This document shows, one piece after another, positions 1 through 64,000 of a DNA stretch of 64,000 nucleotides. Made by a program: the position numbers and the translations under genes. The DNA comes from Solirubrobacteraceae bacterium (GTDB taxonomy: Bacteria; Actinomycetota; Thermoleophilia; Solirubrobacterales; Solirubrobacteraceae). Under the pieces are notes generated by a model. It ran no database searches, was not told where the DNA came from, and worked only from the letters and a program-made list of their open reading frames with translations. The stretch lies in assembly GCA_035632775.1 (NCBI GenBank), contig DASQGE010000014.1, positions 13,705 to 77,704 on the forward strand, given 5' to 3'. Each line of letters begins with the position of its first letter. Position 1 is the stretch's first letter.

Positions 1-637
1 CCGGGGCGGAGTAGTCGTCGGCGTCGTGCAGCAGCAGCACCGATCCCTCGCCCGCGCCGGCGGTCGCGCGCGCCGCGATCGACTCCGGTGTTGCCCGCGC
101 CTGCCAGTCCTTGCCCCAATGGCTCCACAGCAGAGTCCGCCAGCCGCGGGCGCGCGCGATCCGCAGCGCCGTGGCGTTCGCCACCCCGTACGGCGGCCGG
201 TACAGGCCGATCGCGCGGCCGCTGGCCGCCTCGATCGTGGCCTGCGCGCGTGCGATGTCCTCGCGCACCTGACGCGGCGCGAGGCGCAGCAGGTTGCGGT
301 GACGGTCGCAGTGCAGGGCGATCTCGTGACCCGCGGCGGTTATCTCCTCCACGAGCGACGGGCTACGCCGGATCTGCTCGCCGACCAGGAAGAACGTCGC
401 GCCGACGCCGGCGGCGGCGAGGATCTCGAGCATCGCCGGCGTTCCCTGCGCGTGGGGGCCGTCGTCGAAGGTGAGCGCGTACCCGCGCCCGCTCGCCGTG
501 CGATCCTCGATTCCGAGCGGTCCCCGCAGCGCCGGCCACGCGCCCGCGAGCCCCGGCAGCAGGTAGCCGCCCATCGCCAGTCCGGCCAGCGCGCCGGCCG
601 CAGCGCTGGCGCGGGTGCGATGATCGTGGGTGGACAT
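1..637 (-). CDS. Polysaccharide deacetylase (NodB/CE4), runs off the left edge of the window
   Basis: Not in the ORF track (edge-truncated). Manual reverse translation gives YALTFDDGP, HCDRH (H-x3-H), YRPPYG and LLLHD, the CE4 catalytic motifs. Start is ATG 637 or ATG 574. Confidence 0.88.
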   Translation of the reverse strand, partial: MSTHDHRTRASAAAGALAGLAMGGYLLPGLAGAWPALRGPLGIEDRTASGRGYALTFDDGPHAQGTPAMLEILAAAGVGATFFLVGEQIRRSPSLVEEITAAGHEIALHCDRHRNLLRLAPRQVREDIARAQATIEAASGRAIGLYRPPYGVANATALRIARARGWRTLLWSHWGKDWQARATPESIAARATAGAGEGSVLLLHDADDYSAP

Positions 638-1706
638 GGTCGATCTTGTACTCGGCATCGGGGCGGCGATCGGGGCTTCGACGCTCTACAGCCTAGGGAT
701 CGTCTTCCAGGCGATGGACGCCAAGCAGGCGCCCCAAAGCGAGCACCTGCGCGTGGCGCTCGTCTGGGGCCTGCTCAGGCGGGCGCGCTGGCTGCTCGGC
801 ACCGGCCTGTCGATCCTCGGCTGGCCGCTGCAGGTGACCGCCCTGCTGCTGGCGCCGCTGGTGGTCGTGCAGCCCGCGCTCGCCGTCGGACTGCTCGTGC
901 TGCTGTTCGCGGGACAGCGGCTGCTGGACGAGCACGCGGGGCGCTATGAGCACATCGCGATGGCGGCGATCGTGATCGGCGTGGTCGGCATCGCCCTGAC
1001 GGCGCCGCCGCGCTCAACGACGCACACCGCCGAGGAGCTGACGATCACGCTGGTGCTCGTCGGCCTCGGCCTCGCCAGCCTGCTGCCGTATGTGCTGCAG
1101 CTCTTTCACCGCTCGCCCGCGTCGGTGACGATGGTGGGCGCCGGCCTCGCCTTCGCCTGGAGCGGACTCGCCACCAAGCTCGCCTCCGACGATCTCTCGC
1201 ACGGGCACCTCGCCGTGGCGATCGCGTGGGGCCTGTCGACCGCGGCGGCGTCGGGTGTCGGCGTGCTCAGCGAGATGAGCGCGTTGCAGTCGCGCCCGGC
1301 GATCCAGGTGGCGCCCGTCGTGTTCGTGACCCAGACGGTCGTGCCGGTCGTGCTCGCGCCGCTGCTGCTCGGCGAGCACTTCTCCGTCACCCCGCTCGGC
1401 GGCGTCCCGCTGGCGTTCTCGCTCGCGCTGCTGGTCGCCGGCGCGGCGCTGCTCGCGCGCTCGCCGCTGCTGCTGGCCCTGATGGGAGGTGAGCTGGTGA
1501 AGGGCGCGCCCGATCGTGGCGAGCCGGCCGCGGGTCAGGCGCTGGCGGAGGAGCCGGCGCCCGACGAGCTGGTCAGCGACGCCAGCGGCTCGGCCCCGAG
1601 GCCGTCTGCGCCCAGCGTCGAGACGATCCGCTCGAGCCCCCGCACCGAGGCGACGGACCCGTCGAGCGTGACGACCAGCACTTCGCCCGCGCGGGCCCCG
1701 CGCTGA
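636..1706 (+). CDS. DMT/EamA-like multi-pass membrane transporter
   Basis: About 9-10 hydrophobic segments and the motif [15 protein letters not shown] typical of actinobacterial DMT proteins. The low-complexity C-terminal tail overlaps the convergent gene. Confidence 0.72.
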
Positions 1707-3397
1707 GGCAGCGCGCCGGTCGCGTTCAGGCGCAGCGCCCCGCTCACCGGTTTGGCGCCCGTCGTGTGCGCGAGCACGAGCTGGCCGAGGCTCAGCCCAC
1801 CGCGGGGCTGCAAGAAGTAGAAGCGATGGCGCAGGCCGAGCGCCCGCGCCTGTGCACGCAGCGTGCCGCCCGCCGTAACCCAGCGCAGCAGCGTGCCCGA
1901 GTCGGGGATCGACGGAAGCAGTTCGTCTCCGAGCGAACGCACGCTCGCGATCGTGGCCGGCCTGGGCACCTTGCCTTCGTCGGCGAACGACACGCGGATG
2001 CCCTGAGCCGCGAGCTCCGCGGCGACCGACGGCTCGGCTCCCGGAGGCACGCGCACGATCACGCCCACGTCGCGCTGGCTGGTCTCCACACGCGCGAGCG
2101 GCTGCATGTGCAGGGTTTTGACAGCCAGTGCGGCCACCTCGTCGGTGGACATCATCCAGGTGCCGGCGCCCAGCGCCAGCATCAGGTAGCTGGCGAAGGC
2201 CACCAGTCGCAGCCGCCACAGCGGGATCGGGCTGACGCGCCTGGGCGCGTCGAGCACCAGCTCGGCGGCCGGCGCTCGCTCACCCGGGATTGCCTGCCCC
2301 GGGAGCGGGACCGCCGAGACGCCCTGAGCGAAGCTGGCCCGCACGTGCTCGCGCAGCTCGTCGACGTCGTTGGCGAGCCGCACCAGGCCGAGATCCCCCA
2401 TCGCCCGCGTGTTCAACCGCGCGTGGCCCACCGGCAGGCCGTAGGAGACGACCGGAGTGCCGGCGGCGCCGGCCTCCAGGCAGGTCACGCCGCCGGTGGA
2501 GTGCACGAGCACGTCGGCTGCCGCCAAGAGCCGCGGCATCTGGTCGGTGAAGCCGTACACGTGCACGCGCTCCTCGCCGGCGAAGTCACATTCGAGGCGC
2601 TCATGCAGCTGCTCGTTGCGCCCGGCCAGGCACACGATGCTGCTCACCTCGGGCACGCGCGTCAGCTCCTGCACCGCCCCGGTCACGTCGCCCACCCCCC
2701 AGCCGCCGCCGGAGACGACCACCATCCGGCCCTCCTCCGGCAGGCCCAGCGCGCGACGGGCCTGCAGCGGGCAGCGAGGCTTCAGGAAGTCGGCGGAGAT
2801 CAACGGGCTCACGAGACGTGCGCTGCCCTCCCCGGCGATGCGCTCGACGGGGCTCATCGACTCGCCGTACATCACCAGGTGCATGTCGATGCCCGGCTGG
2901 GCCCAGAAGAACAGGCCCGTGAGGTCGGTGATCGTCGCGACGGTCGGGCCGTCGATCGCGCCCGTGCGCCGCAGCCGCGCGAGCACGACGGTCACCGCGG
3001 GATAGGTCGAGACGACCACGTCGGGGTCGTGGGCGGCGATCGTCCGCGCCAGCGGGCGAGAGCCGAACAGGCACAGCATTCGCCGCGCCGTCCAGCGGAT
3101 CGGCGCGACGCGCTCGAGCAGCCAGTACACGAGCGTGTACGTCCAGGGCATGAACTTCAGCTGCACCCGGTAGCCGTCCTCGACGACGGGCTGCAGCAGG
3201 CGCCCCATCGCGGCGAGACCGTCGATCACGGTCACCTCGGCCTGCTGCCCGGAGTCCTCGATCTGGCGCGCCAGCGCGCGTGCCGCGGCGGCGTGGCCCT
3301 CGCCGACGTCGGCGGAGAGGATCAGCACGCGACGCCGGCCGACCTCCGATCGGTCGCAGGCGCGGCGCGTCCTGGGTTTGCGGTGTCGGCGTCGCAT
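1535..3397 (-). CDS. UgtP/MGDG-synthase-like GT28 glycosyltransferase fused to a degenerate NodB-like C-terminal domain
   Basis: GT28 motifs [30 protein letters not shown] and [24 protein letters not shown], then a TM helix and an eroded CE4-like fold. Start uncertain. Confidence 0.8.
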
Positions 3398-3483
3398 CTG
3401 TCTGCTGGATCTAGCTTCGCCCAAGCGGCAGGCGGTCCTGCATTGCGCGGCGCTTGTACGCACGTACGCGTATCTTGCCCCGG

Positions 3484-4938
3484 ATGGGCACGATCTGGCT
3501 GTCACAGCCTACTGAGCGTGCGAGACGCTTGCAGGCCGGGCGGACGTACTCCCCAGAAGGCCTCGACGCGGCCACACGGGCGGCGGGCGCCCCGACGGGG
3601 CGACTGCGGGCGCTCGGCGCGCTCGGGCTGCTCGGCGTCCTGGCCGGCGTCTTTTTGGTGAGCGCCGGCGCGGCGACGCGGCCGACCGTGTTCGTGCCGG
3701 GCCGCAGCGGGGGTTGGCCGGGCTGGATGGCGGGGCCGCTGGAAGGCCTCGGCCTCGGCCTCGGCTCGGGCAGCTTCGAGGCGTTCACGCTGCTCATGTG
3801 CGCCGGCTACGTGGCGGTGCTGGCGAGCGCGCGCGCGCTGTCGGCGCGAACGATCGCGGCGGCGATCGTGGCGGCCAACCTGATCCTGCTGCTCGGCCCG
3901 CCGCTGATCTCCCAGGACGTGTTCGGCTACCTGGCGTTCGCCCGCATGGGCGTGCTGCACGGCCTCGACCCCTACACGCGCGTGGCCGTCGAAGCGCCCA
4001 CCGATGCGATCTACCCGTTCGTCGGCTGGCCCCGCCAGCACTCCCCCTACGGCCCGCTGTTCACCCTCGCAAGCTATGCGACCGCGCCGCTGGGACTGGC
4101 CGGCGGGTTGTGGACGCTGAAGGCGGTCGCGGTCGCCGGCAGCCTCGCGGCCGTCGCGCTGACCGCGCGGGCGGCCGCGCTGCTCGGGCGCTCGCCGCGG
4201 GTGGCGGCGGCCTTCGTGGGCCTGAATCCCGTCCTGCTGGAGCTCGCGGTCGGGGGCGCCCACAACGACACGCTGGTGCTCGCCTTCCTGGCCGGGGCGC
4301 TCATGCTCACGGCCGGCGCCTCGCCGCGCTTGCTGGGTGGCGCGCTGACGCTGGCGGCCGGCGTGGGCATCAAGGTCACCGCGGGGGTCGTGCTGCCCTT
4401 CCTGGTGCTCGCGCCCTCGCACTGGCGCGAGCGAGCGCGCACCGCCGCCGCGGCCGCCGCGGGGCTGGCGCTGGTGGCGACGCTCGGGCTGGTGGGATTC
4501 GGCTCGCACGCGCTCGGCTTCCTGAACGCGGTCGGCGAGCAGCAGCAGCTCGTGGCGGTTCACAGCATCCCCGCCGAGACCGCCCGCCTCTTCGGCCTGC
4601 ACGGCACGCCGAGCTGGTGGCGACACTGCTTCGTCGCGGCGTTCGGGCTCGTGCTGGTCTATGCGCTGTGGCGCGTTACGCGCGGCGCGGACTGGCGCGT
4701 GGCCGCCGGCTGGACGATGCTGGCGCTGCTGCTGTCGACCGCATGGCTGCTGCCTTGGTATGCGATCTGGCCGCTGCCGCTAGCCGCGATCGGCGGCGAT
4801 CGGCGCCTGCGCGCCGCCGCGCTCGTGCTCTGCGCCTATGCGATCCTGATCCACCTGGCGCTCGCCGACCCGTTGCTCAGCCCGCCCAAGGTCCACGTCG
4901 CTCCCCACCACGTGCACGTCGGGGCGCTCGGTCGCTGA
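3484..4938 (+). CDS. GT-C fold polyprenol-phosphate-sugar dependent glycosyltransferase (MptB/GT87-like)
   Basis: Motifs [33 protein letters not shown] and WLLPWYAIW; many TM helices. TATCTT -10 box 7 nt before ATG 3484. Confidence 0.82.
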
Positions 4939-6144
4939 GACGGCCTCGAGTTCTCCCGTTTCGAAGTGCTCGATCACGTCCTGCTCGATCTCCGCGGGCG
5001 TCGCGTGCGGTCGCAACCGGCGCAGCCGGTTCGCGTCCAGGCGTCTGAACTTGAGGATCTCGAGCACGTACACGAGGTACACGCTCGCGGCCACCACCAG
5101 CAGGCCGAGCGCGATCATCACCAGCGTCCAGCCGGTGCGCAGGTGGCCATGGTGGTCGCTGTAGGGGACGAACCGCAGCGCCAGGGCGAGTCCCGCGAGC
5201 AGCAGCGTCCAGGCATACAGATAGGCGATCGTGCGCCTGTTCGAGAAGCCGATCCGGGCCATGCGATGGTGGAAGTGCTCGCTGTCGGAGGCATAGATCG
5301 GGCGGCGGTACTTCAGGCGCTTGAGCACCACGAAGGTCGTGTCCAGAAACGGCACGGTCAGCAGGATCAGGGGCAGCACGAACGACACCACGGCCGTCGT
5401 CTTGACCGCCGCCTCGACCATGATCACGCCCATCAGCAGGCCGAGCAGGTTCGCGCCGCAGTCGCCCATGAAGCTCGACGCCGGCGGGAAGTTGTAGATC
5501 AAGAAGCCGAGCGCCGCCCCGGCGGTCAGCGCCGCCAGCACGCCCGGCTGCGCGCGACCCAGATCGAAGGCGATGACAGCCAGGGTGGCCGCGATGATCG
5601 CGCACACGCCGGCCGCGAGACCGTCGACACCGTCGGAGAAGTTGACGACGTTCATCATCGCGACCAGCGCGATCACCGTCAGCACCGGTCCGGCGTTCGT
5701 GACGCCGGCATTCGGGAACGCCAGTTTGCCGGCGAACGGCAGCGTTATCGCCTTGACCGCGACCCCGAAGTGCACGACGATCACAGCGGCCAGCACCTGT
5801 CCGGCGAGCTTGATCGCGGGCGGCAGGTCGAAGCGGTCGTCCAGGGTGCCCACGACCGTGATCAGGCCGGCGCCGAGCAGCACGCCATCCCACAGATGGG
5901 CGTAGCGACGGAGTGGCTCGCCGTAGCCGGCGGGCAGCCAGATCAGCGCGGCGACAAAGACTCCGGCGAAGATCGCCAGCCCTCCGAGCAGCGGCGTCGG
6001 CCGCTCGGACAGCCCCCGCGCGCGCGGCTCGTCGATCGCGCCGACGGCCCTCGCGATCCGCATCGTGACCGGTGTCAGCAGCGCGGTCACGGCCGCGGCC
6101 ACGAGGAAGGCATACAACGCGTCGAGTGGTGTCGGATGCGCCAT
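4780..6144 (-). CDS. wecA: WecA/MraY-family polyprenyl-phosphate GlcNAc-1-phosphate transferase
   Basis: Motifs TPLLGGLAIF, GTLDDRFDL, MNVVNFSDGVDGLA, FMGDCGANLLG and DSEHFHH. Downstream of tsaC as in the conserved prfA operon. Confidence 0.9.
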   Translation of the reverse strand: MAHPTPLDALYAFLVAAAVTALLTPVTMRIARAVGAIDEPRARGLSERPTPLLGGLAIFAGVFVAALIWLPAGYGEPLRRYAHLWDGVLLGAGLITVVGTLDDRFDLPPAIKLAGQVLAAVIVVHFGVAVKAITLPFAGKLAFPNAGVTNAGPVLTVIALVAMMNVVNFSDGVDGLAAGVCAIIAATLAVIAFDLGRAQPGVLAALTAGAALGFLIYNFPPASSFMGDCGANLLGLLMGVIMVEAAVKTTAVVSFVLPLILLTVPFLDTTFVVLKRLKYRRPIYASDSEHFHHRMARIGFSNRRTIAYLYAWTLLLAGLALALRFVPYSDHHGHLRTGWTLVMIALGLLVVAASVYLVYVLEILKFRRLDANRLRRLRPHATPAEIEQDVIEHFETGELEAVSATERPDVHVVGSDVDLGRAEQRVGERQVDQDRIGAEHERGGAQAPIAADRG

Positions 6145-6223
6145 CGACGTCGCAAAGCATCGCAGGCCCCGAGGTCATCTGCGCCCGAGAGCCGCGTCGC
6201 GCGCGGCGCAGGCGAGGGCGAGG

Positions 6224-6856
6224 CTAGCGGGCGGCGAGCGCCCGCTCCAACTCGGCCCGCCCGACCGGCCCCTCGCGCACGATGCGCCACTGCCCGGAGC
6301 GCTCGTACTCGCGCAGGTCGAGCACGGTCGAGGCCAGGCCAGGAAGCTCGCCGGCGTCGAGCACGAGGTCGGCGCCGGCTCGCAGCCGCTGCGGCACGTC
6401 CGCGAGCCGGCGCGCGGCCGGCTCGCCCGAGATGTTGGCGCTGGACTGCAGCAGCGGCACCTCGAGCGCGCCCAGTGCGGCGAGATCGGCCCCCAGCAGC
6501 GGAACGCGCAGACCGAGCGTCGTCGGGTCCGGCCCGCACGCGAGCGCAAAGCGCCGCCGGCGGTTTGGCAGCAGCAAGGTCAGCAGACCGGGCAGCAGCG
6601 CGCGCAAGGCAGCGCGCTCGCGCGCCTGCAGCTCGGGCAGCGCGCGCAGGACAGGCTCGAGCGCGAAGAACATGACCGCCGCGGGGCGTGCCGGCGGGCG
6701 GCCCTTCAGCGCGTACAGCCGTCCCACCGCCGCTTCGCTGCCGGGGTCGCAGCCGAGGCCATAGACGGTGTCGGAGGGGAACACCGCGACGCCCGCGCGG
6801 GCGACGCACTCGCGCAGGGCATCGACATCGGCGGATGTCAGCGCCGTGGCGCTCAT
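6224..6856 (-). CDS. tsaC: L-threonylcarbamoyladenylate synthase (Sua5/YrdC)
   Basis: Motifs FPSDTVYGLGCD, LKGRP, PGLLTLLL and SSANISG; follows prmC. Confidence 0.93.
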   Translation of the reverse strand: MSATALTSADVDALRECVARAGVAVFPSDTVYGLGCDPGSEAAVGRLYALKGRPPARPAAVMFFALEPVLRALPELQARERAALRALLPGLLTLLLPNRRRRFALACGPDPTTLGLRVPLLGADLAALGALEVPLLQSSANISGEPAARRLADVPQRLRAGADLVLDAGELPGLASTVLDLREYERSGQWRIVREGPVGRAELERALAAR

Positions 6857-7752
6857 CGGCTGCCCACCACCACCCGTTCGATCCCCGCCAGGTCGCGTTC
6901 GGCGTGCGTCGAGTGAAAGCCCGCCGCGCGCATCAGACCGGCCACGACGGGGGCCTGGCCGGCGCCGACCTCCAGCGCGAGCGCTCGCACGCGCTCACGC
7001 CCGGCGGCCTGCACGATCAGCGGGCGGATCGCGGCCAACCCGTCAGGTCCCGCGAACAGCGCCCCGGCCGGCTCGTGGCGGAGGATCTCCGCGGCCAACG
7101 ACCCGCGCTCGGACTCGGCGACGTAGGGGAGGTTGGCGAGGATCGCGTCGTGCTCGTCGGGCACGCCGTCGAGCAGGTCGGCCTGCAGCCAGCGCACGTC
7201 GAGACCCAGCCGCTCGCCGTTGGCGCGCGCGAGCGCGAGCGCATCCGCGCTGACGTCGCTGGCGCTGACCAGCAGGTCCGGGCGCTCATCCTTCAGCGCC
7301 AGCGCGACCGCGCCGCTGCCGGTGCCCACGTCGAGCACGCGCGCGCCGCGCCCCAGCCGGGCGGCGGCGACCTCGACGAGCAGCTCGGTCTCCGGACGCG
7401 GGATCAAGGCGCGGCGGTCGCAGCCGAGCTCCAGCCGGCGGAAGGCGCGGCGGCCGAGGATGTAGGCGAGCGGCTCCCGTTCGATCGCGCGGCGGCGCAC
7501 GGCGTCCTGGAAGGCGCGCACCGCCGGCCCCTCGACCGCCAGGTCGCGGTCGAGCAGGAGCCGCTCGCGGGAGACGCCGAGCACATGGGCCAGCAGCAGT
7601 TCGGCGTCCAGGCGCGGCGAGGCATCGGAGATCGGCCGACGATCGGCCGCGCCGATCGCGACGATCGCGCCGTCGAGCGCCTCGCGTGCGAGCGTGGCGC
7701 GCGTGAGGGGGGCTTGTGGCGACGCCGGGTCCAGCGAGCGGCCGTCCCTCAT
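6853..7752 (-). CDS. prmC: Release factor glutamine methyltransferase (HemK)
   Basis: Motifs EPLAYILGRRAF, ALIPRPETELLVE, LDVGTGSGAVA and ANLPYV (NPPY variant). The true start is ATG 7752 inside the longer ORF-track frame. Confidence 0.93.
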   Translation of the reverse strand: MRDGRSLDPASPQAPLTRATLAREALDGAIVAIGAADRRPISDASPRLDAELLLAHVLGVSRERLLLDRDLAVEGPAVRAFQDAVRRRAIEREPLAYILGRRAFRRLELGCDRRALIPRPETELLVEVAAARLGRGARVLDVGTGSGAVALALKDERPDLLVSASDVSADALALARANGERLGLDVRWLQADLLDGVPDEHDAILANLPYVAESERGSLAAEILRHEPAGALFAGPDGLAAIRPLIVQAAGRERVRALALEVGAGQAPVVAGLMRAAGFHSTHAERDLAGIERVVVGSR

Positions 7753-7780
7753 GCGGCCGCGCCCCGAGGGCGGGACCGGC

Positions 7781-8833
7781 TCACGACGCGGCGGCCTGCG
7801 CCTGCAGCCGCCTGCGCCGCTCGTCGGCCTGCAGCGCGGCGGTGAGCTCGTCGAGCTGGCCTTCGAGGACCTGGTCGAGGTTGTGGACCGTGAGCTTGAT
7901 GCGGTGGTCGGTGACACGGCGCTCGCCGTAGTTGTAGGTCCGGATCTTCTCGGCGCGGTCGCCGGTTCCGACCTGCGAGCGGCGATCGGCCGCGAGCTCG
8001 GCCTGCTGCTCGGCCAGCGCCCGCTCGTACAGCCGCGCGCGCAGCACGCGCAGCGCCTTCTCGCGGTTCTGCAGCTGGGACTTCTCGTCCTGCATCGAGA
8101 CGACGATCGCGGACGGCCGGTGCGTGATGCGCACGGCCGAGTCGGTCGTGTTGACCGACTGCCCGCCGGGCCCGGACGAGCGGTAGACGTCGATCTGCAG
8201 GTCGTTCGGGTCGATCTGCACGTCCACGTCCTCGGCCTCGGGCAGCACCGCGACGGTGGCGGTGGAGGTGTGAACGCGCCCCTGGGACTCGGTCTCGGGC
8301 ACGCGCTGCACGCGATGGGTGCCGCCCTCGTACTTGAACACCGAGTACGCGCCGTCGCCCTTGACGGCGAACGTGTACTTGCCCTCGCCGACGTCCATCG
8401 CCTCGGTCTGAAAGCCCAGGCGCTCGGCGTAGCGGCCCAGCATGCGAAACAGGTCACCCGCCCACAGCCCGCCCTCCTCGCCGCCGGCGCCGCCCTGGAT
8501 TTCGACGATCACGTTCTTGTCGTCGTTCGGGTCGCGCTCGATCATCGCCAGGCGGATCTCCTCCTCGAGCTCCTCGATCCGCTCGCGGGCGCCGGCGAGC
8601 AGCTCGCGCAGCTCGGGATCGTCGCCGTCCTCGGACAGCAGCTCCTCCGCGCCGGCGGCGTCGTCGCGCGCGCGCCGCCACTCCGCGGCGAGCTTGGCGG
8701 CGGGCTCGAGCTGGCGGTAGGCGCGGCCGGCCGCGGCGTAGCGCTCCCGGTCGGAGATCACGCCGGGGTCGGTCAGCTGCTCGCCGAGCTCGGCGAAGCG
8801 CGTCTCGATCTGCTCGACCAGGTCTTCGATCAT
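7781..8833 (-). CDS. prfA: Peptide chain release factor 1
   Basis: GGQ motif (SGPGGQSVNTTDSAVR), RVQRVPETE, TST and RTYNY. TAGACT -10 box 7 nt before ATG 8833. Confidence 0.97.
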   Translation of the reverse strand: MIEDLVEQIETRFAELGEQLTDPGVISDRERYAAAGRAYRQLEPAAKLAAEWRRARDDAAGAEELLSEDGDDPELRELLAGARERIEELEEEIRLAMIERDPNDDKNVIVEIQGGAGGEEGGLWAGDLFRMLGRYAERLGFQTEAMDVGEGKYTFAVKGDGAYSVFKYEGGTHRVQRVPETESQGRVHTSTATVAVLPEAEDVDVQIDPNDLQIDVYRSSGPGGQSVNTTDSAVRITHRPSAIVVSMQDEKSQLQNREKALRVLRARLYERALAEQQAELAADRRSQVGTGDRAEKIRTYNYGERRVTDHRIKLTVHNLDQVLEGQLDELTAALQADERRRRLQAQAAAS

Positions 8834-8942
8834 CCAAGCCAGTCTAGGCGGCGTCAACCGCGCGGGCACTGCCGCGTGCGGCACGGGCTCGAGCTACGTG
8901 GCGGCGACCGTGCGGGCCATGCCGACCGCGGCTGGTGGCCGG

Positions 8943-10094
8943 CTACGCCACGACCTCGACGCCGACCAGGTCCGCGGCCGACAGCGCGCCGGGCGTCTCG
9001 CGCTCCAGCACGGCCTGCAGCGCGGCGATCGCCACCGCGAGCTGATCGAGGTCGGGCTCGCGCGTGGTCAGCAGCTGCAGCTTCAAGCCCGGCCACATGA
9101 GCACCCGCACCCAGTGGCGGCGGCGGTTGCGCCCGGCGAACTTGATCAGCTCGAAGGAGATGCCCGCGATCAGCGGCACGCCGAGAATGCGCGTGAGCAC
9201 CAGCCAATACCACGCGGGCAGGCCGATCGGGGCGAACACGAAGATCGCGACGATCATCACGACCAGCAGGAAGCTGGTGCCGCAGCGCGGGTGCAGGCGC
9301 GAGAAGCGCTGGGCGTTTGAGGGCGTCAGGGGCAGACCGGCCTCGAGGCAGGAGATCGTCTTGTGCTCGGCGCCGTGATACTCGAACACACGCCGCAGAT
9401 CGCGCACGCGCGAGAGCAGGAGCATGTAGGCGAGGAAGATCGCGGTCCTGACGATCCCCTCGACGATCCAGAAGAGGACCGAGCTCGAGAGCTGGCCCTT
9501 GATCAGGCTCGTCAGGCCCACCGGGACGAGGAAGAACAGGACGATCGCGAGCACGAGCGCGACCACGACCGTGCCCGCCCACACCCCGGCGGGGATCTCC
9601 TGCGGCTTCTCGGCCTCCTCCTCGGGCGGGAGCTGCGCGTTGGCGGAGACCTCCAGCGCGCGGAAGCCGATCGCGAGCGAGCCGCCCAGCGCGACCACGC
9701 CGCGGACGATCGGCAGGCGCAGCGGGCGATGGCGCTGCAGCGCGGTCCTCAGCGGGAAGGCCTTCACCTCGATCTCGCCGAGCATCGCCTCCTCGGGCGA
9801 GTGCTCCGACCGATCGGAGGTCAGCCGGCGCAGCTGCTCGGCCGAGGGCTTGCGCACCGCCACGGCCCAGTTGGAGACGCCGCGCATCATCACGCCCTCG
9901 ATCACGGCCTGACCCCCGACGGGAGCGTCACGCTGGGCGTTCAGATCGCCGTGGCTGTCGAGATCGACCTCCAGGTCATGAGGAGCGCGGTCTGGCTCCT
10001 CCGGATGCGCGGCGACGCCGCCGTTGTTGGTCGCGTCAGCCGGCTGGATGCCGGCTCGAGCACCCTCCCTCGAACCGGCCAGCGGAGCGGGCAT
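8943..10094 (-). CDS. DUF1385 family membrane protein (YqhQ-like)
   Basis: Motifs VGGQAVIEGVMM, RVFEYHGAEHK, HPRCGTSF and LQLLTTREP; lies between rpmE and prfA. Confidence 0.9.
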   Translation of the reverse strand: MPAPLAGSREGARAGIQPADATNNGGVAAHPEEPDRAPHDLEVDLDSHGDLNAQRDAPVGGQAVIEGVMMRGVSNWAVAVRKPSAEQLRRLTSDRSEHSPEEAMLGEIEVKAFPLRTALQRHRPLRLPIVRGVVALGGSLAIGFRALEVSANAQLPPEEEAEKPQEIPAGVWAGTVVVALVLAIVLFFLVPVGLTSLIKGQLSSSVLFWIVEGIVRTAIFLAYMLLLSRVRDLRRVFEYHGAEHKTISCLEAGLPLTPSNAQRFSRLHPRCGTSFLLVVMIVAIFVFAPIGLPAWYWLVLTRILGVPLIAGISFELIKFAGRNRRRHWVRVLMWPGLKLQLLTTREPDLDQLAVAIAALQAVLERETPGALSAADLVGVEVVA

Positions 10095-10098
10095 CGTC

Positions 10099-10332
10099 CT
10101 ACTGCGAGGCCTTGGTCTGCGCGCCGCGCAGGCGGCCCTTGGCGACACGACGCTGGAAGCGCTCCACCCGTCCGCCGGTGTCGACGAGCTTCTGGCGACC
10201 CGTGTAGAAGGGGTGGCAATTCGAGCAGACCTCCACGTGCAGCTCCTCGCGGGTCGCGCGGGTCACGAACTCGTTGCCGCAGGTGCAGCGCACGTGAGCC
10301 TGAACGTAGTTCGGATGGATCTTGGCCTTCAT
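10099..10332 (-). CDS. rpmE: 50S ribosomal protein L31, zinc-binding (C+) form
   Basis: [13 protein letters not shown]...[24 protein letters not shown]. Confidence 0.97.
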
Positions 10333-10393
10333 CGCCGGCACATTCTAGCGGCCGCCGAGCCGCGCGAGCGCGCGTACGCCTGAGGGCACGCGG

Positions 10394-10951
10394 TCAGCCG
10401 GTCGCGGACGGAGCCCCCGCCTGCGTGGCGGGTTCGTCCGGAGCGATCGCGGGCGCCGGCTGCCTGCAGAGGCGCGTCACCCGTTCGGCGCGCTTGATCA
10501 CGTGCCCACGAGAGCCCTGCCAGCGGAAGGCGACCACGGCGCGATAGGCGGCGGGGGCAGCCAGGTTCGTGACCTGCTTGAGGTACTTGTAGACCTTTAC
10601 GCCGGGATCGGCCGTGCGCCACACGCCGAGCCCGGGAGCGAGGACCGTATGGAAGCTCGCTGCCCCCTGCATCCGCTCCAGCACTTCGATTCGCATCGAC
10701 ATGCGCGCCGCCCCGGCAACCGCCGTCATTTCGCCCGAGAACGTCGCCGAGCGTTCGGTCGGGACGGCCGCGGTGACGCACTGGACGAGCGACGCGGACG
10801 CGCTCCGGTCAGGAGGCTGACCGGTGGCCGGGAAAGCCGCCCTGGCGCCCGCGCCGCCCGCCTGCGCCACCCACGACAGCGTCAGACCGCAGACGATCGC
10901 CGCGAGCAGACGCTTGCCGTGGACGGCGTGCGTGGTGGACGTGAGACGCAT
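10394..10951 (-). CDS. Secreted hypothetical protein, predicted beta-rich
   Basis: Signal-peptide-like N-terminus (RLLAAIVCGLTLSWVAQA) and plausible codon usage; no family recognised. Confidence 0.6.
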   Translation of the reverse strand: MRLTSTTHAVHGKRLLAAIVCGLTLSWVAQAGGAGARAAFPATGQPPDRSASASLVQCVTAAVPTERSATFSGEMTAVAGAARMSMRIEVLERMQGAASFHTVLAPGLGVWRTADPGVKVYKYLKQVTNLAAPAAYRAVVAFRWQGSRGHVIKRAERVTRLCRQPAPAIAPDEPATQAGAPSATG

Positions 10952-11016
10952 GACATCTCTGTAACACAGCTTTCACCCACATGTTTCGCACTGCTCGCCC
11001 GCGCGCGGGCCGGATC

Positions 11017-12777
11017 TCAAACGATCTGATAGAGGGGTCCGTCGCCCCCCTCGGGCGTCGTGAGCCGGCCGCCCTTGGCGGTGATCGCGCCGCACTGGAC
11101 GCAGTTGGTGTAGTTGACGATCACGTCCACCTCGCCGTGCTCGGGCGCGTCCTCGGAAATCTCGTACACCCCCGCGGGACACATCCAGCGCCACGTTTCG
11201 GCGAGGACGCGCGGGACGTGCTTCTGGACGCGGATGTGGTTGGGCGCGTCGTCGCGGGTGGCGTTGCCGGTGATGAACACCGAGGAGAGCTTGTCGAAGG
11301 TGTACTTGCCGTCGGGCTTGGGGTAGGCGTCGGAGGTCTTGCCGAGGAACATCGGCTTGGCGTCGTTGCGGTGCAGCGCCCAGCGCCCGCCGGGGAACCG
11401 TCCCTTCGTGGCGATCATCAGGTTGACGAGCGGACCGCCCTTGATCAGACCCATCTGGAAGGGCTGACGCGTGTTGCGCTGTTCCCACAGGTCTTTGCCG
11501 ATGATCGACTCCTCGACGGCCTGCTCGTAAGACTCGAAGCTCGACTCGCCGCGCCTGAGCGCCGCGTAGATCGACTCGGCGGCGAGCATCCCGGACTTGA
11601 TCGCGTAGTGGACGCCCTTCAGCGATGCGAGGTTCATGATGCCCGCCGCGTCCCCGACGAGCGCCGCGCCGGGCATCGACAGCTTGGGCATCGCCCAGTA
11701 GCCACCCGCCGGAAGCGCCTTGGCGCCCCACGCGACGCGTTCGCCGCCCTCGAGAACCCCTCTGAAGAGCGGATGCGTCTTGATCTGCTGAAGCAGGTCG
11801 TGCGCGGAGGTGGTGGCATCCGCATAGTCGAGGTCGACGATGAAGCCGATCGAGACGAGATCCTCGCCGGTCTTCTCGTTCTTCATCGGGTACATCCACG
11901 ATCCGCCGATCTGCCCGTACTTGGCCGAGATCTTCAGCGGCCAGCCGGCGAGCGTGTGGATCACGCGGTCGAGCGGCTTGGGAACCTTCCAGACCTCCTT
12001 GACGCCGAGCTCCCACACCTGCGGCTCGCGGTTCTCGGCGAGGTCGAACTCGCGGATCGCCGCGCCCGTCAGATGCCCCCAGCAGCCCTCGGCGAGGACC
12101 GTGGCCTGCGCCTTGATGTCGGTGCCGGGCTCGAAGTTTCCGAGCGGCTCGCCGTCCTTGCCGCGACCCTTGTCGCCCGAGCGCACGCCGACGACGCGCC
12201 CGTCCTGCACGACCAGCTGCGTGGCGGCGGTCTCGGTGAGGATGTACGCGCCCGCCTCTTCGGCCTGGCGCTGCTGGAAGCGCGCCATCGCCGACACCGA
12301 GATCACCTCGTTGCCGTGGTTGTTCTGGGGCGGCGGAGGCGGGATGCGGATCTTGGTCTTGCCGTTGGGCAGGATGTAGACCGCCTCCTTGGTGACCTCG
12401 CCGAACGCGAAGCCCTCCTCGCGCCACTGCTCCCGCGTCAACTCCGGAAACAGCTCCTGCAACGGCCCTGGACGCATCACCGCTCCTGAAAGGGAGTGTC
12501 CGCCGCAGGTCTTGGCCTTCTCGATGACCGCGACGGGGACTTCGCCGAGGCGCTCCATGAGATCGCCCCCACCCGCCGCATCCTCGGCGAGCAGCTGCAG
12601 CAGCCGGTTCGCGCACGCGAGACCGGCGGTGCCTCCGCCGACGATCGCCACGCCGACCTCGATCAACTCGTCCTCGGCATCGAGGCCGTGCTTGACGAAC
12701 TCCTTCTGCGAGTCCACGGGCGGCGGGAACGCCGCCGGTATGACCCTGCCGTTGCTCGAGCCGTTATGAGATGACAT
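11017..12777 (-). CDS. ETF:quinone oxidoreductase (FixC flavoprotein with fused FixX-like ferredoxin)
   Basis: FAD motif VAIVGGGTAG, GGHSLSGAV, ELGVKEVW, LVGDAAG and C-terminal CPAGVYE..NCVQCG; directly downstream of etfA. Confidence 0.92.
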   Translation of the reverse strand: MSSHNGSSNGRVIPAAFPPPVDSQKEFVKHGLDAEDELIEVGVAIVGGGTAGLACANRLLQLLAEDAAGGGDLMERLGEVPVAVIEKAKTCGGHSLSGAVMRPGPLQELFPELTREQWREEGFAFGEVTKEAVYILPNGKTKIRIPPPPPQNNHGNEVISVSAMARFQQRQAEEAGAYILTETAATQLVVQDGRVVGVRSGDKGRGKDGEPLGNFEPGTDIKAQATVLAEGCWGHLTGAAIREFDLAENREPQVWELGVKEVWKVPKPLDRVIHTLAGWPLKISAKYGQIGGSWMYPMKNEKTGEDLVSIGFIVDLDYADATTSAHDLLQQIKTHPLFRGVLEGGERVAWGAKALPAGGYWAMPKLSMPGAALVGDAAGIMNLASLKGVHYAIKSGMLAAESIYAALRRGESSFESYEQAVEESIIGKDLWEQRNTRQPFQMGLIKGGPLVNLMIATKGRFPGGRWALHRNDAKPMFLGKTSDAYPKPDGKYTFDKLSSVFITGNATRDDAPNHIRVQKHVPRVLAETWRWMCPAGVYEISEDAPEHGEVDVIVNYTNCVQCGAITAKGGRLTTPEGGDGPLYQIV

Positions 12778-12916
12778 CGCTGAAGCACGCTCCTTTTCGC
12801 TCGCTCATCCGCATCCGCCCGTTTACAAGACCTCCGCAGGGCATCCCGCTCTGCGTCCCGACGAGAATGCTCGGCTTCCGGCCTCGCTTGACCGTTCGCG
12901 CCCCGCGCTCACTTTT

Positions 12917-13897
12917 CTAGCCGGCCTTCTTCGCCTTCACGGCCTCGGTCAGCTTCGGCAGGATCTTGTTGAGGTCGCCGACGATCCCGAGGTCGGAGAA
13001 CTCGAAGATCGGCGCGTTGGAGTCCTTGTTGATGGCGACGATGTTCTCGGAGGACTGCATCCCGACCTTGTGCTGGATCGCCCCGGAGATGCCCGCGGCG
13101 AGATACAGCTTCGGCGCGACCGTCTTGCCGGTCTGGCCGATCTGGGCCGCATACGGGTACCAGCCCGCATCGACCACGGCGCGCGTGGCGGCCACGGCGG
13201 CGTTTCCGCCGAACGCGCCCGCGAGCTCCTCGCACAGCTGGAAGCCCTCGGCCTTGCCCAGCCCGCGGCCGCCGGCGACGAGGATGTTGGCGCCCTCGAT
13301 GTCCACGTCGGCACCACGCTGTTCGCCGCGGGTGACTATCGTCGCCTGCTTGGCATGGGGGCTCAGCTCGAAGCTCAGCTGCTCTACGGGTGCATCGCCT
13401 CCACCGGTCTCCCGGATCTCGAAGGCGTTGAGGCGGCCGATGATGATCCCGACGTCGGAGCGGTACTTGATCTCGGAGATCGCCGAATCGCCCAGGATCG
13501 GGCGCTCGGCGATCAGCTCGCCGTTCTCGGCGCGCACGGATGTGACCTCCATCGCCACGCCCGCGCCGAGACGCGCGGCCAGGCCGGCGCCGATCTCGAA
13601 GCCGAGCAGGCCGCCGCCGAACAGCGCGTAGGAGTAGTCGCCGCCGGAGATCGCCGCCGCCATCGCATCGACCAGCGGTTGGGCAAGGCCCTCGGGGCCC
13701 TCGGCCACGAGCACCTTCTTGGCGCCGTAGTTGCCGAGTGACGCCGCCAGCTCCTGGGGGACGTTCTCGCCGAGCAGGATCGCGTGCGCCTCGCCGCCCA
13801 GCTCGGCGGCGAGCTTGGCGCCCTCGGAGACGGCGCCGAGCGAGTTCTTGTTGATCGCGCCCTCATAGTGCAGCGCATAGACCAGGATGTTTGCCAT
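12917..13897 (-). CDS. etfA: Electron transfer flavoprotein alpha subunit
   Basis: Motifs LVAGGRGLG, AATRAVVDAGW, QIGQTGKTVAPKLYLAAGISGAIQHKVGM and AINKDSNAPIF. Confidence 0.97.
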   Translation of the reverse strand: MANILVYALHYEGAINKNSLGAVSEGAKLAAELGGEAHAILLGENVPQELAASLGNYGAKKVLVAEGPEGLAQPLVDAMAAAISGGDYSYALFGGGLLGFEIGAGLAARLGAGVAMEVTSVRAENGELIAERPILGDSAISEIKYRSDVGIIIGRLNAFEIRETGGGDAPVEQLSFELSPHAKQATIVTRGEQRGADVDIEGANILVAGGRGLGKAEGFQLCEELAGAFGGNAAVAATRAVVDAGWYPYAAQIGQTGKTVAPKLYLAAGISGAIQHKVGMQSSENIVAINKDSNAPIFEFSDLGIVGDLNKILPKLTEAVKAKKAG

Positions 13898-13898
13898 G

Positions 13899-14036
13899 TC
13901 AGATCAACTTCTCCTTCAAAAACGGGTGGGGGCACTGGGGGAGGGCCTGCCCTCCCCCAGCTACAGAGGCGCCGAGCGAGTTCTTGTTGATCGCGCCTTC
14001 GTAGTGCAGCGCGTAGATGAGGATGTTCTTCGCCAT
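13899..14036 (-). pseudogene. 45-codon mini-ORF: diverged duplicate of the first 23 EtfA residues, a hairpin, then an EtfB-like C-terminus
   Basis: Translates as MAKNILIYALHYEGAINKNSLGA-SVAGGGQALPQCPHPF-LKEKLI*. 13968-14040 aligns with 13832-13901. Confidence 0.75.
13935..13960. repeat. Perfect 12-bp inverted repeat (hairpin)
   Basis: CTGGGGGAGGGC-CT-GCCCTCCCCCAG read directly. Confidence 0.9.
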
Positions 14037-14056
14037 GTCAGTTCACACGCTCCCTT

Positions 14057-14848
14057 TCAGATCAGCTTGCGCTCGTCGAGCCAGGCGACGATCCGCTCGA
14101 CCGTCTCGGCGGTGTCCTCGTCCTCGATGATCTCTCCGGCGGCCTTCGCGGGCGGGGCCTTCGCCGCGACCCACTGGGCGGCGGAGTTATCGCCTCCGAC
14201 CTTGCCCGCATCGACGCCCACGTCCGCGGCGGTGACGGCGTCGAGGGGCTTCTTCTTCGCGCCCATGATCGCCTTCAGCGACGGATAGCGCGGCTCGTTG
14301 ATCGCGTCGCCGACGGAGATCACCGCGGGCAGCTTGATCTGGACTGTGTCATAGCCGTACTCGGCCTGGCGCTCGCAGCGCAGCGCCTCGGGATCGACGT
14401 CCATCTTGATCACCTGCGTGAGCGAGGGCATGCCGAGGTGCTCGGCCACGACCGCGCCGATCGTGTAGCACTCGCCGTCGTCGGACTGCTGGCCGAGCAG
14501 CACCAGGTCGGGGCTCTCGCGCTCCAGCGTCTTGGCGAGGGCGTAGCCGGTGGCGGCGACGTCCGAGCCGGCGACAGCCGGGTCCGAGAGGTGCACGGAG
14601 CGGTCTGCGCCCAGCGAGACCGCCTTGTGCAGGGCGCGCACGGCGCTGTCCGGGCCCATCGTCACGGCGACGATCTCCTCGACCGGCACTGCGCCGCCCT
14701 CCTTGATCTGCATCGCCGCCTCGATGGCGTGCGTGTCATACGGGTTGAGGTTCTTCTCCCCGCTGCGGTCCATGCGCCCCGTCGAGGAATCGATCCTCTT
14801 CTCGACGGCGGCGTCCGGGACCTCCTTCACCAGGACGCATATCTTCAT
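14057..14848 (-). CDS. etfB: Electron transfer flavoprotein beta subunit
   Basis: Motifs MKICVLVKEVPD, LNPYDTHAIEAA, GADRSVHL, LGQQSDDGE and INEPRYPSLKAIMGAKKKP. Confidence 0.97.
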   Translation of the reverse strand: MKICVLVKEVPDAAVEKRIDSSTGRMDRSGEKNLNPYDTHAIEAAMQIKEGGAVPVEEIVAVTMGPDSAVRALHKAVSLGADRSVHLSDPAVAGSDVAATGYALAKTLERESPDLVLLGQQSDDGECYTIGAVVAEHLGMPSLTQVIKMDVDPEALRCERQAEYGYDTVQIKLPAVISVGDAINEPRYPSLKAIMGAKKKPLDAVTAADVGVDAGKVGGDNSAAQWVAAKAPPAKAAGEIIEDEDTAETVERIVAWLDERKLI

Positions 14849-14900
14849 TCTTGGGCTACTCCTTGGGGTCTGTTGGGGGGGATGCTACTCGTTTCAGCGG

Positions 14901-14916
14901 TTGACTGACGAGTCAA
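14901..14916. promoter_or_regulatory. Palindromic operator TTGAC-N6-GTCAA upstream of etfBA-ETF:QO
   Basis: The minus strand reads TTGACTCGTCAGTCAA, 14/16 identical to 35377-35392, and sits 18 nt upstream of a TAGCAT -10 candidate. Confidence 0.65.
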
Positions 14917-15350
14917 TCAGTCGCGACGGCGCCACGGATGAAGTCGACGATCGACTGGGTCGAGGCGCCCGGCGTGAACACCTCGGCGACCCCGAGGCGC
15001 TTCAGCTCGGGGATGTCCTCGGCGGGGATCGTGCCGCCGACGGTGACCAGGACGTCCTCGATGTCCTGGTCGCGCAGCAGCTCGACGATGCGCGGCACGA
15101 GCGTCATGTGCGCGCCCGAGAGGATCGACAGGCCGACCGCGTCGGCGTCCTCCTGGATGACCGTCTCGACGATCTGCTCCGGGGTCTGGTGCAGGCCGGT
15201 GTAGATGACCTCCATGCCGGCGTCGCGCAGCGCCCGGGCGATGATCTTCGCGCCGCGGTCGTGCCCGTCGAGGCCGGGCTTGGCCACGACTACGCGGATC
15301 TTGCCGCGGCGGGTGTCGGACGGGGGCGCCGAGGCCGTGGGCGAGGTCAT
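14913..15350 (-). CDS. Cobalamin-binding domain of a methylmalonyl/isobutyryl-CoA mutase (stand-alone small subunit)
   Basis: Motifs [41 protein letters not shown] and VGGTIP. Confidence 0.93.
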
Positions 15351-15361
15351 GGTCCGGCAGA

Positions 15362-16153
15362 TTATTCCCGGGAGCCGCCCGGCGTTCCCACGTGGTCTGA
15401 GATGAGCCGCCCCACACCGCCGAGCGCGGCGGCCCCGGCAAGCCCGGCGAAGACCTTCAGGCGGCGGCCGAGTCGATCGAGGTGCAGGATCTCCCAGCCC
15501 TCGCTCAGCGCGATGCGGCGCAGGTCGGCGTCGGGGTTGACGACCACCGGGTGGCCGACGGCCCGCAGCATCGGCAGGTCGGACTCCGAGTCCGAGTAGG
15601 CGTAGGAGGAGCTCAGGTCGATCGACTCGCGCGCGGCGAGCTCGCGCACCGACAGCAGCTTGCCCTCGCGGTAGTTGAACGGACCTGCGGGCCGGCCGGT
15701 GTAGCGCCCGTCGACGATCTCCGAGCGCGAGCCGAGACCGCCGTCGAAGGCGAGCACGTGCGCGAGCAGATCCGCCATCTCCTGGGAGGCGGCGGTGACG
15801 ATGTAGACGAGCAGGCCCACGTCCTGGTGGGCGTAGGCGCGCGCGAGCATCTGCGGGTACAGGCGCGGGAGCACGCCCGCGAGCACCCGCGGAGACAGGC
15901 GCTGCAGCTCGCGGACGGGCACGCCGGCGATCATCTTGCCGACGCGCTCGCGGACCTCGTCGGCGCGGTCGTCGGTCGAGCCGCGCAGGCGGAAGCGCAG
16001 GTTCGCGTACGCGTCACGGGCGAGCCTGCGGCGCGAGATCATGCCCGACTCGTAGGCGGCGCGGGCGAAGAAGATGCCCGACGAGCCCGCCATCAGCGTC
16101 TTGTCGAGGTCGAAGAACGCCGCCGGGCGGAGAGCTCCCGGTTCGCCGGTCAT
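15362..16153 (-). CDS. HAD-IB family hydrolase (SerB-like)
   Basis: Motifs [17 protein letters not shown] and [23 protein letters not shown]. Confidence 0.9.
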
Positions 16154-16334
16154 CTCGCCGAGATCCGGCGCCCACCGCCGATCAGCCGGCGGGCGGTCGA
16201 AGATGTGCGGTTCTTTGGGGTCGCGTCCGCGCGGGTGAGACGCCCCACGAGGCCACGGGCGCGGGACGTCCGGTCCCGCATCGACACGCGAGGCGCAGCC
16301 GGGAGCGAGCTCATGTGGATCGCTGGACGGCGCC

Positions 16335-17510
<1,176 letters not shown>

Positions 17511-17705
17511 GGATACAGGCTCTCCTGGGTCGATGAGGGAAACGGGTGGGTCGGGCAATGCTAATGGAGGCCCATCGAGAAACCCACTCGATGACCCAAC
17601 GGCCGATGGGGGCAAGCCACGACGCGTGTGCCATCACCAGAAGAGGTTGCACAGCTTGACTCCAGACAACCCAAGGGAAGCGCACCGGGTATCGTGCCCG
17701 GGTTC

Positions 17706-19199
17706 GTGCAGGTAGCCGCCACCAAACAGCCGGGCAGGGAGACCGAGGCCGACACCGTCGCCGTCGGTGTGTTCGAGGGCGAGGACCCCCCCGGCCATAC
17801 GCCCGCCGAGCTCGGCGAGCTGCTGCGCTCGGGCGAGGCGAAGCGCTCGCTGAAGGCGCTCGGCCTGGCGCATGCGGAGGGAAGGCGCTGGCTGTCGCTG
17901 GGGCTCGGCGCGCGCAAGGACTTCACGCCCGAGCGCGCGAGGGTCGCGGCTGCGGCCGCGCACACGCGCGCGCTGGAGATCTCGACTCGCGCCCTCTGCA
18001 TCCAGGCGCCGCCGGACGTCGGTCTCGACGTGGCGGGGGCGCTCACGCAGGGGGTCGTCCTCGCGGACTACCGCTTCGAGAAGCACAAGTCCACGCCGCC
18101 CGAGCCGCCCTCCGGGGAGAAGCCGCCGCCGAAGCGGCTGGAGCGCCTGATCCTCTCGCTGCCCGAGGCGTCCGGGGAGGGCGTCGAGGGCGAGTTGGAG
18201 ACACGCGTCGCCGAGGCCGCCCTCGTCGCCGAGGCCGCCAACGCCGCGCGCGAGCTGCAGAACCGGCCCGCCAACGATCTCACCCCGAGCGCGCTGGCCG
18301 AGTACGCGGTTGGGCTGGCTGCACCGATCGCGTCCCTGTCGGTCGAGATCGAGGGGCGCGCGGGAATCCACGCGCGCGGCATGGGCGCATTTGCGGCCGT
18401 CGCCCAGGGCTCCGCGCAGGAGCCGGCGCTGATCGTGCTGCGCTACGACCCTCCGAAGGGCGCCCGCGAGGGCGCCCCGGTGCTCGGCTTCGTCGGCAAG
18501 GCGGTGACGTTCGACAGCGGCGGCATCTCGCTGAAGCCGGGGGCGAAGATGGCCGAGATGAAGTTCGACATGTCCGGGGGCGCCGCCGTGATCGAGGCGG
18601 TCGCGGCGATCGCCAGGCTGGAGCTTCCGGTGAAGCTGGTGGCGGTGGTGGGCGCGACCGAGAACCTGCCGAGCGGACGGTCGGTGAAGCCCGGGGACAT
18701 CGTCACGGCGGCCAACGGGAAGACGATCGAGGTCAACAACACCGACGCCGAGGGCAGGCTCGTGCTGGCCGACTGCCTCTGCCACGCCGTCGAGCTCGGG
18801 GCGGAGCGGATCGTCGACCTGGCGACGCTCACGGGCGCGGTGATCATCGCGCTCGGCTCGACATACGCCGGACTGCTCAGCAACGACGACGAGCTCGCCG
18901 CACAGGTCCTCGGCGCCGGCGAGCGGAGCGGCGAGATCGCGTGGCGGCTGCCGCTGCACGAGGAGTACGACGAGCTGATCAAGGGCACGTACGGCGATCT
19001 GGACAACGCGCCGGAAGGGCGCAAGGCCGGCACGATCGTGGGCGCGACGTTCCTTGCGAACTTCATCGACAAGACGCCATGGGCGCACCTCGACATCGCC
19101 GGCTCGGCCTGGGATCTCGGGCGCGCATATGCGCCCAAGAGCGCGTCCGGCTACGGCGTGCGGCTGTTGGTCGAGCTGGCGCGCGCCTACTGCGCCTAG
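17706..19199 (+). CDS. pepA: Leucyl aminopeptidase (M17)
   Basis: Motifs VGKAVTFDSGGISLKP, MKFDMSG, NTDAEGRLVL, DLATLTGA and WAHLDIAG. Start uncertain (ORF open from 17628). Confidence 0.93.
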   Translation: MQVAATKQPGRETEADTVAVGVFEGEDPPGHTPAELGELLRSGEAKRSLKALGLAHAEGRRWLSLGLGARKDFTPERARVAAAAAHTRALEISTRALCIQAPPDVGLDVAGALTQGVVLADYRFEKHKSTPPEPPSGEKPPPKRLERLILSLPEASGEGVEGELETRVAEAALVAEAANAARELQNRPANDLTPSALAEYAVGLAAPIASLSVEIEGRAGIHARGMGAFAAVAQGSAQEPALIVLRYDPPKGAREGAPVLGFVGKAVTFDSGGISLKPGAKMAEMKFDMSGGAAVIEAVAAIARLELPVKLVAVVGATENLPSGRSVKPGDIVTAANGKTIEVNNTDAEGRLVLADCLCHAVELGAERIVDLATLTGAVIIALGSTYAGLLSNDDELAAQVLGAGERSGEIAWRLPLHEEYDELIKGTYGDLDNAPEGRKAGTIVGATFLANFIDKTPWAHLDIAGSAWDLGRAYAPKSASGYGVRLLVELARAYCA

Positions 19200-19226
19200 C
19201 TGCCGCGATCTGAGGAGAATGGCCCG

Positions 19227-20414
19227 ATGGACTTCGACCTCTCCCCCGACCACGAGCTGATCCGGCGCACGGTCAGGGACTTCGCCGAGGGCGAGATCGA
19301 GCCGGTCGCCGAGGAGCTCGACCGGACGAAGGCGTTCCCGTACGAGATCGTGCGCAAGCTCGGCGAGCTGAACCTGATGGGGATCCCGTTCCCGCTCGAG
19401 TACGGCGGCGGCGGCGGGGATACGCTGGCGTACGCGCTGGCGATCGAGGAGCTCGCGAGGGTGGACTCCTCGGTGGCGATCACCGTGTGCGCCCACACGT
19501 CGCTGGGGACGCAGCCGATCTACCTGTTCGGCAGCGAGGACCAGAAGCGGAAGTGGCTGCCGCAGCTGTGCTCCGGCGAAAGGCTGGGCGCTTTCGGGCT
19601 GACCGAGCCGGATGCCGGCAGCGACGCGGGCAACACGCGCACCCGCGCGCGGCTGGACGGCGAGGAGTGGGTGGTGGACGGCGCCAAGCAGTTCATCACC
19701 AACGCCGGGACCGAGATCTCGGGGATGGTGTGCATCACGGCCGTGACCGGCGAGACGCCGGCGAATGAGACGGCGGACGAAGGGGGCGTCGCGGCGAGCG
19801 GGGGCGGGAAGGAGATCTCGAACATCATCGTCTCCAACGGGACACCCGGCTACGAGCAGGGCGAGCCGTACCGGAAGATGGGCTGGCACGCGTCGGACAC
19901 GCGGCCGCTGACGTTCACCGACTGCAGGGTTCCCTCAGAGAACCTGCTGGGACCGCGGGGACAGGGGTTCAGGCAGTTCCTGCACATCCTCGACATCGGC
20001 CGGATCGGAGTCGCGGCGATGGGCGTGGGGCTCGCGCAGGGGGCGCTCGCGCAGGCGCTGAGCTACGCGAAGGAGCGCAAGGCGTTCGGCAGGCCGATCT
20101 CGAAGTTCCAGGCGATCCAGGCCAAGCTCGCGGACATGTCGGTCGAGATCGAGGCGGCGCGGATGCTGGTGCACAAGGCTGCGCTCCAGAAGGACGCGAA
20201 CCGCAGCTTCACGCTGACCGCCGCCCAGGCCAAGCTGAAGACGGGCCGCCTGGCGGTTCGCTGCGCGGAGGAGGCCGTGCAGATACACGGCGGCTACGGC
20301 TACATCGAGGAGTACCCCGTGTGCCGCTTCTACCGCGACGCCAAGATCCTCACGATCGGCGAGGGCACCGACGAGGTCCAGCAGATGGTGATCGCCCGCG
20401 CGCTCGGGGCGTAG
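19227..20414 (+). CDS. Acyl-CoA dehydrogenase (short/branched-chain type)
   Basis: Motifs AFGLTEPDAGSDA, GAKQFITN, GRIGVAA, FGRPISKFQAIQ, QIHGGYGYIEEY and IGEGTDEV. Confidence 0.95.
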   Translation: MDFDLSPDHELIRRTVRDFAEGEIEPVAEELDRTKAFPYEIVRKLGELNLMGIPFPLEYGGGGGDTLAYALAIEELARVDSSVAITVCAHTSLGTQPIYLFGSEDQKRKWLPQLCSGERLGAFGLTEPDAGSDAGNTRTRARLDGEEWVVDGAKQFITNAGTEISGMVCITAVTGETPANETADEGGVAASGGGKEISNIIVSNGTPGYEQGEPYRKMGWHASDTRPLTFTDCRVPSENLLGPRGQGFRQFLHILDIGRIGVAAMGVGLAQGALAQALSYAKERKAFGRPISKFQAIQAKLADMSVEIEAARMLVHKAALQKDANRSFTLTAAQAKLKTGRLAVRCAEEAVQIHGGYGYIEEYPVCRFYRDAKILTIGEGTDEVQQMVIARALGA

Positions 20415-20427
20415 GAGGCTGTCTCAA

Positions 20428-20500
20428 CGCCGGCAGCTGCGGTGACCGGCGCCGACGGCAGCCGACGCAGCAACAGGCTCACGGGTCTCCCGCAAAAGCC
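20428..20500 (-). repeat. Dispersed bipartite intergenic repeat, copy 1
   Basis: Blocks GGGAGACCCGTGAGCC (16/16) and CGGCGCCGGTCACCGCAGCYGCCGGCG (26/27) match 47936-47998. Confidence 0.8.
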
Positions 20501-20546
20501 CGCACCCGGACACGCGAAACCGGCTGCAGCCTCGCCGCGCGGTCTC

Positions 20547-20999
20547 TCAGCGCCCTTCCAGCACCACCAGCGGGATCTCCCGCTCGGTGCGCCGGCGGTA
20601 GGCTTCGTAGCCGCCGTAGACGCCGACGACCAGCGGCCACAGGCGCTTGCGCTCCTCGGGGTCCGCCACGCGCGCGTGCACCTCGCGCCGGCGCGAGCCG
20701 ACCTGGACGGTCGTGTCGGGGTTGGCCACGAGGTTGTGAAACCAGGCCGGGTTCTTCGGATAGCCGCCCTTGGAGGCGACGAGCACGAGGTTCTCGCCGT
20801 CGACCCCATAGACGAGCGGGCTGGTGCGCCGCTTCCCGCTCCTGGCGCCGACGTGGTCGAGCAGCAGCACGGGCGGCGCGCCGGGAAAGCGGTGACCGAT
20901 CAGGCCGTGGCTGGCCCGGTAGATCGTCGCGTGGCCGCCCATCAACCGTCGCAGCAACGGCCAGTTGCGGTCGGCCCAGCTCAGGTAGTCGATCGCCAT
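20547..20999 (-). CDS. F420H2-dependent (deazaflavin) nitroreductase-family oxidoreductase, Ddn-like
   Basis: Motifs LLLDHVGARSGKRRTSPL, VASKGG..KNPAWFHNLVANP and YRRRTEREIPLVVL. Confidence 0.92.
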   Translation of the reverse strand: MAIDYLSWADRNWPLLRRLMGGHATIYRASHGLIGHRFPGAPPVLLLDHVGARSGKRRTSPLVYGVDGENLVLVASKGGYPKNPAWFHNLVANPDTTVQVGSRRREVHARVADPEERKRLWPLVVGVYGGYEAYRRRTEREIPLVVLEGR

Positions 21000-21138
21000 C
21001 GTGGCGCAATCTACCGGCAAGACGCGTCGACCGGCGGGCTGTATAGTTCCGGGCTGGTCCTGGGCCGCGTCTCTCGGGCGTGTGGAGGGGCGCCCTGGAC
21101 AGCTGGCGGCGAACTGGGCAAGGAAGGGGTTCGACCTG

Positions 21139-23010
21139 ATGCGTAATTGGAATCGGTCCGGGATGGTTCTGGGCAGCGTAGTTGCGGGAGCGCTGCTGCT
21201 CGGCGCACCCCTTACGAGCGCGAGCGCCACCCCGGGTGTCCACAACGGGCCCGGCGGCGAGACCGACGTCGACGCCTGCTCGGCCGCCGTGTCCGTCGGC
21301 TACGCGCACTGTCTTGCGCACTTCCGCACAGACGCATGGGCGAGGAGCCGCCGGCCGGTGGCGCGGGGGATCCGGCCGCCGGCGGCCACGCTCGGGAACA
21401 GCGGCGCCTACGATCCCGCCTTCCTGCGATCGGCGTACGACACACCGTCCGCGACGGGCGGCGTCGGGCAGACCGTGGCGATCGTCGACGCCTATGACGA
21501 TCCCAACGCGTACAACGACATGGCCTACTACCGCTCCTTCTTCGGGCTTCCGGCCTGCTCGAGCTCAAGCGGATGCTTCCAGAAGGTCAACGAGAGCGGC
21601 GGGACGAGCAGCTATCCGTCCCGCAGCCCGAGCTGGGGGCAGGAGATCTCGCTCGACCTCGACATGGTCAGCGCCATCTGCCCCAACTGCCACATCCTGC
21701 TCGTCGAGGCGAGCACGAACTCCCTGGCAGACCTCGGCACGGCCGTGAACACGGCGGTCAAACTCGGAGCGAACGTGGTCACCAACAGCTACGGCGGCAG
21801 CGAGTACTCGGCGGAGACAAGCGACGCCACGGCGTATTACGCCCATGCGGGCGTGGCGATCACCGCGGCGTCAGGCGACAGTGGCTACGGCGTGGAGTTT
21901 CCCGCCGCGTCCCCCACCGTCACCGCAGTCGGAGGCACAACGCTGTATCAGGCCACGAACACGGGCGCGCGCAACGCGACCGAGGAAGCGTGGAGCGGAG
22001 CGGGCAGCGGCTGCAGCGCCTACGAGTCCCAGCAGAAGTGGCAGCTGGCGCTCGTACAGGAATACAGCCTGCTGGGGTGCAACGCGCGCATCGTCGCCGA
22101 CGCCTCCGCCGTGGCGAACCCGAGCACCGGGGTGTGGGTGTATGACACGTACTCGAATCCCGGCTTTGAGATCTTCGGAGGCACGAGCGTATCCGCGCAG
22201 ATCGTGGGCGCCGTGTACGCGCTGGCGGACAACGCGGCTCCGGCCGGCGAACCGAGCGCCTACCCCTACGGCGATCCGGCCGCCCTCAACTACATCCACG
22301 CCGGGAGCAACAGCGCCTGCGGAACGTATCTCTGCAACGCCGCAGACTCCGAACACTACAACGGGCCGACGGGGCTGGGAACGCCCAACGGCACCGCCGC
22401 CTTCACGGGCTCCAGCTCGCCGCCCTCCGGCCCGCCGAGCGCTCCGACCGGCCTGACGGCCAAGGCGGGAAACGCCCAAGTGCGCCTGTCGTGGAGCGCC
22501 CCCGGCTCGACCGGCGGCGCGGCGGTGTCATACCAGGTGTTCCGCGGCACGAGCGCCGGGGGTGAGGCCACGACGCCCATCGCCACGGGCGTGACGAGCA
22601 CCAGCTTCACCGACAGCGGCCTGACCAACGGGACGGCGTACTACTACACGGTCAAGGCGGTCAACTCGGCCGGCGGCAGCGAAGCCTCCAACGAGGCGTC
22701 GGCCACGCCGGCGGCGCTGCCCGGCGCTCCACGGAACCTGACCGCCGCGACCTCCTCGACGAGGGGCGTCGCGCTCGCGTGGAGCGCGCCCGCCTCCAAC
22801 GGGGGAGCCGCCGTAGCCGGATACGTGCTCTACCGCGGCACACGGTCCGGTCGCGAGACCGTCTACGGATCGGTCAGCTGCAGCGCGGCCTCCTGCACGT
22901 ACAACGACAGCGCGACCAGGTCGGGCACCACCTACTACTACACGGTGGCCGCCGTCAATACGGTGGGAACCGGCCCCCAGTCGAACCAGGCGTCGGCCAG
23001 GGCCAGATAG
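21139..23010 (+). CDS. Secreted S53 (sedolisin) peptidase with two C-terminal FN3 domains
   Basis: Signal peptide; catalytic E/D in QEISLDLD, oxyanion SGDSG, GGTSVS serine and YNGPTGLGTP. Two PSAPTGL/PGAPRNL..Y.YTV.AVN FN3 repeats. Confidence 0.9.
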   Translation: MRNWNRSGMVLGSVVAGALLLGAPLTSASATPGVHNGPGGETDVDACSAAVSVGYAHCLAHFRTDAWARSRRPVARGIRPPAATLGNSGAYDPAFLRSAYDTPSATGGVGQTVAIVDAYDDPNAYNDMAYYRSFFGLPACSSSSGCFQKVNESGGTSSYPSRSPSWGQEISLDLDMVSAICPNCHILLVEASTNSLADLGTAVNTAVKLGANVVTNSYGGSEYSAETSDATAYYAHAGVAITAASGDSGYGVEFPAASPTVTAVGGTTLYQATNTGARNATEEAWSGAGSGCSAYESQQKWQLALVQEYSLLGCNARIVADASAVANPSTGVWVYDTYSNPGFEIFGGTSVSAQIVGAVYALADNAAPAGEPSAYPYGDPAALNYIHAGSNSACGTYLCNAADSEHYNGPTGLGTPNGTAAFTGSSSPPSGPPSAPTGLTAKAGNAQVRLSWSAPGSTGGAAVSYQVFRGTSAGGEATTPIATGVTSTSFTDSGLTNGTAYYYTVKAVNSAGGSEASNEASATPAALPGAPRNLTAATSSTRGVALAWSAPASNGGAAVAGYVLYRGTRSGRETVYGSVSCSAASCTYNDSATRSGTTYYYTVAAVNTVGTGPQSNQASARAR

Positions 23011-23073
23011 CCGGCCTGGCCGTCGGCCAGAGCGAGACAGCCGGCCTGCTCGGCGACCCGCTCGCACTCTCGC

Positions 23074-24054
23074 TCACCGCCGCGACCCCCGCGACCCGCG
23101 CTCCAGCAGCGCCGTGGCGGCGCTCGCCGGGTCCAGACGCCGGGCGACGACCTCGTCGATGAGCCGCTTGAACTCGGCGTCCCCCCGGAGCTCGTCCTCC
23201 AGGCGCCGGCGCATCCGGGCGGTGGCTATCGCGAGCACCTCGCTGCGCAGGTTGCGACTACGTCGCTCCTGCAGGGTGCCCGCGGCGAGGATGTGCGCGC
23301 GGTGCTCGTCCAGGCGCGCCACCAGCTCGGGGATGCCCGTCCCGTGGACCGCCTCGGTCTTGACGATCGGCACGCGCCAGCCGGCGCGCACCTCGTCCCC
23401 GGAGCGCTCGAGATTGGCCAGCGAGAGCACGCCGCGGATCTCGCGGACCATCGTGTCGGTGAGCGGATGATCGGCCTTGTTGATGACGATCACGTCGGGG
23501 ATCTCCATCACGCCGGCCTTGAGCGCCTGGATCGAGTCGCCGGAGCCGGGCATCAGCACGAGCACGATCGTGTCGGCGTGGTCGATGATGTCGATCTCGG
23601 CCTGGCCGACGCCGACGGTCTCGACGAACACGTCTTCGCGCCCGGCCGCGTCGAGCAGCAGGGCCGCCTGCAGCGCCGCCTCCGACAGGCCGCCGAGGGC
23701 GCCGCGGTTGGCCATCGAGCGGATGAACACGCCGGGGTCCAAGAAGTGCTCGCCCAGGCGGATGCGGTCGCCGAGCAGCGCCCCCTGGGTGAAGGGCGAG
23801 GAGGGGTCGATCGAGAGCACCCCCACCGTGCGCCCAGCCTCGCGCCTGGCCTTCGTCAGCGCTCCGATCAGCGTGGACTTGCCGACGCCCGGCGGCCCGG
23901 TGAAGCCGACGACCGCGGCCTTGCCGGTGTGCGGGTAGACCTCGCGCACGAGCGCCCAGCCCTCGGGGCGGTCGTCCTCGACGAGCGAGATCCCACGCGC
24001 GAGCGCGCGGCGGTCGCCGGCGAGCAGGCGTTGGGCGAGCGTTGCGTCGGTCAT
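23074..24054 (-). CDS. meaB: Methylmalonyl-CoA mutase-associated GTPase
   Basis: Motifs GFTGPPGVGKST, IDPSSPFTQGALLGDRIR, FIRSMA, ETVGVGQAE and KAGVMEIPD. Confidence 0.95.
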   Translation of the reverse strand: MTDATLAQRLLAGDRRALARGISLVEDDRPEGWALVREVYPHTGKAAVVGFTGPPGVGKSTLIGALTKARREAGRTVGVLSIDPSSPFTQGALLGDRIRLGEHFLDPGVFIRSMANRGALGGLSEAALQAALLLDAAGREDVFVETVGVGQAEIDIIDHADTIVLVLMPGSGDSIQALKAGVMEIPDVIVINKADHPLTDTMVREIRGVLSLANLERSGDEVRAGWRVPIVKTEAVHGTGIPELVARLDEHRAHILAAGTLQERRSRNLRSEVLAIATARMRRRLEDELRGDAEFKRLIDEVVARRLDPASAATALLERGSRGSRR

Positions 24055-24092
24055 CGCGGCGCAATCATCGCAGGGCACTACGATGCGACGCG

Positions 24093-24785
24093 ATGGAGCC
24101 CTCGCTCGCCGATCCCGCCATGCAGGCGCCCTCCGAGGAGATCGCAGACGCGCTGCGGCGGGCGCCCGAGAAGCTGCACGGCGGGCCGTTGACGCTGCTG
24201 CGGTTCATGCGCGCGAACAACATGCTCAGCCGCCACTACGCGAGGCTGCTGGTGCGCTACGCGCTGCTTCGGCTGCGCTTCGGAAAGCGCCTGCAGACGG
24301 ACGGGATCTGCTTCGTCTGCCCGGGCGTGAAGCTCGAGATCGGACCAGCGGCGACGCTTCGCATCGGCCGCTGGGCGTGGATCGGGCACGGCAGCAAGAT
24401 CAGGGTGCACGAGGGCGAGGTCAGCATCGGCGCGAAGACGGTGATGGGCCAGGAGTGCACCATCTCGGCATACCAGCGCGTGGAGATCGGGCGCGAGTGC
24501 ATCGTCGCCGACCGCGTGATGCTGATCGACTTCGACCACGGCATCGTCGAGGTCGAGCGGCCGATCCGGCTGCAGGGCATCTACAAGCGCGACATCCGGG
24601 TCGGGCACAACGTCTGGATCGGCTACGGCGCCTGCATCCTGCGCGGGGTGAGCGTCGGGGACAACAGCATCGTGGGTACGAGCGCGGTCGTGACCGGGGA
24701 CGTGCCGGAGAACGCGATCGTGGGGGGCATCCCGGCGCGGGTGATCCGCATGCGCGAGGCGCCCCGCTCGATGCGCTGGGAGTGA
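24093..24785 (+). CDS. Hexapeptide-repeat (LbH) O-acetyltransferase, Rv3034c-like
   Basis: IGRWAWIGHGSKIRVHEGEVSIG, DFDH...PIRLQGIYKRDIRVG..VWIG and VGGIPARVI resemble recalled M. tuberculosis Rv3034c motifs. Confidence 0.85.
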   Translation: MEPSLADPAMQAPSEEIADALRRAPEKLHGGPLTLLRFMRANNMLSRHYARLLVRYALLRLRFGKRLQTDGICFVCPGVKLEIGPAATLRIGRWAWIGHGSKIRVHEGEVSIGAKTVMGQECTISAYQRVEIGRECIVADRVMLIDFDHGIVEVERPIRLQGIYKRDIRVGHNVWIGYGACILRGVSVGDNSIVGTSAVVTGDVPENAIVGGIPARVIRMREAPRSMRWE

Positions 24786-24813
24786 GCGGTCATATGCGCC
24801 GGGGTGAGCGGGG

Positions 24814-26346
24814 TCACGGCGCGAGCAGCAGCGAAGGGTCGGCGTGGACGGCCAGCTCGCGCAGGCCGGTGAGATCCGCGCCGGGGCCTTCTTCGAGCGC
24901 GCGGGAGAGCGCGGCGCGATGCCCCTCGAAGCGCTCGCGGGCGTACGGGACGGCCAGGCCGCGAGAGACCATGAAGGCCCAGTCGCTCGACTGCAGCGCG
25001 AGCAGCTCGCGGACGGCGGCCGGGCCCGCGATCCCCGACACGGCCGCGGCCAGCGTCTGCAGCTCGGCCGCGCGCGCGGCGAACGCCAGCTCGGCGACGG
25101 CTGGACCGGACCAGGTGCCCAGGTCGTTGTCCCGGCCCCAGCTGCTGGGCGGCGAGTCCTCCCAGGTCCACGCTCGCTCCGAGCCGGCGCGCGCCTCCGC
25201 GGGCGCGCGCAGCTCGGCGACGGGCAGAGGCTCGAAGCGCTCTATGGCGTCGTCGAGGCGCACGAGCTCGAGGCCCCGAGCGGCGCTCTCGGAGATGACG
25301 GCCTGCAGCCAGGCGAGCCCCTCGTACCACCAGTGCCCCAGCAGCTCGGTGTCGAGCGCGCACACGGCGAGCCCGCCGCCGGGCAGCCCGGCGCCCTCGC
25401 CGGCCAGGCGCTGCAGCGTGCGATCGACGAAGTCCGCGGCGTGCAGCCGTGCGCGCGAGCGCGCGCGCTCGAAGTCGTAGCCCTCGCCGCCGTTGGCCCA
25501 CGGGTTATGGTGGTGGACGGTATGGCGGTGGTAGTCGCGGTAGACGTCGTCCGCGGGATAGCCCGAGTCGCTCCACACGAGCGAGATCAGCGAGCGGTCG
25601 ATCGGGAAGAGCACGATGCCCGAGTCGGACAGCAGCGGCCGCAGGTTCTCGCGCGCGGCGCGTCCGAGGCGGCGGGTGAGCTCCACGCAGGTGGCACGCA
25701 CGCCCGCGGCCGCGAGGATCGGCTCCAGATGGGGCGCATGGGCGCACTCGGGCAGCCAGAAGCCGCCTCGCCAGCCCTGGTCGAAGCGGCTGCGATGGGA
25801 GGCGATGCCGGTCTGCGCCTGCAGACGCGCGCAGGCGTCGGTCGCCAGCAGCGGCAGGACGGCGTGGGTGGCGGACGAGGTCCAGGAGACGTGCGGCGAG
25901 AGCGCTCCCAGCAACTCGCCGCCGCGCGCGGCGAAGCGCTCGAGGGCGTGCTCGTAGTCCGCGCTCCACGCGCGCTGCAGCTCGGCGGCGAGCTTTGGAT
26001 GGCCGCCGGCGCGCAGCCCGGCGGCGTCCTCCCCATGGGTGAACCGGCGGGTCTCCTGCACGAAGCGGCGGAAGCGCTCCTCCAGGCCGGGCGCGGAGAG
26101 CTGGTCACAGAGGACGGGCGTGAGCGAGAGCGTCAGCGGCGCATCGCCCGAGTCGAGCAGGTCGAGCAGGGGCAGGTAGCAGCCGCAGATCGCCTCCCAC
26201 AGCCACTCCTCCCCGAACGGCCAGGTGCCGAACGACTCGACGTAGGGCATGTGGGTGTGCAGCACGATCGCCAGCGCGCCACTCGCGCGCGCGCCGCGTC
26301 CGGGCCGCGGGCCGGACGCGGCCGAGCCCCCGCCCGGGCTGCTCAC
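24814..26346 (-). CDS. GH57 1,4-alpha-glucan branching enzyme (DUF1957), Rv3031-like
   Basis: Motifs IVLHTHMPYV, GEEWLWEA, ATHAVLPL, GFWLPECA, DTELLGHWWYEG and ELLALQSSDWAF. GTG 26346 overlaps the methyltransferase stop (GTGA). Confidence 0.9.
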   Translation of the reverse strand: MSSPGGGSAASGPRPGRGARASGALAIVLHTHMPYVESFGTWPFGEEWLWEAICGCYLPLLDLLDSGDAPLTLSLTPVLCDQLSAPGLEERFRRFVQETRRFTHGEDAAGLRAGGHPKLAAELQRAWSADYEHALERFAARGGELLGALSPHVSWTSSATHAVLPLLATDACARLQAQTGIASHRSRFDQGWRGGFWLPECAHAPHLEPILAAAGVRATCVELTRRLGRAARENLRPLLSDSGIVLFPIDRSLISLVWSDSGYPADDVYRDYHRHTVHHHNPWANGGEGYDFERARSRARLHAADFVDRTLQRLAGEGAGLPGGGLAVCALDTELLGHWWYEGLAWLQAVISESAARGLELVRLDDAIERFEPLPVAELRAPAEARAGSERAWTWEDSPPSSWGRDNDLGTWSGPAVAELAFAARAAELQTLAAAVSGIAGPAAVRELLALQSSDWAFMVSRGLAVPYARERFEGHRAALSRALEEGPGADLTGLRELAVHADPSLLLAP

Positions 26347-27134
26347 GGCCGGCAGACCGCGACGAAGTCGAGCGCCCGATCCAGCTCGGCAGAGGCGGCC
26401 GGGCGCAGCCTGAAGTCGGACGCGGCGATCGCCGGGGTGAAGCGGTCGTAGAAGAGACGCGTCACGCCCAGGCGCCGATGGACGGGGTCCCAGCCGGCGC
26501 GGAGCGCGAGCTCGTGCACGCGCAGCTTGCGCGCGTGAAAGAGCCCGTGGAGCTCCACGGAGGGAAAGACGCCGCGACAGAGTCGCTCGAACTCCTCCGC
26601 GCGGTACTCGTGGACGTGCCACGGGTTGTCCGAGCGCGCGGCCCCCTGCGGCGCGAGCGTGAGCACGTTGGGCGTGGAGACGAAGACGGTCCCCACGTCA
26701 CCCACCAGCGAGCCGAAGTGCTCGAGCACCGAGGCGGGGTTCTGGACGTGCTCGATCGTCTGCAGGAACACGACGGAGTCGGCCGGCTGGCAGAACGTCT
26801 CGACCAGGTCCCGCACGAAGCGGAGATTGGGACGGGTGTAGCGCAGGCGGGCGTGCTCGAACGCTTCGGGGTTGGCGTCGATCCCTACGACCTCGGCGGC
26901 GACGCGCGCGAGCAGATCCGAGCCATAGCCCTCGCCGCAGGCCATGTCGAGCACGCGCAGCCCCTCCACGCGCGCCGCGATCCACTCATACACCGCGAGG
27001 TGGCGGCGAAACCAGTAGTTCTCGGCCGGAACGTCCGGGAGGGTGCGCTCTCCCGTGAGCGCGAGCGGCGGCACGCCGGGAGGCTGGTCGCGCTGCTCGT
27101 GAGGGTTGGCCCCTAAAAGGGACGAAGCGGCCAC
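26343..27134 (-). CDS. Class I SAM-dependent methyltransferase, Rv3030-like
   Basis: LALTGERTLPDVPAENYWFRRHLAVYE, VLDMACGEGYG, FLQTIEH and VSTPN..NPWHVHEY resemble recalled Rv3030 motifs. Confidence 0.87.
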   Translation of the reverse strand: MAASSLLGANPHEQRDQPPGVPPLALTGERTLPDVPAENYWFRRHLAVYEWIAARVEGLRVLDMACGEGYGSDLLARVAAEVVGIDANPEAFEHARLRYTRPNLRFVRDLVETFCQPADSVVFLQTIEHVQNPASVLEHFGSLVGDVGTVFVSTPNVLTLAPQGAARSDNPWHVHEYRAEEFERLCRGVFPSVELHGLFHARKLRVHELALRAGWDPVHRRLGVTRLFYDRFTPAIAASDFRLRPAASAELDRALDFVAVCRP

Positions 27135-27169
27135 GGCGCGCGAGTATACGAGCGCTAGTGTCTGCCGCC

Positions 27170-28444
27170 ATGCTCGGCCTCAGGCACGCCCGCCACATCC
27201 CACCGCCGCGCGCTTCCCGGACCGCGAGGCTCGCGGCGACGCTCGGCGCCGCCGCGGCGACGCTGATCGCGCTGGCGGGCTGTGGCAAGGCGGCCCCCGA
27301 ACAGCAGAGCGGCGCGGGCGTCGAAACGGTCGTGGTGAAGATCGGCGCGGCGGGCACGGCGGCCACGGCCACGCGCAACACGACACGGCTGGGCGGCGCC
27401 GACGCCGTGGCCGACGCCGCCGCGGTCGCACGGGCGGCCTACCCGGGCTTGACGGCTGACACCCGCCCGCAGGCCGTGGTCCTCGCCGACACGGGCGACT
27501 GGCCGGCGGCGCTCGCCGCCTCCGCGCTGGCGAGCGCGCCGCTGGGCGCGCCGCTGCTGTACGCCGAAGGGCAGAAGCTGGGGCAGGCGAGCGTGCGTGC
27601 GCTGCATGCGCTGCGCCCGACGGGAGCGAGCGCGCTCGGCGGCGCGCAGGCGCTGTTGCTGGGCGCGTCGATCGAAGCTCCCAGCGGCTACCGCGCGCGC
27701 GGGACAAGCCTCCGCGACCCCTATTCGCTGGCGGCGTCGGTCGCGCAGCTGCTCGCGATCGTGCGCGGAGCGAGCCCCCGTCAGGCGATCGTCGTGGCCG
27801 CGGACGGGCCACCGGCGCTGGCGATGCCCGCGGCGGGACTGGCGGCCGAGAGCGGCGCGCCGATCCTGTTCGTGACCGCAAGCGGCGTCCCGGCGGCGAC
27901 CGCCGCGGCGCTGAAGAGCCTCGGCCGGCCGGCGATCTACACCGTCGGGTCCACGGCGATCGGCGAACGGACGCTCGCCCAGCTCGGGAGGTTCGGCACG
28001 GTCAAGCGTGTCGAGTCCAGGGCGGGCGAAGACGCCACCGCGGCGGGCAACGCGATCGCGGTCTCGCGCTTCACCGACGGATCGTTCGGCTGGGGGGTCC
28101 TGGAACCGGGACACGGGCTCGTGTTCGCCAACGCGGGGCGCCCGTTCGACGCGCCCGCGGCGGCGATCCTGTCCGCCACGGGGGACTACGCGCCGCTGCT
28201 GCTGCTCGAAGACGCCGGCCGGGTGGGGCCCGCGCTGGGCTCCTACCTGAGCGACATCCAGCCGGCCGCGCCCCGATCGCAGCCGGCCAGGGGCGTCTAC
28301 AATCACGGCTGGCTGATCGGCGACGAGCGCGCGATCGCGCAGGGCACGCAGGCCGAGCTCGACGCGCTGCTCGAGATCGCGCCGCACAGCTCGCCCGGCG
28401 AAGGCGCCCAGTCGGGCGAAGGACCGGTGGCCACGACAGGATGA
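27170..28444 (+). CDS. Lipoprotein with cell-wall-binding repeat 2 (CWB2)-like segments
   Basis: Lipobox LAGC; TRLGGADAVADAAAVA, WPAALAASALA..GAPLLY and GAPILFVT..VPAAT resemble CWB2 repeats. Confidence 0.68.
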   Translation: MLGLRHARHIPPPRASRTARLAATLGAAAATLIALAGCGKAAPEQQSGAGVETVVVKIGAAGTAATATRNTTRLGGADAVADAAAVARAAYPGLTADTRPQAVVLADTGDWPAALAASALASAPLGAPLLYAEGQKLGQASVRALHALRPTGASALGGAQALLLGASIEAPSGYRARGTSLRDPYSLAASVAQLLAIVRGASPRQAIVVAADGPPALAMPAAGLAAESGAPILFVTASGVPAATAAALKSLGRPAIYTVGSTAIGERTLAQLGRFGTVKRVESRAGEDATAAGNAIAVSRFTDGSFGWGVLEPGHGLVFANAGRPFDAPAAAILSATGDYAPLLLLEDAGRVGPALGSYLSDIQPAAPRSQPARGVYNHGWLIGDERAIAQGTQAELDALLEIAPHSSPGEGAQSGEGPVATTG

Positions 28445-28481
28445 TCCCCACACCACTCGACCACCCCCGTCCCACCTGCAC

Positions 28482-28775
28482 ATGAGTCAGGCCGAAGATT
28501 CCGACCTGCCGCGCTCCGGGCAGGCGCACGAAGTGACCGTCGAGGACGTGCGCCGGCTGATGGGCGCGTCCACCCCCCACTTCGCGCTGCAGCTGCGCGA
28601 CCGCATCGCGCGCCTGATAGCCGACCTCCCCCCGGACCACCCGGCGCGCGCGGAAGGGGAGCGCGAGATCGCCCGCCTGCAGCGCCTCGGGCTCGAAGGC
28701 GAGACGCGCGGCGAGGCGGCGGACACCGGCGAGCGGCCGCTGCCCTCGCTCGGGGCCTCCCTCAGCGCCGGCTGA
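28482..28775 (+). CDS. Small helical hypothetical protein
   Basis: Intergenic ORF with protein-like composition (VTVEDVRRLMGASTPHFALQLRDRI). Confidence 0.65.
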   Translation: MSQAEDSDLPRSGQAHEVTVEDVRRLMGASTPHFALQLRDRIARLIADLPPDHPARAEGEREIARLQRLGLEGETRGEAADTGERPLPSLGASLSAG

Positions 28776-29379
28776 TCACGCGCGCGCGGGCGGCGAGGAA
28801 GCGGGCGCGCCAGAGCTTGAAGAGCACGGCGAACAGCGCCACATCGACAGCGAGCAGGCCGACGTTGAACAGGCGCGGGACCGTCGTGAACGTGGACACG
28901 CCGAGCACGAGGACCGAGTCGAAGACGAGCACGGGCAGGAGCGCCAGCATCAGCGTGTGCGAGCGATAGCCGGCGCGATGCTCGCGCAGGACCACCTCGA
29001 ACGTGCCGAGCGCGACGGCCCCGAGACCCGCCAGCAGGACGGGGCCGCCGCTGGAAAGCCCGCCGCCGGAAGCCCGCTGCAGGCCGACGACCGTGCCGAT
29101 CGCCCCCACCAGGATCAGCATCTCCGACAGCGGCCATGGATGCCACGGCGCCTGCGGGCGCTCGCCCACGGACAGCGGATCCCTGAAGGGACGGGGCTCG
29201 CGCGCGGGCTTGCGCGCGCGGCGCGCGTCTCGCTTGATGGCGGTCTTCTGCGCTTCCTCCGATCCGGTGTCCCGTGTCCCGGCGGCGATCGCCTGCGACG
29301 CCTCCTGCGCTCCCACCTGGGCCGGGCGGCGCTTGCGGGAGCGCCCGCGACGACGATTCCTGCTGCGAGGGCTGGCCAC
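28762..29379 (-). CDS. Hypothetical membrane protein (about 4 TM) with an Arg-rich N-terminus
   Basis: Four hydrophobic segments after RPQAPWHPWPLSE. Confidence 0.65.
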   Translation of the reverse strand: MASPRSRNRRRGRSRKRRPAQVGAQEASQAIAAGTRDTGSEEAQKTAIKRDARRARKPAREPRPFRDPLSVGERPQAPWHPWPLSEMLILVGAIGTVVGLQRASGGGLSSGGPVLLAGLGAVALGTFEVVLREHRAGYRSHTLMLALLPVLVFDSVLVLGVSTFTTVPRLFNVGLLAVDVALFAVLFKLWRARFLAARARVISRR

Positions 29380-29502
29380 GGCGTCAGGCGCCAGACCGGG
29401 GTTCTACGCGCAGCCGCATGGGCGTCGATCGTAGCGCCATACGGCAAGTGCCCACGATGGCGACGAGCGGCTCCCATCGTGGGCGGCCCCTATGCTGGAC
29501 GC

Positions 29503-30837
29503 GTGTCCGCCTCCTCGTCGCCATCGCCCGTCCCGACGCCCGGCGGCGGGATCCCGGGCAGCGAGTTGCCGGGCCCGTACGGCGTTGGCGAGTACGCGGC
29601 GGCGCTGCGCGGCAAGCTGCGCTCGTTCGCGAAGGTGCAGCTCGTCGGCGAGCTGGTCAACCTGCGCCCCTCCAGGGCGCGCGTGTACTTCGAGCTGCGC
29701 GACGCGCGCGGCGCGATCCCCTGCGCGGTGTGGCTGAAGGACTGGGAGGCGATCCTCGCCCGCGCCGGCGAGTCCCCGGCCGAGGGGGTGCAGGTGGTGG
29801 TCGCCGGCGGCTGCGACTTCTATCCGGGCAGCGCGAGCGCCTCTCCGGGCTTCTCGTTCGCCGTCGGCGACCTGCGGGTCGCGGGCGAGGGCGACCTGCT
29901 CGCGCGCATCCAGCGCCTGCGCAAGCAGCTCGACGCCGAGGGACTGCTGACGCCGCAGAAGCTCTTGCCCAGACCGCTCCTGCCGCGCACCATCGGGGTC
30001 GTGACGGGCGAGGGCGGCAAGGCGCGCGACGACATCCTCGCGGCGCTCGCGCGGCGAGGCTGGGCGGGACGGATCGTGTGGGGGTTCGCGCCCGTGCAGG
30101 ATCGCCATGCGGCGCCCCTGATCGCGCGCGCGCTGGGAGACCTCGCGGCCCTCGGCGACGTCGATGTGGCGATCGTCGCGCGCGGGGGCGGCTCGCTGGC
30201 CGACCTGCTGTGCTTCTGCGAGGAGTCGCTGTGCCGCACCGTCGCGCTGCTGGCTGTGCCCGTGATCGCGTCGGTCGGGCACCACACCGACAGGACACTG
30301 CTCGACGACGTCGCGGCCGTCAGCTGCTCCACCCCCACGCACGCGGCCGAGGTCGCGGTCGGCTTGGACTGCGCGCGCGCTCGCATCGACCTTGCGCGGG
30401 CGGCAACGCGGGTGCGGGCGCAGGGGAGCAGGGCGGTGATCGCGCGGGCCCGGGCGCTCGGGGCACACTCGCGCGCGCCGTCCGCCCACCTCGCCCGCCA
30501 GCGCGCACGGCTGCACCAGCGCCTGCGCGAGGTCCGGGCCGGCTCGCGCCGGAGGATGCAGACCGAGCGCGAGCTGACCAGGCGGCATGCCCTGGTGCTC
30601 AAGCGAAAGGCCGATTCCGCCCTGCTGGACTGCCGCACGCGGCGTTCGCACGAGCTGCAGCGACTGGCGCTGGCGCTCGCGGGACACGATCCGCAGCGCA
30701 CGCTCGAGCGCGGGTACGCGCTCGTGCAGTCCGAGCACGGGGAGCCGATCGCCACCGCGGCCGCGGCGAGACGGGCGGGCGACGTCAGACTGCGCTTCGC
30801 CGACGACACGGTCCCGGCGAGGATCGCCGAGCGATGA
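29503..30837 (+). CDS. xseA: Exodeoxyribonuclease VII large subunit
   Basis: Motifs VYFELRD, PRTIGVVTG..GKARDDI, PVQ, IVARGGGSLADL, SVGHHTD.T.LD.VA and RTLERGYALV. TATGCT -10 box 6 nt before GTG 29503. Confidence 0.92.
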   Translation: MSASSSPSPVPTPGGGIPGSELPGPYGVGEYAAALRGKLRSFAKVQLVGELVNLRPSRARVYFELRDARGAIPCAVWLKDWEAILARAGESPAEGVQVVVAGGCDFYPGSASASPGFSFAVGDLRVAGEGDLLARIQRLRKQLDAEGLLTPQKLLPRPLLPRTIGVVTGEGGKARDDILAALARRGWAGRIVWGFAPVQDRHAAPLIARALGDLAALGDVDVAIVARGGGSLADLLCFCEESLCRTVALLAVPVIASVGHHTDRTLLDDVAAVSCSTPTHAAEVAVGLDCARARIDLARAATRVRAQGSRAVIARARALGAHSRAPSAHLARQRARLHQRLREVRAGSRRRMQTERELTRRHALVLKRKADSALLDCRTRRSHELQRLALALAGHDPQRTLERGYALVQSEHGEPIATAAAARRAGDVRLRFADDTVPARIAER

Positions 30838-31184
30838 GCGACGCCGCTCCCGAGACCGAGCCCCAGGCGCAGCAAGCCGCGGCACAGGGCTATGAGGCCG
30901 CCGCCGCGCGGGTCGAGGAGATCATCAGGCGACTGGACTCCGGCGAGGCGAGCCTGGGCGAGACGCTCGAGCTGGTCAAGGAGGGCAAGGCGCTGATCGA
31001 GCTGTGCGCCGGCGAACTGGAGGCGGTCGCGGGGGCCTTGGAGGAGCTGCGCCTGGACGAGCTCGTGGCCAGGCTCGAAGGCGAGGCCCCGAAGAGGTCG
31101 GGCGCCAGCCCGACCGGTCACGACGGGCTCGGAAGCCCGGCGTCACCATCAAAGGGCGAGACAGGAGGTCCCGCCGAGGTATGA
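30834..31184 (+). CDS. xseB: Exodeoxyribonuclease VII small subunit
   Basis: YEAAAARVEEIIRRLDSGEASLGETLELVKEG..L...C; ATGA overlap with xseA. Confidence 0.88.
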   Translation: MSDAAPETEPQAQQAAAQGYEAAAARVEEIIRRLDSGEASLGETLELVKEGKALIELCAGELEAVAGALEELRLDELVARLEGEAPKRSGASPTGHDGLGSPASPSKGETGGPAEV

Positions 31185-32230
31185 CTACCTGGGAGCTGCT
31201 CGCGGGCCTGCCCGTGGAGATCGACGGCTACGAGCTGCAGGGGCTGGGAGAGACCGTGTCGAGCGAGTTCGAGCGCAAGAGCACGATCGTCAAGCTGCGC
31301 GGAGGCGGCGAGGAGGGCCACGGCGAGGACGTCACCTACGACGCGGTCGACCACGAGATCTTGCAGGCCGCCGGGCCGACGCTTGCGCTGGCGGGCTCCT
31401 ACACCCTCGCCTCCTTCACCGAGCGTCTCGCGGAGCTCGAGCTGTTCGGACAGCCGCCCCAGCGCGAGGTCTCGCAGAGCTACCGGACCTGGGCGTTCGA
31501 GTCTGCGGCGCTCGACCTGGCGCTGCGCCTCGCCGGCACGAGCCTGCACGAGGCGCTCGCGCTCGAGTGCCGGCCGGTGCAGTTCGTCGTGTCGCTGCGC
31601 CTCGGCGAGCCGCCGAGCATCGAGCCGGTGCGCCGGCGCCTGCAGCTGTACCCGTGGCTGCGCTTCAAGCTCGACCCGACCAGCTCGTGGGACGACGAGC
31701 TGATCGCGGCGCTGGTGGCGAGCGGAGCGGTGGAGTCCGTCGACTTCAAGGGCTACTACTCCGGCTCGATCGTCGACCAGCCGCCGGACCCGGCGCTCTA
31801 CGCGCGCGTGGCCGCGGCGTTTCCGCACGCCTGGATCGAGGACCCGGCGCTCACCCCGGAGACCGATGCGGCGCTCGCCGCGCACCGGGAGCGCTTCTCG
31901 TGGGACGCGCCGATCCACTCGATCGCCGACATCGAGGCCCTGAAGTATCCGCCGGAGATGGTCAACGTCAAGCCCTCCAGGCTGGGCGGCCTGAAGAGCC
32001 TGCTCGACACCTTCGACTATTGCAAAGCCCACGGAATCGGCAACTACGGGGGCGGCCAGTTCGAGCTGGGCGTCGGCCGCGGCCAGATCCAGTACCTCGC
32101 GTCGCTGTTCCACGCCGACGCGCCCAACGACGTGGCGCCGACCGGCTTCAACCTGCCCGATCCGCCGCCCGGCCTGCCGTCCAGCCCGCTGGATCCGGCG
32201 CCGTCGGAGCGGGGCTTTCGCTGGGGCTAG
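31181..32230 (+). CDS. Enolase-superfamily (MR/MLE-like) enzyme of unknown substrate
   Basis: N-terminal capping domain (GHGED), FKLD, metal-ligand candidates VDFK/IEDP/WDAP, VNVKPSRLG and YGGGQFELG. ATGA overlap with xseB. Confidence 0.72.
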   Translation: MTTWELLAGLPVEIDGYELQGLGETVSSEFERKSTIVKLRGGGEEGHGEDVTYDAVDHEILQAAGPTLALAGSYTLASFTERLAELELFGQPPQREVSQSYRTWAFESAALDLALRLAGTSLHEALALECRPVQFVVSLRLGEPPSIEPVRRRLQLYPWLRFKLDPTSSWDDELIAALVASGAVESVDFKGYYSGSIVDQPPDPALYARVAAAFPHAWIEDPALTPETDAALAAHRERFSWDAPIHSIADIEALKYPPEMVNVKPSRLGGLKSLLDTFDYCKAHGIGNYGGGQFELGVGRGQIQYLASLFHADAPNDVAPTGFNLPDPPPGLPSSPLDPAPSERGFRWG

Positions 32231-32349
32231 GAGCCGTCGAGGGTATCTTCAAGGCCGAGGCGGCCGTTCGGCCGGAGCGCCCTTCGTGCCGCAACTTCCG
32301 TCCCGCCGTCCTGTTTGCGACGGCATAGCGGCTAATACCAGCGCGAGGA

Positions 32350-33891
32350 GTGTCCGTGGCAGGCGCAGGAGCCGACAAGCGATCCGTGATCTTCGCCGCA
32401 GCAGCCGTCTCGCTGCTGTGTCTGCTCGCGCAGGCCCCGCCGGCGGGGGCCGCGACCAACCCGGGCGGCACAGCGCCCGCGGGTGGCGCCGCGCCGGCAG
32501 GGGGCGTGAGCACGCCGACCGCAAGCCCGCACGTCAAGACGGTGCGGATAGCGAGCGTGAAGTGCGTGCCCGTCGGCAGATGCAGCGCCAACCCCCGCCA
32601 GGTGTCGCTCCGCGGGACGCTGCTGATCGCGGGCCCGGGGCTGGCGAGCGGCATGGTCGTCGCCTTTCCGCGCACGCCCGGCGCGCGCATCAGCCGCGCC
32701 TCGCCGGGCGCGCGCCTGCGCAAGACGGCGGCGGGGCTGGAGGTGACCGTGCCGGCGAGCGCGCACTCGGGGAACATCATGGTGCTGCTCGGCAAAGGCC
32801 GACACACGAGCTCCTACGGGCCGATCTCGATCGTGCGCTACGCGCTGCACCCGCCCGCGCCGAAGGACCCGCCGCAGCCCGTCAGCACCGCGCCCGGCGG
32901 CAGCGCCTTCGAAGGGCAGGGCATGTGGATCTGGTATCTGAGCCAGTCAAACGGCGGCAGCCTCCCCGCGATCGTCGCCCAGGCCCACGCCGCGGGCGTG
33001 ACCACCCTGTTCGTCAAGAGCTCGGACGGATCGAGCAGCTACTGGAGCCAGTTCAGCCCCGCGCTCGTGAGCCAGCTCCATGCGAGCGGGCTGAAGGTGT
33101 GCGCGTGGCAGTACGTGTACGGGACGAACCCCGCCGGCGAGGCGAGCCTCGGCGCGAAAGCCGTCGCCAGCGGCGCGGACTGCCTGGTGATCGACGCCGA
33201 GGCCGAGTACGAAGGGCGCTACGGCGCGGCCCAAACCTACGTCGCCGACCTGCGCGCCAAGATCGGGCCGGGTTACCCGCTGGGGCTGGCGTCGTTCCCG
33301 TACGTCTACTACCACACGTCCTTCCCCTACTCGGTCTTCTTGGGGCCGAACGGCGCGCAGTTCAACGCGCCGCAGATGTACTGGAAGGACATCGGCGTCT
33401 CGGTCGACACCATCTACGCGAACACGTACATCGCCAACAGGATCTACGGCCACCCGATCATGCCGCTCGGCCAGACCTACAACCGCCCCTCGAACGCCGA
33501 GCTCGTGCGCTTCCGCGCGGAGGCCGTGGACTACGGCGCCACGGGGCTGTCCTGGTGGGACTGGCAGGAAACGCCGGGCGGCGAGTGGACCGCGCTGGCG
33601 GCGCCGCTGAGCCCGTTGACGAGCGTGACCCCGAATCCGGGCTACAGCGAACTGGCGCAGGGCAGCCGGGGCGATCCGGTGCTGTGGATGCAGGAGCACC
33701 TGGCGAGCGCGATTCCAGGCCAGGCGACGACGGGCATCTTCGACGCGACCACGACGGCCAACCTGAAGCGATTCCAGGCCGCGCACGCGATCGCGCCCAG
33801 CGGCAAGACCGAAGCGGCGACCTGGCAGGCGCTGCTGGCCCTCCCGCCGGTCTCGGTCAGCTGGACCGGCGGAGGACCCTCTGGCGCGTGA
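32350..33891 (+). CDS. Secreted TIM-barrel glycoside-hydrolase-like protein with C-terminal PG_binding_1 domain
   Basis: Signal peptide, Ig/IPT-like region, GMWIW..LFVKSSDG..IDAEAEYE, then L.QGSRG..V..MQ..L...TTG.FD..T...LKRFQ..H.I..SG. Confidence 0.75.
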   Translation: MSVAGAGADKRSVIFAAAAVSLLCLLAQAPPAGAATNPGGTAPAGGAAPAGGVSTPTASPHVKTVRIASVKCVPVGRCSANPRQVSLRGTLLIAGPGLASGMVVAFPRTPGARISRASPGARLRKTAAGLEVTVPASAHSGNIMVLLGKGRHTSSYGPISIVRYALHPPAPKDPPQPVSTAPGGSAFEGQGMWIWYLSQSNGGSLPAIVAQAHAAGVTTLFVKSSDGSSSYWSQFSPALVSQLHASGLKVCAWQYVYGTNPAGEASLGAKAVASGADCLVIDAEAEYEGRYGAAQTYVADLRAKIGPGYPLGLASFPYVYYHTSFPYSVFLGPNGAQFNAPQMYWKDIGVSVDTIYANTYIANRIYGHPIMPLGQTYNRPSNAELVRFRAEAVDYGATGLSWWDWQETPGGEWTALAAPLSPLTSVTPNPGYSELAQGSRGDPVLWMQEHLASAIPGQATTGIFDATTTANLKRFQAAHAIAPSGKTEAATWQALLALPPVSVSWTGGGPSGA

Positions 33892-33957
33892 TAGCCGGCG
33901 CGATGCTGCGTCCTCCCTCCCTCGTGTGCGTAGCACACTTCGGTCGGTGCGTCCTTA

Positions 33958-33988
33958 CCGATCGGAGATCGACGGGATCTCCGATCGG
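33958..33988. terminator. Perfect 13-bp hairpin between convergent genes
   Basis: CCGATCGGAGATC-GACGG-GATCTCCGATCGG; no U-tract, as is common in actinobacteria. Confidence 0.6.
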
Positions 33989-34028
33989 CCAGCATGGCTC
34001 TCGCGCGCCAGAGACGCCGGATGAGTAT

Positions 34029-35201
34029 CTAGACGCGCTGGATCAGGGTTCCGGTGCCGAGCCCGCCGCCGCAGCACATCGTCACGAACCCGATCTCCTT
34101 GTCGGAGCGCTCGAGCTCGTGCAGCAGCGTCGTGATCAGGCGCGCGCCGGTCGAGCCGAGCGGATGGCCGAGGGCCATCGCGCCGCCGTTGACGTTGACG
34201 CGGTCCATGTCGGGGCTCAGCTCGCGCCGCCAGGCCGCGAGCACCGGAGCGAACGCCTCGTTGATCTCGATCAGGTCGATGTCGTCGATCGACATGCCGT
34301 TGCGGTCGAGGATCTTGCGCGTGGCCGGGATCGGACCCTCGAGCATCTTCACCGGGTCGCAGCCGACGGTCGTCTGGTCGATTATCCGCGCGCGCGCGGT
34401 CAGCCCGAGCGCCTTGGCCTTCTCGGCGGCCATCAGCAGCACCGCGGAGGCGCCGTCGGAGATCTGCGAGGAGTTGCCCGCGGTGATCTTGCCGTCGGGC
34501 TTGAACGCCGGCTTCAGCTGCGACAGGGTCTCGAGGTTGGTGTCGGGCCGGATGCCCTGGTCGGCGACATAGGTGTCGCCGTTGACCTGAAACGGGACGA
34601 TCTCGCGCTCGAAGCGACCCTCCTCGGTGGCCTGATGCGCGAGCCGGTGCGAGCGCACGGCGAGCTCGTCGAGCTCCGAGCGGGGGACCTCCCACTGGTC
34701 GGCGATCATCTCCGCGCCGAGGCCCTGGCCGACGATGTTGTGCTTGGCCATCAGCTCGGGGGTGAAGGCGAAGCCGAAGTCTTCCTGGGTCTTCATGCCG
34801 GCGGCGAACGGGAAATGACCCATGTGCTCGACGCCGCCGCCGATCATCGCGTCGTGGACGCCCGCGGCGATCAGGGCGCTGGCGAAGTTGACGGCCTGCT
34901 GAGCCGAGCCGCACTGACGGTCGACGGTCGTGCCGGGAGTCTCGATCGGCAGGCCCGCCTGCAGCCAGGCGTTGCGCGCGATGTTGAAGCCCTGCTCGCC
35001 GAACTGCTGCACGCAGCCCGCGATCACGTCCTCGACCTCGCTCGCGTCGATGCCGGCGCGCGAGATGACCTCGGTGTAGCACTTGCCGAGCAGATCGTTG
35101 GGGTGGGTGTCCTTGTAGTAGCCCTTCTCCTTGTGCCCGCGGCCGATCGGCGTGCGCACAGCCTCGACGATCACGACCTCGCGGCCCTCTGGTTGCCTCA
35201 T
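34029..35201 (-). CDS. Acetyl-CoA C-acyltransferase (degradative thiolase, FadA-like)
   Basis: Motifs TVDRQCGSAQQA, TAGNSSQISDGA, EINEAFA, NGGAMALGHPLG and TMCCGGG. Confidence 0.95.
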   Translation of the reverse strand: MRQPEGREVVIVEAVRTPIGRGHKEKGYYKDTHPNDLLGKCYTEVISRAGIDASEVEDVIAGCVQQFGEQGFNIARNAWLQAGLPIETPGTTVDRQCGSAQQAVNFASALIAAGVHDAMIGGGVEHMGHFPFAAGMKTQEDFGFAFTPELMAKHNIVGQGLGAEMIADQWEVPRSELDELAVRSHRLAHQATEEGRFEREIVPFQVNGDTYVADQGIRPDTNLETLSQLKPAFKPDGKITAGNSSQISDGASAVLLMAAEKAKALGLTARARIIDQTTVGCDPVKMLEGPIPATRKILDRNGMSIDDIDLIEINEAFAPVLAAWRRELSPDMDRVNVNGGAMALGHPLGSTGARLITTLLHELERSDKEIGFVTMCCGGGLGTGTLIQRV

Positions 35202-35376
35202 GACTGGAAGTCCTCCTGAATCGCGTCTGTTGCGGTTGCGGTCTGGTTGCGGTCCGTTGCGTAACGTCTGCTGCGCGGAGATGGCATGCGCGGCACGCGG
35301 CGACGGGTCCTGAGGCGCCGCGCAGGGACGCTCAGAGCCCGCATCCCGTACTCTACCGCGCCCATCAACGATTAGA

Positions 35377-35392
35377 TTGACCAGTCAGTCAA
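35377..35392. promoter_or_regulatory. Palindromic operator TTGAC-N6-GTCAA between the divergent thiolase and 3-hydroxyacyl-CoA dehydrogenase
   Basis: TTGACCAGTCAGTCAA overlaps a TAGATT -10 candidate (35373-35378) and is 14/16 identical to 14901-14916. Confidence 0.65.
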
Positions 35393-35408
35393 CGGAGCTT
35401 CGAACCCG

Positions 35409-36203
35409 ATGAACGAGAGCCTCGCGATAGTCGGCAGCGGCGCGATCGCCTGCGGCCTTGCGGCGACCGCGGCCCACCACGGGCCGGTCCTGGTGCTCGC
35501 GCGCTCGGACAGCTCGGCCGAGCGGGCCAAGCAGGCGGTCGAGAAGACGCTCGACCGGCTGGGCGCCGAGATCGACCCGGAGCACGTGCAGGTCGTGACC
35601 GACCGGGACGCGCTCGCGGGCGCCGGCTTCGTGGTGGAGGCCGTGGTCGAGGACCACGACGTCAAGGCGAAGCTGCTGGGCGAGCTGGACGGCGTCCTGG
35701 AAGCGGAGGCGATCCTCGCGAGCACGACCTCGTCGCTGTCGATCGAGCGGCTCGCGCGAGCGAGCGGGCGCGAAGATCGTTTCGTCGGGCTGCACGTGTT
35801 CAACCCGGTGACGAAGATGAAGCTGGTCGAGCTGATCTTCCCGGCCGCAGCCACCGCCGAGACGCGCAGACGGGCGCTGGAGCTGTGCGAGACGTTCGAG
35901 AAGGTCCCCGTCGAAGTGCCCGACGTGCCCGGGTTCGTCGTCAACAGGCTGCTGTTCCCGTACCTGTTCGGAGCCGTGCGGCTGCTGGAAGAGACGGGCA
36001 TCGATCCGGCCAGCGTCGACACCTGCATGAAGCTCGGCGCGGGCCACCCGATGGGACCGCTCGCGCTGCTCGACCTCGTCGGCCTGGACGTGTCGAAGGC
36101 GATCGGCGAAACGATCGGCGAGCCCGTGCCCGATCGCCTCGAGCAGCTGATCGGCGAGGGCGCGCTCGGGCGCAAGAGCGGGCGCGGCTTCCACAGCTAC
36201 TGA
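35409..36203 (+). CDS. 3-hydroxyacyl-CoA dehydrogenase
   Basis: Motifs IVGSGAIACG, VVEAVVED..VK, ASTTSSLS, GLHVFNP, PGFVVNRLL and GHPMGPL.L.DLVGLD. Confidence 0.93.
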   Translation: MNESLAIVGSGAIACGLAATAAHHGPVLVLARSDSSAERAKQAVEKTLDRLGAEIDPEHVQVVTDRDALAGAGFVVEAVVEDHDVKAKLLGELDGVLEAEAILASTTSSLSIERLARASGREDRFVGLHVFNPVTKMKLVELIFPAAATAETRRRALELCETFEKVPVEVPDVPGFVVNRLLFPYLFGAVRLLEETGIDPASVDTCMKLGAGHPMGPLALLDLVGLDVSKAIGETIGEPVPDRLEQLIGEGALGRKSGRGFHSY

Positions 36204-36234
36204 CCGCAGCGCCGCCCGCCCGGTGGGCGAGGAC

Positions 36235-36379
36235 CGGCCGCCGCCGAGGAGCCGTCGCCGCCGAGGAGTCGTCGCCGCCGAAGAGCCGTCGCCACCGAAG
36301 AGCCGTCGCCACCGAAGAGTCGTCGCCGCCGAAGAGTCGTCGCCACCGAAGAGCCGTCGCCGCCGAAGAGCCGTCGCCG
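36235..36379. repeat. 17-bp tandem repeat (YCGTCGCCRCCGARGAG), about 8.5 copies
   Basis: Units start at 36252, 36269, 36286, 36303, 36320, 36337 and 36354, with a degenerate unit at 36235 and a partial one at 36371; no spacers. Confidence 0.95.
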
Positions 36380-36383
36380 AGTG

Positions 36384-36399
36384 TGTGACGTTTCTCACC
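36384..36399. promoter_or_regulatory. CRP/FNR-family-like site TGTGA-N6-TCAC(C)
   Basis: TGTGA CGTTTC TCACC is 9/10 of the CRP consensus and lies at the start of a 45% GC patch. Confidence 0.5.
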
Positions 36400-36459
36400 T
36401 GAGAATTTATGAACTCTGAGGTGACTTTTAGCTGGCATTCATCAACTTCGAGATACTCG

Positions 36460-36548
36460 TAACTGCGACACAGAGTCGCAATGCACACCCGCCTCCTCCC
36501 AGTGCGCACTGTCCGGCCCGCTCCCCCCGCGGGCCGGACGTGTTTTTT
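36460..36548 (+). ncRNA. Candidate C-rich small RNA (6C-like)
   Basis: Orphan AT-rich promoter-like region, hairpin TGCGAC/GTCGCA, CCCGCCTCCTCCC tract and a terminator hairpin with a TCCCCCC loop. No + strand CDS follows. The 5' end is a guess. Confidence 0.45.
36511..36548 (+). terminator. Intrinsic terminator
   Basis: GTCCGGCCCGC-TCCCCCC-GCGGGCCGGAC followed by GTGTTTTTT. Confidence 0.85.
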
Positions 36549-36669
36549 GGGGAGACAACCGCGCGGAGACCCCGCATATCGGTTGGTGTCGCCGGTCTCC
36601 CGACGGGCTGGCCGAGCAGAGAGCGCGCATCCGCCGATCCGGAGCGTAGGGCTGGCGACGAGGGGAGCT

Positions 36670-38007
36670 TCAGGACTCGGGCGAGGACTGAGCGCGATCG
36701 CTTTCGCGGCGCGGCGGCCGGCGGCCGGCGCGGATGCGGACCGCGTCTATGCGGTTGTCGCGCACGGACTCGACCCGGATCGAGAACCCGTCCGCATGGA
36801 CCGTGTCCCCACGCCTGGGCAGGCGGCCGAGCTCGGCGAACACGAAACCGCCGACCGAGTTGTACGCGTCGGAGTCGACCGGCAGGTGCAGGCCGTAGTC
36901 GGCGAGGTCGGTGATCGCGACGTGGCCGCGCACGAACCAGTCGCCGTTGGCCAGCTGCCTGACCTCGCCGGCGGCCGGGTCGGTCTCGTCGGCGATCTCG
37001 CCGACGACCTCCTCGACGATGTCCTCGACGGTGACGATCCCGACGACGCGCCCGTACTCGTCGACGACGACCGCCATCGAGGTGCGCTGGCGCTGCAGGT
37101 CGGCGAGCAGGTCGTCCAGCGGCTTGGTCTCGGGCACGATCGGCGCGTCGTGCACGATCGGCGCCACCGACGCGTGCGGCCCCTCGCGCATCAGCCGGTC
37201 CGCGAGCGCGCTCGCGTGCACGAGCCCGTGGACGCGGTCGCGGTTTTCGTCTTCGGTCACGATCAGCCGCGTGTGGCCTGAGGAGATGCACCGTTGCAGC
37301 GCGGTCTCGACGTCCTGGGAGCTGTCGACCGTGACCACGGCCGGAATCGGCGTCATCACCTGGCGCGCCTCCTGCTCGTGCAGGTGGAACACGCCCGTCA
37401 GCATGCCCGCCTCGCCGGGGTCGAGGTGTCCGCCGGCGTAGGACTCGGCGATCAGTCGCTTGAGCTCGTCCGGCGAACCGCCGCGGCGCTCGAAGCTGAT
37501 GTCGATCCCCATCAGCCCGAGAAGCCGTCCGGCGACGGCGGTCAGCGCGAGGATGAACGGGCGGAACAGCACGCTGAAGCCCTGCAGCGGCCTTGCGACC
37601 CGCCGCGCGACGACCTCGGCGCGATCGATGGCGTAGAACTTCGGCACCATCTCGCCGGCGATCAGCAGCGCGATCGTGATCAGCAGGAACGACACGGTCG
37701 CCGAGACGGCGACGGCCAGGCCGTGGCTGACGGTGTCGCCGAACACGCCTTTCAGGACGCTCGCGAGCGCGGGCTCGCCGAGCGCGCCGACGGCGATCGC
37801 GCTCATCGTCATCCCGATCTGGACGGCGGAGATGTACTCGTTGATGTTCCCGATCTGCTCGAGCGCGAGCCCGGCGCCGCGCGCGCCTTCCTCGCGCATG
37901 ACCTCCAGCCGCGACCGGCGGGAGCGCACGAGCGCGTACTCCGCGACCACGAAGAACGCGTTCACCCCGACCAGCACGGCCGTGAGGATGAGCTTGAGCC
38001 CGTTCAC
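36670..38007 (-). CDS. Hemolysin/CorC (CNNM + CBS pair + CorC_HlyC) family membrane protein
   Basis: Motifs [21 protein letters not shown]...[41 protein letters not shown] and SVGG. Confidence 0.93.
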
Positions 38008-38128
38008 GCCGAGGCGCCGCCCATCGGGGCCACGCTACTTCGGTGAGGTTCTTCGTCGTCGTTCATCGCTAGCCGACATCTCAACGGTAGCAAGGGGGCT
38101 CGTCGGAAGCGAACGGCCGCTGCGGCCC

Positions 38129-38410
38129 TCAGACGAGACGGTCGATCCGAGCGGCGAGCTCGAAGTCGGCCTCCGTCACGCCCCCCTGCGAGTGGGTCGA
38201 GAGCGTCAGGCGCACCTTGTTCCAGCCGTGCACGAGCATGTCCGGGTGGTGGTTCAGCTCCTCTGCCGCCTCAGCCACGCGATTCACGAACGCGATCGCG
38301 CCCGCGAAGTCCGCGAGCTCGAAGTCGCGCGCGATCGCATCGCCCTCGTGCCTGCGCCACTCGCCGCCGGAGAGGCGCCGCTCGATCTCCGCGTCGCCGA
38401 GCAATGTCAT
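38129..38410 (-). CDS. phhB: Pterin-4-alpha-carbinolamine dehydratase
   Basis: F..AIAFVNRVAEAAEELNHHPD....WNKV...LSTHSQGGVT..DFELA..ID. Confidence 0.92.
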   Translation of the reverse strand: MTLLGDAEIERRLSGGEWRRHEGDAIARDFELADFAGAIAFVNRVAEAAEELNHHPDMLVHGWNKVRLTLSTHSQGGVTEADFELAARIDRLV

Positions 38411-38479
38411 CGCAGGCCGAGCCTATCGCGATCGCCGTGCCCAGACCCGCGGCTGTTGCCGATGGGTCCTGGAGTCGGC

Positions 38480-39361
38480 TCACGGTTCGAGATTGAGCGG
38501 GTTCTGCTGGCTCGGCCCCGCGGTTTCGACCTCGCTCGACTTCGACGTCGCCAGCGAGCCCGCGACCGCCGCCGCTCCGATCGCCGCGCATCCGGCCAGC
38601 GCGAGCGCCTGCGCGCGATAGCGGGCGCCGAGTTGGATCACCAGCGCCGCCAGCGCGCCTCCGATCAGGCCGCCGATGTGCCCACCCCAGGAGATCCCGG
38701 GCACGGTGAAGCTGAAGATCAGGTTGATCAGGATCAGCATGCCCACCCCACTCTGCATGATCGGGATCTGGCGCGCGCGCATCTCCACCGCCGCCGCCCC
38801 CATGATCCCGAACACCGCGCCCGACGCGCCGACGGTCAGATCGTGGGGCGCCACCAGCAGCGCCCCGAGCGAGCCCGTCAGCAGCGACACGGCATAGATC
38901 ACGCCGAACTTGACGTGCCCGAGCGCGGGCTCGAGCATCGTGCCCAGGTAGTAGAGCACCAGCATGTTGAAGCCGATGTGCAGGAGGTTCTCGTGCAGGA
39001 ACCCGCTCGTCACCAGCCGCCACCACTGGCCGTGGGCCACGCCCTGACCGGCCAGCTGGGGCAGTTCGCTGCTGCCGAGCAGCGCGCCTTTCAGGTAGGT
39101 GCTGTTGCCGGCGCCGCCGCCGTTCAACGTCAGGTTGCCCTCCGTCAGGAACGCGATCACGTTGATCGCGATCAGCGCGTACGTCACCTGGGGCACGCTC
39201 GCCATGTCGCGCATGCGCACCGTTTTCGTGCGCTGTCTCGAGCACTCCGGACAGCGCATCCCCACCGGGGTCGGCGTCATGCAGTCCGGACAGATCGGTC
39301 GCCCGCAGGATGAGCACGACACGCCCGTCTCGCGCGAGGGATGGCGGTAGCAGGTGGCCAT
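38480..39361 (-). CDS. Rhomboid intramembrane serine protease with N-terminal B-box-like zinc finger
   Basis: CYRHP..ET...CS.CGRPICPDC...CPEC, WWRLVTSGFLH..LLHIGFNM, GASGA (catalytic S) and ISWGGHIGG (catalytic H). Confidence 0.93.
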   Translation of the reverse strand: MATCYRHPSRETGVSCSSCGRPICPDCMTPTPVGMRCPECSRQRTKTVRMRDMASVPQVTYALIAINVIAFLTEGNLTLNGGGAGNSTYLKGALLGSSELPQLAGQGVAHGQWWRLVTSGFLHENLLHIGFNMLVLYYLGTMLEPALGHVKFGVIYAVSLLTGSLGALLVAPHDLTVGASGAVFGIMGAAAVEMRARQIPIMQSGVGMLILINLIFSFTVPGISWGGHIGGLIGGALAALVIQLGARYRAQALALAGCAAIGAAAVAGSLATSKSSEVETAGPSQQNPLNLEP

Positions 39362-39460
39362 GTCCGCGCAGAGCCTATCTACGCGGGCCCCACCCGCCCA
39401 GCGCAACCGGCTCGAGCCCCGCGATGCGCCGAGCCGAGACAGGCCCGGCAGGCTCCCCGC

Positions 39461-39823
39461 TCAACGGTCGCCCAGCAGCCGCCGCGTCTCGCGGCTCAGG
39501 TCCTTCAGCGTGCGCCCGGCCGTCGCTCGCGCGCCGTCGACGATCCCGCCGCTCGAGACGTTCGCGTGCGCGCGCCTGCGCGCGCGCAGCAGCACCAGCG
39601 CCGCCCCCGCCGCGCTCCCCGCCACGACCGCCGCCGCCGGTCGCGCCCAGTTGCGGGGGTCGCGCATCGCCGACAGCTCCCACGCCTCGAGCTCGTCCGC
39701 GGCCAGCTCCGTGATGCTCTGCAGCGTGCCCTCCAGCCGCACCGCCAGGTCAGCCGGCGGCTCGACCGGCGAGAGCGCCTCGCGCAGCAGGCCCTCGAAG
39801 CTGCTGGAAGCCGTTTCACTCAT
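39461..39823 (-). CDS. Small single-TM protein coupled to the ECF sigma factor (putative anti-sigma)
   Basis: Overlaps the sigma stop codon; acidic helical N-terminus and a TM segment PAAAVVAGSAAGAALVLL. Confidence 0.6.
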   Translation of the reverse strand: MSETASSSFEGLLREALSPVEPPADLAVRLEGTLQSITELAADELEAWELSAMRDPRNWARPAAAVVAGSAAGAALVLLRARRRAHANVSSGGIVDGARATAGRTLKDLSRETRRLLGDR

Positions 39824-40379
39824 CGGCCACCGCCCCTCCATCTCCGGCGTCCCCCACGAGCTCTTGCAGCTGCCTGATCGCGCGATGGATCAGCACCTTC
39901 GTCGCCCCGTCCGAGCGCCCGAGCGCGCGCGCGATCTCGCGGTTGTCCATGCCCAGCGCGAACCTCATGATCAGCGCCTCGCGCCGGTCCTCGGGCAGCC
40001 GGCTCACGCCGTCGAGCACCTGCTTGGCCTGCTCGCGCCCCTCGACCAGCTGCTCGGTCGTATGGGGCGCCGCGAGCACCGTCGTGTCGTCGATCGGAGA
40101 CGCCGGCCTGCGCGAGCGGTCGCGGTACAGGTTCGCCGCCAGGTTGTGCGCGATCCGGATCAGCCACGGCCGCAGCGGACGCCCGTTCGATTCGCGCTGC
40201 GCACGCTCGAAGTGCCTGTACGCCTGCAGGAACGTCTGCTCGGTCAGGTCCTCCGCGTCGTGATGGTTGCCGACCCGGTAGTACGCATAGCTGTACACGT
40301 CGCGCAGGTGCGTCTTGTAGAGCTCCGAGAACTCCCTGTCCAGCTGCGCCTTCGGCTTGCCGCGCGGCTCGTCGTCCAC
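39816..40379 (-). CDS. ECF RNA polymerase sigma factor
   Basis: DAEDLTEQTFLQAY, PWLIRIAHNL and LPEDRREALIMRF..GMDNREIA..LG.SDGA.K..IHRA (regions 2 and 4). Confidence 0.93.
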   Translation of the reverse strand: MDDEPRGKPKAQLDREFSELYKTHLRDVYSYAYYRVGNHHDAEDLTEQTFLQAYRHFERAQRESNGRPLRPWLIRIAHNLAANLYRDRSRRPASPIDDTTVLAAPHTTEQLVEGREQAKQVLDGVSRLPEDRREALIMRFALGMDNREIARALGRSDGATKVLIHRAIRQLQELVGDAGDGGAVADE

Positions 40380-40493
40380 TCATCGCACACTATCCTTCCC
40401 CAGCCCGCTCGAGACGGCTTTCCTCCATACATCCGGTTACCCGTGCCCCGCCTCGCCGTTACAGTTGTGCTCGGCCCGTCACCGCGGAGCCGC

Positions 40494-40567
40494 GCCGGAG
40501 TAGCTCAGCTGGTCAGAGCACCTGTCTTGTAAACAGGGGGTCAGCGGTTCGAATCCGCTCTCCGGCT
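40494..40567 (+). tRNA. tRNA-Thr(UGU); CCA not encoded
   Basis: Acceptor GCCGGAG/CTCCGGC, D-arm TAGCTCAGCTGGTCAGAGC, anticodon arm CCTGT-CTTGTAA-ACAGG and T-loop GGTTCGAATCC. Confidence 0.97.
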
Positions 40568-40603
40568 TGCGGTCTTCCCTCGCGGCCGGCGCCGTATGCT
40601 GAT

Positions 40604-40999
40604 TCACCGCGGCGCGACGGCGCCCAGGCCACACGCTTGCGCGGCGTCGTAGAGGTCGCCGTCGTAGACGAAGACGGCTCCGAGGTCTTCGCGCATGCTC
40701 AGCGCCGTGGCGAGATGGATCGCGTCCATCGCGCGCAGCGCGGGAGTGTGAGCGCCGACAGCGAGCTCGAGGACTTCGGCGGACAGCGGGATCAGGTTGA
40801 TCCGCTCGACTGCCGCGAGCGCACGCCGCAGGAGGTCCTCACCGCCGAGGCGTCTTGCCGTACACACCGCCTCGACACGAATCAGCTCGCTGGCGACCTG
40901 CACGGGCCATTCGCGCAGCGCCGCCCGGAAGGCGGCTGTCTCGGGCTCCGCCTTGAACAGCTTGACGAGCGCAGAGGCGTCTACATAGGCGGCGTTCAC
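40604..40999 (-). CDS. vapC: PIN-domain toxin (VapC family)
   Basis: YVDASALVKL, SELIRVE, LRAMDAIHLATA and VYDGDL give the acidic PIN tetrad. GTG 40999 overlaps the upstream stop. Confidence 0.9.
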   Translation of the reverse strand: MNAAYVDASALVKLFKAEPETAAFRAALREWPVQVASELIRVEAVCTARRLGGEDLLRRALAAVERINLIPLSAEVLELAVGAHTPALRAMDAIHLATALSMREDLGAVFVYDGDLYDAAQACGLGAVAPR

Positions 41000-41313
41000 T
41001 CGCCGCGGACCCACCGCAGCGCGTCGGACGCCGGCGCGGCCCCCCCGGGGTCCGGCTCGCCCGGCGGGGGATCCAACTCCAGCAGGCCGCCCCGGCTGGG
41101 CCTGGCCCCGTAGCGCTCGGCCAAGCGCCCGCGCAGCCGCCCCTCCGAGCTGGCGCCTGCCAGCACGGCCTCGGCGCCGCGCAACGTCAGCGCGCGGATC
41201 TGCGCCGCCGCCGAGCGTGTCTCGACGGGGTCCAGCAGCGGCTCGGTGAGGGTCAGCGCACGCTGCACGTCGGGATCGCGCGTGACGCCCAAACGCGGGT
41301 GACGAGATGCCAT
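40996..41313 (-). CDS. Putative antitoxin (RHH-like N-terminus)
   Basis: Coupled upstream of vapC. The N-terminus is strand-helix-helix-like and the C-terminus SDALRWVRGE is VapB-like. TACCAT -10 box 6 nt before ATG. Confidence 0.7.
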   Translation of the reverse strand: MASRHPRLGVTRDPDVQRALTLTEPLLDPVETRSAAAQIRALTLRGAEAVLAGASSEGRLRGRLAERYGARPSRGGLLELDPPPGEPDPGGAAPASDALRWVRGE

Positions 41314-41366
41314 GGCGCGATGGTAGCACTCATGTGTAGCATTTCTGTCTGCCTTGACGGATCGCC

Positions 41367-42119
41367 TCAGGACGCTTCCGAGATCACGAGCCGCAGGGCG
41401 CCTTGGAGGCTGTCCTGCTCGCGCAGGTGGCCGTGCTCGGCGTCCCAGGCGCCGGAGTCCAGCGCGGTGGCGAGCCTTTCGACGATGCGCTGCTCCACGC
41501 CCGGCTCGAGCAGCGCCCACATCGACTGGGCGCCGCGGACGGCCGGGTCCAGGAGTCCCTCGGGGCGCCGCCAGAACGCCTCGAAGAAACCGTCCAGGCA
41601 GTCGCCGGGTGTCGGGATTCGCTCAACGCGCGTGCGCCCGCCCAGGGCGGCCGCGATGTCGTCGATCGCGGGAAACCGTGGTCGCTCCTTGAGGAGCCCC
41701 TCGTGCAGGAACTCCTGCTGCCAGGCGGGCAGATGGTCGAGCTCGAACGTGAAGACCACAACCGGTCCGCGGGCCACCCGGCGAAGCTCGGCCAGGCCGG
41801 CCTCGGGGGGCTCCCAGTGATGGATCGTCACGCACGCCATCGCCGCATCGACGGCGCCATCGCCGAAGGGAAGCGCCTCCGCGCGAGCGGCGATCGCGGG
41901 CGCGGCGCCGGCGGGGCGCTGGGCCCGCATCGTCGCGCTCGGCTCGACGGCGAGCACCCAACGATCGTCCGGCTCGTAGGACCCGGCGCCGGCGCCGACA
42001 TTGAGCACCGTGCGCGCATCGCCGAGCCCGGCATGAATACGGGCGGCGATCCGAGGGTCCGGGCGCCGATGCCGCGCATACGTGCGCCCGTGCCGCTCAT
42101 AGTCGACCCGAGCAGTCAC
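41367..42119 (-). CDS. Class I SAM-dependent methyltransferase (Methyltransf_11)
   Basis: VLNVGAGAGSYE, AVEPS..M, AEALPF.D..VDAAMA..TIHHW. Confidence 0.9.
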   Translation of the reverse strand: MTARVDYERHGRTYARHRRPDPRIAARIHAGLGDARTVLNVGAGAGSYEPDDRWVLAVEPSATMRAQRPAGAAPAIAARAEALPFGDGAVDAAMACVTIHHWEPPEAGLAELRRVARGPVVVFTFELDHLPAWQQEFLHEGLLKERPRFPAIDDIAAALGGRTRVERIPTPGDCLDGFFEAFWRRPEGLLDPAVRGAQSMWALLEPGVEQRIVERLATALDSGAWDAEHGHLREQDSLQGALRLVISEAS

Positions 42120-42180
42120 CCGCCGACCCTAACACCGTCCGCGTGCGCCGGACTGGACGACAGTTGGTAGACGTCTTGGT

Positions 42181-42600
42181 CTACGCGCGACCCGCCGACC
42201 GCTCGCGCACCAGGCCGATCTGGGTCAATATCTGCTCGTCGCTCAGGTAGGCGCGCGCCTCGACGATCCCGCCCGTCTCGTTGAGACGCGCGAGCGTCGC
42301 GGAGGGAGAGACGAGCTCGCCGTCGAGCAGCACCTCCGAGAGCACGACGAAACGGCTCTCGTCGAGCGGTCGCACCTCACGCACCCGAACCTGGTGCTTG
42401 ATCTCCGAGGTGCCGAGCTCGGCCACCCAGCGCCGCAGCCCGTCGTGTCCGTGATACACGCGGCGCGCTCCGACGAGCGGCGTCGGATGAAACTCGATGT
42501 GCGGGTCCGCGAGCGCGACGAGATCCTCCGCGTCGCGTCGGTTGAACGCGTCGATGAACCGATGCCCGATCGCCTCCATCGAGGGCCTCTCGGTGGACAT
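42181..42600 (-). CDS. SnoaL/NTF2-like protein
   Basis: [10 protein letters not shown]...LVALADP.IEF, YHGHDG.RRW; TACACT -10 box 6 nt before ATG 42600. Confidence 0.8.
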
Positions 42601-42791
42601 GCAGCGAGTGTACCCCGCTGATGGCGCTCCGGGGTCCGGTGCGGGGCGGCGCGGATGTCCGCACGAGCGCCTCTGCGGTCGCCCTCCCGACCGCCGCACG
42701 ACCGAGCCCGGCGGCGCGACGCCGGTGGCGCTCTGACACACGGGGCGAGCGGCCACATGGACAAGGGCGGTCTGGCATCCTCGATCGTGGA

Positions 42792-43703
42792 ATGGCGCTT
42801 CGAACCCCCTCATCGGCTCGACTGGGGGCTGCGTGTCGCGGCCCGGGCGTCGTGCTCGCCCTCGTGCTCGCGCTGGCGGCGCTCGCCGGCTGCGCATCGG
42901 AAAAGCTGGTGCGGGTCGATCCCGCGACCCCCACCGATCCCGCGATCGCCGCGACGGGGCCGCGCCCTGCCGGCGGCACGACCGCCAACTCCAATTCCGG
43001 GGGGGCGCCGGACAGCGCGGCGCTGAGTCGGGCGCCGCGTGTCTCGGGCGGCGCGCGAGAGGTGTCGGGCAAGGTCAACGGACCTGACTCCCTCCCCGCG
43101 GCCGCCAAGTACAAGGTCGCTCCGGGAGCCCCGTCGGACGCGGAAATCCGCAAGGAGATCGCCAAGGTGCGAAAGGCGGGAGCCGTCCTGCCGAGCGGCA
43201 ACAGCGCGCGGTCCTTCGAACGGGAAGCCGCAAACGTCTACGCGCCGAACGGAGGCGACTGGGCCTTCCCGATCCAGCCGCTGTCGCTTGTGCTCGCGCC
43301 CTCGACCTGGACCGAGGATCAGGGCGTGGACGTGGCGACAGCGGGCGGCGCGTGCGGCAATGCGGCCGTCGAGGTCGCCCTGACCAGCGGCACCGTGGTG
43401 CAGGAGGGGATCTCTGGTTTCGGCGCTTATGCGCCCGTGATCGAGATCGACACCGGCCCATATCGGGGCTGGTTCGTCTACTACGGTCACGCGGCGCCGG
43501 CGCTCGTGCCGGTGGGGGCGCATGTCCTCGCCGGACAGCCGATCGCCGAGGTGGGGTGCGGAATCGTCGGCCTGTCCTCGGGACCGCACCTGGAGATCGG
43601 GCTCACGCCGCCGGGGGCCACGCCGTGCTGTCCGGGCTGGCAGGTCACCTCGCCGGCGATGGAGACGCTCATGCAGCAGCTCTACGCACGCTCGCGGCAC
43701 TGA
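42792..43703 (+). CDS. M23 peptidase-family lipoprotein
   Basis: Lipobox LAGC; DQGVD (HxxxD position shows Q), [16 protein letters not shown] (HxH second position shows E). Zinc ligands are partly non-canonical. Confidence 0.75.
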
Positions 43704-43861
43704 GCCTGGATCCACCGATTTCGCGGTCGCCTCGGCACCGGATGGCGCATCGCCAGGCGCCATCGCCGTCACCCCGAGGGGTCACCCTACGGGTGCTCCG
43801 TCGATGTCCGGAGGCTCGACCCCCGGCACCGATGCTCAACCCGCCATCGGTGGATCCAGGC
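43704..43861. mobile_element. MITE-like 158-bp element with 16-bp terminal inverted repeats and a TGA target duplication
   Basis: GCCTGGATCCACCGAT (43704-43719) and ATCGGTGGATCCAGGC (43846-43861) are perfect inverted repeats, flanked by TGA at 43701-43703 and 43862-43864. Confidence 0.6.
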
Positions 43862-44043
43862 TGAGCCACGCCCCGGTGTCGGGCTGATCCGCGCCCCGCC
43901 GACATCTGTTCGACCAGCGGCTACGCCGTCGGGGAAGATTGCCGGGCATACCGGCGTCTTGCTGGTCGAGGACCGATACGAATCTCTGACGGGGCTGTGC
44001 ACACGTTCGAGGTCCATGTTCCCCTACATGCGGAGGAATCTCC

Positions 44044-44511
44044 ATGAAGCGAACCTACGTTTTCCTGGCCGGCGCGCTGGCGAGCGCGGCGAGCGCCGCG
44101 GCGGTCGCAGGCGCGCAAGGCGGCCTCCCGGCCGCACACTCGAGCCGCGTCGCGACGGTCGAGTTGCGCCACACGAGCCTTGGCAAGATCCTGGCCACCG
44201 CTTCGGGCTTCACGCTGTACGAGTTCACGAGGGACGCCGCAAACAGGAACAGCTGTGTGAAGATCAGCGGGTGTGCCGAAACGTGGCCGGCGCTGCGGAC
44301 CAGCGGCAGGCCGAGGGCCGGTTCGGGCGTCCGGGCTTCGCTGCTGTCGACGATCACGCTGCGCGGGGGCGTCAAACAGGTCACCTACGCCGGTCACGCG
44401 CTCTACCTCTACAGCGGCGACAGCGGACCGGGAGAAACGTCGTATGTCGGGGAAAAGGCGTTCGGCGGCAGGTGGTATGCGGTCAATTCCTCGGGACGCA
44501 CGGTGAAGTAA
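44044..44511 (+). CDS. Secreted COG4315-like repeat protein
   Basis: Signal peptide; LGKILA..SGFTLYEFTRD....SC...CAETWP, QVTYAGH.LY.Y.GD..PG and WYAV. Confidence 0.85.
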   Translation: MKRTYVFLAGALASAASAAAVAGAQGGLPAAHSSRVATVELRHTSLGKILATASGFTLYEFTRDAANRNSCVKISGCAETWPALRTSGRPRAGSGVRASLLSTITLRGGVKQVTYAGHALYLYSGDSGPGETSYVGEKAFGGRWYAVNSSGRTVK

Positions 44512-44617
44512 GGGGGCGGCTCGCCGCAGACCGCAACCCGCGCGTCTCCCATGCGTTCCTGCCAGTGGCAGCCGCAACGCGGTCCCCGAACGCCGCCGCG
44601 CCGAGGAGGAGCGCCAG

Positions 44618-46666
44618 TTGAGAGGCAGCGAGCTTGAAGGCAGCGATCCCCTGCGCGCCCGCGCGCGGGGCGGCCCCGTGAGGACCCTCCGGCGAGCAGC
44701 GGCAGATAGGCGCCGCCGGGCGGTCCTGCGCACGATCGGGCTCCTGCTATTTGCTGCGACCGCCGTGGGCGCGACCGCCGTGCCCGCGACCGCGCGCGCG
44801 GCCTCCCCGCTCGCGTGGTCGGCGCCCGTGTCCGTGGATCCCGGACCGACGCCGAGCGCGATCGCGTGCCCGTCGGAAGGCCTCTGCGTCGCGGTCGATC
44901 GCGCCGGGAACGTGCTGCACTCGAGCGATCCGGCGGCGTCCAGCCCCTCCTGGTCCAAAGCCCAGATCGATTCTGGACACGCGCTCACCTCCCTGGCGTG
45001 CGCCTCGGCGAGCCTGTGCGTGGCGGTCGACGAAAGCGGGCGGGCGCTCTCCAGCACCAATCCGACGGGTGGCGCGAGCGCGTGGACCCCGACAGGCATC
45101 GACGGCACGGGCCTGACCGGCGTCTCGTGCCCGTCCGCGACGATGTGCGTGGCGGTGGACCAAGCCGGAAGCGCGCTGGCGAGCGCCGACCCCGGCGCCC
45201 CGAGCCCGGCCTGGACGAAGAGGGAAGTCGACAAAGGCAACCGGCTGAACGGGGTCTCCTGCCCGAGTGAAGCGCTGTGCGTCGCCGTGGACGCCGCCGG
45301 CAATGCGCCCGTGAGCATCGATCCCGGCGCTCCCAGCCCGACCTGGACGAAGAGGGCCATCGACCCGGCGGGCGAACCGCGCGCGGTCTCGTGTGCGTCG
45401 GACGGGCTGTGCGTCGCGATCGACGGCGCCGGCGACACGCTCGCGAGCGCCGACCCGGGCGCGGCGAACCCGACCTGGAGCTCCACCGAGATCGACCTGA
45501 CGGGCGTCCCGGCGGGCATCTCCTGTGCGACGTCGGGCCTGTGCGTGCTGCTCGACGACCACGGCAGCGCGCTGGCGAGCGACAACCCGACCGCCGCGCT
45601 CCCGACATGGAGCGGATCGACAGCAGATCCCGGCACGCCGATGGCCGGGATCTCGTGCCTGCCGGCGGGAATGTGCGTGGCGATCGACACAGCCGGCCGG
45701 ATCGTCAGGGCGCTCGTCCCGGCGCCGATCTCCACCACGACCGCGGCCGTCGAAGTCGGCGCCGGCGAAGCGACGCTGACGGCCACGGTCGATCCAAGCG
45801 ACGCGGCGCTGGGCGAATGTCGCTTCGAATACGGACCGACCGCCGCCTATGGACAGAGCGCGTCCTGCGCCGGACCGCCCTCGCCCACGGGCGGCGCGCA
45901 GCTCGTGAAGGCCCGCATCACGGGTCTCGCGCCGGCGAGCACGTATCACTTTCGGATCGTCGCCGCGAACGCGGGCGGCACGAGTGCCGGCGCCGATCGG
46001 ACGCTGACGACCGCGCCACCGATCAGCATCGTGCACCCGCACCCATCGATCGCGGGCGTGCCGGGGGTCGGCGAGCGGCTGCGCTGCAGCTCCGGCGTGC
46101 CGAGCGGCGCCACGGCGACCTTGACGTACGCCTGGGTGCGCGATTCGAGCGCGATCGCGGGAGCGGGCACCTCCAGCTATCTCGTCAGCCGCGCCGACGC
46201 GATGCATCACCTGCAGTGCAGGGTCACCGCCACCGACGCCGCCGGCAGCGCGACGGCCGGCAGCGAGTTCGTCGCGATACCGGCCGCGGGCGTGCTCGCC
46301 GCCGCGGGCGAGACGAGGGTGGGCAAGGTGCTCGCGCACGGCACGAGCCTCAGCGTTCCCGTCAGCTGCTCGTCGCGGGCGCCCGGCGGCTGCGCGATCG
46401 CGCTGCGCGTCACGACCAGGCAGACGCGGTCCGGCAAGCCGGTCCGGCGGGTGACCCTCACGCTCGCCACGACGTCGGCGCACTTGAAGCAGAGCGAACA
46501 GCGCACGATCCTGCTCAAGCTGGGCGCCGCCGCTCGCCGGCTGCTCGCGCGCGCGCACAGCCTGACCGTCACGGTGTCGGTGAGCGGCACGGTCATCGGC
46601 GCGCTCAAAGCGAGCCTCGCGACCGCGACGCTCGTCTTGCGCACCCCGACGAGGCACGCGCATTGA
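44618..46666 (+). CDS. Secreted protein: seven Cys-paired repeats (beta-propeller-like), FN3 and Ig-like domains
   Basis: Seven x[SA]C[PA]Sxx[LM]CVA[VI]DxxG repeats, then C.FEYG.T..YG..GL.P.STYHFRIVA.N (FN3) and an Ig-like module. Confidence 0.8.
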   Translation: MRGSELEGSDPLRARARGGPVRTLRRAAADRRRRAVLRTIGLLLFAATAVGATAVPATARAASPLAWSAPVSVDPGPTPSAIACPSEGLCVAVDRAGNVLHSSDPAASSPSWSKAQIDSGHALTSLACASASLCVAVDESGRALSSTNPTGGASAWTPTGIDGTGLTGVSCPSATMCVAVDQAGSALASADPGAPSPAWTKREVDKGNRLNGVSCPSEALCVAVDAAGNAPVSIDPGAPSPTWTKRAIDPAGEPRAVSCASDGLCVAIDGAGDTLASADPGAANPTWSSTEIDLTGVPAGISCATSGLCVLLDDHGSALASDNPTAALPTWSGSTADPGTPMAGISCLPAGMCVAIDTAGRIVRALVPAPISTTTAAVEVGAGEATLTATVDPSDAALGECRFEYGPTAAYGQSASCAGPPSPTGGAQLVKARITGLAPASTYHFRIVAANAGGTSAGADRTLTTAPPISIVHPHPSIAGVPGVGERLRCSSGVPSGATATLTYAWVRDSSAIAGAGTSSYLVSRADAMHHLQCRVTATDAAGSATAGSEFVAIPAAGVLAAAGETRVGKVLAHGTSLSVPVSCSSRAPGGCAIALRVTTRQTRSGKPVRRVTLTLATTSAHLKQSEQRTILLKLGAAARRLLARAHSLTVTVSVSGTVIGALKASLATATLVLRTPTRHAH

Positions 46667-47904
46667 GCCTGCGCAGCCGCATTCTCGGCCCGTGCGCGAG
46701 CGTGCTCGCGCTGATCGGAGTCCTCGCCGCGGCGAGCCCGCCGAGCGCGAGCGGCGCCGCCGCGCTGGCGCCGACCCCGTACATGGGTTGGGACACCTAC
46801 TTCGCGCTCGGCGCGCGTTACAGCGAGGCGACCGTGCTGGAACAGGCGAGCGCGCTGATCGGAAGCGGGCTGCAGCGCGACGGCTATCGCTACGTCTGGC
46901 TGGACGTCGGCTGGTGGCAGGGACAGCGCGACGCGCGCGGGCAGATCGTCGTCAACCGAACGCAGTGGCCGCACGGCATGAGGTGGCTGGCGAGCACGCT
47001 GCACGCGGCCGGCCTGCGCGCCGGCCTGTACACGGACGCCGGCCGCGAAGGCTGCGGCGGGACCAACCAGGGCAGCTATGGCCACTATCAACAGGATGCG
47101 AACACGTTCGCGGCCTGGGGGTTCGACGCCGTCAAGGTCGACTTCTGCGGAGGGGTCCGCCTGCACCTGAGCCCACGGAAGGCGTACACCTCCTTCCACG
47201 AAGCGATCCTGCACGACTCGCCGCACCGGCCGATGCTGCTGTCGATCTGCGACTTCCTGGAACCGGGCCAGTTCAGAGGCGACCCGGCGTTCGGCGGCTC
47301 GGCCTTCTCCTCCTACACGTTCGGGCCGAGCGTGGGCAACAGCTGGCGCACGGATACGGACGTCGGCTCGCCCGGCTATGTCTTGTTTGAAACCGTGCTG
47401 CGCAATCTCGATGCCGACGCGACCCATCCCGAGGCGGCCGGGCCGGGGCACTGGAACGATCCCGACTACCTCGGTCCGGACCAGGGGATGACGGACGCCC
47501 AGTTCAGGACCCAGTTCAGCATGTGGGCGATGCTGGCGGCGCCGCTGATGATCAGCGCCGACTTCACACAGATGTCGCCGGCCAGCCTCGAAGCTGTCGC
47601 CGACCGGGAAGCGATCGCGATCGACCAGGATCCCGCCGGGACGCAGGGCAGGCTGCTGTCATCCGCCGGCGAGAGCCAGGTGTGGGTCAAGCCGCTGAGC
47701 GACGGATCGCGCGCGGTGGCGCTGCTCAACCGTGGCCCGGGCGCGGTCACGATCGCGACGAGCGCCGCCGCGGTGGGCATGGCGCCCGCGCCGAGCTATT
47801 CGCTGCGCGATCTGTGGACGCACACGACCACCGCGACCGCCGGGGCGATCGCCGCGGAGGTGCCCGGCGAATCGACTGTGCTGCTGCGCGTCGCGCCGAG
47901 GTAG
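46663..47904 (+). CDS. Secreted GH27 alpha-galactosidase-like hydrolase
   Basis: LAPTPYMGW, YVWLDVGW, G.RAGLYTDAG, WGFDAVKVDFC (nucleophile), SWRTDTD, PGHWNDPD.L and FSMWAMLAAPL. TTG 46663 overlaps the upstream stop. Confidence 0.9.
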   Translation: MSLRSRILGPCASVLALIGVLAAASPPSASGAAALAPTPYMGWDTYFALGARYSEATVLEQASALIGSGLQRDGYRYVWLDVGWWQGQRDARGQIVVNRTQWPHGMRWLASTLHAAGLRAGLYTDAGREGCGGTNQGSYGHYQQDANTFAAWGFDAVKVDFCGGVRLHLSPRKAYTSFHEAILHDSPHRPMLLSICDFLEPGQFRGDPAFGGSAFSSYTFGPSVGNSWRTDTDVGSPGYVLFETVLRNLDADATHPEAAGPGHWNDPDYLGPDQGMTDAQFRTQFSMWAMLAAPLMISADFTQMSPASLEAVADREAIAIDQDPAGTQGRLLSSAGESQVWVKPLSDGSRAVALLNRGPGAVTIATSAAAVGMAPAPSYSLRDLWTHTTTATAGAIAAEVPGESTVLLRVAPR

Positions 47905-47923
47905 GCACGGGCGGGGGGCGAGA

Positions 47924-47998
47924 GGCTTCTTTTGGGGGAGACCCGTGAGCCCGGTCTCCGTAGAGCGCCCACGGCGCCGGTCACCGCAGCCGCCGGCG
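47924..47998 (+). repeat. Dispersed bipartite intergenic repeat, copy 2
   Basis: Matches the reverse complement of 20428-20500 in two blocks separated by an unrelated 20-21 nt spacer. Confidence 0.8.
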
Positions 47999-48007
47999 CC
48001 TTGGAGG

Positions 48008-48096
48008 CGTTCACACCAGAGCTCGTCCCGCCGTGTCGTTCACACTGGAGCTCGTCCCGCCGTGTCGTTCACACCAGAGCTCGTCCCGTCGTGTCG
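48008..48096. repeat. 29-bp tandem repeat x3 duplicating the MFS gene stop region
   Basis: CGTTCACACYRGAGCTCGTCCCGYCGTGT at 48008, 48037 and 48066; no spacers. Confidence 0.93.
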
Positions 48097-49682
48097 CGGG
48101 CCTGGTATTCGGCCAGCAGCTGCTCCTCCTGCTCGGGGCGCGGAAACAGGAAGAAGACGATCGCCGCGCCGATCAGGACGGCGATGATCCCGGCGCTGTA
48201 GGCCCAGTCGGCCCCTGACAGGAACGAGGACTTCGCCGCGGCGATGATCTGGGAGGAGTAGGCGGGGTAGTGCTGCGCGGTGGCGGCCGCGCTGGAGAAG
48301 GACTTCTCCAGTTCGGTGGTCACGGTGTTGGTGATCCGAGCCTTGTTCGGGGCGGCGGCGATCGAGACCGCGACCGCGGAGGCGTAGCCGGCCGTGAGCA
48401 GGGCGCCGAGGATCGACTGCATGATCGCGCCGCCGAGGTCGCGCTGCAGGTCGGCTGTGCCGGACGCCATGCCGGCGCGCTTGACCGGCACCGAGCCGGT
48501 CAGCGAGTGCGAGGCCGGGGTGCCGGCGAACCCGACGCCGATCCCGACGAACACGTAGCCGAGACCGACCTTCCAGTAGGAGATGTGGTCTTCCCACAAG
48601 AGCAGCATCGTCAGGAAGCCGAGCAGGCAGAAGAAGTATCCGGTGAGCAGCGTGAAGCGCGAGCCGCGCGCCTCCACCAGCTTGGCCGAGCGCGGGGCGA
48701 TCAGCACCATGAACACGGCGGCGGGCAGGATCGCGGCCCCGGCGTCGAGGGTCGAGTAGCCGAGCACGTTCTGCAGGAACTGCTGACCGACGAACATCGC
48801 GCCCATCAGCGACCCGAAGACGATGATCCCGGCGCAGGCGGCCACCCAGAAGATCCGGCGAGAAGCGATGTGGAGGTCATACAGCGGGTTGCGAGCCCGC
48901 AGCTGGCGGACGACGAACGCGATCACCGCGGCCGCGGCGACGAGCGCCAGCGCGAGGACCAGGGTGCCCTCGTCGGGCACCGGCGCGAAGTTGATGGCGA
49001 GGATCAGCGCCGCCACGAACACGACCGAGAGGACGCCGCCGAGGTTGTCGAGGGGGCTGTCGGTCTCGTTGACGTGGCTGGGAACGTAGCGCAGCGCCAT
49101 CACCAGCGCGACCGCCGCGAGCGGCAGCGTGATCAGGAAGACCGAGCCCCAGGCGAAGTGCTCGAGCAGCGCGCCCGAGATCAGCGGGCCGAGCGAGGAG
49201 ATCGCGCCGCCGATGCCCGACCACAGCGCGATCGAGCGCGTGCGCGCCGGCCCGGACCACAGCGCGGTGATCAGGGCGAGCGTCGTCGGGAACGCCATGC
49301 CCGCCGAGAATCCGCCGAGCAGGCGCCCCGCGATCAGCACGCCGATCGAGCCCGCGAACGCCGCCAGCAGGCACGCGGGGATCGACAGGAGCATGCCGAG
49401 CACGAGCATCGTCTTGCGCCCGTAGCGGTCGCCGAGCGCGCCGAGGTAGAGCACGGACGCGGCGAGGCCCAGCGAGTAGCAGACCGCGACCAGGTCGAGG
49501 CCGGTCTGGGAGGCGTCGAAGGCCTTGCCGATCGACGGCAGCGCGACGTTGGCGACCGCGAGGTTCAGGTTGGCGACCGCCGCGACGAGGATCAGCGAGG
49601 CCAGGACCAGCGCCTGACGCGCCGGCGCCGTCGAAGCGACGCCGGCGTCGCGGCCGTCCGCCGGCGCGGCGGCCGCGCTCAT
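48069..49682 (-). CDS. MFS transporter (DHA2, 14-TMS type)
   Basis: NLAVANVALPSI, GALGDRYGRK, GPLISG.LLE...WGSVFLI.LP. Confidence 0.9.
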   Translation of the reverse strand: MSAAAAPADGRDAGVASTAPARQALVLASLILVAAVANLNLAVANVALPSIGKAFDASQTGLDLVAVCYSLGLAASVLYLGALGDRYGRKTMLVLGMLLSIPACLLAAFAGSIGVLIAGRLLGGFSAGMAFPTTLALITALWSGPARTRSIALWSGIGGAISSLGPLISGALLEHFAWGSVFLITLPLAAVALVMALRYVPSHVNETDSPLDNLGGVLSVVFVAALILAINFAPVPDEGTLVLALALVAAAAVIAFVVRQLRARNPLYDLHIASRRIFWVAACAGIIVFGSLMGAMFVGQQFLQNVLGYSTLDAGAAILPAAVFMVLIAPRSAKLVEARGSRFTLLTGYFFCLLGFLTMLLLWEDHISYWKVGLGYVFVGIGVGFAGTPASHSLTGSVPVKRAGMASGTADLQRDLGGAIMQSILGALLTAGYASAVAVSIAAAPNKARITNTVTTELEKSFSSAAATAQHYPAYSSQIIAAAKSSFLSGADWAYSAGIIAVLIGAAIVFFLFPRPEQEEQLLAEYQARDTTGRALV

Positions 49683-49742
49683 GGCTGTGTCCCGATTTCG
49701 AGGGCCACCGACACCGTCACGATCGCAGCCGTCGCGGAAGGG

Positions 49743-51176
49743 TCAACGCGAAAGCAGCTCGCGCTTGGCCGCGGCGAACTCCTCGTCGCTCAGCGATCCG
49801 GCGGAGTGCAGCGCGGTCAGGCGCTCGAGCCGATCGACTGGATCGCCCGCTGCACCAGGACCGCGCTCGCCCCCGCGATGGGCGACGCCGGCGCGCAGGC
49901 TGGCGCCGCCCCGCGCCAGCGACTCCCGCACGCCCGTCATCCCACGACGTACCGCGTCCATCCCGCCGACGTACTGGGCGTCGGGGAATTCGACCGCGGT
50001 CTGACGGCGCAGCATCTGGACGCCGAACAGCGCCAGCACCGTGATGAGCAGGATTCCGGTCAGTTTCTGGGTCGCCACGATCGGCCCCCAGGCGAACAGG
50101 ATCAGCAGCGCCACCGCGGCCACCCCGAACGTGATGTCGGGCCGATCGCGCAGATACGGGGCCAGCGACCTGCGCGTCGCGGTCGCCCAGCGCGAGCGCC
50201 CGCCGAGCAGGCCGGCGAGCACGACCGGCACGCCGATGAAGATCAGCGCGACGGCGACGTCGACGAGGACGCTCGTGCCGATCGACCACGCCGCGCTCGC
50301 CGCCGGACGCACCGCTTCGGTGGTGGCCAGCGTATCCACCACCTGGGCGCCGACGATCGAGCGGGCGATCAGCGCCACGAGGCCGGCTCCGATGCACACG
50401 AAGCCGACGTTTACCAGCGTGCGGCTGCGCCGCCCACGCGCCAGGCCGATCGCGGCCGCGAACAGGAGCAGCACGAGCAGTGGCAGCACGATCGCCAGGC
50501 CCCTCAGCACCCGCGCGGCCGTCTGCATCGCGTGAAGCGCCTTGGAGTCGATGATCTTGATATGCGCGATGTTCGGCGGAATTTTTTCGGCGGTGGACGC
50601 AGGCGCGCCGAGCCGCTGGGCGAGGTCGGCGACGATCGGCCTCAGGTCGAGGACCACCGCGCCGCCGCCCGGGGTCGTGATCACCTTGCCCTTGTTCTCG
50701 ACCAGGTCGACGAACTGCTTGTGGGTGACCTCGTTGGCGGTCCGCCACAGCTGCTGGACCCGCGGACGTCCCAGGGCGAGGACGATCCCTTTTTCGACGA
50801 GGCTTCGCAGCCCCCCGGCCGCGGGTCCGGCGAGCGGCTTCAGTTCCTTGGGCAGGCCCGCGCGTATTTCTCCGGCGACGTCGACGTTCGCGTACAGCTG
50901 GTCGGTCAGATACGACGAGAGCTGTTCCTGGATGGCGCTGTTCTCCAGGAGCTTGGTGTTGGTTTCGGTCCAGTAGGAGGTGTCGAGCAGCTGGCGGTTG
51001 GCCCACACGGCGAAGATGCCGACGACGCTCAGCACCGTGGCGAGCGCCAGCATCGATCTCACCAGCCATCGGTGCGAGCCGCGCGAGCTTGGCTGCTGCG
51101 GACCTTTGGGCGGTCCCGTCGACACGGCCGTGGGCGCTCCCGCGTCAGGGGTGTGTTTCGGGGCCTCGCCGTTCAT
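49743..51176 (-). CDS. Multi-pass membrane protein with C-terminal SHOCT domain
   Basis: N-terminal TM, periplasmic helical region, about 6 TM, and C-terminal DPVDRLERLTALHSAGSLSDEEFAAAKRELL (SHOCT). Confidence 0.8.
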   Translation of the reverse strand: MNGEAPKHTPDAGAPTAVSTGPPKGPQQPSSRGSHRWLVRSMLALATVLSVVGIFAVWANRQLLDTSYWTETNTKLLENSAIQEQLSSYLTDQLYANVDVAGEIRAGLPKELKPLAGPAAGGLRSLVEKGIVLALGRPRVQQLWRTANEVTHKQFVDLVENKGKVITTPGGGAVVLDLRPIVADLAQRLGAPASTAEKIPPNIAHIKIIDSKALHAMQTAARVLRGLAIVLPLLVLLLFAAAIGLARGRRSRTLVNVGFVCIGAGLVALIARSIVGAQVVDTLATTEAVRPAASAAWSIGTSVLVDVAVALIFIGVPVVLAGLLGGRSRWATATRRSLAPYLRDRPDITFGVAAVALLILFAWGPIVATQKLTGILLITVLALFGVQMLRRQTAVEFPDAQYVGGMDAVRRGMTGVRESLARGGASLRAGVAHRGGERGPGAAGDPVDRLERLTALHSAGSLSDEEFAAAKRELLSR

Positions 51177-51358
51177 CGCCTGGGCGCTCCTGTCGGAGGC
51201 ATGAGCGCTCCGATTATCCAGAACAGGGGAATGAAGATCCCGATCAGGAACATGATCCAGTGGCCCTTTTTGATCGAGGTGATTCCGAGCACCAGCAACA
51301 GGACGACGTACAGGACTCCCAACCCGAGCCCCAGCGACGTGGAAATGGCGAGCGGCAT
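51173..51358 (-). CDS. Small 2-TM membrane protein
   Basis: LYVVLLLVLGITSIKKGHWIMFLIGIFIPLFWIIGA; ATGA-type overlap with the downstream gene. Confidence 0.7.
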   Translation of the reverse strand: MPLAISTSLGLGLGVLYVVLLLVLGITSIKKGHWIMFLIGIFIPLFWIIGALMPPTGAPRR

Positions 51359-51510
51359 CTGATCGTTCACCTCATCTGCGCCGGATCGGCTGCATTCGAC
51401 CGGCCCGAGCCAGGCGCCCCGGACCGCCAGGCGACGGGGGACGCTTTTCGCGCCCCCGCGCCCGACGATGCCGATCGCATGATCACCGCAAGCCTCGAGC
51501 AGGCCGTGCT

Positions 51511-51936
51511 CTACGCCAGCTGCCGGCCTCCGTACGCAGCCAGGCCGTAGATGATCAGGATGTCGATCGAGAAGATCGCAAGCGACCAGAACGGATAGGC
51601 CGGTATCGACAAGAGCGCGCCGATCGAGCTGAGGCCCGCGACGAAGATGCCGAACCAGCGCCCGAACCCGCCGCCGGCCCAGATCGAGAAGGCGGCGACG
51701 ATCTCCAGTGCGCCCAGGACGATCGTCACCCAGCCCCAGGTGTTGAGATCGCTGAGGATGTATTGGGTTTCGTGAATGAAGAACTTCGAGTCGTCGACCG
51801 CGGCGATGCCGTAGATCACGTTCAGCGTACCGGCGATCATGAGCATGATCCCGGCGAACATGACCCAGCCGACGCCGGTTTCGTCCCCATTCACCCGCGT
51901 GCCCCCGGGTGCGTTGTGCGTTCCCGTCGCAGCCAT
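51511..51936 (-). CDS. 4-TM actinobacterial membrane protein (DUF7144-like)
   Basis: GWVMFAGIML.IAG..N.IYGIAA, DLNTWGW..IVLG, WARxFGI-like segment and YPFWS..I..ID..IIYGL. Confidence 0.78.
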   Translation of the reverse strand: MAATGTHNAPGGTRVNGDETGVGWVMFAGIMLMIAGTLNVIYGIAAVDDSKFFIHETQYILSDLNTWGWVTIVLGALEIVAAFSIWAGGGFGRWFGIFVAGLSSIGALLSIPAYPFWSLAIFSIDILIIYGLAAYGGRQLA

Positions 51937-52212
51937 GCCTCGCTCCTTTCAGCGTTGTTCGAGCTCACCGCAGGTTCGGCCTCAGGCGGTGCAGGTCCTG
52001 CCACGGACCCCTACTGCCGCCGAAACGGGCGGAACCAGGCCGGTGAGTCAGCCGAGCCTACGCGTCCCCCGACGACGCGCCATCGGGGCTCAGTACCCCC
52101 GGTGCTGTGGTTTTCTACGTACGCGGCGGCTCCCGAGCTCGTCGAGGGACAGACGACCGCGACGCTCGGCGTGCGAGGCCGACGGCGCTGATCGTTCTGT
52201 TAGTTTGGCGCG

Positions 52213-53829
52213 GTGGCGAACACGACGGATCGCCGGGTGGAGGCGGCCGGGATCGTCCTTCCGACCCTGGCGGCGGGCCAGTTCCTGATGACCCTCGACA
52301 GTTCTGTCATGAACGTGTCGATCGCGACGGTCGCCAAGGATGTGGACACGACCGTAACGGGAATCCAGACGGCGATCACGTTCTACACGCTCGTGATGGC
52401 GTCGCTGATGATCACCGGCGGAAAGATCGGCCAGATCATCGGCCGTAAGCGTGCCTTCGCGATCGGATGCGCGATCTACGGCTGCGGGTCGTTCATCACC
52501 GCGGTCTCGCCGAGTCTCGGCGTGTTGATGTTCGGCTGGTCGCTCCTGGAGGGCGTCGGCGCCGCGCTGATCCTGCCCGCGATCGTCGCGCTCGTCGCGT
52601 CCAACTTCGCACGCGCGGAGCGACCACGCGCATATGGACTGGTGGCCTCGGCCGGCGCCATCGCGGTGGCGGCCGGTCCCCTCATCGGCGGGCTCTTCAC
52701 GACCTACCTCTCGTGGCGCTGGGTGTTCGCGGGCGAGGTCCTGATCGTGCTCGCGATCCTCGCCCTCACCCGCCGCATGGCCGACGCGACGCCCGAGACG
52801 CGAGCGCGGCTCGACCTGGTGGGAACCGCGACCTCGGCGCTCGGCCTGGGATTGATCGTGTTCGGAGTCCTGCGCTCGGGAGCGTGGGGGTTCGTCCAGC
52901 CCAAGCCAGGCGCCCCCGAATGGCTCGGCCTGTCCCCGGCGATCTGGCTGATGCTCGCCGGCGGGATCGTCGTATGGCTCTTTCTCCGATGGGAGAGCCG
53001 GCAGCTGACTCGGGGCGCCGAGCCGCTGGTCGACCCGGCAATCCTGCGGAACCCGACGCTGCGGGGCGGCCTGACCTCGTTCTTCTTCCAGTACTTCTTG
53101 CAGGCTGGACTGTTCTTCGCGGTGCCCCTGTTCCTGTCGGTCGCGCTCGGCCTGTCCGCGATCGAAACCGGCGTCCGGCTGCTGCCGCTCTCGATCACGC
53201 TCCTGTTGGCCGCCGCGGGCATCCCGAAGGCATTCCCCGACGCGTCGCCGCGCAGTGTCGTCCAGCTCGGCTTCCTCGCGCTCTTCGCCGGTATCGTGGC
53301 GATGGTGGCCGCGCTCGACGCGGGCGCCGGCCCCGAGATCGTGACCGGGCCGATGCTGCTCGCGGGCTTGGGTGTCGGGGCGTTGGCTTCGCAGCTCGGG
53401 AGCGTCACCGTGTCGTCGGTCGCAGACGAGCAGAGCGGCGAGGTGGGCGGACTCCAGAACACCGTCACCAACCTCGGCGCGTCGATCGGCACCGCGCTGG
53501 CCGGCGCGGTGCTGATCGCCACCCTGACCACGTCGTTCCTGACGGGCGTTCAGCAGAACCCCGCGGTGCCGGCCGAGGTCAAATCCAAGGCCACGCCGGT
53601 CGAGCTGGCCGGCGGTGTCCCTTTCGTCTCTGACGCGGATTTGAAAACCGCGCTCGACGAGGCCGGGGTGCCCCCGAAGACGGCCGATGCGATCGTCGCC
53701 GAGAACGAAACCGCGCGCCTCGACGGGCTGCGCTCGTCGCTGTCGGTGCTGGCCGTCATCGCCCTGATCGCGCTCCTCTTCAGTCGCCGGATCCCGACCG
53801 AGCAGCCCGCTTCAGCGCAGCCGACCTGA
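52213..53829 (+). CDS. MFS transporter (DHA2, 14-TMS type)
   Basis: MTLDSSVMNVSI, GGKIG.IIGRKR, GPLIGG..T.YLSWRWVF; TAGTTT -10 box 6 nt before GTG. Confidence 0.9.
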   Translation: MANTTDRRVEAAGIVLPTLAAGQFLMTLDSSVMNVSIATVAKDVDTTVTGIQTAITFYTLVMASLMITGGKIGQIIGRKRAFAIGCAIYGCGSFITAVSPSLGVLMFGWSLLEGVGAALILPAIVALVASNFARAERPRAYGLVASAGAIAVAAGPLIGGLFTTYLSWRWVFAGEVLIVLAILALTRRMADATPETRARLDLVGTATSALGLGLIVFGVLRSGAWGFVQPKPGAPEWLGLSPAIWLMLAGGIVVWLFLRWESRQLTRGAEPLVDPAILRNPTLRGGLTSFFFQYFLQAGLFFAVPLFLSVALGLSAIETGVRLLPLSITLLLAAAGIPKAFPDASPRSVVQLGFLALFAGIVAMVAALDAGAGPEIVTGPMLLAGLGVGALASQLGSVTVSSVADEQSGEVGGLQNTVTNLGASIGTALAGAVLIATLTTSFLTGVQQNPAVPAEVKSKATPVELAGGVPFVSDADLKTALDEAGVPPKTADAIVAENETARLDGLRSSLSVLAVIALIALLFSRRIPTEQPASAQPT

Positions 53830-53890
53830 TCTCGCCGAGCAGACCCCGCAGCCGCCGATCGATCGTCTCCGCCGGTCTGGGCGAGCGCTC

Positions 53891-54502
53891 CTATGCCGCG
53901 GGCGCGGTCGGACCGGCCGCCGTCGATATGGCCTGATCGTGCTCGAGAGCGCGCAGCACGAACGCGATCACGACGAGCGCCAGACCGCGCACGATCAGCA
54001 CGATGCCGAGCACGATCGCGAGCGTCGTGATCCCGAATTTCGGCCACGACACGATCACGATCCCCAGCGCCAGATCGACCAGCGCGGCAAGCACGAGCCA
54101 GCCACGGCCCTCGCTCGCCTCCACTGCGCCCACGAGGCGCAGCACGCCGGCGAGGATCAGGTAGATGCCGACCGCAAGCGCGACCACGAGCACGCTTTCG
54201 CTCGGGTGGCGCAAGACGATCACCCCGGCGATCACGGCCAAGGCGCCGGCGAGCACTCCGGCGGCCCGCGAGCCGGCCGGCTCGCCGAACGCGGCGACGA
54301 TCAGGAAGATGCCGCCGATCAACAGCTCGATGCCCACCAGCAGCGCGATCACCGTCAGCGTGGGTCCGGGATAGGCGATCACGACGATGCCGCCGACGAT
54401 CGAGACGATCCCGACGACCAGCCCGAGCCACCAGGCACGCGCGGCGCCCTCGATCGTGACCGGGTCCCATTCCGACGCTCGACGCGAGGATGACGCGTTC
54501 AT
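53891..54502 (-). CDS. HdeD/DUF308 family membrane protein
   Basis: WW..LVVGIVSIVGGIVVIAYPG.T, duplicated half structure, GW..L..LVDLALGIVIVSWP; ATG 54502. Confidence 0.85.
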   Translation of the reverse strand: MNASSSRRASEWDPVTIEGAARAWWLGLVVGIVSIVGGIVVIAYPGPTLTVIALLVGIELLIGGIFLIVAAFGEPAGSRAAGVLAGALAVIAGVIVLRHPSESVLVVALAVGIYLILAGVLRLVGAVEASEGRGWLVLAALVDLALGIVIVSWPKFGITTLAIVLGIVLIVRGLALVVIAFVLRALEHDQAISTAAGPTAPAA

Positions 54503-54658
54503 CGCTGCCTCCTGTGCTCGATTCTCCGCCCCCGCACAGCCACGACTCACGGTCCGCGTGCAGGAGACGCTTTCCCTGGCCTCGAGCTGTTCACCATATC
54601 GCTCTGCCGATCGAGCAGCGTCACGAGCCAGCCCTCGCTCGCCTGCGCCCGACCGCAA

Positions 54659-54674
54659 CGAACCGCTCTCCGGC
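54659..54674 (+). repeat. Degenerate direct repeat of the tRNA-Thr 3' end (candidate attR)
   Basis: CGAA-CCGCTCTCCGGC versus tRNA CGAATCCGCTCTCCGGC (40550-40566): 12 bp perfect up to the acceptor end, 16/17 with one gap. Confidence 0.5.
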
Positions 54675-54794
54675 GGGTTTGAGGGGTGGATTCCAAGTCC
54701 GGGCCGCGGTTCGCGCCGGCAAGGGCGAAGTGGCAGCCGGCGCAATCGTCGCAGCCGATCCGATCGCACACCAAATCTAGGAGGAGAGGTACAG

Positions 54795-56111
54795 ATGCGC
54801 ACATCAAAGCTCGCTCCGGCCGCTGCGGCGGCGGCGCTGCTCGTACTGGCTCCTGCGGGCGCTTCGGCTCGCCCCGCGGGTCACAAGCATCCGAGCCCCG
54901 GCGGCAAATGCCGGATCAGCCTGATCGCAGAACCGCACACGATCACAAGCGGCGAATCGGTGGAGGTCTTCGGCCAGCTGCTGTGCGCGCACAGCAGCAC
55001 GGAAGGCCAGACCGTCACCGTCTACGAGCACTCAGCCGGCTCACCGGGCTTCCAGGTCATCGGCACCCCGACCACCGGAGCGGGCGGCGTCTACTCGCTC
55101 GTTCCAGCGGCCATCACGACCGACAGCTTCTTCTATGCGCGCGCCCTCGGCGCCCGCAGCGGAACCAAGGCGGTCAGGGTTGCGCCGGTGGTGACGCTCA
55201 GCGGACCGCCGGAAGGTACGCAGTTGCACACCGGCTTCCTCAACCGTGTGACCTTCTCCGGGACCGTCAACCCCGCCAACCCCGGCGCTGAAGTGGTGCT
55301 TCAACGCGAGAACGCGACGAGCAGCGAAGAATGGCATCAGATCCAGCGTGGTTTCGCGCACGGCGGCGTCTACTCGCTCACGCACACCTTCGTGGTGCCC
55401 GGCGACGCGAACCTGCGGGTGCTCGTGCGCCGGCACGGGGTGTTCACGGTGCGTGGCATATCCAACACGCTCTCCTACGAGATCTCCCAGACGCAGAACC
55501 CCAACCTGACGATCCACTCCTCCGCCGACCCGGTCGGCTACGGATCGCCGATCACGATCAGCGGGGTCCTCGCCGGAGGGGCGGGCAAGACGGTGACGCT
55601 TCGCGCGCACCCGCGCGGGAAGGCATTCGCGACGATCGCGACCACCACCGCCGGCCCAGGCGGCGAATACAAGTTCGTCGAGACGCCGCTGCAGAGCACC
55701 GCCTACCAGGCGACCGGGGGCGGGCTGCACTCCGCGGTGCTGTTCGAGGGCGTCAAATACCTGCTCACGGCCGGGGTCTCCGGAAAAACGGTCCAGTCCG
55801 GCCAGTCGGTGACGTTCGCGGGCACGGTCACGCCCGGCAACGTCGGGAAGGTGGTGTACCTCGAGCGTGAGAACGCCTTCGGCGGCGGCTATCACGTCGT
55901 CGACGCCGCCCTGGTCGCGTCAGGTGGAACGTACTCGATACCGCACTTCGTCTTCGGGGTCGGCAAAGAGGTCTTCCGGGTCAAGGTTCCGGGCGACCCC
56001 TCCAACCAGGCGAGGTCGAGCGCGCCGTTTGCGATCGAAGTGACGCCCGCCCCGCCGGGCTCCCTGAAACCGGTGGCGCAGCCCAAACAGCCCAGCGAAG
56101 GTCAGGTCTAG
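54795..56111 (+). CDS. Secreted protein with about 4 tandem beta-sandwich (Ig-like) repeats
   Basis: Strong RBS GGAGGAG, signal peptide and repeated ITxGxxVxxxGxL / GGxYxF units. Confidence 0.75.
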   Translation: MRTSKLAPAAAAAALLVLAPAGASARPAGHKHPSPGGKCRISLIAEPHTITSGESVEVFGQLLCAHSSTEGQTVTVYEHSAGSPGFQVIGTPTTGAGGVYSLVPAAITTDSFFYARALGARSGTKAVRVAPVVTLSGPPEGTQLHTGFLNRVTFSGTVNPANPGAEVVLQRENATSSEEWHQIQRGFAHGGVYSLTHTFVVPGDANLRVLVRRHGVFTVRGISNTLSYEISQTQNPNLTIHSSADPVGYGSPITISGVLAGGAGKTVTLRAHPRGKAFATIATTTAGPGGEYKFVETPLQSTAYQATGGGLHSAVLFEGVKYLLTAGVSGKTVQSGQSVTFAGTVTPGNVGKVVYLERENAFGGGYHVVDAALVASGGTYSIPHFVFGVGKEVFRVKVPGDPSNQARSSAPFAIEVTPAPPGSLKPVAQPKQPSEGQV

Positions 56112-56133
56112 TCCAAGTCGCCTCCCCGGCGCT

Positions 56134-56161
56134 CTGTGGCCGTCCCCCGGGGCGGCCACAG
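56134..56161. terminator. Hairpin between convergent genes
   Basis: CTGTGGCCG-TCCCCCGGGG-CGGCCACAG. Confidence 0.5.
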
Positions 56162-56284
56162 GCGTGTGGGTCCAGCGCACGCGCGCCCCGCAAACCGGAA
56201 GGCGCGGGCCACTCACCTCGCGCCTGCCGGCCCCAGCGGATCAGGCTCGGGCGGCCCGGCCGGCAGGCGTCTCGGGGTCCAGGC

Positions 56285-56935
56285 TCAGGCTGCGACGGCG
56301 CGCGCCTGCAGGTGCGCGCCGACCTTGCGCTTTACGCGCTGCAGGGCGTTGTCGACCGTCTTCGTGTCACAATCGAGCCGCTCTCCGACCTGCTCGTAGG
56401 AGCAGCCGTCGAGATACAGCGACAGCACACGGCTCTCGAGCTCCGAGAGCGCGGTCGACAGGCAGGCCACGAGCGAGCGCAGCTCCTCGGATGAGATGAC
56501 CTGGTTGACGGGGTCGTGCACGCTCGGCCCCGGCAGCATCTGATCGAGCGTCGGCGCGTCGTCGCCGGCGGCAGCGGGGGTGGAGGAGAACGAGACGTAC
56601 TGGTTCAGCGGCGTGTGCTTGTTGCGCGTGGCGGTCTTGACCGCGGTGATGATCTGGCGCGTGATGCACAGCTCGGCGAAGTTGCGGAAGCTCGACTCGC
56701 GGTCGGAGCGGAAGTCGCGGATGGCCTTGTAGAGGCCGACGAGCCCCTCCTGGATGAGGTCGTCGGAGTCGCCGCCCGCCAGGAAGTACGACGAGGCCTT
56801 CAGGCGCACGAACCCGTGGTAGCGCTTGACGAGACGGTCGTACGCAGCGCGATCGCCCTGCTTGGCGAGCGCGATCAGGAACATATCCTCGACCTTGACT
56901 TCAGGGTTAGCGTTGCGGGGGATTCTCAGTGCCAC
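56285..56935 (-). CDS. sigH: Bacillus/Clostridium-type SigH (Spo0H) sigma factor
   Basis: KASSYFLAGGDSDDLIQEGLVGLYKAIRDF, SFRNFAELCITRQIITAVKTATRNKH.PLN.YVS and DNALQRVKRK; AAGGA RBS before GTG 56935; follows rlmB. Confidence 0.9.
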   Translation of the reverse strand: MALRIPRNANPEVKVEDMFLIALAKQGDRAAYDRLVKRYHGFVRLKASSYFLAGGDSDDLIQEGLVGLYKAIRDFRSDRESSFRNFAELCITRQIITAVKTATRNKHTPLNQYVSFSSTPAAAGDDAPTLDQMLPGPSVHDPVNQVISSEELRSLVACLSTALSELESRVLSLYLDGCSYEQVGERLDCDTKTVDNALQRVKRKVGAHLQARAVAA

Positions 56936-57080
56936 GAGCAGATCCTTTCTCGGGTCGTCCCTGCCGGCGGACGCCCGAATTTGCTCAGTGGCGCACTCCT
57001 CCCCTGGCGCCAATGCTTGATATCTGAACCTGAAGTTCAGCGTTATGTGTGCGCGAGGTTCGCACAGTTGTGGAGCGTTG

Positions 57081-57785
57081 TCAAGAGCGGCGCTCGCGAT
57101 TCTGCAAGATCTCGTACAGAACGGCCGCGGCAGCGGCGGCCACTCCGAGCGACTCGACCCGGCCGCGCAGGGGCAGCGCGATCAGCTCGTCGCACGCCTT
57201 CGCCACCCGTGGGCGCAGTCCGCGGCCCTCGCTGCCGAGCACCAGCACGACCCCGGCGCCGCGATACTCGGGGGCGTCGTAGCCGATCGCCGCCGTGGCG
57301 CTGGCCCCGTAGCACCAGCACCCGGCCTTGCGCGCCTGCCCCAGGAAGTCGGCGATGTTGCGCACCTTCGCCACCTTCAGGTGCTCGACCGCGCCGGCCG
57401 AGGCCTTGCACGCCGCGGGAGTCACCTCGGCCGCGCGCCGCTCTCCGATCGCCACGCCCGCGGCGCCCGCACACTCGGCGGTGCGGCAGATCGAGCCGAG
57501 GTTCTGCGGGTCCTGCACCTCGTCCAGGGCCACGACGAGCGGTTCGGGTCCGGCCAGCAGCTCCTCGCCGGACACATACGGGTATCCGCCGGCCTCGGCG
57601 CACACGCCCTGATGGCCGGCAGAGCCGCAGCGACGCTCGATCTCGGCGGCCGAGCTCAGCCGCAGCGGAGCATCTGACAGCCACGGCTCCCGCGCGGCCC
57701 CCTGCGTGGCCCACACCTCGCCGACGCTCTTCGCCCGGCGGCCCCGCATCGCCTCGCGGACGGCGTTGCGGCCGTAGACGATCAC
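57081..57785 (-). CDS. rlmB: 23S rRNA Gm2251 methyltransferase (TrmH/SpoU family)
   Basis: YGRNAVRE, HQGV.A, LDEVQDPQNLGSI.RTAE..G, GSEGRGL and SLGVAAAAAAVLYE. Confidence 0.93.
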   Translation of the reverse strand: MIVYGRNAVREAMRGRRAKSVGEVWATQGAAREPWLSDAPLRLSSAAEIERRCGSAGHQGVCAEAGGYPYVSGEELLAGPEPLVVALDEVQDPQNLGSICRTAECAGAAGVAIGERRAAEVTPAACKASAGAVEHLKVAKVRNIADFLGQARKAGCWCYGASATAAIGYDAPEYRGAGVVLVLGSEGRGLRPRVAKACDELIALPLRGRVESLGVAAAAAAVLYEILQNRERRS

Positions 57786-57883
57786 GGCGACCCCCCGCGG
57801 ACAGCCTTGTCGAGCCCGAGCGCCTCGTCGAAGCCGAGCGCCTGCTCGGCGTCTTTGCAACCCGGCTTGAGCCAAACGATCAC
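57782..57883 (-). CDS. 33-aa mini-ORF bridging cysS and rlmB with GTGA overlaps at both ends
   Basis: Manual translation VIVWLKPGCKDAEQALGFDEALGLDKAVRGGSP*; flanked by an 11/12-bp direct repeat. Confidence 0.45.
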   Translation of the reverse strand: MIVWLKPGCKDAEQALGFDEALGLDKAVRGGSP

Positions 57884-59250
57884 CGCGACACGGGTATCAG
57901 CTCAGGACCGGCGGAGCCGTCGCGGATCTCCCAGCCACGCGCCTCGATCTCGTCGCGCAGGCGGTCGGCGAGCCCGAAGTCGCGCTCGCGACGCGCGGTC
58001 TCGCGCTGCTTCAAGAGCTGCACGGCCTCGGGGTCGATACCGGCGACGTCGCCCGAGGCTTCGAGCGGCCTCAGGCTCTCCATGCCCAGCACGCCCAGCA
58101 TCTCGCGCAGGTCTGCGTCGCCGACCGACGCTTCGCGACGGTTGGCGTCCCGTACCCACTCGAACAGCGATGCGAGCGCCTTGGGGGTGTTGAAGTCATC
58201 GGCGAGGGCGCCGAAGAACGCCTCCTTGTGATGCACCATCTCGGACGGGCTCGGCCGGCCCCGGACCATGCGTCGCAGGGCATCGCGAATGCGCTGGACC
58301 CGGCGCTCGGCGTCCTCGAGCTCCGACGGCGAGAACGCCAACGGATGACGATAGTGCCCGCCGATCACGTACATGACGACCGCGTCGCGGCCGTAGCGCT
58401 CGAGCACCTCGTGCAGGGGCGCGATGTTGCCGACCGACTTGGCCATCTTCTCGCCGGTGGACTGGATCATGCCGTTGTGCATCCAGATCCGGGCGAGCTC
58501 CTCACCGCGCGCGGAGCGCGTCTGGGAGGCCTCGTTCTCATGGTGGGGGAACACCAGATCCGAGCCGCCGCCGTGGATGTCGAAGCCCACGCCGAGCAGG
58601 CTCTCGGCCATCGCCGAGCACTCGATGTGCCAGCCGGGGCGGCCCGCGCCCCAGGGGGCCTCCCACCAGGTGTCCTCGCCGTCCTTGCGCCCCTTCCACA
58701 GAGCGAAGTCCAGCGGGTCCTCCTTGCGGTCGGCGCCCTCGACGCCCTCGCCCTGGTCCATGTCGTCGAGACGCCGGTGTGAGAGGGTGCCGTAGTCGGG
58801 GTCCGCGCGCACCCGGAAGAACACGTCGCCGCCGCTCTCGTAAGCGTGACCCGCCTCGATCAAGATCTCGATGTAGTCGATGATCGGCCCCATCGTCTCC
58901 GACGCGAGCGGCTCGTGGTCGGGGCGGCCGAGCCCGAGCGCGTCGGTGTCGGCGCGGTAGAGCTCGGCCATCTCCGCCGCCAGCTCGACGCTCGGACGAT
59001 CCTGGGCCCGCGCGGCGTCGTAGATCTTGTCGTTGACGTCGGTCACGTTGACGACCAGCGTCGTCTCGTAGCCCTCGTGCGCGAGAAAGCGCTTGAGCAG
59101 GCTGAAGATCACGTACGGGCGGGCGTTGCCGATGTGGATGCGGCTGTACACCGTCGGCCCACACGCGTAGATGCCGACCCTGCCGGCGTCGCGTGGCCGC
59201 AGCTGGAGCAGCTCGCCGCTGCGGGTGTCGTGCAGGCGAATCTCGCGCAT
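57880..59250 (-). CDS. cysS: Cysteine--tRNA ligase
   Basis: YACGPTVYSRIHIGN (HIGH), GRPGWHIECSAM, DIHGGGSDLVFPHHENE and KMAKS (KMSKS). Confidence 0.97.
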   Translation of the reverse strand: MREIRLHDTRSGELLQLRPRDAGRVGIYACGPTVYSRIHIGNARPYVIFSLLKRFLAHEGYETTLVVNVTDVNDKIYDAARAQDRPSVELAAEMAELYRADTDALGLGRPDHEPLASETMGPIIDYIEILIEAGHAYESGGDVFFRVRADPDYGTLSHRRLDDMDQGEGVEGADRKEDPLDFALWKGRKDGEDTWWEAPWGAGRPGWHIECSAMAESLLGVGFDIHGGGSDLVFPHHENEASQTRSARGEELARIWMHNGMIQSTGEKMAKSVGNIAPLHEVLERYGRDAVVMYVIGGHYRHPLAFSPSELEDAERRVQRIRDALRRMVRGRPSPSEMVHHKEAFFGALADDFNTPKALASLFEWVRDANRREASVGDADLREMLGVLGMESLRPLEASGDVAGIDPEAVQLLKQRETARRERDFGLADRLRDEIEARGWEIRDGSAGPELIPVSR

Positions 59251-59332
59251 CGCCGGGCAACCCTAGCGTCCGCTACCGCTTACACGCCGCAAACCAGAGG
59301 GCTCTCGCCCGTCCGGAGAGCCCAGACGTGTC

Positions 59333-59812
59333 TCAGCCGGCGTGGCGCAGGCTCGCCGTGGCCAGCGCCGCCACGCCCTCGCCACGGCCTACGAAGCCCA
59401 TCCCCTCGCCGGTGGTGGCCTTGACGTTGACGCGGGCGGGCTCCAGCTTCAGCGCGGCCGCCAGACGCTCGCGGATCGCCTGCTTGTGCGGCCCGAGCTT
59501 AGGCGCCTCCATGACGACCGTGCAGTCGACGTTGACGATCTCCAGACCGGCGCCGGCGATGGTCGCGACGACCGCTTCCAGCAGCTTCACCGAGTCGGCG
59601 CCACGCCAGCGCTCGTCGGTGTCGGGGAAGCGCTCGCCGATGTCGCCGAGGCCCGCGGCGCCCAGCAGAGCGTCGATCGCGGCGTGGGCGAGCACGTCGG
59701 CGTCGGAGTGCCCCTGAAGCCCGAGTTCGTAGGGGATCTCGACGCCGCCGATGATGAGCCTGCGCCCGGGGACGAGCCGGTGGGAGTCATAGCCGATGCC
59801 CACGCGGGTCAT
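59333..59812 (-). CDS. ispF: MEcPP synthase
   Basis: [36 protein letters not shown] and [15 protein letters not shown]. Confidence 0.96.
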
Positions 59813-60648
59813 CGCACCGCCGCCCCGATCGGCTGAAGGCGCCGGGAGCGCCGGTCGAACACGCACAGCTCGCCCACGCCGACGCGCTCCAGCAGTTCGA
59901 GCGCCTGCTCGTAGTCCGCGCCGACGTCCTCGGGGCGGTGGGCGTCGCTGGAGAGCGCGATCGGGGCGCCGGCCTCCACGCACATCCGCAGGAACGGCTG
60001 GGCGGGGTAGATCTCCCGCGCGCGCTTGCGCAGGCCGGCGGTCGAGACCTCGACGGCGATCCCCGACTCGGCGATCGCCTCGATCGCGGGCTCGTAGTAG
60101 CGGCGCAGGTCGCCCTCGGGACGCGGGCGCTCGGGGCCCCACACCTTGACGAGATCGGGGTGCGCGAGAATGTCGAACAGGCCGCTGGACGCCGCCGCCG
60201 CGAGGGTCTGGAAGTAGCCGCGCCAGATCGCCTCGGCGGAGCGCCCGCTCCCCCACACGCTGTAGTCCTCCATGTCGAGGGCCTCGTCGCGCAGGAAGTG
60301 GACCGAGCCGAGCACGTAGTCGAAGTCGTGAGCATCGAGCAGGCTGGCGGTGCGATCCTCGGTGCCCGGCACGAAGTCCGCCTCGATGCCGAGCCGCAGA
60401 TCGGTCTGCTCGCGCACGAAGGCGCAGTAGTCCTCGAGATCGTCGCGCGCGTTCTGAACCCAGAAGGGATGTCGCCAGATCTCGAGCGCCTGTGTGAAGC
60501 GGTAGATGTGCTCGGAGACGCCCAGCTCCACGATCCCCCGCTCGCCGGCCGTCTCGCGGTAGCGCTGAGCATTGGCCGCGGTGAAGTGCTCTGCGGCGGT
60601 CGCGTCCAGAGCGTCGGAGCGCAGGTGGATGTGGTAGTCGGTGAGCAT
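59809..60648 (-). CDS. PHP-family phosphatase (HisJ/HisK-type histidinol phosphatase-like)
   Basis: [38 protein letters not shown] and SSDAH.P.DVG; ATGA overlap with ispF. Confidence 0.88.
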
Positions 60649-60659
60649 CGGCGGCCGAT

Positions 60660-61376
60660 TCAAGCACGCCGCCGGGCGAGCAGGAGCTCGGCGAGGGCCA
60701 GGTCGAGCTCGGTGGTCACCTTCAGATTCTCGCTCGAGGACCGCACCACCCCGACCCTGCCCCCGAGGCGCTCGATCAGCCAAGCGTCGTCGGTGGCGCT
60801 CGCCAGCACCTCGTCGGGAACGTCCAGCGCCCGTTCCAGCGCGGCGCGACGGAACACCTGGGGCGTCTGCACCGCCCACAGGCAGGAGCGGTCGAGGGTC
60901 TCTGAGACGATCCCCTCGTGGGCGCGCTTGATCGTGTCCGTCACCGGGATCGCGGCGATCGCCGCGTCGAGGCCCTCGTCGGCCTGCAGGGCGTCGATGC
61001 ACGCGCGGGCGAGCTCCTCGCTCACCAGGGGGCGGGCGGCGTCGTGCACGAGCACGGGGTCGCCCGGCCCGGCCGCCGCCAGGGCAAGGCGCACCGACTC
61101 GGAGCGCACGGATCCCCCCCGCACACCGACGGTTCCCTCCGGGGCCTGCACACCATCCGGCAGGGCCAGGACGATGCGCTCGATCGCCGCCACCCCTCCC
61201 AGCGCGTCCACGCTCCAGCTCATCAGCGGCCTGCCGGCGAGGGGGACGAGCGCCTTGGGCAGCTCTCCGCCGAGCCGCTCGCCGCGCCCGGCCGCCACGA
61301 TCAGAGCGACGGCCACAGCATTGCCCCGGCGATCAGCGGCGGCGACAGCATTGCCCCCGCGATGAGCGACGGCCAC
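60660..61376 (-). CDS. ispD: MEP cytidylyltransferase
   Basis: [42 protein letters not shown] and KVTT..DL. The conserved core begins at GTG 61316; upstream GTGs come from a tandem repeat. Confidence 0.95.
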
Positions 61377-61415
61377 AGCATTGCCCCGGCGATCAGCGAC
61401 GGCGACAGCATTGCC
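61305..61415. repeat. 30-bp tandem repeat (about 3.7 copies) spanning the ispD start
   Basis: AGCGRCGGCSACAGCATTGCCCCSGCGATS units at 61305, 61335, 61365 and 61395 (partial). Confidence 0.93.
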
Positions 61416-61480
61416 TGAGCTGTGAGGCTACCGCGCACGCAGCAGGCGATCGGACCTGCTGCGTGCGCGAAAGCCCAGCG

Positions 61481-62095
61481 CTACTCGGCGGCCACCGCGA
61501 GCTGGCTGGAGGCCGAGTTGGCCAGCAGCTCGTCCAGGTAGTCTTCGGCCTCTTCCTCGTCCTTGTCGAGCGCATACATCAGCTCGGAGGCGAGGATCTT
61601 CTTGGCCCGTGTGAACATCTGCTTCTCGCCCGTCGAGAGGCCCTTCTCGGACTCGCGCAACGCCAGGTTGCGCACGACCTCCGCGAGCTCGTAGATGTCG
61701 CCCGTCTTGATCTTGTCGCGGTTGTGCTTGAAGCGGCGGTTCCAGTTCTTGGGCATCTCCGAGACTTCGTCCTGGAGCACGTCCAGCACCTTCTTGACGG
61801 TCTCCTCGTCGATCACCCTGCGCAGACCGGCGATGCCGGCGTTCTCGGTGGGGACCTTGACCGTCATGTCGTTGTGGAGGATCTTGATCGTGAGGTACTC
61901 GCGCCGTTCGCCGAGCATCTCCATCTCCTCCTTGCCCTCGACCTTGCCTGCGCCGTGGTGGGGATAGACGACGTTGTCGCCGAGCTCGAACTCGATGAAC
62001 TCCACCTCGCGGGTGGCCTCGATCTCCTCCAACAGCGACTCCGCGGCTGCCTCCGCCACTGCGGACGAGGCCTCTTCGGTTGCTTGTGCGGTAAT
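61481..62095 (-). CDS. carD: CarD transcription regulator with acidic N-terminal extension
   Basis: GD.VVYPHHGAG, GLRRVI, NWNRRFK.N..K..TG and LS.GEK. Start uncertain: ATT 62095 with AAGGAGG, TTG 62143 or GTG 62005. Confidence 0.9.
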   Translation of the reverse strand: MTAQATEEASSAVAEAAAESLLEEIEATREVEFIEFELGDNVVYPHHGAGKVEGKEEMEMLGERREYLTIKILHNDMTVKVPTENAGIAGLRRVIDEETVKKVLDVLQDEVSEMPKNWNRRFKHNRDKIKTGDIYELAEVVRNLALRESEKGLSTGEKQMFTRAKKILASELMYALDKDEEEAEDYLDELLANSASSQLAVAAE

Positions 62096-62139
62096 GGTGT
62101 CCTCCTTCGTCGTGGCCCGCCTTGGCGCGGGCCCATAAA

Positions 62140-63249
62140 TCAAGTCTGTAGGTACCGGTCCACGAGATTGATCTCCTGCAGCCGGCGCAGCCCCTCGCGG
62201 ATGTCCTTCGCCCTGATCTCCCCCACGCCCTCGACCGCCTCGAGCTCCGAGTCGGTCGCGGTCAGCAGCTCGTCCAGGCCCCCGAACTCGGTGACGATCT
62301 GCGTCACGACCAGCTTGGGGAGCCTGGGGATCCGCCCCAGCACGCGATAGCCGCGCGGCGAGACGGGGTAGTCGAGCGTGTTCAGCTTGCGGTCGTAGCC
62401 GACCAGCTCGGCGAGCCGGCCGAAGTCGAGCAGGTCCTGATGCGCAAGCCGCCCGATCTCCTCCAGCGCCCGTGCGAACGCTTCGTCGGAGTAGCTGGAC
62501 AGGTAGTCGCGCACGAGCGCGGCCTTCTCAGCGGCCGCGCCGACCATCGTCTCCTCCAGCTGCATCTCGATCAGGCGCCCCTCGCTGCCGAGCTCGACGA
62601 TGTAGCGCTCGATCTCCACGGCCATGCGCGTGACCAGCTCCGAGCGCTGCAACACGGTCAGCACGTCGTGCAGCGTCGCGCCGCCCTCGAACTCGAGTGC
62701 GGTCAGGCGCGTGGAGACCTGGTCCAGGCGACTGCGGTACTTGTCGAGCGTCGCCAGCGCCTGGTTGGCCTTGGCCAGCACCACGGGGATGTCGGCCAGG
62801 ATGTACTTGACGCCGTCGACGTACAGCGAAACCACCTCGCGCCGCTGGGAGATCGCGATCACCAGGGCATCGGTCTGCTTGGACACGCGCTCGGCCGTGC
62901 GATGACGCGTGCCCGTCTCGTGCGAGAGGATCGTCGGGTCGGGCATCAGCTGGACGTTGGCCATCGAGATCTTGGTCGCGTTCGCGTTGAGGATGATCGC
63001 GCCGTCCATCTTGGCGACCTGATACAGGAACGCGGGGCTGTAGTCGATCTCCAGCTTGATCCCGCCCGAGTTCAGGAAGCTGAGCTCCTCGGGCTCGCCG
63101 ATCACGATCAGCCCACCGGTGTGCGCGTGCAGGATGCTCTCGATGCCCTCCCGCAGCGCGGTCCCCGGCGCGATCATCTCCAGCGCCTTCATCAGCCCCG
63201 GCTCCGGCCTTGCTTCTATATCGAATTCTTCGCCGGATCGTGGAGCCAC
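62140..63249 (-). CDS. disA: DNA integrity scanning diadenylate cyclase
   Basis: APGT.LREG.E.I, KMDGAII (DGA), ETGTRHRTAER (RHR) and a C-terminal HhH. Start uncertain (frame open to 63399). Confidence 0.95.
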   Translation of the reverse strand: MAPRSGEEFDIEARPEPGLMKALEMIAPGTALREGIESILHAHTGGLIVIGEPEELSFLNSGGIKLEIDYSPAFLYQVAKMDGAIILNANATKISMANVQLMPDPTILSHETGTRHRTAERVSKQTDALVIAISQRREVVSLYVDGVKYILADIPVVLAKANQALATLDKYRSRLDQVSTRLTALEFEGGATLHDVLTVLQRSELVTRMAVEIERYIVELGSEGRLIEMQLEETMVGAAAEKAALVRDYLSSYSDEAFARALEEIGRLAHQDLLDFGRLAELVGYDRKLNTLDYPVSPRGYRVLGRIPRLPKLVVTQIVTEFGGLDELLTATDSELEAVEGVGEIRAKDIREGLRRLQEINLVDRYLQT

Positions 63250-63402
63250 TTTGGTCCATTCTACGGCATCAGGCCTCCCTCCAGCCCTCTCGCGGACCCG
63301 CGCCCGCGCCGGCACTGGGCGTGCACCGGTCCTCATGGCGCGAGCTTGGTCGGCCGAGTCGCCCCGCCTGGCAGCGCCCGCCCGCTCGGCCGGCGCCACC
63401 GC

Positions 63403-63963
63403 TCAGCCGGCGCCGACGACCGCGCTGCGCCGCTCGTACAGAGCCACGTCCCGCCAGCGCCCGTCTCGCATCTGCCCGACGCGACGGCGCACGCCCACGA
63501 GCTCGAAGCCGCAGCGCTCGTGCAGCGCGATCGAGGCCTCGTTCTCGGGGAAGACCCCTGCCGTCAGCGTCCAGAAGCCCGCGCGCTCGGAGTCCTCGAC
63601 GAGCGCCTGAAGCAGCGCGCGCCCGATTCCCCGGCGCGCGAAGGCCGGATCGACGTAGACGCTCACCTCGGCGACACCTCGATAGACCGCCCGAGCCGAG
63701 GTCAGGCTCAGCGCCGCCCAGCCGAGAACCTCGCCCGACTCCCGTGCCACGAGCCGCGGATCGAGGACCCGCGCGCTCGACCACTGCTCCCAGGAGGGCA
63801 CGGCGTGCTCGAACGTGGCGTCGCCGCCGGCGACGCCGGCGGCGTAGATACGAGCAACCGCCGGCCAGTCGGCGGCCGTCATCGCCGAGATCGTCAGATC
63901 GCGCGGCCCCGCGGCGGGGGCGGGTGAAGGCGCCGGCGACTTCCGGGTCGGCTCAGGGTCCAC
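63403..63963 (-). CDS. GNAT N-acetyltransferase (phosphinothricin/methionine-sulfoximine acetyltransferase-like)
   Basis: IY..G...ATFE, R.VYRGVAEVSVYV, GIGRALL, IFPEN.ASI.LH..CGF..VG.R. Confidence 0.9.
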   Translation of the reverse strand: MDPEPTRKSPAPSPAPAAGPRDLTISAMTAADWPAVARIYAAGVAGGDATFEHAVPSWEQWSSARVLDPRLVARESGEVLGWAALSLTSARAVYRGVAEVSVYVDPAFARRGIGRALLQALVEDSERAGFWTLTAGVFPENEASIALHERCGFELVGVRRRVGQMRDGRWRDVALYERRSAVVGAG

Positions 63964-64000
63964 GTCCCGATATCTGCCGGGATCGATGCGGCCGTGGGCG

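Follow-up and report, generated by a model that had tools for sequence, protein, structure and literature searches.

We analysed a 64,000-nucleotide (64-kb) stretch of DNA (the window) from a soil actinobacterium that named matches place close to Solirubrobacteraceae, in the deep-branching class Thermoleophilia. In it, genes for a methyltransferase (MT), a GH57 protein and a convergent acyltransferase lie together as a trio. The trio and its immediate surroundings are as follows.

26343..27134, minus strand: MT, a putative Rv3030-type class I SAM-dependent O-methyltransferase (263 aa, GTG start; Pfam Methyltransf_23, 3.7e-16)
24814..26346, minus strand: putative Rv3031-type GH57 'branching-enzyme-like' transglucosylase (510 aa; Glyco_hydro_57 (PF03065) 5.4e-18, BE_C 3.7e-10)
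26343..26346, minus strand: GTGA overlap of MT and GH57 (MT stop TGA at 26343-26345, GH57 start GTG at 26344-26346)
24786..24813, no strand: gap of 28 bp between the convergent stops of GH57 and the acyltransferase
24093..24785, plus strand: putative Rv3034c-type LbH (hexapeptide-repeat) O-acyltransferase (230 aa; Pfam Hexapep 4.9e-08)
23074..24078, minus strand: MeaB, acyl-CoA mutase-associated GTPase (Pfam MeaB 4.3e-83; TIGR00750 above cutoff)
27158..28444, plus strand: CWB2-domain putative lipoprotein (Pfam CW_binding_2), divergent upstream of MT

The three genes are confirmed at these positions. The GTGA coupling of MT to GH57 and the convergent LbH acyltransferase, both claimed in an earlier note on this DNA, were borne out by the positions of the open reading frames, their Pfam domains and the sequence at 26343-26346 (...ccgGTGAgc), and the overlap is best read as translational coupling of the two genes. 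MeaB is divergent from the acyltransferase and is regarded as a conserved neighbour that gives context, without a claim of pathway membership. Artefact reading frames of high-GC DNA were ruled out (GC3 0.85-0.89 with low GC2, and dN/dS 0.17-0.39). The dN/dS values, obtained against close relatives, indicate purifying selection on all three genes, and MeaB showed values of 0.14-0.18 in the same comparisons.

The comparison drew on three orthologous mycobacterial loci, one each in Mycolicibacter (L002), on an M. phlei-like contig (L084) and in M. heidelbergense (L085). They have one layout in common, with ETFα and ETFβ on the minus strand, MT, GH57 and a glycosyltransferase (GT) on the plus strand, and a Hexapep acyltransferase on the minus strand; the 4-bp overlap of MT and GH57 is also found in L002 and L084. 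In the mycobacterial MGLP (6-O-methylglucose lipopolysaccharide) cluster, genetic evidence links Rv3030 to 6-O-methylation and Rv3032 to elongation; what Rv3031 and Rv3034c do is a matter of proposals in mycobacteria too (PMC4555173, PMC2674218).

The window MT, which further matches Pfam Methyltransf_31, Methyltransf_25, Methyltransf_11 and Methyltransf_12, is 36-38% identical over the full length (37% at 138 bits) to the MTs at the Rv3030 position of the three mycobacterial loci. The window and mycobacterial MTs have in common the invariant N-terminal motif LTGERTxP...ENYWFxRH (window LTGERTLPDVPAENYWFRRH, mycobacterial LTGERTVPGLAEENYWFRRH; invariant columns T27, G28, E29, R30, P33, E38, N39, Y40, F42, R44 and H45). 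The family is narrow, as a search of 1.84 billion representatives returned only 197 clusters of 50% identity at E<=1e-30, and a mycobacterial representative (P0267) is among them. The first gene expected of an MGLP-type cluster, an Rv3030-type SAM methyltransferase, is thus present.

The window acyltransferase is 35-38% identical (E~1e-40, 128-129 bits) to the convergent Hexapep proteins of L084 and L085, and this score is about twice that of either protein with its best solved relative (73 and 56 bits). The identity covers the N-terminal region and the IGRW...HEG...DFDH motif (window IGRWAWIGHGSKIRVHEG...DFDH, mycobacterial IGRWVHIGDKNTIRCHEG...DFDH). The best solved relatives of the window protein are maltose/galactoside O-acetyltransferases (3hjj, 2.5e-19). 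Maa/LacA and WbbJ/WcaF-type O-acetyltransferases share its LbH hexapeptide-repeat C-terminal catalytic region and are its best solved and NCBIfam partial matches, all with scores below the family cutoffs; however, a basic N-terminal extension of about 100 residues, common to the window acyltransferase and the Rv3034c-position proteins, is absent from Maa and LacA. The window thus has an LbH acyltransferase of Rv3034c type that converges on the MT-GH57(-GT) operon.

The window GH57 is 32% identical to the mycobacterial Rv3031 orthologs and has a corresponding N-terminal signature (window LHTHMPYVESFGTWPFGEEW, mycobacterial LHTHLPWLAHHGRWPVGEEW); all three N-terminal signatures that the earlier note had listed were found in the window proteins and in the fetched mycobacterial orthologs. 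Among solved structures it comes closest to the branching enzymes of Thermococcus kodakarensis (3n8t, 1.9e-49) and Thermus. With the solved GH57 glycogen branching enzymes (GBEs; TK1436 3n8t, T. thermophilus TT1467 1ufa/3p0b and P. horikoshii 5wu7) it shares the fold family, the C-terminal BE_C domain and the CSR motifs including the nucleophile Glu and acid/base Asp. In the alignment to 3n8t and 1ufa, Glu200 (FWLPECA) and Asp332 (LDTELLGHWW) align with E183 and D354 of 3n8t, so the catalytic Glu (CSR III) and Asp (CSR IV) of true GBEs are both there. True GBEs carry a flexible loop of 17-22 residues and β5-β6 strands between CSR III and CSR IV, and Rv3031 is deficient in both and inactive on amylose (PMC9291813). 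In the window GH57 the Glu-to-Asp spacing is 132 residues, 39 fewer than the 171 in T. kodakarensis (about 170 in T. thermophilus), and residues 217-268 of the T. thermophilus and 192-242 of the T. kodakarensis enzyme have no counterpart in the HMMER alignment. The shorter spacing suggests loss of elements needed for branching activity. Read from spacing and alignment, the window GH57 appears to be without the loop and β5-β6 elements, like Rv3031; its spacing resembles that of the mycobacterial orthologs, and it would fall in the 92% 'loop-deficient' class that includes Rv3031.

Pairwise scores of the window GH57 are not discriminating (167-173 bits with Rv3031 orthologs, 164-172 bits with archaeal and Thermus GBEs), and the mycobacterial GH57 scores higher with Thermococcus (240 bits) than with the window protein. 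In a neighbour-joining tree the Thermoleophilia and mycobacterial GH57s group in 76% of bootstraps, and all MT-linked GH57s lie apart from the two solved GBEs, which are the only outgroups. GH57 is the weak point of the homology to the mycobacterial cluster. Its location immediately downstream of MT, its coupling to MT and its loop-deficient spacing are those of an Rv3031-type gene.

Synteny was counted in loci of 80 Thermoleophilia species. The trio and MeaB are found together again and again in these loci: GH57 adjoins MT in 63/75 (with GH57 nearby in 9 more), an NTGA overlap lies at the MT stop in 52/80, the acyltransferase is convergent in 54 of the 64 informative loci and MeaB follows it in 49/64. 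An Rv3032-like GT, 38-40% identical to the mycobacterial GT, occurs in 34/69 loci, and a second methyltransferase (MT2), 35-39% identical to the second MT of the mycobacterial locus, lies divergently upstream in 72/77. The fuller layout of many loci is accordingly MT2, then divergently MT, GH57 and GT, then the convergent acyltransferase and, divergent from it, MeaB. Gene calls made independently, together with Pfam, confirm this layout in L090 and L091, where GT comes directly after GH57 and overlaps it by 4 bp. The full five-gene set is also present in a third lineage (L088), beside ACAD, ECH and B12-binding genes. The MT-GH57 pair was found with no adjoining GT or acyltransferase at a locus of a Geothermincolia-like MAG (L086), and MT-GH57 adjacency was also found in two unassigned metagenome contigs. 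Synteny across Thermoleophilia, named as a check in the earlier note, is thus strong.

These results bear on a simpler explanation, in which GH57 is the cell's ordinary glycogen branching enzyme and MT and the acyltransferase are functionally unrelated neighbours. GH57 is named '1,4-alpha-glucan branching enzyme' in databases, and in Pfam/NCBIfam profile searches no cluster protein reached a curated equivalog cutoff, and the only families matched were the generic ones for GH57/GBE, class I MTs and LbH proteins. However, MT and GH57 share a 4-bp overlap and their adjacency is kept in Thermoleophilia, Mycobacteriales, the Geothermincolia-like MAG and the two metagenome contigs, both classes keep the acyltransferase in the same position, and the Glu-to-Asp spacing suggests that branching elements are lost. 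We therefore regard this explanation as very improbable.

Two of the five recurrent members are missing from the window. No tblastn match (E<=1e-5) to the Rv3032-type glucosyltransferase was detected anywhere in the 64 kb, so the earlier note was correct about its absence here, and no homolog of the 323-aa MT of L084 (MT2) or of the Thump_like protein was found in the window. The window MT itself gave no cross-hit to the MT2 family. The 28-bp gap marks the site where an Rv3032-like GT4 glucosyltransferase directly follows GH57 in about half of the related species, and the divergent upstream position of MT2 is taken by the CWB2 gene; the closest relatives (L001 and L006) have the same replacement and also lack GT at their loci. 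As about half of the Thermoleophilia loci carry GT between GH57 and the acyltransferase, its absence is a derived state. Because GT and MT2 recur in Thermoleophilia relatives, the window holds a reduced version of an ancient actinobacterial cluster. Such losses, together with a dN/dS of the trio above that of MeaB, could mean that what is left of the ancestral cluster is a relic in decay, nonfunctional after GT and MT2 were lost. This is hardly credible, since the reading frames are intact, the motifs for catalysis and SAM binding are conserved and the GTGA coupling persists. In addition, three independent comparisons, those with the equally reduced L001 and L006 among them, all gave dN/dS well below 1.

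At lower coordinates the window holds an acyl-CoA metabolism neighbourhood (11017..20414 as a whole, no strand), in which the following genes provide context.

11017-12804, minus strand: ETF-QO
12917-13903, minus strand: ETFα
14057-14884, minus strand: ETFβ
14934-15296, minus strand: B12-binding protein
15362-16492, minus strand: HAD
16335-17633, minus strand: thiolase
19227-20414, plus strand: acyl-CoA dehydrogenase

Two thiolases in all and a 3-hydroxyacyl-CoA dehydrogenase lie near the trio, and L001 keeps the same acyl-CoA gene order. An unrelated M17 peptidase also sits among these genes. The earlier note had placed ETF and beta-oxidation genes nearby, which holds as to presence; but ETFβ and ETFα, on the same strand as MT and GH57, are 9.2 kb and six genes away from the trio, while in mycobacteria they are adjacent and divergent. 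ETF is closer to the cluster in L057 and is present in L089. The loose ETF linkage in the window (9 kb, different orientation) counts against reading the trio as an MGLP cluster.

Compared with the mycobacterial Rv3030-Rv3037c cluster, the window is alike in the order of MT and GH57 with a 4-bp overlap, the convergent LbH acyltransferase downstream, the family-specific motifs and the ETF and acyl-CoA genes in the vicinity; most of its Thermoleophilia relatives are further alike in the Rv3032-type GT and second MT, which in the window are absent from the locus. The window and mycobacterial proteins are only 32-38% identical, and the hosts differ (a Thermoleophilia member versus mycolate-producing Mycobacteriales). 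The Thump_like, PQQ_2 and DUF3298 genes of the mycobacterial region occur in none of the Thermoleophilia loci. In the comparisons run against orthologs at the Rv3030, Rv3031 and Rv3034c positions, nothing contradicted the homology that the earlier note had proposed, and its MGLP-type interpretation gains support from the MT and acyltransferase identities and from synteny, with weaker support from GH57. We consider it probable that an ancient actinobacterial cluster, of which the trio forms the conserved core, is the ortholog of the MGLP cluster Rv3030-Rv3034c of mycobacteria.

Under this orthology, a cytoplasmic α-(1→4)-glucooligosaccharide would be handled by GH57 acting as a retaining transglucosylase, whose Glu/Asp pair is intact. 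Without the loop and β5-β6 elements, GH57 is less likely to introduce bulk branches, as in classical glycogen branching, than to make or remodel one particular α-1,6 linkage or a primer. The coupled SAM methyltransferase would O-methylate glucose units (at O-6 in mycobacteria), and the LbH acyltransferase would transfer short acyl groups from acyl-CoA to hydroxyls of the sugars as esters. An amphipathic α-glucan, partly methylated and acylated, may result; glucans of this kind have been proposed to form complexes with long-chain acyl-CoAs. As the dedicated Rv3032-like α-1,4-glucosyltransferase and the second methyltransferase are gone from the locus in this lineage, another glucan synthase, or a GT now located elsewhere, would have to supply the backbone. 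Methylation probably follows a simpler pattern, and the pathway may be altered or repurposed. The papers found that name Thermoleophilia genera made no mention of MGLP or glucosylglycerate, no O-methylglucose polymer is known to have been reported from Thermoleophilia, and GpgS (Rv1208), GpgP (Rv2419c) and OctT (Rv2418c) were seen in none of the fetched loci, which are the part of the genomes covered.

The trio products might instead act on a small glucoside or short oligosaccharide, for example a methylated or acylated metabolite of glucosylglycerate or maltooligosaccharide type. The minimal conserved unit is MT and GH57, as in L086; no chain-elongating GT lies at the loci of the window, L001 and L006; and Rv3031, inactive on amylose, has been proposed to act on glucosylglycerate (PMC9291813; PMC4555173). 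However, about half of the relatives do have the Rv3032-type GT, joined to GH57 by the 4-bp overlap in L090 and L091. Moreover, Rv1212c, another M. tuberculosis glycogen synthase, partly substitutes for Rv3032 (PMC2674218), so a GT missing from the locus does not imply that the polymer is missing. We hold such a small product to be unlikely, and the glucan product of an MGLP-type cluster remains our preferred reading. A parallel in concept is the mycobacterial MMP cluster (MeT1, MeT3, ManT and MmpH), in which a glycosyltransferase, methyltransferases and a glycoside hydrolase compactly encode a cytoplasmic polymethylated polysaccharide (PMC9883506); it differs in using mannose, in having an (α/α)6-fold hydrolase instead of GH57 and in lacking an LbH acyltransferase, and homology is not claimed.

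Work on MGLP spans 60 years and has dealt almost exclusively with mycobacteria, and its physiological role is debated between buffering of long-chain acyl-CoAs and heat adaptation. For several steps of its synthesis the enzymes are candidates at most, which applies to the part of Rv3031, to the acyltransferases and to the 3-O-methyltransferase. The distribution of the genes suggests that polymers of this family, although discovered in mycobacteria, have a far greater age and a far wider spread than that group. Tentatively, with a chance that we put slightly short of even, MGLP-type polymethylated acylated α-glucans are an ancestral trait of Actinomycetota, and the module of five genes behind it (MT2, MT, GH57, GT and the LbH acyltransferase) survives in Thermoleophilia, Mycobacteriales, the Geothermincolia-like MAG and unassigned lineages, repeatedly beside acyl-CoA genes. 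If so, such polymers would not be a speciality of mycobacteria or Nocardia, MT and GH57 together would make up the core that the pathway cannot do without, and the window would show the pathway running, or rewired, without its dedicated glucosyltransferase. A module in presumed non-mycolate soil actinobacteria uncouples the polymer from mycolic-acid biology. Pathway membership is also constrained, as the five genes co-occur across lineages whereas Thump_like, PQQ_2 and DUF3298 do not. Conexibacter and Solirubrobacter offer non-pathogenic, cultivable test organisms, and Conexibacter stalactiti KCTC 39840 is a cultured relative that carries the cluster (locus L023). Natural variants without GT and MT2, such as the window, are ready-made knockouts for the contribution of each enzyme. 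If the five-gene module is ancestral, MT2 would be an unrecognised conserved member of the MGLP-type pathway. The second methyltransferase of the mycobacterial region is named Rv3037c in the literature, and by its position MT2 would be an Rv3038c-type gene; Rv3038c was reportedly flagged in a TnSeq screen for oleic-acid resistance in M. tuberculosis.

All three genes of the set described in the earlier note were found at its coordinates and confirmed by Pfam, within a window of ~71% GC whose named database relatives belong to Solirubrobacteraceae, class Thermoleophilia. The three genes and their neighbours are as follows.

Genes of the trio and its surroundings in the window
11017-14884, minus: ETFβ, ETFα and ETF-QO (AcT side)
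14934-15296, minus: small B12-binding protein, near ETF
19227-20414, plus: acyl-CoA dehydrogenase (AcT side); beyond it, M17 aminopeptidase, thiolase and HAD hydrolase
21001-23010: 669-aa secreted protein with fn3 domain (AcT side)
23074-24078, minus: MeaB (AcT side)
24093-24785, plus: hexapeptide-repeat (LbH) acyltransferase (AcT), 230 aa
24814-26346, minus: GH57 protein, 510 aa
26343-27134, minus: class I SAM methyltransferase (MT), 263 aa
27158-28444, plus: CWB2-domain lipoprotein, lipobox LAGC (MT side)
MT side, beyond the lipoprotein: XseA, then farther off thiolase and 3-hydroxyacyl-CoA dehydrogenase

The proposed coupling of MT and GH57 is visible in the sequence, where the MT stop is overlapped by the GTG start of GH57 (GTGA), and AcT and GH57 are convergent with a gap of 28 bp. 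The nearest solved structures are branching enzymes of Thermococcus, Thermus and Pyrococcus for GH57, maltose and galactoside O-acetyltransferases for AcT, and only generic UbiG-like methyltransferases for MT. All three genes have high GC3 and dN/dS values of 0.17-0.39 against relatives, a sign of purifying selection, and are thus maintained genes. A decaying relic fits less well, as does a cluster for a small-molecule product; both explain the coupling and the selection less well than a cluster of the type for 6-O-methylglucose lipopolysaccharide (MGLP), the methylated and acylated glucan of mycobacteria. The proteins of the cluster are not represented by any curated model in NCBIfam, and a promoter and terminator scan of 23000-28600 gave no match, as expected given 73% GC and a σ70 consensus.

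Sequence comparison indicates that the window cluster is homologous to the mycobacterial MGLP cluster but reduced. A search with MT against 1.84 billion representatives yielded only 197 clusters at E<=1e-30, among them a Mycolicibacter protein (P0267). In the locus of this protein (L002), ETFα and ETFβ on the minus strand are followed on the plus strand by MT, GH57 (4-bp overlap) and a GT4/GT5 glucosyltransferase. Two further mycobacterial loci (L084, M. phlei-like, and L085, M. heidelbergense) carry IscS, two acyltransferases, ETFα and ETFβ (minus), then MT, GH57 and the glucosyltransferase GT (plus), then the Hexapep AcT (minus), and beyond it PQQ_2 ... DUF3298, Thump_like, a 323-aa methyltransferase and enoyl-CoA hydratase, which equals the literature layout of Rv3025c-Rv3039c. 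The genes of the three loci are given putative Rv numbers according to their gene order. Against the mycobacterial orthologs, the window proteins show 36-38% identity over the full length for MT (134-138 bits), 35-38% for AcT (128-129 bits) and 32-33% for GH57 (167-173 bits), and the three N-terminal signatures that the earlier note gave occur in both. For AcT, the score is about twice that of the best solved LbH relative of either protein (73 and 56 bits), and the match takes in the distinctive N-terminal extension. In the MGLP cluster as published, Rv3030 is the 6-O-methyltransferase, Rv3031 the GH57 protein, Rv3032 the α-1,4-glucosyltransferase and Rv3034c the acetyltransferase; Rv3030 is genetically implicated in methylation and Rv3032 in elongation, while Rv3031 and Rv3034c have proposed roles only (PMC4555173, PMC2674218).

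GH57 is the least clear-cut member of the trio. By pairwise score, archaeal and Thermus branching enzymes are as close to the window protein as the mycobacterial orthologs are, and mycobacterial GH57 matches that of Thermococcus with 240 bits. A neighbour-joining tree was built of 24 MT-linked GH57s and two solved glycogen branching enzymes (GBEs), the latter rebuilt from HMMER alignments; in it, both GBEs split from all MT-linked proteins and the Thermoleophilia GH57s grouped with the mycobacterial ones (bootstrap 76%, modest support because there are two outgroups only). The catalytic residues are kept in the window protein (Glu200 in FWLPECA, Asp332 in LDTELLGHWW), and the spacing between them is 132 residues, compared with 123-138 in the Thermoleophilia GH57s of the spacing alignment, 139 in mycobacterial GH57s, and 171 and about 170 in the true GBEs of T. 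kodakarensis and T. thermophilus. The absent stretch is at the position of the β5-β6 elements and a flexible loop, which are needed for branching and are missing in Rv3031, a protein inactive on amylose (PMC9291813). Therefore, the window GH57, although it resembles the GBEs, probably does not branch glycogen, and the same probably applies to its mycobacterial counterpart. Plain glycogen branching explains the coupling and selection of the trio less well than an MGLP-type cluster.

To describe the synteny in relatives, genome contigs were searched with a diverse MT alignment. The confirmed loci numbered at least 343, of which the best 80 were retained, all from Thermoleophilia species (Solirubrobacteraceae, Conexibacter, Baekduia, Thermoleophilaceae). 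Neighbours were counted as tblastn matches over those of the best 80 loci with enough flanking sequence. GH57 lies immediately 3' of MT in 63 of 75 loci and has been moved away by inserted genes in 9 of 75; in 52 of 80, the stop codon of MT overlaps a start codon in the form NTGA. AcT is downstream and convergent in 54/64 loci, and MeaB, an acyl-CoA mutase GTPase chaperone, adjoins it on the far side in 49/64. An Rv3032-like GT4 lies between GH57 and AcT in 34 of 69 loci and shares 38-40% identity over ~400 residues with the mycobacterial GT. Independent gene calls with Pfam in two loci of full layout (L090, L091) gave a second methyltransferase, MT2 (minus), then MT, GH57 and GT with 4-bp overlaps, AcT (minus) and MeaB. 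Cultured Conexibacter stalactiti KCTC 39840 likewise has the full cluster (L023). The genes inserted in the cluster of some relatives (peptidase A4, PMT_2, GGDEF, ABC-2/MacB transporters, MMPL, NUDIX, ferritin-like) were rejected as pathway members and treated as unrelated because none is GpgS-, GpgP- or OctT-like. Between GT and AcT, an MMPL-family transporter occurs in two Thermoleophilaceae loci (L065:12465-14717(-), L066:13415-15718(-)), and ABC-2 or MacB-type transporters in others.

MT2 (~310 aa, class I) is divergent upstream of MT in 72 of 77 loci (of the same best 80 of at least 343), for example at L090:4857-5789(-) and L091:4890-5804(-). It shares 35-39% identity (E 1e-50 to 1e-64) with the 323-aa methyltransferase of the mycobacterial region, which is located between the Thump_like gene and enoyl-CoA hydratase (L084:19512-20483(-)) and which, by position in the H37Rv gene order, would be Rv3038c and not the Rv3037c of the MGLP papers. 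The gene rv3038c scored in a TnSeq screen for oleic-acid resistance in M. tuberculosis (PMC13279779). MT2 is a candidate for an MGLP methyltransferase so far unassigned. GT and MT2 are both missing from the window, as they are from L001 and L006, to which it is most closely related: the place expected for GT holds only 28 bp, that for MT2 (27135-28444) holds the CWB2 lipoprotein gene, and tblastn detected no homolog of either in the whole 64 kb, so the absence of an Rv3032 equivalent stated in the earlier note holds for the window. Because GT and MT2 are present in many relatives, the window cluster is a reduced derivative of their fuller cluster. A search for a relocated copy in GT-less genomes with a Thermoleophilia GT query found none among the best 120 matches, all at least 85% identical, and GT was inside the cluster in both contexts checked. 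Among Solirubrobacteraceae, GT is 85-92% identical (best 120 database matches; L079, L090, L091), far above the co-located MT (~70%) and GH57 (40-60%), which suggests that constraint differs greatly between genes of a single operon.

Outside Thermoleophilia and Mycobacteriales, the module was detected in four contigs.

Loci in other lineages
L086, 10001-12324: MT-GH57 pair, Ca. Geothermincolia-like MAG
L087, 10001-13631: MT-GH57-GT, 41% GC contig
L088, 1789-9049: MT, GH57, GT, AcT and MT2 (the last at 8099-9049(-)), unassigned contig of 64% GC
L089, 10001-12277: MT-GH57, ~6.7 kb from ETFβα

At 90% identity, the formate-tetrahydrofolate ligase of L086 clusters with Candidatus Solincola sediminis, which belongs to the class Ca. 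Geothermincolia, and the full set in L088 adjoins acyl-CoA dehydrogenase, enoyl-CoA hydratase and B12-binding genes. Thus the MT-GH57 pair is the invariant core, and the larger module lies beside acyl-CoA metabolism genes in independent lineages. Upstream of the module, an FAD amine-oxidase-like gene is found in L086, L087 and L088, and an isochorismatase in L086 and L087. In four database representatives of ~750 aa (P0245, 751 aa; P0199, P0232 and P0252), an MT-like half is joined to a GH57-like half. These proteins may be true fusions, or ORFs merged by frameshifts at the 4-bp overlap, and are most simply read as frameshifted or merged ORFs of high-GC metagenome assemblies; with patchy coverage (e.g. 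P0245), they were set aside as Rosetta-stone evidence.

The substrate of the window enzymes would be an α-glucan of the cytoplasm, either an oligomer or a polymer, in which GH57 would make or remodel a specific linkage, MT would O-methylate glucose and AcT would add short acyl groups, giving an amphipathic glucan. Since GT and MT2 are gone from the locus, the backbone would have to come from another synthase, and the methylation pattern is probably simpler in this lineage. The acyl groups on MGLP are propionate, isobutyrate and succinate, whose CoA esters are interconverted by B12 mutases; a tie of MeaB and the B12-binding protein to MGLP acylation is speculative. A small B12-binding mutase subunit is near ETF in the window and adjoins the cluster in L088. 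In M. tuberculosis, Rv3032 is partly replaced by Rv1212c (PMC2674218), and MGLP is known from mycobacteria and Nocardia otitidiscaviarum (PMC3240985, PMC9883506). The papers that our searches listed for Thermoleophilia genera mention neither MGLP nor glucosylglycerate. To our knowledge, the polymer has never been sought in the window's lineage. The chief worth of the cluster is the comparative picture it opens, and cultures of Conexibacter and Solirubrobacter allow a direct test.

The ETF and β-oxidation genes named in the earlier note do lie near the trio, with ETF 9.2 kb off and non-adjacent. The conserved block is flanked by two secreted or surface proteins, the CWB2 lipoprotein and the fn3 protein, whose genes look like lineage-specific insertions; L001 is without the fn3 gene. 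At 2-6174, the window carries cell-envelope glycan genes (polysaccharide deacetylase, MGDG-synthase/GT28-like glycosyltransferase, GT87 and WecA/MraY-type Glycos_transf_4), followed by Sua5/YrdC, RF-1 and a DUF1385 protein.

Follow-up and report, generated by a model that had tools for sequence, protein, structure and literature searches.

The 6C RNAs (RF01066), which include B11/ncRv13660c of M. tuberculosis, scr3558 of S. coelicolor and the 6C RNA of C. glutamicum, and the cuckoo or alpha-r14 RNAs of Alphaproteobacteria (RF02344), with NfeR1, RSs0680 and SmelC397 among their members, are the described systems closest to the element reported here. In Firmicutes, sRNAs with UCCC or other C-rich loops, such as RsaE/RoxS and the hairpins of RNAIII, occlude the Shine-Dalgarno sequence with single-stranded C-rich loops. 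The 6C RNA of M. tuberculosis is ∼90 nt long and has three loops, of which L1 is variable and L2 and L3 are C-rich and conserved (Mai et al., 2019; PMC6486639). The mycobacterial loops L2 and L3 bind to G-rich ribosome-binding sites in a chaperone-free manner (PMC6486639). Cuckoo RNAs are defined by two to four adjacent hairpins with CCUCCUCCC in each loop, which has been described as an anti-Shine-Dalgarno (anti-SD) loop motif; occlusion of the Shine-Dalgarno sequence by the C-rich loops of Firmicutes sRNAs was also discussed (PMC4615179).

The window, i.e., the whole stretch of 64,000 nucleotides that was analysed, belongs to an uncultured soil actinobacterium of the Solirubrobacteraceae. 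Its genes for a 3-hydroxyacyl-CoA dehydrogenase (3HCDH, 35409–36203, + strand) and a CNNM/CBS/CorC protein (36670–38007, − strand) are convergent, as an earlier note on this DNA had claimed, and the element lies between them. This element is likely to be a separate gene encoding a trans-acting sRNA of ∼85 nt (∼36465–36548, + strand) with C-rich anti-SD loops, probably representing a new sRNA family of an already familiar translational-regulator type. Each motif listed in the earlier note was found in its place. The low-GC patch was present too, although the 45% given for it was slightly low, as the GC content of 100-nt windows across 36350–36499 was found to be 48–52%, with ∼70% in the surroundings. 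Single motifs of the element are within chance expectation, and its conservation in ∼100 other genomes is beyond chance; the element is significant because of the comparison with relatives, the motifs alone being no better than chance.

The earlier note had overlooked a tandem repeat at 36239–36379, the invariant boxes TTTTAG and GATACT, and the short hairpin in which the CCUCCUCCC tract is enclosed. The repeat, identified by Tandem Repeats Finder and assigned to neither strand, consists of 8.3 copies of the 17-bp unit CGCCGCCGAAGAGCCGT. The array was found at only one site in the genome and is missing from homologous loci. It is a genome-specific insertion between the 3HCDH stop codon and the putative sRNA promoter, outside the conserved unit.

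The predicted RNA would start ∼7 nt after GATACT and fold into three hairpins. The 6-bp hairpin reported at 36464–36480 was confirmed as GCGAC-ACAGA-GTCGC (hairpin A, 36465–36479, + strand, predicted transcription start ∼36465) with a closing T-A pair. Its GCGA/UCGC stem is invariant and the loop of 4–13 nt is variable in length and sequence; 40 sequences form the fifth pair as C-G, 4 form it as U-A and 13 leave it unpaired. Hairpin B (36483–36505, + strand), GCAC-ACCCGCCUCCUCCCA-GUGC, is present in both the MFE and the centroid folds; its 15-nt loop, ACCCGCCUCCUCCCA, with a longest C run of three, shows the anti-SD seed CCUCCUCCC (36492–36500). The C-rich tract that had been noted, CCCGCCTCCTCCC, was found at 36488–36500, and the single occurrence of CCTCCTCCC in the window compares with 1.3 expected by chance. 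Within the genus, hairpin B does not vary. In paralogs and other genera its closing stem is GCAC/GUGC, GUGC/GCAC, GCACA/UGUGC or AGCAC/GUGCU, and CCUCCUCC remains in the loop. A stem enclosing the seed was observed in 22 of 23 sequences, compared with 14.7 ± 2.1 when the flanks were shuffled. In one sub-clade (L028-type), the seed CCUCCCAG is predicted to pair with a downstream CUGGGAGG, which precedes the U-run, in a ∼25-bp rod, and the seed may not be free there.

The terminator hairpin C (36507–36548, + strand) has outer CAC/GUG pairs (36507–36509 with 36540–36542) and an inner 11-bp stem (36511–36521 with 36529–36539) around the loop UCCCCCC (36522–36528), followed by U6 (36543–36548). The perfect 11-bp hairpin with a six-C loop and a U-tract described in the earlier note was thus located at 36511–36539, with a TCCCCCC loop and T6. 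With 12 pairs, 10 of them G-C, and the following T6, hairpin C shows the GC-rich stem and U-run of an intrinsic terminator and is the sole terminator-like site in 35800–37200. In an alignment of 57 sequences, 93–96% of the cells of hairpin C and 95% of those of the three hairpins were paired. At the stem base of hairpin C, 3 sequences show compensatory changes from U-A to C-G, and changes from C-G to U-G occur in 20. In other genera the stem is retained and the loop is often not C-rich (CCCCAG, CCAGU, GAUCA and similar); the U-run of many relatives is short (UUUAA) or displaced behind a G-rich segment. The folding energy of 36440–36550 corresponded to z = −4.85 against shuffles. Covariation among homologs, a check that the earlier note had proposed, was weak, with only three pairs showing double changes, because the sequence is so conserved.

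The 16S rRNA 3′ end of the organism, CACCUCCUU, has the CCUCC core in common with CCUCCUCCC. A search for long complementarity to the loop B seed returned the sRNA gene itself as the sole match and no specific target, and a duplex-energy scan, run over all candidate starts rather than over gene calls or mapped starts, was dominated by in-frame noise. No Hfq gene was found in the genome.

Upstream of the predicted RNA, several A/T-rich boxes on the + strand form a promoter-like region. The −10-like hexamer GATACT (36452–36457) contains ATACT, which is invariant in 97 of 98 homologous loci; the box reads GATACT or GATAAT in paralogs and CATACT, CATGAT or CAAACT in other genera, and the first conserved base of the RNA always follows it at 6–8 nt. 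The boxes TTTTAG (36426–36431) and (A/G)TTCATC (36437–36443) are 11 nt apart and precede the −10-like box by 20 nt. Across the 98 loci TTTTAG varies hardly or not at all, and the conservation of TTCATC is strong. Their counterparts are TTAG/TsAT in paralogs and TTTAGG/TTGAG in other genera, the latter likewise with a spacing of 20–21 nt. The boxes are thus held at a fixed distance from the conserved 5′ end of the RNA, and this arrangement is retained in paralogs and other genera. Further upstream, the GAGAATTTAT box (36401–36410, ∼−64 to −55) is conserved within the genus and partly conserved in the 98 loci, and a similar TTTAT(C) box lies at equal distance in paralogs; it could be a UP-like element or a regulator site. 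A sigma-70 promoter scan of the region found nothing, and the upstream boxes do not fit a −35 element. TTTTAG and TTCATC may be contacts for an activator or a sigma factor. A Bacillus-type SigH promoter would be compatible in spacing, but only 2–3 bases per box match its consensus, and this assignment is unsupported. A matrix of the promoter boxes scored only the locus itself in the whole genome, with no visible regulon.

The TGTGA-N6-TCACC site claimed by the earlier note is present at 36384–36399 (TGTGA-CGTTTC-TCACC, + strand), is unique in the window and matches 9 of 10 positions of TGTGA-N6-TCACA, with its center at ∼−73.5 from the predicted start; at least one match to TGTGA-N6-TCACC also arose in 14 of 100 shuffles. 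A CRP-like match of at least 8 of 10 positions centered 33–42 nt 5′ of TTTTAG was found in 16 of 98 distinct homologous loci, compared with 0.27 in shuffles. These 16 loci fall into at least three sub-clades and have differing spacers and two offsets 6–7 nt apart. The genome encodes a CRP-type protein of 231 aa (domains cNMP_binding, HTH_Crp_2 and Crp), the recognition helix of which (SSRESASRFL) has an R-E...R pattern. The CRP/FNR-type site may be bound in this lineage. The proposed control by a CRP-family regulator is only partly supported, and ∼84% of the homologous loci lack the site. CRP control of the sRNA would be lineage-specific at best, because the site is at the fixed offset in only ∼16% of loci. 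The TCACCT/AGGTGA inverted repeat (36395–36400 and 36419–36424) is present as well, as a perfect rather than an imperfect 6-bp repeat; a functional part for it was not upheld, as it is not conserved in relatives.

The element was found in 35 of 36 genomes of the same genus with an identity of 79–91%, and its exact 23-nt core, the 23-mer of hairpin B, occurs in >120 genome records, nearly all of them Solirubrobacteraceae/Solirubrobacterales MAGs. A sequence search of other families of the same order gave no match. The covariance model built on the element identified it in 61 of 201 genomes and in 17 of 37 genera of Solirubrobacteraceae, and had no match outside this family. The RNA is, by these searches, specific to Solirubrobacteraceae (class Thermoleophilia, Actinomycetota). 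The order 3HCDH (+), element (+) and CorC/CNNM (−) was observed in 94 of 103 loci, and other genera retain it with flanking proteins that are only 56–77% identical. The homologs consist of invariant boxes with variable spacers of fixed length between them and of invariant RNA stems, and the loop length of hairpin A differs among them in steps that are not multiples of 3. Tandem arrays of the element are present in another genus. Extra copies at unrelated loci (paralogs L194, L195 and L196) have neither 3HCDH nor CorC beside them but retain both boxes and RNA; at two of these loci, L194 and L196, the preceding gene lies on the opposite strand (divergent). The similarity of the paralogs begins at 36464–36465 of the window (query positions 85–86), 7–8 nt past GATACT. 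The earlier note's autonomous conserved non-coding unit is borne out by this joint conservation of promoter-like boxes and RNA. Candidate open reading frames were rejected on both strands. Neither start codon of the + strand candidates (the ORF at 36409–36462, 17 aa, and an ATG at 36481) is conserved in relatives; the − strand open frame at 35385–36509, behind an SD-like GGGAGGAGG, shows loop-length differences that are not multiples of 3 and has no downstream gene on that strand.

The cuckoo RNAs share with this element the identical loop motif CCUCCUCCC, the adjacent hairpins followed by a terminator, and multiple or tandem copies in some genomes next to one dominant conserved neighborhood (PMC4615179). 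RF02344 was also the best Rfam match of the region, with 27.2 bits against a cut-off of 58.8 and an E-value of 0.0094 in a 1.4-kb search, which by estimate would be far above 1 when scaled to the 2.4-Mb genome. Unlike in cuckoo RNAs, the exact motif is present in one hairpin only, the terminator loop being CUCCCCCC and hairpin A having none. The host belongs to Actinomycetota rather than Alphaproteobacteria, and cuckoo members bind Hfq, whereas its gene is not found here. Convergence is the best reading of this likeness. With RsaE/RoxS and RNAIII of Firmicutes only the C-rich loops are common, and the Rfam scan of the window region and 15 homologous loci returned no family at its cut-off.

The resemblance to 6C RNA is closer in plan. 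In both cases the host belongs to Actinomycetota, the first of three hairpins has a variable loop and the last one is the terminator; the length of ∼85–95 nt and the three-loop plan of the ∼90-nt 6C RNA are found again in the predicted fold and in the 57-sequence alignment, and the C-rich loops of the predicted RNA are in agreement with the 6C-like design proposed earlier. By analogy, pairing of the C-rich loops with G-rich ribosome-binding sites would be expected here too, and without Hfq. This plan, already seen in M. tuberculosis 6C (PMC6486639), could reflect shared descent, the RNA then being a very diverged 6C orthologue (RF01066) and 6C going back to the root of Actinomycetota. The element's 3′ hairpin aligns to the 6C model, the canonical 6C locus L184 contains CCGCCUCCUCCCC in its last hairpin, and canonical 6C was not found in this genome or class, leaving its 'slot' free. 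However, in the Rfam scan asked for by the earlier note only that 3′ hairpin aligned, and the element scored 20.0 bits (E = 7.8) against a cut-off of 47, in keeping with the note's caveat that this may be a new family. As a positive control, the same model recovered canonical loci in two other families of the phylum with 47.6–92 bits. Across the whole genome nothing exceeded the cut-off; the best match, C9 (34.8 bits at an unrelated locus), was dismissed as it has no C-rich loops and is located in a leader or coding context. In the reverse direction, the covariance model R1 of this RNA, with filters off, reached ≤12 bits on any part of seven canonical 6C loci and ≤9.6 bits where the 6C RNAs themselves lie. 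The six-C run is confined here to loop C, which is often not C-rich in other genera, whereas 6C has two loops with at least six Cs each; loop B instead is 15 nt long, contains CCUCCUCCC and is closed by a stem of only 4–5 bp. The neighbors also differ, being 3HCDH/CorC as opposed to genes of the ParA/Ssd type (chromosome partitioning/pilus assembly); at the canonical locus L188, the neighbors are a HAD hydrolase and a weak match to a CbiA/ParA-type P-loop (E ∼1e-4, below Pfam cut-offs). Unlike 6C, the RNA is confined to one Thermoleophilia family. Moreover, short C-rich hairpin RNAs easily arise in GC-rich genomes, the cuckoo RNAs being a convergent case. Common descent with 6C is considered unlikely.

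The element could also be merely the 3′ UTR and intrinsic terminator of the 3HCDH mRNA, yielding at most a processed RNA without its own promoter. It lies directly downstream of 3HCDH on the same strand in the 94 loci, usually ∼95–190 nt past the stop codon, it holds the only terminator-like hairpin after 3HCDH, and a canonical sigma-70 promoter was not detected. Against this, ∼120 nt are conserved, with invariant A/T-rich boxes at fixed spacing ahead of invariant stem-loops, which is more than a plain terminator needs, and the 141-bp tandem repeat splits 3HCDH from an undisturbed element. Paralogs away from 3HCDH, two with a divergent upstream gene, retain the boxes and the RNA, and the element is therefore more than a 3′ UTR; the onset of paralog similarity just past GATACT speaks in the same direction. 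The 3′ UTR explanation is given a poor chance. A role in cis or at the DNA level (a buffer of convergent transcription, an antisense to CorC/CNNM or a site for a recombination or partition protein) would suit the single copy in this genome, the constant position between convergent genes, and conservation at the DNA level with little covariation. Yet the − strand has no U-run after the hairpin and the element is therefore not a bidirectional terminator, the CorC stop codon is 120 nt away across an interval that is not conserved, and paralogs and tandem arrays occur away from CorC. On reading the sequence, the A/T-rich part showed no XerCD- or ParB-like dyad, and invariant stems combined with a variable loop length are the hallmark of an RNA. 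Such a role is very improbable.

For the favored stand-alone sRNA gene, we infer from the sequence its transcription, exact ends, targets and regulators as follows. Transcription would start ∼7 nt after the invariant GATACT and depend on TTTTAG and TTCATC, 11 nt apart, and on the TTTAT box two helical turns upstream; these upstream boxes do not resemble a normal −35 element, and either an activator or a special sigma factor probably binds them. The CRP-type site at ∼−73.5 would be an addition to this promoter in the sub-clade of the window. The 5′ hairpin A may be protective, the short hairpin B would expose CCUCCUCCC in its 15-nt loop, with the CCUCC core as in the 16S rRNA 3′ end, and the GC-rich terminator hairpin C would present its CUCCCCCC loop. 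Through its C-rich loops the RNA would base-pair with G-rich Shine-Dalgarno sequences (GGGAGG) in several mRNAs, keeping ribosomes from binding, and would do so without Hfq. Mycobacterial 6C has been shown to act in this way, and the same was proposed for the cuckoo/ar14 RNAs. A more far-reaching proposal, which is held to be distinctly unlikely, is that the RNA corresponds to 6C in Thermoleophilia through common descent. It would have acquired a cuckoo-type CCUCCUCCC seed mimicking the 16S anti-SD and would act throughout the family as a global brake on the initiation of translation. Response-regulator-like phased boxes would drive its promoter, to which some lineages would have added cAMP-CRP, and in one sub-clade the seed would be auto-masked by the SD mimic CUGGGAGG, making the sRNA switchable.

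Thermoleophilia are abundant soil actinobacteria, mostly uncultured, and to our knowledge nothing is known about riboregulation in this class. As a probable stand-alone sRNA gene, the locus is a testable candidate with predicted ends, a seed and a promoter, and with >100 natural variants, paralogs and tandem arrays. It is a candidate new Rfam family that would improve the annotation of MAGs, and it changes no concept. The exact 'cuckoo' anti-SD motif is found here outside Proteobacteria, combined with a 6C-type loop, which supports C-rich anti-SD loops as a recurrent chaperone-free solution in GC-rich genomes.

The sequence between the convergent genes for a 3-hydroxyacyl-CoA dehydrogenase (35409-36203, + strand; Pfam 3HCDH_N and 3HCDH) and a CNNM/CBS/CorC_HlyC transporter (36670-38007, - strand) occupies positions 36204-36669 of the window, whose source is uncultured and belongs to the class Thermoleophilia of the phylum Actinomycetota (assembly of 2.38 Mb, 159 contigs, 92% complete). 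From left to right, the gap contains a tandem repeat, a low-GC patch (48-52%, versus ∼70% for the genome) and a terminator-like hairpin, the only one in the region. The repeat (36239-36379; 8.3 copies of the 17-bp unit CGCCGCCGAAGAGCCGT) separates the predicted sRNA promoter from the stop codon of the dehydrogenase gene, and its period is no multiple of 3. A second such array was found neither elsewhere in the genome nor in ∼100 homologous loci, and the array is either a recent genome-specific insertion or expansion or an assembly artefact. All the motifs from which an earlier note had proposed a CRP-regulated, 6C-like sRNA at 36380-36548 were located at their places. Each by itself is unremarkable: TGTGA-N6-TCAC occurs once in the window and is also matched in 14 of 100 shuffles, and CCTCCTCCC occurs once against 1.3 expected.

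Comparison across genomes showed that the element is real and strongly conserved. A 181-nt query (36380-36560) was single copy in its own genome and matched 35 of 36 same-genus genomes with 79-91% identity; no credible match was obtained in other families of the order. The exact 23-mer GCACACCYGCCTCCTCCCAGTGC was present in at least 120 genome records, and among the matches listed, the contig titles were almost all those of Solirubrobacteraceae/Solirubrobacterales soil MAGs. Within the family Solirubrobacteraceae, a covariance model of the element (R1), built from 57 sequences, detected it in 61 of 201 genomes, spread over 17 of 37 genera; it detected the element in none of the order's genomes outside this family. 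The order dehydrogenase (+), element (+), transporter (-) was found in 94 of 103 loci and was kept in other genera, where the flanking proteins are merely 56-77% identical. The same arrangement as in Solirubrobacteraceae was also seen in CAVUCN010000012.1, a contig labelled 'uncultured Alphaproteobacteria'; the bin or contig is probably mislabelled.

In alignments of homologous loci, conservation starts at a GAGAATTTAT box (36401-10), followed on the + strand by an invariant TTTTAG box (36426-31), an (A/G)TTCATC box (36437-43) and a -10-like GATACT (36452-57), of which ATACT is invariant in 97 of 98 loci. Six to eight variable bases then precede an almost invariant block, while sequences 5' of the boxes and directly 3' of the last hairpin (C) are unalignable. 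Such a pattern, with constant box spacing and then invariant stems that enclose variable loops, is what a promoter ahead of a structured RNA looks like. GATACT carries A2 and T6 of the -10 hexamer, with a predicted start at about G36465; a scan for sigma-70-type promoters called none, and no -35 element is recognizable in the upstream boxes. The cores TTTAT (36406-36410), TTTAG (36427-36431) and TTCAT (36438-36442), conserved in paralogs and other genera, are 21 and 11 nt apart and thus lie on one face of the helix, an arrangement resembling response-regulator direct repeats or phased UP-like tracts. The promoter may hence be of an activator-dependent or special-sigma type. A whole-genome scan with a matrix of the boxes revealed no second site.

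Paralogs, the onset of similarity and tandem arrays cannot be accounted for if the element is just the 3' UTR or terminator of the dehydrogenase mRNA. Some same-genus genomes carry extra copies, three of which (in G024 and G014) lie at unrelated loci (L194 1537-1630, L195 1499-1592 and L196 1499-1593) without either flanking gene; two of these, L194 and L196, have a divergent upstream gene on the opposite strand. All three retain TTAG, TsAT and GATAMT at the same spacing together with all three hairpins, while their loop B reads CCUCCUCCU or CUCCUCCUCCU. For several of the weaker matches in the genus, three paralogous copies among them, similarity begins at 36464-36465 (query positions 85-86), 7-8 nt past GATACT. 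In another genus of the family, two or three copies are arrayed within ∼450 bp downstream of the dehydrogenase gene (locus L168 1130-1583 of genome G137; also G477 and G521), the first copy lacking the CCUCCUCCC motif. The element is very probably an independent sRNA gene, with ends predicted from sequence.

The predicted RNA comprises hairpin A (36465-79; GCGAC-loop-GUCGC, with a freely variable loop of 4-13 nt), hairpin B (36483-505; GCAC-ACCCGCCUCCUCCCA-GUGC), hairpin C (36507-42; an 11-bp inner stem with the loop UCCCCCC, extended by CAC/GUG) and a terminal U6 (36543-48), all on the + strand. For 36440-36550, the MFE and centroid predictions agreed on this structure (-45.1 kcal/mol, z = -4.85). 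Among 57 distinct sequences, 95% of the cells were paired, versus 22-38% with the partners slid, hairpin B being fixed by the mode of collection for most sequences. So little of the sequence varies that real covariation is scarce: at the fifth pair of hairpin A, C-G changes to U-A in four of the 57 sequences and, at the base of hairpin C, U-A to C-G in three, with many C-G to U-G changes, and the RNAalifold covariation term was only -0.34. Across paralogs and other genera, the stem of hairpin B appears as GCAC/GUGC, GUGC/GCAC, GCACA/UGUGC or AGCAC/GUGCU, always with CCUCCUCC in the loop, and a stem enclosing this loop was found in 22 of 23 sequences versus 14.7 ± 2.1 with shuffled flanks. The predicted structure is thus well supported by compatibility and modestly by covariation.

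In one sub-clade (L020, L027, L028, L035 and L036), GCCUGGGAGG intervenes between hairpin C and the U-run; there, the seed (the C-rich anti-SD tract of loop B) has a complement in an SD-like G-rich segment, CCUGGGAGG, with U7 after it. In the predicted fold, the seed CCUCCCAG is paired with CUGGGAGG to form a long terminator rod (∼-59 kcal/mol), which would mask the seed and leave only loop C exposed. The window has its U-run first and GGGGAG after it (36549-54). The G-rich segment may act as an alternative terminator, as a regulatory mask of the seed, or in both ways.

CRP-family control, as proposed in the earlier note, is plausible in the window's sub-clade but is no family-wide property. 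The TGTGA-CGTTTC-TCACC site is centered at about -73.5 from the predicted start. A CRP-like site (at least 8 of 10 positions, centered 33-42 nt upstream of TTTTAG) was found in 16 of 98 distinct loci, versus 0.27 in shuffles; five sixths of the loci lack one. The 16 loci fall into at least three sub-clades with differing spacers (CGTTTC, CATTCC, GGATCG, GGTAAA and TCAAAG), the kind of divergence that a real operator undergoes. Their two offsets are 6-7 nt apart, a shift exceeding half a turn of the helix. A 231-aa CRP-type protein with cNMP_binding, HTH_Crp_2 and Crp domains (L191 1033-1728, contig C125) is encoded in the genome, where it is the only strong HTH_Crp_2 match. The recognition helix, SSRESASRFL, has the R-E...R pattern, which reads TGTGA in E. 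coli CRP. A CRP-type input with predicted binding is therefore conceivable for this sub-clade, somewhat short of probable.

The possibility of a new family, also raised in that note, was borne out, as the element belonged to neither 6C nor cuckoo by any test run. The Rfam 6C model scored 20 bits against a cut-off of 47, with only hairpin C aligned, and ar14/cuckoo, the best Rfam match, reached 27 bits against 58.8, the cuckoo loop motif occurring in only one of the hairpins. A scan of 15 homologous loci reached no Rfam family's cut-off. Conversely, R1 gave at most 12 bits on canonical 6C loci. At one such locus, the neighbors are a HAD hydrolase gene and one with a weak CbiA/ParA-type P-loop match, unlike those of the element. 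In a sample of 151 genomes of the phylum, hits above the 6C cut-off came from just two other families and from no member of the window's class; none exceeded it in the window's genome. The best 6C-model match there (34.8 bits; L038 1501-1561, minus strand, C9:39122-39182) lies below the cut-off just upstream of the SD-like GGAGAGGAGG, lacks C-rich loops and is probably due to chance. Distant common descent with 6C is kept as a rival since a mycobacterial-type 6C locus shares the three-hairpin plan and carries CCGCCUCCUCCCC in the last of its hairpins, but it is unlikely.

The element would instead represent a new family among the known RNAs with anti-SD/C-rich loops, working by analogy like 6C and cuckoo. 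The 93-nt 6C RNA of M. tuberculosis has three loops, of which L2 and L3 are C-rich; these pair with G-rich ribosome-binding sites and repress many mRNAs without a chaperone (PMC6486639). In alphaproteobacterial cuckoo RNAs, the anti-SD motif of the loops is exactly CCUCCUCCC (PMC4615179). The 16S rRNA 3' end of the window's genome is CACCUCCUU; its CCUCC core recurs in loop B as part of a longer C-rich tract, with CUCCCCCC present in loop C as well. No Hfq gene was found in this genome (control genomes were positive). A genome search for long complements to the seed returned only the sRNA gene itself, and a duplex-energy scan for targets without gene calls gave noise. On the best reading, with targets predicted, the sRNA would act in trans as a repressor of translation initiation at GGGAGG-type leaders.
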